A DNA stretch of 32,000 nucleotides from Gammaproteobacteria bacterium (GCA_965279305.1 OZ257143.1:1320001-1352000), one strand, 5' to 3'; counted from the first letter of the stretch, positions 1-32,000 are shown. Numbers and translations are program-made. Notes: generated by a model from the sequence alone, not told the origin.

Positions 1-20
1 TCGAAGAGTTTTCTCTCTGC

Positions 21-713
21 ATGAGTCAAAAAGCTATAAAAATCGCAGATAGGGCACTTGCGTTTTTTTATTATTATGCTATGAAAAATGATAGTGGCGC
101 GACGCTAAAACAAATCATCTCTGATTTTGAAAAATGCGGTTTTGGAAAGCCCAATATTACGAATTTACGAAAAGCAATAAAAAAAGATCGTCGCCTTGCC
201 AAGGTTCCAAAAGATGAAGATAGCTGGCGCTTAAAAAGCGACAAGATTTTAGAGGTTGAAACAAAATTCCAGCTCGATAAATGTTTGAAAATAAATAAAA
301 CTTCCTCTCTAATTTTAAATGGGGAGTTTATAAACATTGCTCGTCTTGAGCAAATTAAAAATATAAAGGGATCTTTTGATTTTTCGAGACTTACTCAAAT
401 GCTTTCAGAATTAAACCATGCTTTTTTAGTTGGAAATTACATCTCTGTGAGTCTATTAACTCGAGCGGTTATAGACCACATTCCACCCATATTTTCTTTC
501 AAAACATTTGCCCAAGTAGCAAGCAATCATGGGACAAAAAGTTTTAAAGATTCGATGGATCATTTAGAAAAATCGTGTCGAAAAATAGCAGATCTTCATC
601 TCCACACACCAATTAGGAAAAATGAATCGCTACCAAATAAAACACAAGTCGATTTTTCCAGCAATCTTGATGTTTTATTAGGTGAAATTGTAAGGATTAC
701 CACGCTTCCATAA
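21..713 (+). CDS. hypothetical protein (230 aa)
   Basis: It is the only long ORF in this stretch and I recognise no motif. It ends 47 nt before the convergent LuxR-type gene. Confidence 0.45.
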   Translation: MSQKAIKIADRALAFFYYYAMKNDSGATLKQIISDFEKCGFGKPNITNLRKAIKKDRRLAKVPKDEDSWRLKSDKILEVETKFQLDKCLKINKTSSLILNGEFINIARLEQIKNIKGSFDFSRLTQMLSELNHAFLVGNYISVSLLTRAVIDHIPPIFSFKTFAQVASNHGTKSFKDSMDHLEKSCRKIADLHLHTPIRKNESLPNKTQVDFSSNLDVLLGEIVRITTLP

Positions 714-760
714 AGTTTTTTGCAACGTATCTGGAAAAACTAGAATACCAATCTCAAATA

Positions 761-1132
761 TCAAGGCCTTGAAACCTGCTTCAAAAATGCTTGCCCAACA
801 GGCTTATAACACATGGTAATAAAAACAGCATGAGTGAGTGACTTACACTTTAACTTGGTTTTAATACGCTGCCGATATGTTACAACCGTAGATTTCTCAA
901 TTCTCATCAAATCTGCTGTTTGTTTTACAGTATTACCTTGGGAAATCCAAAAGAGACAAGTGCGCTCTCTGTCTGAAAGGCTTTCAATCTGTTTTGAATG
1001 AGGATTAGCAATTGCATAAGATAATAACTCACTAATCAAGCAATGTTGCCTAGGGCTAGGAGATGAATTTCCACACGCGAATAAAATATCATTTACTAAT
1101 TTACTTGGAGCCCATAGTTCATATTTATTCAT
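761..1132 (-). CDS. LuxR/GerE-family HTH transcriptional regulator (123 aa, no receiver domain)
   Basis: The C-terminal 'LSDRERTCLFWISQGNTVKQTADLMRIEKSTVVTYRQRIKTKL' fits the LuxR C-terminal HTH pattern (L-[ST]-x-R-E, then the HTH, then I-x-x-K-L). It starts 32 nt downstream of ORF 1165-1428 on the same strand, so the two are a likely bicistron. Confidence 0.7.
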   Translation of the reverse strand: MNKYELWAPSKLVNDILFACGNSSPSPRQHCLISELLSYAIANPHSKQIESLSDRERTCLFWISQGNTVKQTADLMRIEKSTVVTYRQRIKTKLKCKSLTHAVFITMCYKPVGQAFLKQVSRP

Positions 1133-1164
1133 AGAATCGCCTTATTTATTAAGTTTTTAGGAAG

Positions 1165-1428
1165 CTATTTCGTCATGTCGCAACATATGACATAGCAATA
1201 TAGACACAAGACATGTGAAAATAATTTAGAACTTGGTCTATCACTCCAACCATTGAACCATCGTCTAACCGTGCTCCTAGGAATACCAAATTGATGTGCG
1301 ATCACAGAGCTGGTATATCCAGTTTGTTTAAGTGTATCTATCATGCTTTGCCAATTATCATTAGGCACGTAAATAGGCACAGGCTGAGGGTTTTTATAAT
1401 TTTTAGTTTCGCTACTAACTGTGGACAT
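1165..1428 (-). CDS. small HTH-domain protein (87 aa)
   Basis: 'GYTSSVIAHQFGIPRSTVRRWFNGW' resembles resolvase/IS-type or Hin-like HTH segments. The Cys-rich tail 'LCLYCYVICCDMTK' looks unnatural, so the true 3' end and function are uncertain. Confidence 0.4.
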   Translation of the reverse strand: MSTVSSETKNYKNPQPVPIYVPNDNWQSMIDTLKQTGYTSSVIAHQFGIPRSTVRRWFNGWSDRPSSKLFSHVLCLYCYVICCDMTK

Positions 1429-1451
1429 GTACTAGCTCCTACTTTTTCCGG

Positions 1452-1473
1452 TTGTCATTTTTAAAAATGACAA
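1452..1473. promoter_or_regulatory. 22-bp perfect palindrome TTGTCATTTTT|AAAAATGACAA, candidate operator
   Basis: The palindrome is read directly from the sequence. It lies 24 nt upstream of the start of the minus-strand HTH ORF (1428), in the divergent intergenic region 1429-1648. Confidence 0.4.
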
Positions 1474-1648
1474 ATAACTGTATTAGCACTACAAAAATGT
1501 GCTTTTTAGAAGAAAATACTACTATTCTTCTATTCCCGACCTATGGAAAGGTTGGTATAATTCAACACTAAAAGCGGTTACTGAGGTACACTCATTTTCA
1601 GTGATTAAAATTCACACTCAAAATCAATTTTAAGTTATAAAACTTTAT

Positions 1649-2965
1649 ATGAAAGAAATGAATGTTAAAGAAATTATTTGGCAAGATGTAAGAGAAGAGG
1701 TGAAAGCCGTTAATGCATCTCTCTATGAGATTATTGAAAAAGCTAACCCTTCTGCTGAATACAAATTGTTTAAAGTAAAATATAAATTTGGTGATTTAAT
1801 TACTGAAAATGGTTTGTTAAATTTGCCCGATATTAAAGGCTCCTTATTTCCCATTACGTCGTCATCTATTCCGACTGAAATTAAAGATAAAATTTCTTAT
1901 CGCTCTATACCCTTATTTTTAGTTCTCAAAAACAGTTGCGAAGTTTTTGTAGATATGGATACTCGTACTGTGCCGCTGAATGTTTTTAATCCTGGTAGTT
2001 TATTAGGTTTATTTGAAACTCATGACTATTTAACTGATCGATCTTCCGATCCTATATGGACGGTGTCAGCAGGTGGTAGGAGTATTTTTATGTTACCTAG
2101 TCTGGCGGCTAATCAGGGAATTAATCGCTTACGCCGTTATTATGATTTTCCTATTAAGAAAATACCTACACATTTAAAAGATCATTGGGAATTTTTTAAA
2201 GCTATCGTTAATTCTCCTAAATTTGAACAGAAATGGGAATGTGAAATTTTGATATTCTCAGAGATATGGCTAGACACTTCAAATCCAAATCTATTTGACT
2301 TTGAGCGATACTTATTTGGACATTCTTGGCGGCAATCTCAGTATGCAATGGAGAAGGTAAAATTTAGTTTCACTTGGCAGATATTTATGGGAGCTATTTA
2401 TAAACGACATCTACACTTGCGTCCCTATTTAACAGATACCGTTAAACATCTTTTCCTAATTGCCTCAAAAGAATGGACGGGGTTTTGTCCTTCTGATGAT
2501 TCACAAAGAATCGCACCAACAGCAGGATTGCAGGATGCCATTGCTAATGTATACCAATTAAAAAATCATTTTCCGACAATAATGCACCCAACTCCATTGG
2601 CTGACGTAGATTCTCTTTTCCCCGTTTATTATTCTCTTTCATATCCTACCTTGCTAGAAGGTGAACCGGAGGTTGGAATGCTTAACCGAATTATGCCTGA
2701 TTTAAGAGAGATTAAAATGGCTATAGATACTTTATATGACAGAATGACACCTGATCAAAAAGAAAAGCTAAGTGTGCTTCAGAAATTAGACTTTACTTAC
2801 TTCCATACAGATGATGATATATACCACGAAGTACATAAAAGTAATTTAATTGTTGAAGAAGATCCACGATTTCTATTATTAAAAAAAGAATTTAAAGATA
2901 GGTCTTTTTGTAACACCAGTCTTTTCTGGCGAGGATGTGTGAAAATTGCCAAGAGAAAAGATTAG
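1649..2965 (+). CDS. hypothetical protein (438 aa)
   Basis: This is a long uninterrupted ORF with no recognisable motif. Its stop TAG (2963-2965) overlaps the stop of the convergent gene 2962-4437. Confidence 0.55.
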   Translation: MKEMNVKEIIWQDVREEVKAVNASLYEIIEKANPSAEYKLFKVKYKFGDLITENGLLNLPDIKGSLFPITSSSIPTEIKDKISYRSIPLFLVLKNSCEVFVDMDTRTVPLNVFNPGSLLGLFETHDYLTDRSSDPIWTVSAGGRSIFMLPSLAANQGINRLRRYYDFPIKKIPTHLKDHWEFFKAIVNSPKFEQKWECEILIFSEIWLDTSNPNLFDFERYLFGHSWRQSQYAMEKVKFSFTWQIFMGAIYKRHLHLRPYLTDTVKHLFLIASKEWTGFCPSDDSQRIAPTAGLQDAIANVYQLKNHFPTIMHPTPLADVDSLFPVYYSLSYPTLLEGEPEVGMLNRIMPDLREIKMAIDTLYDRMTPDQKEKLSVLQKLDFTYFHTDDDIYHEVHKSNLIVEEDPRFLLLKKEFKDRSFCNTSLFWRGCVKIAKRKD

Positions 2966-4437
2966 TTTATAGCTTTTGTAAGGGTTGTTGAGATGGGAGG
3001 AGGGCACATAGCCTTTGAGATCATTGCATCGGTATCATAAGCGCCTTTGCTATTATCTATTACCCATTGCACATTTCCTAAAATTTTATCAATGGCATCA
3101 CGTGGTAAATTATTCTCTTTTATAGTGGTTTCTAGCCATACTTTTACCACATAACGTTGTAGTTCTGGATCGAGCATCACATTAGTTGCGCCCAGTTCTC
3201 GGTTTCCTAATAAATTGAATGCTTGCATAATACCAGCAAATAACAAGCCTTGTGTTAATGCAATGCGTGGTGCAGGCACATTAAAAGGTTGGGTAGCAGA
3301 ATTAGAAAAATTAACAGGAAATCCACCATACAGAATCTCTAATGTACTCCCACTTTTTGTGGAGCACTGAAAATTAGACAAAGGATCTACTTTTATAGGT
3401 GTATCATAGCTAGCAACTTGTTGTAATAGATGTTTAAATTCTTTATCTTCCGAAGAAACACTAGCAAGAATTCTATTATCACCAGTCAAAGTCAACGGAT
3501 CAAAGCTATCAGTGGTATCACGTCCGGTGCATCCAATAATAAAATTGGTGTGCAAAAATAACTCTTCAATACTAGACATTACTTCTACTTGACTTATATT
3601 AGGGTAATGTTGATATATACGCGAATCATTATCATAAATAGCTACAGAAAATCCGTCTTTGATAAGTTTATTGGTAAGTGCTTGTCCAATCGAACCAAAA
3701 CCAATGATGCCTACCATAGATCTTTGTTTATCAAGATTCATAGTAATAGCAGAAATTTGTTCAACACTGGCATCGGCAATAAAAGAAGGCTCGACATGAA
3801 GTTTAGCTGCACTCTGAGCTACATTGATAATAGGGAACCGAGTTGTCTCAACAGTTCTGCTATAAAAACCAGCACGAGTTTGCTCTGCACCTACTATTTT
3901 ATATGTTTTTCTGAAGTGTAATGGAAGCATTTCAAAAAAACGTCCGCCATCATCACAGATAACTATATTCTTAATCTTTGGGTTCCTTTCTATACCCTGA
4001 TAGATTACCCCTATATCTCTTTTAGCAGCCATCTCATACCCACCCAATCTATCAGGCTTGCTACCAGGCCATACATGCACTCCTAAGCCTTTCATGGCTT
4101 CATAAACGCCTGGAGACGTGGAATAGCATTTGCCTGTAACATAGGCTTCAAAGCCAAGGCCTCTAAGCGCACCAAATAGTGTGGAGGTGGTTTCAAGAAG
4201 ATGCTGAGCTCCAATGACAGCAGTCTCTTCTGGTTTCAGAGGGCTGTTAGATAAGAAAACTCTGGCTCGTTGCTCCAATTCATCTATAACAGGTAGACGA
4301 GGAACAGGGTGGGGCGCAACGGCCTTTATTCCCGTAGATAAAGCTCTAGTACTTCGGCGTAGTAATGGGGTGGCTAGTTTTAAAACTGGCATATTAATAA
4401 CCCTAATCGGATAAGTTTTACTATGGCATAAAGGCAA
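2962..4437 (-). CDS. divergent S-adenosylhomocysteine-hydrolase-fold NAD-binding protein (491 aa)
   Basis: The motif order matches my memory of the AhcY family. 'IVICDDGG' corresponds to DDGGD, 'GAEQTRAG' to EETTTG, 'INVAQSAAK' to NVNDSVTK, and the Rossmann 'GIIGFGSIGQA...VAIYDND' to GYGDVGKG...E.DP. Overall it is very divergent. An alternative start is Met16 (nt 4392). Confidence 0.55.
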   Translation of the reverse strand: MPLCHSKTYPIRVINMPVLKLATPLLRRSTRALSTGIKAVAPHPVPRLPVIDELEQRARVFLSNSPLKPEETAVIGAQHLLETTSTLFGALRGLGFEAYVTGKCYSTSPGVYEAMKGLGVHVWPGSKPDRLGGYEMAAKRDIGVIYQGIERNPKIKNIVICDDGGRFFEMLPLHFRKTYKIVGAEQTRAGFYSRTVETTRFPIINVAQSAAKLHVEPSFIADASVEQISAITMNLDKQRSMVGIIGFGSIGQALTNKLIKDGFSVAIYDNDSRIYQHYPNISQVEVMSSIEELFLHTNFIIGCTGRDTTDSFDPLTLTGDNRILASVSSEDKEFKHLLQQVASYDTPIKVDPLSNFQCSTKSGSTLEILYGGFPVNFSNSATQPFNVPAPRIALTQGLLFAGIMQAFNLLGNRELGATNVMLDPELQRYVVKVWLETTIKENNLPRDAIDKILGNVQWVIDNSKGAYDTDAMISKAMCPPPISTTLTKAIN

Positions 4438-4792
4438 ATAAACCCTATGCCAATCAGTAAAACTACTAAAATGTTGGATTTGTCCACAGTAAAGCGGACA
4501 ACTACGGATGATAGGGTATCATATTTATCTATGGTAGGCTACTGTCTAACTAAAATCGCAAGATGAGATATTTGCATATCTTCAGAGGGCTTCTAGCCTG
4601 TACCCATATCTCAGTCATAAGCTCTCATCAATATGGCTCAGTGGAACGCAAAGAGGGGCGAATAGGGGGATTTAAAGCACCTTTCTAGGCCAATCTAAGG
4701 ATTCATTTAGCATATAAAATTTGTTATAATAATGACTAATATTAAAGAGGAATAGCTTTAAGATAAAACTGATTATAAAATCAGTTTATCTA

Positions 4793-7700
4793 ATGCTAAG
4801 CAAAGTTATCATGGCTACAACAGACCCAATCAATCTATCGGATTGGTATAATTCCTCAATGAACCATAAGCTCATGATCGACAAAATTCTCAATACGTTC
4901 TCACACAGAAATAAATCAAATTCTGACGATTCCTATCGTCTTTCGTTAAAAGAAATGTTTGAGTGCCAGGTTAGCCTTACGCCCGAAAAGATTGCTATGC
5001 GCATGGATAAAGCAGCTCTTTCCTATAGCGAATTGAACGAAAAGGCCAACCAGCTTGCTAATAAGCTTTTAACTCAAGGCATAAAATCGGGTAGTGTTGT
5101 TGGGATATTGGTCGAACCCTCTATTGAAATGCTAGTAGCAATACTCGGAATCATTAAATCAGGTGCAGCCTATCTTCCCATAAACCCTGAGTATCCTAAA
5201 GACAGAATAGAGTTCATGCTAGATGACGCAAAAGCTTCTGTTTTACTTACCAAAGGTACTAATCATACATCCTTAGAATTTGATGGGATATCCCTGAGTC
5301 TATATGATCAAACAACCTATTCAGATAATACTAGCAACCCAAGCAATACAATTAATGAATCCGATCTCGCCTGTTTGTTTTATACGTCAGGTACTACAGG
5401 CCAACCCAAAGGGGTAATGGTTGAGCATCAAGGAATAGCTCTATTAGTAAAGGATATGGATTTCATTAGATTTTCTAAGGATGATAAAATCGCACAAGTT
5501 TCTAATTTAGCATTTGATGGAGCAACTTTTGAAATTTGGGGTGGTTTGCTCAATGGTTTAGAAGTAGTAATTATAGATAAAAATAATTTACTATCTCCCC
5601 AAAAACTACTTGATAAAGTGATTGAAAATCATATAACTATCATGTTCTTCACGCCAGCTCTTTTTAACATTTTAGTTAATGAATGTATTGAGATATACTC
5701 TTTTCTTAAAACTGTAGTTATTGGTGGGGATGTTGCTGACCAACAAAAAATATTACAAGTTCTTGGTTTTTCAAAAAACATACAAATAGTAAATGGATAT
5801 GGCCCCACAGAGACAGTCACTTTTAGCATATCTTGTGATTTGAGTATTGATCTTATCAAAAAATCAAACTGTGTTCCTATTGGGAAACCGCTTCTTCATA
5901 CAGAAATATATATATTAGATGAGAATATGCAGCCCGTTCCCATAGGTGAGAAAGGGGAAATATATATTGGGGGCAGAAAAATATCAAAAGGTTATTTGAA
6001 CAATGAGAAGCTTACTGCAGAAAAATTTATAGATAATCCTTTTTTAGAGCATAATAAATATGCTATTGGGAAAAAACTATATAAAACAGGAGACTTGGGA
6101 CGATGGTTATCGGATGGCAATATAGAATTTTGTGGCAGAAAAGATAACCAAGTTAAGATTAGAGGCTTTAGAATTGAGACAGAAGAGATAAAAAGAGCCA
6201 TTTTAGAATTTAATGGGATACATGATTGCGTGATTGTACCTAAAAAAGACATTAAGACCAACAGCACACGTCTTGCAGCCTATATTACTGTAGATAACAA
6301 AAATGACATAAACAAGATTAAAAAATTACGCACATACTTATCTCTTCATTTGCCAGATTATATGGTTCCATCAACCTTTACCATATTAGACAAGATCCCT
6401 CTTAATCATAACCTTAAAGTCAATATTTCTGAACTACCCGAACCTGAATTTACAAATAACACGGAAGAATATATCCCGCCAAGAAATGAATTAGAAACAA
6501 ATTTATGCGAAATTTGGAAAAAGATCTTTGAAAAAGAACGGATCAGTATCAATGATGATTTTTTCCATTTAGGAGGAGACTCCTTGATGGTAATGCAAAT
6601 GATTAGTATGGCCTCAGCCTATGACATTGACCTGGATATAGCTACGGTTATGGAACATAGAACAATTGCATCAATGGTCGAACATATAAAGAAAGACTCC
6701 TTACATAATAATGAAATTAGAACAGTAGATTTATCATCGCTTTCCCCCATAGAAAATTGGTTTTTTAGTCAAAAATTTTCAAACCCCAATATGTTTAATC
6801 AAACAGTAAGCCTAAATACAAAAATATCGCTAAAGAAAGACCTCATTAATAAGACTTTTTACTATCTAATACAAGCTCATCAGGCATTATCATTTAGATA
6901 TCAATGTGCCAATGGAACATATGAAAGAAGGCTCTCTGAGGCTAATCATGAAAATTTTGACTACTGTTTACTTGTCGATTTAACAAGTAAAAGCAGTGAA
7001 GAAATTGAAAAACTTAAAAATGAATTCTCTTTAAAAGTTCAAGAAAATATTGATATAGAAAAGGGTACTTTAATTCAGGCTATCCTATTTGTGGATAACT
7101 ATAAGAACTCTCAAGAGCTATTTATTGCAATCCATCACTTAGTGGTTGATGCTATGTCATGGCGAATTTTTCTTGAGGATTTTGAAAATATATATTTACA
7201 AGTAAGTAATAACTTATCACATATATCATTACCTAAGAGTACGCTGCCTTATTCTTCATGGGTAAGCCATCTATCTGGAAAGGAGAACCTATCTTCCATC
7301 GATTTTTGGAAGACTCAACTTCCATCTGCGTACAATTCTATACCCAAAGATTTTGATAGGGGAGCTAACAATGAAAGCTCTTCCAGAAATATTGGCTTTG
7401 AAATTGATGAAAAAACCACAAGAAAATTGCTGACCACCGCTGTCAAATACTATGCTGTCCCCATTACCGAAATACTTCTATTAGCACTATCAGAATCATT
7501 CAATTCATTTATCAAAAAAAATGAATTATCTATTGATCTAGAGCTACATGGAAGAAGTGGGTTTTCAAGAGAGATAAACTTAAGCCGAACATTGGGATGG
7601 TTTACTACTATCTTCCCATTTAAAATTAACACCAATAATCTTAAATCATATGAAGAAAAATTACAAAAAATACATATAGATCTAGGTAAATGTAACCCCA

Positions 7701-8074
7701 CTGAGTACGGGGTCATTAAATATATGTCTAATGGTAAAACATCACCTGATTTTGAAATTGAACCAGAGGTAAGCTTTAACTATTTAGGGCAATGGAAAAC
7801 TACCTGTCTTCAAAACTCATTCCTTTCGTTTAAAGAAAATGGCTTGAATCTACATTCATCCCCACATAACAAAAGACCTCATCTTATTGATATTGCCGCT
7901 CAAGTTATAAACGAAAAAATGAAGATTTCTTTTAATTACAGCACAAATCATCATAAGCATGACACTATTAAAAACTTAACTAGCCATTTTGAAAAGGCAA
8001 TATATAAGATTCTATCTGAATGCAAAGAAGACGCATATATTCATTCAGATGCAATTTATGAGATTTCATTATGA
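4793..8074 (+). CDS. single-module nonribosomal peptide synthetase, A-T-E (adenylation, carrier, epimerization), GrsA/TycA-like, 1093 aa
   Basis: Adenylation cores are 'LFYTSGTTGQPKG' (A3), 'FDGATFE' (A4), 'NGYGPTE' (A5), 'YKTGDLGRW' (A7) and 'GRKDNQVKIRGFRIE' (A8). The carrier motif is 'FFHLGGDSLMVMQM' (Ser597, nt 6581-6583). Epimerization cores are 'PIENWF' (E1), 'HHLVVDAMSWRIF' (E2, nt 7133 onward), 'ELHGRSG' (E4), 'RTLGWFTTIFPF' (E5) and 'FNYLGQW' (E7). Confidence 0.9.
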   Translation: MLSKVIMATTDPINLSDWYNSSMNHKLMIDKILNTFSHRNKSNSDDSYRLSLKEMFECQVSLTPEKIAMRMDKAALSYSELNEKANQLANKLLTQGIKSGSVVGILVEPSIEMLVAILGIIKSGAAYLPINPEYPKDRIEFMLDDAKASVLLTKGTNHTSLEFDGISLSLYDQTTYSDNTSNPSNTINESDLACLFYTSGTTGQPKGVMVEHQGIALLVKDMDFIRFSKDDKIAQVSNLAFDGATFEIWGGLLNGLEVVIIDKNNLLSPQKLLDKVIENHITIMFFTPALFNILVNECIEIYSFLKTVVIGGDVADQQKILQVLGFSKNIQIVNGYGPTETVTFSISCDLSIDLIKKSNCVPIGKPLLHTEIYILDENMQPVPIGEKGEIYIGGRKISKGYLNNEKLTAEKFIDNPFLEHNKYAIGKKLYKTGDLGRWLSDGNIEFCGRKDNQVKIRGFRIETEEIKRAILEFNGIHDCVIVPKKDIKTNSTRLAAYITVDNKNDINKIKKLRTYLSLHLPDYMVPSTFTILDKIPLNHNLKVNISELPEPEFTNNTEEYIPPRNELETNLCEIWKKIFEKERISINDDFFHLGGDSLMVMQMISMASAYDIDLDIATVMEHRTIASMVEHIKKDSLHNNEIRTVDLSSLSPIENWFFSQKFSNPNMFNQTVSLNTKISLKKDLINKTFYYLIQAHQALSFRYQCANGTYERRLSEANHENFDYCLLVDLTSKSSEEIEKLKNEFSLKVQENIDIEKGTLIQAILFVDNYKNSQELFIAIHHLVVDAMSWRIFLEDFENIYLQVSNNLSHISLPKSTLPYSSWVSHLSGKENLSSIDFWKTQLPSAYNSIPKDFDRGANNESSSRNIGFEIDEKTTRKLLTTAVKYYAVPITEILLLALSESFNSFIKKNELSIDLELHGRSGFSREINLSRTLGWFTTIFPFKINTNNLKSYEEKLQKIHIDLGKCNPTEYGVIKYMSNGKTSPDFEIEPEVSFNYLGQWKTTCLQNSFLSFKENGLNLHSSPHNKRPHLIDIAAQVINEKMKISFNYSTNHHKHDTIKNLTSHFEKAIYKILSECKEDAYIHSDAIYEISL

Positions 8075-8805
8075 AATACGAGTCTTTTGATAAAATCAAT
8101 AACCCCATCATCCCTATAAGAAAAAGAGGCAATGAAAGTAAAATTTTTTTCGTGCATGCCTTAAGTGGTGTAGGTTTTGAATACTATTCGCTATCTCCCT
8201 ATTTAGACAAATATGATTTATATGCCATAAATGATCCTACAACAGCTTCAGGAGCAGCCAATTTTAATAGTATTGAGGAAATGGCTTCTGTGTATGTAAG
8301 TTTTTTAAAAACCATACAAAAAGAGGGTGCTTATATATTGGGAGGTTGGTCTTTTGGTGGGCTTGTTGCTTATGAGATGGCATTACAGCTGAGTAAGCAA
8401 AATGAAGAAACTAAAGTTATTTTTATAGATACCCCATGCTTACAAAAACACCCTTCGAGTTTAAATCCAAATAGAGTCAAAGAGTATATAATCCAAAAAG
8501 GAATAAAAGAAGATTCTCAAAGTTTTAAGAAACTTTTTCAAAGAATAATGCATAACATGAAACTAGCTAAAGAATATACTCCAATTCATAATCCTAACAT
8601 TTCAGTTTTTCTGTTAAAAGCATTAGAGCAATTTCCTGATGAAGGATATACATTTACTGATGACCCCACAAATGGATGGTCATCTGATTTTTTACAGGAA
8701 AACCATATATTACCTATCCAAGGAAATCATTTGTCATTATTTGATCCAGACAATGTGCAGGATTGTGCTGAAAAATTGCACTTCGTTTTAAATGGCCTAA
8801 AATAA
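8071..8805 (+). CDS. discrete thioesterase (alpha/beta hydrolase, 244 aa)
   Basis: It has the 'GGWSFGG' nucleophile elbow (GxSxG) and a C-terminal 'QGNHLSLF' candidate catalytic His. Its ATG overlaps the NRPS stop (ATGA at 8071-8074), indicating translational coupling. Confidence 0.85.
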   Translation: MKYESFDKINNPIIPIRKRGNESKIFFVHALSGVGFEYYSLSPYLDKYDLYAINDPTTASGAANFNSIEEMASVYVSFLKTIQKEGAYILGGWSFGGLVAYEMALQLSKQNEETKVIFIDTPCLQKHPSSLNPNRVKEYIIQKGIKEDSQSFKKLFQRIMHNMKLAKEYTPIHNPNISVFLLKALEQFPDEGYTFTDDPTNGWSSDFLQENHILPIQGNHLSLFDPDNVQDCAEKLHFVLNGLK

Positions 8806-8912
8806 AATTATTTGTTAGTTACGTCAGTAACCCGCTTTCTACAACTTTGCATAGAATCCAGTAATAAACTACTCTTTAAGAGAATATATGTTTTTTTAAA
8901 AGAGAGTATAAA

Positions 8913-10943
8913 ATGAAGCTTGCCACACTAGGAGATTCCCTACCTTTTTGTATAATTGTCCTAGATAAAGATGACAAAGTCTCTTATGTTAATCAAACCG
9001 TCAAGTCTTATTTCCCAAATATTATTAATTTAATAAATAAGCCCTACGCCCAATTAAAGCAGGGTGGCGGACTACCAAATCTTTCTGAACTCTCAAAAAA
9101 CCCTAACTACTACAAAACTCAATATAAAATAGATAATAAAAATATTGATATCACGTGGTTTTTCAATCATGTAGACGAAGAAGGAAAGCTTTTTAAAGTC
9201 TTGTTTGGGTATGACACTACCTCTGAAACACATTCTGAAGCCAAACCCGAACTTCTCACACAGGAACATCTAAATGATCTAATAGCTATTAAAAATATAG
9301 CAAATGAAGTGATGGGAAGTTCTGCTCCAAAATACGATAATATTGTTGATCTGACTAAAAGCATTCGTTTTCATTTAGAAAATATTATTACTCAAATACC
9401 TGGTAGTGTCCTTTGGAAAGATACAGAGTTTAAATATCTAGGATGCAATGATGATTGTGCAAAGCTAGTAGGATTAAAATCTCCAAAAGATATTTATGGA
9501 ATGAGTGATAAAGACTTTGAAACTCAATTAGGGTGGCCTCCAGAAGTATTGAAGTCCTTTAGAGAATATGATTCTCGTGTTTTAAAAGGTGAATCTATTT
9601 TGCAGCATGAAGAATTACCCTTTCAAAATTCTGAAGGAAGGATGATTTACCAATTAAGTAATCGTGTTCCACTTTATGATTATAAAGGCAAGATCGTTGG
9701 TATATTAGCCGTCGCAATCGATATCACAGAACGAAAAGAAATTGAGCAACAATTACTTGAATCGAAAGAAAAAGCTGAAGCTGCCAATGTGGCTAAAGAT
9801 GCCTTTATGGAAAATATGAGTCATGATTTTAAAACTCCTCTTAACGGTATTTATGGCGTTGTACAATTACTTTCAAATAGAAAAGATGAATTTCCTGATG
9901 ATGTTAAAGAACTTATTTCTGTCCAAGAAAAATCCACCCTGCGTTTAACCAAGTTAATTGAGTCTATATTGGACTTTAGCAAGATATATTCTGGATCATT
10001 AGAAATAGTGCAAGAAGAGCTGAATTTATTTGATATTATTGAGTCTGTTGTTCATAATCTTTCTTTTCAATTAAAAAACAAGCCAGTAGATATCCTAATA
10101 TACTATCCTCCTGAGGTGCCACGCCACCTGATTGGAGATACTCACTGCATTACGAGCATTGTACTTAATTTGATGAGTAATGCGGTGAAATTTACCGATG
10201 AAGGCCATGTTTCCATATCGGTTGGCGTGGTTTCTAAAGATGGCAATAATGTAATGTTACAATTAGAAGTAGTCGATACGGGAGAGGGGATACCGAAAGA
10301 TAAATATAAAGAAATTTTTGAACGTTTCCACCGTCTGGAGTTATCTAATAAAGGATTAAAAGAGGGGCATGGTATTGGCCTATCAGTAGTTAAAGAATTA
10401 GTAGATAAATTGAATGGTCAAATTGATGTAGAAAGTGAAATAGAAAAAGGAACTAAATTCATTGCTCAACTTCCTTTTCAAGTGCTTAATATGTCATTCT
10501 TTGTATCTGAATGGGAAAAGCTCCATCCTACTGTTCATATATTGGTAGTGAGTGATAAAATAACTTCTACTGATATTCAATTTAATCAATTTGAACAAGC
10601 GTTTGTTAGTAAAACGGATAGCGCTTCTCTTATGAATAAACTTGAACAGGCCATTAAGGATAAAAAGCCTTTTCAAGTGCTTATTATTGACGATGAAATC
10701 AAAACTGATCCATTAGCGCTTATCAATATGCTTCATAAAGATAAAAGATTCTTAAGGCTAATGAAATTACTATCACTTCAACCAAAACAAGATCGAGACA
10801 AGAAATGGTATGATACAGCAAGAGAGATGGGTTGTTTTGATTTTATTAAAAAACCTATTTTGCCTAGCGAATTAGATAAAAAAATAGTAGATGCTTGGGA
10901 GAAATGGGAAAAGAAAGACACTAAAAAAACATCACCTAATTAG
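8913..10943 (+). CDS. soluble hybrid sensor histidine kinase (PAS-PAS-HisKA-HATPase-receiver-like, 676 aa)
   Basis: The PAS segment is 'PGSVLWKDTEFKYLGCNDDCAKLVGL...ILAVAIDITERK'. The H-box is 'MSHDFKTPLNG', the N-box 'LMSNAVKFT', G1 'DTGEGI' and G2 'GHGIGLS'. A C-terminal receiver-like segment has 'HILVVSDK', 'QVLIIDDE' and 'FIKKPI'. No transmembrane segment is visible. Confidence 0.85.
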   Translation: MKLATLGDSLPFCIIVLDKDDKVSYVNQTVKSYFPNIINLINKPYAQLKQGGGLPNLSELSKNPNYYKTQYKIDNKNIDITWFFNHVDEEGKLFKVLFGYDTTSETHSEAKPELLTQEHLNDLIAIKNIANEVMGSSAPKYDNIVDLTKSIRFHLENIITQIPGSVLWKDTEFKYLGCNDDCAKLVGLKSPKDIYGMSDKDFETQLGWPPEVLKSFREYDSRVLKGESILQHEELPFQNSEGRMIYQLSNRVPLYDYKGKIVGILAVAIDITERKEIEQQLLESKEKAEAANVAKDAFMENMSHDFKTPLNGIYGVVQLLSNRKDEFPDDVKELISVQEKSTLRLTKLIESILDFSKIYSGSLEIVQEELNLFDIIESVVHNLSFQLKNKPVDILIYYPPEVPRHLIGDTHCITSIVLNLMSNAVKFTDEGHVSISVGVVSKDGNNVMLQLEVVDTGEGIPKDKYKEIFERFHRLELSNKGLKEGHGIGLSVVKELVDKLNGQIDVESEIEKGTKFIAQLPFQVLNMSFFVSEWEKLHPTVHILVVSDKITSTDIQFNQFEQAFVSKTDSASLMNKLEQAIKDKKPFQVLIIDDEIKTDPLALINMLHKDKRFLRLMKLLSLQPKQDRDKKWYDTAREMGCFDFIKKPILPSELDKKIVDAWEKWEKKDTKKTSPN

Positions 10944-11317
10944 TCTTTAAGGAGTTCTGCAAGGGTCTTTTCTAACAATATTTGATTTACAGGTTTAGTT
11001 AAAAAAGCATTCATTCCTGCTTTTAGACTATTCTCTTTTGCTTTTTCTTGACTGTTCCCAGTCACAGCAATTATAGGAACATCTTTTATAGCTAAGTTGC
11101 TATGACGTATTTTTTCAGTAAGTGCTATCCCATCCATATCAGGCAACCCTAGATCCATGAGAATTACATCAATTTTTGAATTGGGATTTTCCAAAATGCT
11201 CAATGCTTCTGCAGCATTATTCGCAGTTTGAACATCCTTATACCCAATAGAACCTAATATACCTTTAACAATCGTTTGGTTAATTTCATCATCTTCAACA
11301 AATAGTACTTTTTTCAT
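10940..11317 (-). CDS. single-domain CheY-like response regulator (125 aa)
   Basis: It has canonical receiver residues: 'VLFVEDDE', 'VILMDLGLPDMDG', 'IIAVTGN' and 'FLTKP'. It is convergent with the kinase gene, and the two stop codons overlap (TTAG at 10940-10943). Confidence 0.85.
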   Translation of the reverse strand: MKKVLFVEDDEINQTIVKGILGSIGYKDVQTANNAAEALSILENPNSKIDVILMDLGLPDMDGIALTEKIRHSNLAIKDVPIIAVTGNSQEKAKENSLKAGMNAFLTKPVNQILLEKTLAELLKD

Positions 11318-11342
11318 ATTATTGCTCTATTGTGACCTAATT

Positions 11343-11461
11343 AAATATAAGATGGTTTTCTGACAAAGTAGATATCTCTTTATGTTATATAATAGCATTA
11401 ACCCATGTAGCAGACCATAAGAGAACTGCCTGAATTCTAGCCTCAAAATACTTACAAAATG
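11343..11461 (-). promoter_or_regulatory. conserved upstream block, copy A (5' region of the response-regulator gene)
   Basis: It aligns without gaps over 119 nt with 14217-14335, except for a compensating indel pair near the 'ctag' stretch. Hand-counted identity is about three quarters. Perfectly shared blocks are 'tatataatagcattaaccca' (11386-11405), 'cagcagaccat' and 'aaaatacttacaaaatg' (11445-11461). On the coding strand the 20-mer reads TGGGTTAATGCTATTATATA, which contains an extended -10-like TGnTATTAT. Confidence 0.6.
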
Positions 11462-11664
11462 CACACTTATATTTTATAGGAGTTGGTTTTTTGTTTTTTT
11501 AGTAATATGACCTAATATTTCGATGTCCATTTTGTAAGCTGTCTCTCACGTTGTTTTCCGAATTCTTCCAATATGCAAGTTCAACATAAACCCTTTATAC
11601 TCCATTCTTTGTTCATGGAGAACGTACTATTCTGATTAGTAATAAGATAGATAGGAATTACCAA

Positions 11665-13539
11665 ATGCACTCTCACTTTTTAAGTAGAATAATCTCTTCT
11701 ACCGCTCTATTTTTTATGATGTCTTCCGTTGTAATAGCAGAGCCTATTCGTTTGCCTCCATTTAGCGGTTTATGGTTTGCTGGCAGTTATAAAGTAGTTG
11801 AAGGTTCACAATATGAAACCGCATGCGAAGAAACGATTGCCGAATATATCTTCGATAATGTCAGTGATGATCCTGTAAAGGCAGCCATTCTCTATAAAAA
11901 AAACGAGCTTTATGATCGTTTTGGGAAGTTTCCCGATTCTTGCTCAACTAATGCTGTAGAAAAATTCTATACTTTTATTCCTGAAACATTCCCAATTACA
12001 GGTGATTCCTACGATGTGGTTGCTATTTGGGAAATAATTACTTCAGATCCATCCAACCCTGTAGTGACTAATGTTGAGGTAGAATGCAAAATGGATGATA
12101 GTATTTTTCGTGAAAAAGTATATGTCGATCCTCACTATGATAATTGCGAACATGGTAGTTGCTACGATATTTGCTATGGAGACATTCTTGCTCGAAGCTT
12201 AAATGTTGCAGGCTTTGAATCCCTTGGACACACAGGCATCGGAGATTTGACCGTTTTTAACGCGGAGAGTAATGAAAATTACAGGGTATTAGAATTTCAG
12301 AAGGATGAGACCACATGGGAGGGTGGGGTTCACACCCCATATTTAAAAATTTTTCAAGCTGAAGCGACCTATTGGGGCAGTCGATTTGGTAGACCATCAC
12401 TATCTGAACCTCCAGTTTTAACAAAAAAAGAAGGCGAAAAAATTATAGAATATGCAAACTCTCAAAGATTTAGTTGTCATGAATATACTCTCACAAGAGA
12501 TTGGTATCCTGCATCTCAAAAAGCAACCTCTGTTTATGATTCAACCACTAAAAAATGGATACACCAAACTGCGGAGCAATGTGGTAAGTTTCGCTGTGAT
12601 ACTTTTGTAACATACGCATATCTTCAAGGAGCAAATATTCTTATTCCTCCTGGTCCAACAGGAGAATATACCCCATATCCTATTGAAACATACGAAAGTC
12701 TCCCATATATAAGGCCTGCAAGCTTAGAATCAGATGCATCTCTGGATGAAATAAATTCGCTACATTATATTGAGGGCTGGCAAGAACATATCAATAGCCT
12801 TTCCTATGAAGATGCCTTTAATGAGATGATTGAGCTTTACTTAGATGCTCCCCAAACTCAAAGAGATGGGTATGCTTATTTACTGCTTTTAGTATTTGAA
12901 CGTCTTAGCCAAGATAACAACTTTAGCCCTAAGCAACGAGCAGATATGATTTGGACATATATTATGAGTTATAAAAACGAACCTGACCTATTAAATGTGT
13001 TTATTGATGCTATTAATAACAATGTATTTGATTCTATCGAATACATATCTAAAGCAACTAGCCTTATTAGTGAACAAAATCATCCTGGGTTACACCTACA
13101 TACTCTATCCTTAATAACCAACATTTATGCGCATCAATTGGTTGGTATGGAAGATGAAAGATCTTTGAAAAATGTAAAAATAATACAGGATTTTTTCAAA
13201 AAGCAATTAAAAACTCAAGATGGCATTTTACTCAAGCAAACCATTAATTATTCATCACAGGTTTTACCTTACGATGAATTGGAAAAACTACTATATGCCA
13301 TTCCATTAGATAGAATTGACGATATAGATTCTGCCAGCCATACATTGGCAGCTATCTCTTTAAACTATTTAACCAAAGGCTCCAGAGAATGGGATGCCTT
13401 CTGGAACAGAACTCCTAAAGAGTGGGTAACCCCAATCAGTGAGAGGTTAAACATGTTGTTCAGTGATAGTCAGTTTGCGGATCAGTATTCCAGCGTACAG
13501 AACGAGCTAGTAATGGCGCGTCTACAATTGATATTGTAA
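11665..13539 (+). CDS. secreted protein with a putative permuted-papain (YiiX/C92-like) domain (624 aa)
   Basis: An N-terminal signal-peptide-like segment is 'ALFFMMSSVVIAEP'. The motifs 'YGDIL', 'LGHTGIG', 'YRVLEF' and 'FRCDTFVTYAY' appear in the same His-before-Cys order as E. coli YiiX ('GDIIF', 'SHTGML', 'VFEA', 'YCSEVVWKVY', recalled from memory). The C-terminal ~300 aa is unassigned. Confidence 0.55.
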   Translation: MHSHFLSRIISSTALFFMMSSVVIAEPIRLPPFSGLWFAGSYKVVEGSQYETACEETIAEYIFDNVSDDPVKAAILYKKNELYDRFGKFPDSCSTNAVEKFYTFIPETFPITGDSYDVVAIWEIITSDPSNPVVTNVEVECKMDDSIFREKVYVDPHYDNCEHGSCYDICYGDILARSLNVAGFESLGHTGIGDLTVFNAESNENYRVLEFQKDETTWEGGVHTPYLKIFQAEATYWGSRFGRPSLSEPPVLTKKEGEKIIEYANSQRFSCHEYTLTRDWYPASQKATSVYDSTTKKWIHQTAEQCGKFRCDTFVTYAYLQGANILIPPGPTGEYTPYPIETYESLPYIRPASLESDASLDEINSLHYIEGWQEHINSLSYEDAFNEMIELYLDAPQTQRDGYAYLLLLVFERLSQDNNFSPKQRADMIWTYIMSYKNEPDLLNVFIDAINNNVFDSIEYISKATSLISEQNHPGLHLHTLSLITNIYAHQLVGMEDERSLKNVKIIQDFFKKQLKTQDGILLKQTINYSSQVLPYDELEKLLYAIPLDRIDDIDSASHTLAAISLNYLTKGSREWDAFWNRTPKEWVTPISERLNMLFSDSQFADQYSSVQNELVMARLQLIL

Positions 13540-13559
13540 CCTAATAATGAGCATCTATT

Positions 13560-14201
13560 CTAAAGTACTCTTCGAACAATACCAAGGCGTATGGCGGTCT
13601 CAGTTATCTCGCTTTTACTAGTGCAGTCTAATTTTATTTTGATTCTTTCGACATAATCTTCGATCGTTCTGTGCGACAGTTCTAATCGTTTTGCAATTTT
13701 CTTAGATGTAAGCCCAAGAAAAATATAATTAAATACATCACTCTCACGGGGAGTAAAGAGATTAAGGTGATTTACAAACTTGGGTATCAATTTTTCATCA
13801 GTTACATCCATTGCAACACCAAGCACGCCCACAATATGCCCTCTTTCATCTATGAGGCAAGACTTTTCCGTCCTAACAACCATGTTATTCCCATCCACTC
13901 GTTTTATAGGAAGCTGATGCTCAGTAATTTTTATTCCACCACTTTCTATAACCTCTTGATCATCCTTTTGAAAGGATTCGGCTTCCTTTACTCCCCAATT
14001 TAGCTCTTCATCTGTTTTACCCCAAAGAGCCTCTCTGGATAAGCCAGACAGAATAACCATATTTTTATTAAATCCTAGGTATTGAGACTTTCTGTTTTTC
14101 CAGTAAACAAAACCTGGCATGTTGTAAAGAATATCTTCCATAAAAGAACGGGAGAGCAAGGCTGCATTAAATGGTTCTGAACCGTGTGTCAATTTTTGCA
14201 T
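13560..14201 (-). CDS. PAS-domain LuxR-family transcriptional regulator (213 aa)
   Basis: The N-terminal PAS 'PGFVYWKNRKSQYLGFNKNMVILSGL...VLGVAMDVTDEK' is paralogous to PAS2 of the kinase. The C-terminal LuxR HTH is 'TPRESDVFNYIFLGLTSKKIAKRLELSHRTIEDYVERIKIKL'. Confidence 0.8.
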   Translation of the reverse strand: MQKLTHGSEPFNAALLSRSFMEDILYNMPGFVYWKNRKSQYLGFNKNMVILSGLSREALWGKTDEELNWGVKEAESFQKDDQEVIESGGIKITEHQLPIKRVDGNNMVVRTEKSCLIDERGHIVGVLGVAMDVTDEKLIPKFVNHLNLFTPRESDVFNYIFLGLTSKKIAKRLELSHRTIEDYVERIKIKLDCTSKSEITETAIRLGIVRRVL

Positions 14202-14216
14202 AAGGAGTTGCCATTA

Positions 14217-14335
14217 AAAATAAAGATGTTTTTCTGACATATTAATTATGTTTATCTACTATATAATAGCATTAACCCACACAGCAGACCATCAGGATAT
14301 TTCTTGGATTCCTAGCTTAAAATACTTACAAAATG
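14217..14335 (-). promoter_or_regulatory. conserved upstream block, copy B (5' region of the PAS-LuxR gene)
   Basis: This is the partner of 11343-11461. The shared 20-mer is at 14260-14279 and the shared 17-mer at 14319-14335. The block fills almost the whole 141-nt gap between the stop of the membrane-protein gene and the PAS-LuxR start. Confidence 0.6.
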
Positions 14336-14342
14336 TCCATCA

Positions 14343-15065
14343 TTATCTATTTATCTTCAGGTATCTATCTTCGCCTATTTTTGTAACGATAACGCTCTTA
14401 TTATCCAGTGTCATCACAAAAATATCCCCACCCATAGTGCCTAAATATTTGTAATTTTCATTCAATGCATTGTTTTTTGAAGACCCAAAAGAGACTGTTT
14501 GAAAAGATTTATTTTCAAGTATTTTTTCCGCATCCATTCTTCCTGAATCAAGCATTAAAAGGGGATATGCCCCAACAAAAAATAGTAACAATTTTAATGT
14601 ATGGTTGGTTGAGAAAAACTGAGGGAAGAATTTTTCGATTAAAAACAAAGATGGAGGAATCGCTAGAACCATATAAAAACATACCCAGTTTGTAGGAGAT
14701 TCATCACTGGATAGAATATAGACAGCATAAAAAATAAAATAAAAACTAATAAAAATAGAAAGAAAAACCTTAAATCCTTTTGATACTTTCTTTGGTTTCT
14801 TTTCTATATCAACTATCTTTTCTTTTTTATTACCAACCCTCCAAACAGAAAAAGAAACCAGAAATAATACTATCAACGCAATGAAAAATGAGATTTGTGC
14901 AATATTGGATAGAGGGAACTTAAAGAGATCCCAAAAATTAGAAAGTGAAACAATATTAACGTCAAATTGTGACCAATATCCTGCGTTATATAATAGAGCA
15001 GCAAAGAATAGGTAAAGAACTACTCCATTGATTGCATATATTCCATATCTTAATTTATTTTCCAT
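14343..15065 (-). CDS. integral membrane protein (240 aa, about 5 hydrophobic segments plus a soluble C-terminal ~70 aa)
   Basis: Hydrophobic runs include 'GVVLYLFFAALLY', 'ISFFIALIVLFLVSFSVW', 'VFLSIFISFYFIFYAVYIL', 'VCFYMVLAIPPSLFLI' and 'LLLFFVGAYPLLML'. It starts 29 nt after the stop of the Sel1 gene on the same strand. Confidence 0.6.
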   Translation of the reverse strand: MENKLRYGIYAINGVVLYLFFAALLYNAGYWSQFDVNIVSLSNFWDLFKFPLSNIAQISFFIALIVLFLVSFSVWRVGNKKEKIVDIEKKPKKVSKGFKVFLSIFISFYFIFYAVYILSSDESPTNWVCFYMVLAIPPSLFLIEKFFPQFFSTNHTLKLLLFFVGAYPLLMLDSGRMDAEKILENKSFQTVSFGSSKNNALNENYKYLGTMGGDIFVMTLDNKSVIVTKIGEDRYLKINR

Positions 15066-15094
15066 TTTTTCTCCCTATTTACTTAAATTACTAT

Positions 15095-18000
15095 CTACCA
15101 TCTGTTCCCTGAAACCGCCACAGGTGCTGGGGGTAGTAACCCTGAAAGTTCACTTAGTAACGCAGCATTATTTCCGTTCACACTAGCTAGCTTCAGAAGA
15201 ATACTTGCCGTTGCATCATTACTTGCAGCAACTGGAGCAGGGAGAGGGCTTTTCTGAGCGACATTAGGGGCTTTATTAAGCACTACAGCACCAGAAGCTG
15301 AAAAAGATACACGAGTTGTCGTTGCGGCAGGCTGCTTACTATCAGGTAAAGATAACTTATCTAGTTCCTTTTTAGCAGCAGTATTTCCTGAGTCAACCGC
15401 TCTTTCATACCATTCTTTGGCTTTATCTTTATTATAAAATAAAGGTAATTGATATAATGCTGCTAGTTCTAATTGTTGCGCAGAACTTCCTCTCAATGCA
15501 AGACGTTCTAACGTGCTCAATACGGTTCTGTTACCCTCTTTAGCTACTCTCATATAATGAGCCCATGCTTGAGCAGTATTTCTACCCACCCCTTGGTGTT
15601 CAAGCTGATAGAGATGTCCTAAACGTAGACCAGAGGCTTTATCTCCTAACTGACTTGCTTTCTCATAAAACACAATGGCAAGAGTATTATTTTTTTTGAT
15701 AGTCTTAGTGCCTTCTTCATACGTTTTTGCTAGATACAAATAGATTTCAAGCGTGAATACTGTTTGCGTTAAATATGTGCGAGCTTGCGCATGATTGAGC
15801 TCAACTGCCTTCATGCACCAATTGACTGCTGCTTGAGGATCTTTTTTCGCTTCATGATAATATGCATATCCCAGTAAATATTGAGCCTCTGCATTTCCTG
15901 CTAAGGCTAAAGCTTCTACTTCTTCTTTTGCTTTCTCATGTTTTTTACTAAGCGCCATTCTATAATAACGGAATACTTTCACATTATTTTCAGGGGTATT
16001 GGTACGGAGATAAGCTCTTGCCATTTGATAAGCAATATCGGCTGAAGACTCCGCTTCTTTATTTATTGCTGCCTCAGCCGGTGCATATCCTTTATCTGCC
16101 GCTTTTTTATACCATTCCAATGCAGTAGGCACATTCTTAAGTTTTTGATACAGCTCACCTAATTTAAATTCCCAGTCAGAATGACCTAACATTAGCACTA
16201 GACGCTCTAGCGCAAGCAATGCGTCTTTATGTCCTAATTGAGCCGCTTTCAAATAATATTGGCAAGCCTTTTGAATATCCTTTTCTAAATCTTTACCGTC
16301 TTCTTCATATAGCTGCCCCAAACGAAAAGCCGCATCTTTACTCTTTAAAGCATCCGCCTTAACATAAAATTCAACCGCACGCTTTGTATTTCTAGCAATG
16401 CCCTCTGTTCCCAAATCATAGGTTCTAGCTATTTTTAGGTAAATATCTACGCCAAAAGTAGTTTTTGTTAAGTAGTCTGTTGCTTGTTTATGTTTTTTTT
16501 CGGCCGCTCTCATGCACCATTCAACTGCCTTCGCAAAATCCTTAGTAGAATGATAATACTCATAGCCCAACATATATTGAGTCTGCGCATCTCCTCTAGC
16601 TGCAATAGCCTCCAATTGCTTTCTTGCTTCTGCATGGTTTTTACGTGCAGCCACAAGATAGAGATTCAATGCTTTAGGAAGATTTGCTTTTTCCCCAGCA
16701 TTTCCTTCATACAATTTCCCTAATTCGTATGTATACAAAGGGGAGGGACTTATTATTTGTTCCAATTGAGCAGACGCTTTTGTGTTCCCATTATCTTCAG
16801 CTCTTTTAAACCATTTGAGAGCCGCTAAATTATCTTTCAATACTCGATAATAGAGATCAGCTAATTCAAATTGTAATTGAGCATTGCTTAAAGTACTCAG
16901 AATTCGCCCTAATGCATATAATGCTTCTTTATGTTGTTGCTCTGCCGCTTTTAAGTAATGCTTGCAAGCAATAACAAGATCCTCTGTCACTCCTAACTCA
17001 CCAAGCTGATATATTTGCCCTAATCGATGAAAGGCATCTTTACTGCCTAATTCGCTGGCCTTTACATAGAACTGAATAGCCTTCTTGGGATCTTTTGTAA
17101 TACCTTCTTCACCCGTTTCATAGGCTTTCGCCATCATTAAAAAGATATCAACGGTGAAAGCGGTTTTATTTACGTAGTCTGACGCTGGAACGTGTTTCAG
17201 ATCAGCCGCTTTCATGCACCATCGAACTGCATTTGAGGTATCTTTCTTATGGAGATAATAACCATAACCTAATTGGTATTGTGCTTCAGGATTTCGCTGC
17301 TGAGCTAATGCTTCAAGTCGTTTTTTGGCTTCAGCATGATCTTTGCGTGCAGCAATTAAGTAGTATCGAATAGCAGTTTCAAGCTGAGGAGTTTCTCCTG
17401 GAGTATTGTCATATAGCTTTGCTATTTCGTAAGCCCACGCAGAGCTGACATCCGCTATTTTTGGAAGCAATGCAAGGGCATTGGCATGTCCTTTTTCGGC
17501 GGCTCTTTTAAGCCATTTTATAGCAAGAGGTATATTTTTTATTACATCATGATAGAGTTTACCCAGCTCATATTCTGATTTTTTACTATTTAATAAAATA
17601 ACAAGCCGTTCTAATGCGGGTAAAGCATCCAATCGACCTTGTTCTGCAGCTTTTAAATAATAATCAAAAGCGGTTGATGTGTTTACAACAATTCCTGGTC
17701 GACCAAATTCATATATTGTACCTAGTACAAAAGCAGCTTCAGCGTTTCCTTTTTCACTGGCCTTTATATAAAACTGGATGGCTTTACGTATATTTTTAGG
17801 AATACCTTGTTCGCCATTTTGATATGTTTTAGCTATTGTTAAATAGGTATCTGCATCAAAATCGGTTTTTGTTATATAGTCAGTGGCTTTAGTATGATTT
17901 TTTTCAGAGGCTCTGATACACCAGGTAATAGTACTTTTTACTTCTTTTTTATATTCACCGTAATATTTGATGCCTAATACATATTGAGCATCATTATTTT

Positions 18001-32000: not shown

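Follow-up and report, generated by a model that had tools for sequence, protein, structure and literature searches.

What does an NRPS module make when its adenylation (A), carrier (T) and epimerization (E) domains are followed only by a discrete thioesterase (TE)? An earlier note on this DNA had described such a 1093-aa synthetase as a GrsA/TycA-like initiation module, and had raised three possible fates for its aminoacyl thioester: release as a free D-amino acid or a simple derivative, further chemistry by the TE, or transfer to a distant partner. Here we ask which of these fits the locus best. Our leading answer, which we hold tentatively, is a self-contained two-gene monomodular NRPS that would load a Val/Ile-type L-amino acid, epimerize it and release it, much as the fungal enzyme IvoA does, with a product that is probably tied to the adjacent phosphorelay. 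Our analysis covers a window of 32 kb, the whole stretch of DNA that was analysed, with 4.8 kb on the 5' side and 23 kb on the 3' side of the NRPS-TE pair. The contig to which the window belongs is at least 1.87 Mb long.

Genes and base composition of the locus

The genes and domains that matter for the argument are listed in Table 1. The public gene call for the NRPS (P0001) starts at the second ATG (4811) and is 1087 aa long. A reading frame of 1093 open codons at 33% GC is not due to chance (P ~1e-37, calculated from base composition).

Table 1. Features of the NRPS-TE locus, in window coordinates.
Feature	Coordinates	Strand	Evidence
NAD-binding protein, 2-hydroxyacid-dehydrogenase/CtBP type, 491 aa	2962..4437	-	PF02826 E 4.5e-6, CtBP matches
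Divergent intergenic region oxidoreductase/NRPS, 355 bp, presumed promoter region	4438..4792		Sequence
Monomodular NRPS, A-T-E, 1093 aa	4793..8074	+	ORF, Pfam domains, core motifs
Adenylation domain, aa 57-540 (AMP-binding 57-402, AMP-binding_C 466-540)	4961..6412	+	Pfam E 2.8e-83
Carrier (T) domain, aa 571-632, LGGDSL, phosphopantetheine-bearing Ser at aa 597	6503..6688	+	PF00550 E 3e-13
Epimerization domain, aa 650-1079 (Pfam: Condensation superfamily)	6740..8029	+	PDB phmmer, motifs
Discrete type-I-like thioesterase, 244 aa	8071..8805	+	PF00975 E 1.4e-21
Cytoplasmic hybrid sensor histidine kinase, 676 aa: PAS, PAS_4, HisKA, HATPase, degenerate receiver-like C-terminus	8913..10943	+	Domain searches
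Single-domain response regulator, 125 aa	10940..11317	-	PF00072 E 1.2e-26
PAS-LuxR transcription regulator, 213 aa	13560..14201	-	Pfam PAS_4 and GerE

The locus had been thought to be markedly AT-rich, with about a quarter GC compared to nearly half in lysS. This was overstated. Measured GC is 33.4% in the NRPS and 32.2% in the TE, versus 38.4% in lysS and 37.0% in the window. At third codon positions all measured genes are alike (GC3 of 0.28 in the NRPS, 0.24 in the TE, 0.29 in lysS, 0.28 in gltX and 0.26 in a Sel1 gene). Hence, the gap in overall GC reflects amino-acid composition (GC1/GC2), and the argument from AT-richness is unsupported. The GC difference is not a foreign-DNA signature.

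The oxidoreductase gene upstream is divergent from the NRPS and may be co-regulated with it through the intergenic region that the two genes share. Promoter-like matches in this region do not exceed the shuffled expectation, and we therefore assign no site there.

An intact A-T-E module

Against TIGR01733 the NRPS scores 411 bits, with a cut-off of 317. The A3, A5, A7, A8 and A9 core motifs are intact; A10 is degenerate (NLKVNI) and keeps its Lys. Both local motif anchoring and MAFFT yield the specificity code DGFFVGGTFK, the same as had been read from a hand alignment. The equivalents of Asp235 and Lys517 are present, so the predicted substrate is an alpha-amino acid. At 7 of 10 positions the code matches DAFFLGVTFK of a B. 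cereus module. From its resemblance to known codes we assign it to the Val/Ile class, and the predicted substrate is probably a branched aliphatic amino acid of this class.

GGDS-type carrier motifs, such as the one found here, are the kind that precedes E domains. The N-terminal 56 aa have no Pfam domain match, and the A-T-E order lacks an N-terminal condensation (C) domain. There is no PPTase gene in the 32-kb window.

For the third domain, E domains take all of the top 10 places among the PDB matches of a phmmer search (E 7.6e-58 to 5e-48), led by TycB3-E (7.6e-58), GrsA-E (5.1e-53) and TycA-E (2.5e-51), with BacC/PvdL at ~1e-48. The best C domain reaches only 3.6e-7, about 40 orders of magnitude worse, and we rejected a C-domain assignment. 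By these matches the third domain is an epimerization domain. Its motifs agree: E1 (PIENWF, aa 652), E2 (HHLVVDAMSW, aa 781), E4 (ELHGRS, aa 917), E5 (RTLGWFTTIFPF, aa 932) and E7 (FNYLGQW, aa 995), with the catalytic Glu of E4 retained and aligned with the Glu of GrsA and TycB. All motifs quoted in the earlier note for the synthetase and the TE were found at their expected places.

A thioesterase coupled to the NRPS

The start ATG of the TE overlaps the TGA of the NRPS by 4 nt (ttATGAaa), as reported before, and through this overlap the TE is translationally coupled to the NRPS. In a relative whose TE is 73-74% identical, the 4-nt overlap is the same and a downstream gene follows about 95 nt on. 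That the overlap is kept argues for selection on the pair.

The predicted catalytic triad, Ser94 (in GWSFGG, aa 92-97), Asp120 and His220, is invariant in a four-sequence alignment and aligned with Ser1779, Asp1806 and His1901 of NocTE. The best PDB match is the NocB TE (6ojc, E 1e-28, about a third identical over aa 24-242), and the terminal TEs of AB3403, EntF, FAS and Pks13 also match; at E<=0.01 there is no type II TE among the PDB matches. In an exhaustive search of 1.84e9 representatives, the nearest 150 are mostly C-terminal TE domains of synthases, including single-module A-T-TE and F-A-T-TE proteins. We considered a type II (editing) TE and rejected it, since both sets of neighbors, the second for the most part, are terminal TEs and not stand-alone proofreading TEs. 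Judged by its relatives, the TE is of the type-I offloading type.

One feature differs from this type: the TE is a separate ORF and not fused to the last carrier. The combined linker (16 + 25 aa) is similar in length to the fused E-TE linker of P0263, which would fit a gene split of NRPS and TE. A fused A-T-E-TE end is found elsewhere, on a 3791-aa synthetase, hence such TEs work behind E domains. To our knowledge, there is no sequence marker of D-selectivity in TEs, and nothing in the sequence of this TE shows a preference for the D-thioester.

A TE of the product-forming type-I kind could also form a bond. The aminoacyl-O-TE could react with the amine of a second aminoacyl-S-T to give a dipeptide or diketopiperazine, or the D-aminoacyl group could be transferred to a lipid, amine or sugar acceptor. 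Iterative TEs are known from gramicidin S and enterobactin. The 491-aa oxidoreductase and several unannotated neighbors could modify or supply an acceptor, and it has been suggested that monomodular Legionella NRPSs might work iteratively by way of their TE (Tobias et al. 2016, PMC5126622). However, the sequence offers no feature by which a hydrolytic TE could be told from one that oligomerizes or transfers, we found no acceptor-making gene nearby (structure models of the neighbors, with a pLDDT of 33-35, were too poor to use), and NocTE, the nearest characterized TE, is a hydrolase. Bond formation is in our view a doubtful explanation, and we favor hydrolytic release.

A kinase neighborhood shared with Legionella

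The kinase gene starts 107 nt after the end of the TE. There is no terminator-like site between the two, so the kinase is probably encoded on the same transcript as the NRPS and TE. No transmembrane segment was found in the kinase. The response regulator gene is convergent with the kinase gene and overlaps its end by 4 nt; its product is 40% identical to receiver domains of Legionella plasmid hybrid kinases. On the other side of the NRPS, the oxidoreductase is 33% identical over 426 aa (E 9e-60) to one encoded on the L. pneumophila plasmid NZ_CP015948, where the gene is divergent from a related kinase gene. The PAS domains of the PAS-LuxR regulator and the kinase are related (32% identity over 127 aa, E 1e-17), and the regulator may thus read the same cue as the kinase.

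The window kinase is homologous to kinases that lie beside monomodular synthases in Legionella. At three Legionella loci, single-protein synthases (F-A-T-TE at two of them, A-T-KS-AT-KR-ACP-TE at the third) end in a related TE, and each adjoins a kinase of the same PAS-kinase subfamily. Synthase and kinase genes overlap by 8 nt in L. lytica, are separated by 30 nt at the NRPS-PKS locus of L. adelaidensis, and are divergent and 434 bp apart at the F-A-T-TE locus of the same species. If we define the gene pair as a single-module synthase with a TE of this clade and a PAS_4-HisKA-HATPase hybrid kinase of the same subfamily within ~0.5 kb, then the NRPS-TE and kinase genes of the window form such a Legionellales pair. 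The flanks of the three Legionella loci (up to 12 kb on each side) contain no other annotated NRPS gene. The kinase is not seen next to the TE relatives on four non-Legionella metagenome contigs.

No condensation partner in the window

The claim that the 32 kb contain no C domain has held up in three ways. First, there is no second Condensation or AMP-binding domain in any ORF of at least 80 aa. Second, a six-frame tblastn of the window with four multimodular NRPSs, the NRPS itself and the TE as queries found nothing outside 4793-8805 (best E 0.057). Third, the only HHxxxD[GA] motif in the six frames is the E2 motif of the NRPS. MbtH and further NRPS fragments are also absent from the 32 kb. 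The 4.8 kb upstream hold four non-NRPS genes and the 23 kb downstream are NRPS-free; hence, no C-domain gene is adjacent to the pair within the window.

The C-terminus of the NRPS is also short. The tail after the E domain is 16 aa (KEDAYIHSDAIYEISL) and extends 7 aa beyond the SD motif, versus 18-26 aa in seven E-terminated relatives (P0007, P0010, P0017/19, P0039, P0043, P0060 and P0105), each of which carries an L..E.LD..L-type helix. We did not find this COM donor (docking) helix at the C-terminus of the NRPS, although all seven relatives examined have it. Beyond the aligned region, solved E-domain chains continue for 27-41 aa, versus 11-15 aa in the NRPS.

One could argue that the module is nevertheless of the GrsA/TycA type and hands its D-aminoacyl thioester in trans to a C-domain synthetase elsewhere in the genome, with the TE acting at the end of the line or as a helper. 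The domain order, the length and an E domain closest to those of TycB, GrsA and TycA all agree with this, and the window shows only a small part of its contig. The earlier label of an initiation module therefore stands for the domain architecture. It does not extend to what surrounds the module: neither a C-domain synthetase nor the docking helix is present in the window, a translationally coupled type-I TE would be oddly placed in an initiation module, and the analogous Legionella loci stand alone. A remote partner is thus unlikely.

That the pair is a functionless leftover, the decaying termination module (C-A-T-E-TE) of a multimodular synthetase that has since been lost, is very improbable: the fused end exists elsewhere and the genome looks reduced and host-associated, but the 1093- and 244-codon frames are open with all catalytic motifs intact, GC3 of both genes is that of the host genome, and the relative has kept both the TE and the overlap of the two genes.

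A putative stereoinverting synthase

The type-I TE, the missing COM helix, the conserved pair and the stand-alone Legionella loci together lend support to autonomous release. The suggestion that the pair releases a free D-amino acid or a simple derivative is strengthened by this rather than proven, with TE chemistry and a distant partner as its competitors. The product is probably a free D-amino acid or some very small derivative of it, and it possibly serves as a signal.

For autonomous release we infer the following steps. Judging from its motifs, the A domain would adenylate its substrate, an L-alpha-amino acid that is most likely branched and aliphatic (Val/Ile type), before loading it onto the holo-T domain. 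The E domain, whose active site is intact, would then equilibrate the aminoacyl thioester between L and D. The separately translated TE would take the aminoacyl unit onto Ser94 and hydrolyze it. In sum, ATP would be spent to turn an L-amino acid into its free D form, following the logic of IvoA with a TE in place of the terminal C domain. With a TE that favors the D-thioester the conversion would be complete; otherwise the pair would racemize. At one ATP per turnover, a free D-amino acid made in this way is costly compared to one made by a racemase.

The pair belongs to the monomodular TE-terminated synthases of Legionella-like bacteria that lie beside one subfamily of PAS hybrid kinases. Since the synthase class adjoins this one subfamily, the product is probably a low-molecular-weight cue linked to the phosphorelay, through either its synthesis or its perception. 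The kinase may also simply regulate the NRPS and TE genes and not sense their product.

A more specific version has the pair serve as a bacterial signal synthase that inverts an L- to a D-amino acid at the expense of ATP; the free D-amino acid (Val/Ile type) or a close derivative would then be read by the co-transcribed PAS hybrid kinase and, perhaps, the PAS-LuxR regulator as well. We regard this version as quite unlikely. If it were true, the signal-synthase pair would belong to a family of signaling cassettes, each a monomodular synthase with a kinase, that are interchangeable among Legionella-like intracellular bacteria, and N-formyl-amino acids or short aminoacyl-ketides would play the same role in the cassettes of other species.

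Comparison with known systems

Monomodular NRPSs of Legionella are predicted to make modified amino acids (Tobias et al. 2016), and Legionella clusters B, C, G, I and F (PMC5126622) are like the window pair in that a single module is combined with a tailoring domain and a TE. They differ in that tailoring is by an N-terminal formyltransferase or a PKS module instead of an E domain, and in that the TE is fused. The TEs of L. lytica and L. adelaidensis are ~30-32% identical to that of the window. The A-domain codes (DAWQFGLIDK, DLPEMGEVSK and DGYFLGGCYK) differ from that of the window, and its A-T part and TE resemble the Legionella proteins no more closely than those of cyanobacteria or Firmicutes.

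GrsA and TycA share the domain order of the window NRPS, are nearly equal in length and match its E domain at 1e-51 to 1e-53. Unlike them, the window NRPS has no adjacent partner synthetase, no COM donor helix and its own TE after it, and its predicted substrate is aliphatic instead of Phe. NocTE works on a C-terminal residue whose final configuration is D (PMC6711958). However, its substrate is a pentapeptide, it is fused to the last module and it epimerizes by itself, whereas the window has a dedicated E domain; its His1808 and Arg1826 are Pro122 and Tyr139 in the window TE.

For the signal-synthase version only, LqsA-LqsS of Legionella and CqsA-CqsS of Vibrio are a working analogy: a small-molecule synthase gene lies beside a sensor kinase gene (PMC3376566, PMC5289986). 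The synthases of these pairs are PLP-dependent acyltransferases unrelated to NRPSs and their kinases are membrane-bound, in contrast to the window kinase.

For the chemistry, a precedent is IvoA of Aspergillus nidulans, an A-T-E-C single-module NRPS. According to a review (PMC11546977, citing Hai et al., JACS 2019), IvoA turns an L-amino acid into the D form. IvoA is fungal and a single polypeptide with a terminal C-type release domain, whereas the window pair is bacterial with a discrete alpha/beta-hydrolase TE whose D-selectivity is putative, and the two sequences are related only through common domain families. What they share is the architecture and, as we propose, the working principle: a single A-T-E module, then a release catalyst, here the coupled TE, and no peptide-forming step.

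The synthetase and its epimerization domain

The synthetase gene (Table) encodes an adenylation domain (aa 57–540), a carrier domain (571–632), and a Condensation-superfamily domain (650–1079) by Pfam, and passes the NCBIfam adenylation-domain model with 411 bits (cut-off 317). Its open frame, in DNA of 33% GC, cannot be due to chance (about 1e-37, estimated from base composition). The public call of the gene (P0001, 1087 aa) begins at the second ATG, at 4811. Every motif that the earlier note had quoted from the synthetase and the thioesterase lies where it was said to lie.

The core motifs of the adenylation domain are intact (A3 YTSGTTGQPKG, A5 NGYGPTE, A7 YKTGDL, A8 GRKDNQVKIRGFRIE, A9 LPDYMVP); A10 is degenerate and retains its Lys. 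Equivalents of Asp235 and Lys517 point to an alpha-amino acid as the substrate. A naive GrsA numbering offset fails here, because the stretch from the Asp235 equivalent to A5 is six residues longer. Two independent routes, local motif anchoring and MAFFT alignment to five other adenylation domains, both reproduced the specificity code DGFFVGGTFK that had first been read by hand. It shares 7 of its 10 positions with the code of a B. cereus module (DAFFLGVTFK), and it joins a DGFF start to a GGTFK end, as in what we take to be Ile and Val codes. This resemblance is a lead to a substrate that may belong to the Val/Ile class.

The third domain is an epimerization domain, as proposed in the earlier note, and not a condensation domain. 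Its ten best matches among all PDB chains are all epimerization domains, with those of TycB3 at 7.6e-58, GrsA at 5.1e-53, and TycA at 2.5e-51; bacitracin synthetase 3 and PvdL match at about 1e-48, far ahead of genuine condensation domains (about 3.6e-7 at best). The alignments are in register over HH..D (HHLVVDAMSW), the Glu of EGHGRE (here ELHGRS), RT.GWFT, and FNYLGQ.

The C-terminal tail is short. The synthetase ends seven residues beyond the conserved (T/S)xSD motif (…ECKEDAYIHSDAIYEISL); seven relatives that also end in an epimerization domain run 18–26 residues past it as an acidic amphipathic docking (COM) helix (e.g., …TPSDFPEAELSQEELDELMSEFQVF). Solved chains of TycA, GrsA, and TycB3 continue for 27–41 residues past the alignment end, to which tags may contribute, against 11–15 in the synthetase. 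A tail of this length, lacking the docking helix, makes a canonical hand-over in the style of GrsA to GrsB unlikely, but leaves room for docking of another kind.

Features of the window and of the Legionella loci retrieved with the thioesterase (TE)
Sequence	Feature	Position	Strand	Length (aa)	Remarks
Window	LuxR-type regulator	761–1132	-		
Window	HTH ORF	1165–1428	-	87	weak match to IS630-family transposase N-terminus, E 0.0025
Window	438-aa protein	1649–2965	+	438	no family match
Window	NAD-binding protein	2962–4437	-	491	upstream of synthetase, divergent
Window	Synthetase (NRPS)	4793–8074	+	1093	A-T-E order by Pfam
Window	TE	8071–8805	+	244	PF00975
Window	Hybrid histidine kinase	8913–10943	+	676	begins 107 nt after TE
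Window	624-aa protein	11665–13539	+	624	N-terminal hydrophobic, signal-like segment
Window	PAS-LuxR regulator	13560–14201	-		PAS 32% identical to kinase PAS, E 1e-17
Window	Sel1-repeat protein	15095–18805	-	1236	
Window	DnaJ-domain protein	19161–24056	-	1631	DnaJ domain N-terminal only
Window	tRNA-Arg (CCT)	24861–24934	-		sole RNA gene found
Window	LysS	28258–29757			
L005, L. lytica	Synthase	8509–12741		1410	F-(C remnant)-A-T-TE
L005, L. lytica	Kinase	12734–15091			8-nt overlap with NRPS stop
L006, L. adelaidensis	Synthase			1391	F-A-T-TE
L006, L. adelaidensis	Kinase	1945–878	-		divergent, 434 bp upstream
L007, L. adelaidensis	Synthase			2315	A-T-KS-AT-KR-ACP-TE
L007, L. adelaidensis	Kinase	11593–13620			30 nt downstream of synthase

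The thioesterase and the search for partners

The start codon of the thioesterase, ATG, overlaps the synthetase stop codon, TGA (ttATGAaa), which bears out the gene coupling noted before. Among solved structures the enzyme is closest to the terminal thioesterase of the nocardicin synthetase NocB (6ojc; E 1e-28, aa 24–242). The next PDB matches are the terminal thioesterases of AB3403, EntF, fatty-acid synthase, and Pks13, and no type II editing thioesterase is found among the PDB matches at E≤0.01. An exhaustive HMMER search of 1.84e9 representatives gave 10 proteins at E≤1e-30, all at 37% identity or less. Of the best 150 matches from these representatives, nearly all involve a domain at the C-terminus of a large synthase; architectures among the top hits include A-T-TE-TE, C-A-T-C-A-T-TE, KS-KR-ACP-TE, A-T-TE, F-A-T-TE, and T-E-TE. 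Judged by its relatives, the enzyme is an offloading-type thioesterase. The T-E-TE protein (P0263) forms the end of one 3791-aa NRPS ORF (locus L004, 1460–12835), part of a multimodular cluster carried by a 93-kb metagenome contig, and its fused E-TE shows that such thioesterases do work directly after an epimerization domain. This ORF, which the gene caller divided into two genes, ends in A-T-E-TE followed by an ankyrin-like tail; a PKS with a related thioesterase (P0256) has an ankyrin repeat ahead of it.

Ser94, Asp120, and His220 align with Ser1779, Asp1806, and His1901 of the NocB enzyme (NocTE). NocTE has an additional His1808 and Arg1826, whose equivalents here are Pro122 and Tyr139. 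We rejected a NocTE-like epimerase signature because the extra His is missing, and we know of no residue that is diagnostic of NocTE-like epimerization. The comparison with NocTE residues gave no sign that the thioesterase epimerizes by itself, and no marker of stereopreference.

All searches for partners covered the 32-kb window, on a contig of at least 1.87 Mb. No other window ORF of at least 80 aa contains an NRPS domain, and tblastn with four multimodular synthetases with ordinary condensation domains found nothing in any frame outside 4793–8805, so the claim that these 32 kb hold no condensation domain is upheld. MbtH-like and PPTase signatures are likewise absent from the window. The 438-aa ORF has the right size for a hidden condensation domain; it was discarded as a candidate, having no HHxxxDG motif and no Condensation match at E≤5. 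The label GrsA/TycA-like fits the architecture, and fails on the docking helix (by the tail comparison) and on the partner (by the search of the window).

Neighboring genes and the Legionella loci

No terminator-like site lies between the thioesterase and kinase genes; the scan otherwise gave results at the level of shuffled sequence, as did the promoter scan. The kinase is cytoplasmic, without a hydrophobic segment, and is composed of PAS, PAS_4, HisKA, and HATPase domains and a degenerate receiver-like end. A single-domain response regulator converges with it and overlaps its end. Given the PAS similarity, the kinase and the PAS-LuxR regulator look as if one cue might be read by two output pathways. 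The two LuxR regulators flank the NRPS locus.

The N-terminal half of the 491-aa protein weakly resembles the 2-hydroxyacid dehydrogenase/CtBP fold. Single-sequence AlphaFold gave a pLDDT of 35 for this protein and 33 for the 438-aa neighbor, values too low for the models to be of use, and PDB sequence searches with the 438-aa and 624-aa proteins gave no match. The genes for these latter two both belong to the regulatory island that surrounds the NRPS, and the 87-aa HTH ORF, close to the edge of this island, may be a transposase remnant.

A search of PLSDB with the thioesterase alone found three Legionella loci (L005, L006, and L007). All three have the thioesterase domain at the C-terminus of a single-protein synthase, and no other NRPS gene is annotated in the flanking sequence retrieved (up to 12 kb per side). 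The kinases adjoining these synthases belong to the same subfamily as the window kinase: that of L005 is 31% identical to it over 459 aa, that of L006 35% over 366 aa (tblastn), and that of L007 is colinear over its full length and is followed by an Hpt protein. When the plasmid collection was searched with the PAS region only, the NRPS-adjacent L. lytica kinase was the top match (42% identity). Members of the subfamily are also found on plasmids of L. pneumophila, L. geestiana, and L. antarctica, where they neighbor other enzymes and a CsrA-like gene, and on the renieramycin plasmid of Ca. Endohaliclona (classified in Legionellales). Relatives of the thioesterase on four metagenome contigs of other origin have no such kinase in their vicinity, so the link between synthase and kinase is specific to the Legionella-like loci. 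We found no paper on an NRPS-kinase pairing in Legionella.

With 33% identity over 426 aa (E 9e-60), the 491-aa protein is homologous to the oxidoreductase (L011, 7328–8692) that is the divergent neighbor of the related kinase on conjugative plasmids of L. pneumophila (NZ_CP015948). By this homology the NRPS-TE pair lies precisely where, elsewhere, an oxidoreductase and a kinase directly adjoin each other, and it looks as if it had been inserted between them.

The L005 synthase has a partial Condensation match (aa 323–556, profile positions 194–451) between its formyltransferase and adenylation domains. Its adenylation code, DAWQFGLIDK, which we take to be a Gln code, would imply a product of the N-formyl-Gln type. 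Kinship of our synthetase with Legionella “cluster F” (A-T-C) was rejected: the plasmid relatives of the epimerization domain come from Firmicutes or cyanobacteria, with no Legionella sequence among them.

Composition, conservation, and host

The earlier note saw a contrast in GC of about a quarter against nearly half in lysS. This is wrong: GC is 33.4% in the synthetase gene, 32.2% in the thioesterase gene, 38.4% in lysS, and 37.0% in the whole window. The amino-acid composition of its proteins accounts for the modestly higher AT content of the locus. GC3 is alike (0.24–0.29) in the synthetase, thioesterase, lysS, gltX, and large Sel1 and DnaJ genes. The locus is not foreign in codon usage, and with GC3 equal we reject a recent horizontal transfer.

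Against 5.8e9 proteins (word-indexed), only the synthetase itself exceeds 42% identity among the matches listed, which are mostly multimodular synthetases. Scanning the genome collection for the locus returned one irrelevant locus (23% identity); metagenome scans with the thioesterase alignment and with a hand-made degenerate HALSGVGFEYY pattern returned no match. One thioesterase relative (P0127), 73–74% identical, lies on a 2.2-kb metagenome contig. It overlaps its upstream gene by 4 nt and has a same-strand gene about 95 nt downstream, so the pair is conserved, spacing included, in another organism.

LysS has relatives at 97, 76, 74, 72, and 70% identity in raw-read assemblies and metagenomes, and reaches at most 63% in named organisms, including Aquicella siphonis, Methylophaga, and a Legionellales MAG. 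Giant proteins with repeats or a J domain are characteristic of Legionella-like bacteria that live with hosts. Together with the Sel1 and DnaJ giants and the Legionella affinities of kinase and oxidoreductase, the LysS identities suggest that the source is an undescribed Legionella-like, probably host-associated gammaproteobacterium. The Sel1-repeat and DnaJ-domain genes adjoin, with a 105-aa ORF between them. The tRNA gene separates the large host-interaction-type genes from the housekeeping genes trhO-gltX-prfB-lysS-mlaFED, and strand and GC skew switch there.

Discussion

We tentatively favor, at somewhat less than an even chance, the reading that the NRPS-TE pair works autonomously and releases a D-amino acid or a very simple derivative. 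With its A and T motifs intact, the synthetase would use ATP to convert an L-amino acid to the aminoacyl-AMP and load it onto the carrier domain. The epimerization domain, whose active site is also intact, would interconvert the L- and D-aminoacyl thioesters. The thioester would then move to Ser94 of the discrete thioesterase and be hydrolyzed. If the thioesterase prefers the D form, the result would be complete stereoinversion, paid for in ATP.

One could also argue that a condensation-domain partner elsewhere in the genome accepts the product. We consider this unlikely: the COM helix is missing, the thioesterase is coupled and of type I, and the Legionella analogues stand alone. It is also doubtful that the thioesterase forms a bond, by dimerization, cyclization, or transfer to an acceptor. 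Iterative thioesterases provide precedent for such chemistry, but nothing in the locus specifically supports it. That the pair is a decaying relic is very improbable: its frames and motifs are intact, its codon usage is native, and a relative conserves it.

The conserved kinase neighborhood suggests a tie between a phosphorelay and the small product or its synthesis. To our knowledge, a single autoinducer system is known in Legionella-like bacteria, and we know of no product of the widespread monomodular Legionella NRPS genes since the 2016 catalogue. The recurrent association of a one-module synthase with one kinase subfamily in these bacteria points to undescribed small-molecule signaling circuits.

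The domain families of the NRPS-TE pair are all already known. We found no paper on a bacterial A-T-E synthetase and thioesterase making free D-amino acids. Should the pair work alone, bacteria would have a first counterpart of the principle of the fungal IvoA, in which NRPS machinery irreversibly inverts an L-amino acid to the D form without building a peptide, and the pair would be a simple two-protein system for producing D-amino acids. IvoA is reported to achieve complete stereoinversion with ATP, using a terminal condensation domain as hydrolase (review PMC11546977, whose text gives L-tyrosine as the substrate of IvoA, and in which the paper cited for it has L-tryptophan in its title). 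It is the closest known system by working principle; ours is bacterial, encoded by two genes, and would release its product through a thioesterase. Monomodular Legionella NRPSs have been described as F-A-T-Red, F-A-T-TE, a hybrid of Val plus one malonyl, and A-T-C, with modified amino acids as predicted products and no function assigned (Tobias et al., PMC5126622). The NRPS-TE pair shares the genomic habit of these synthases, and adds epimerization as a new tailoring step.
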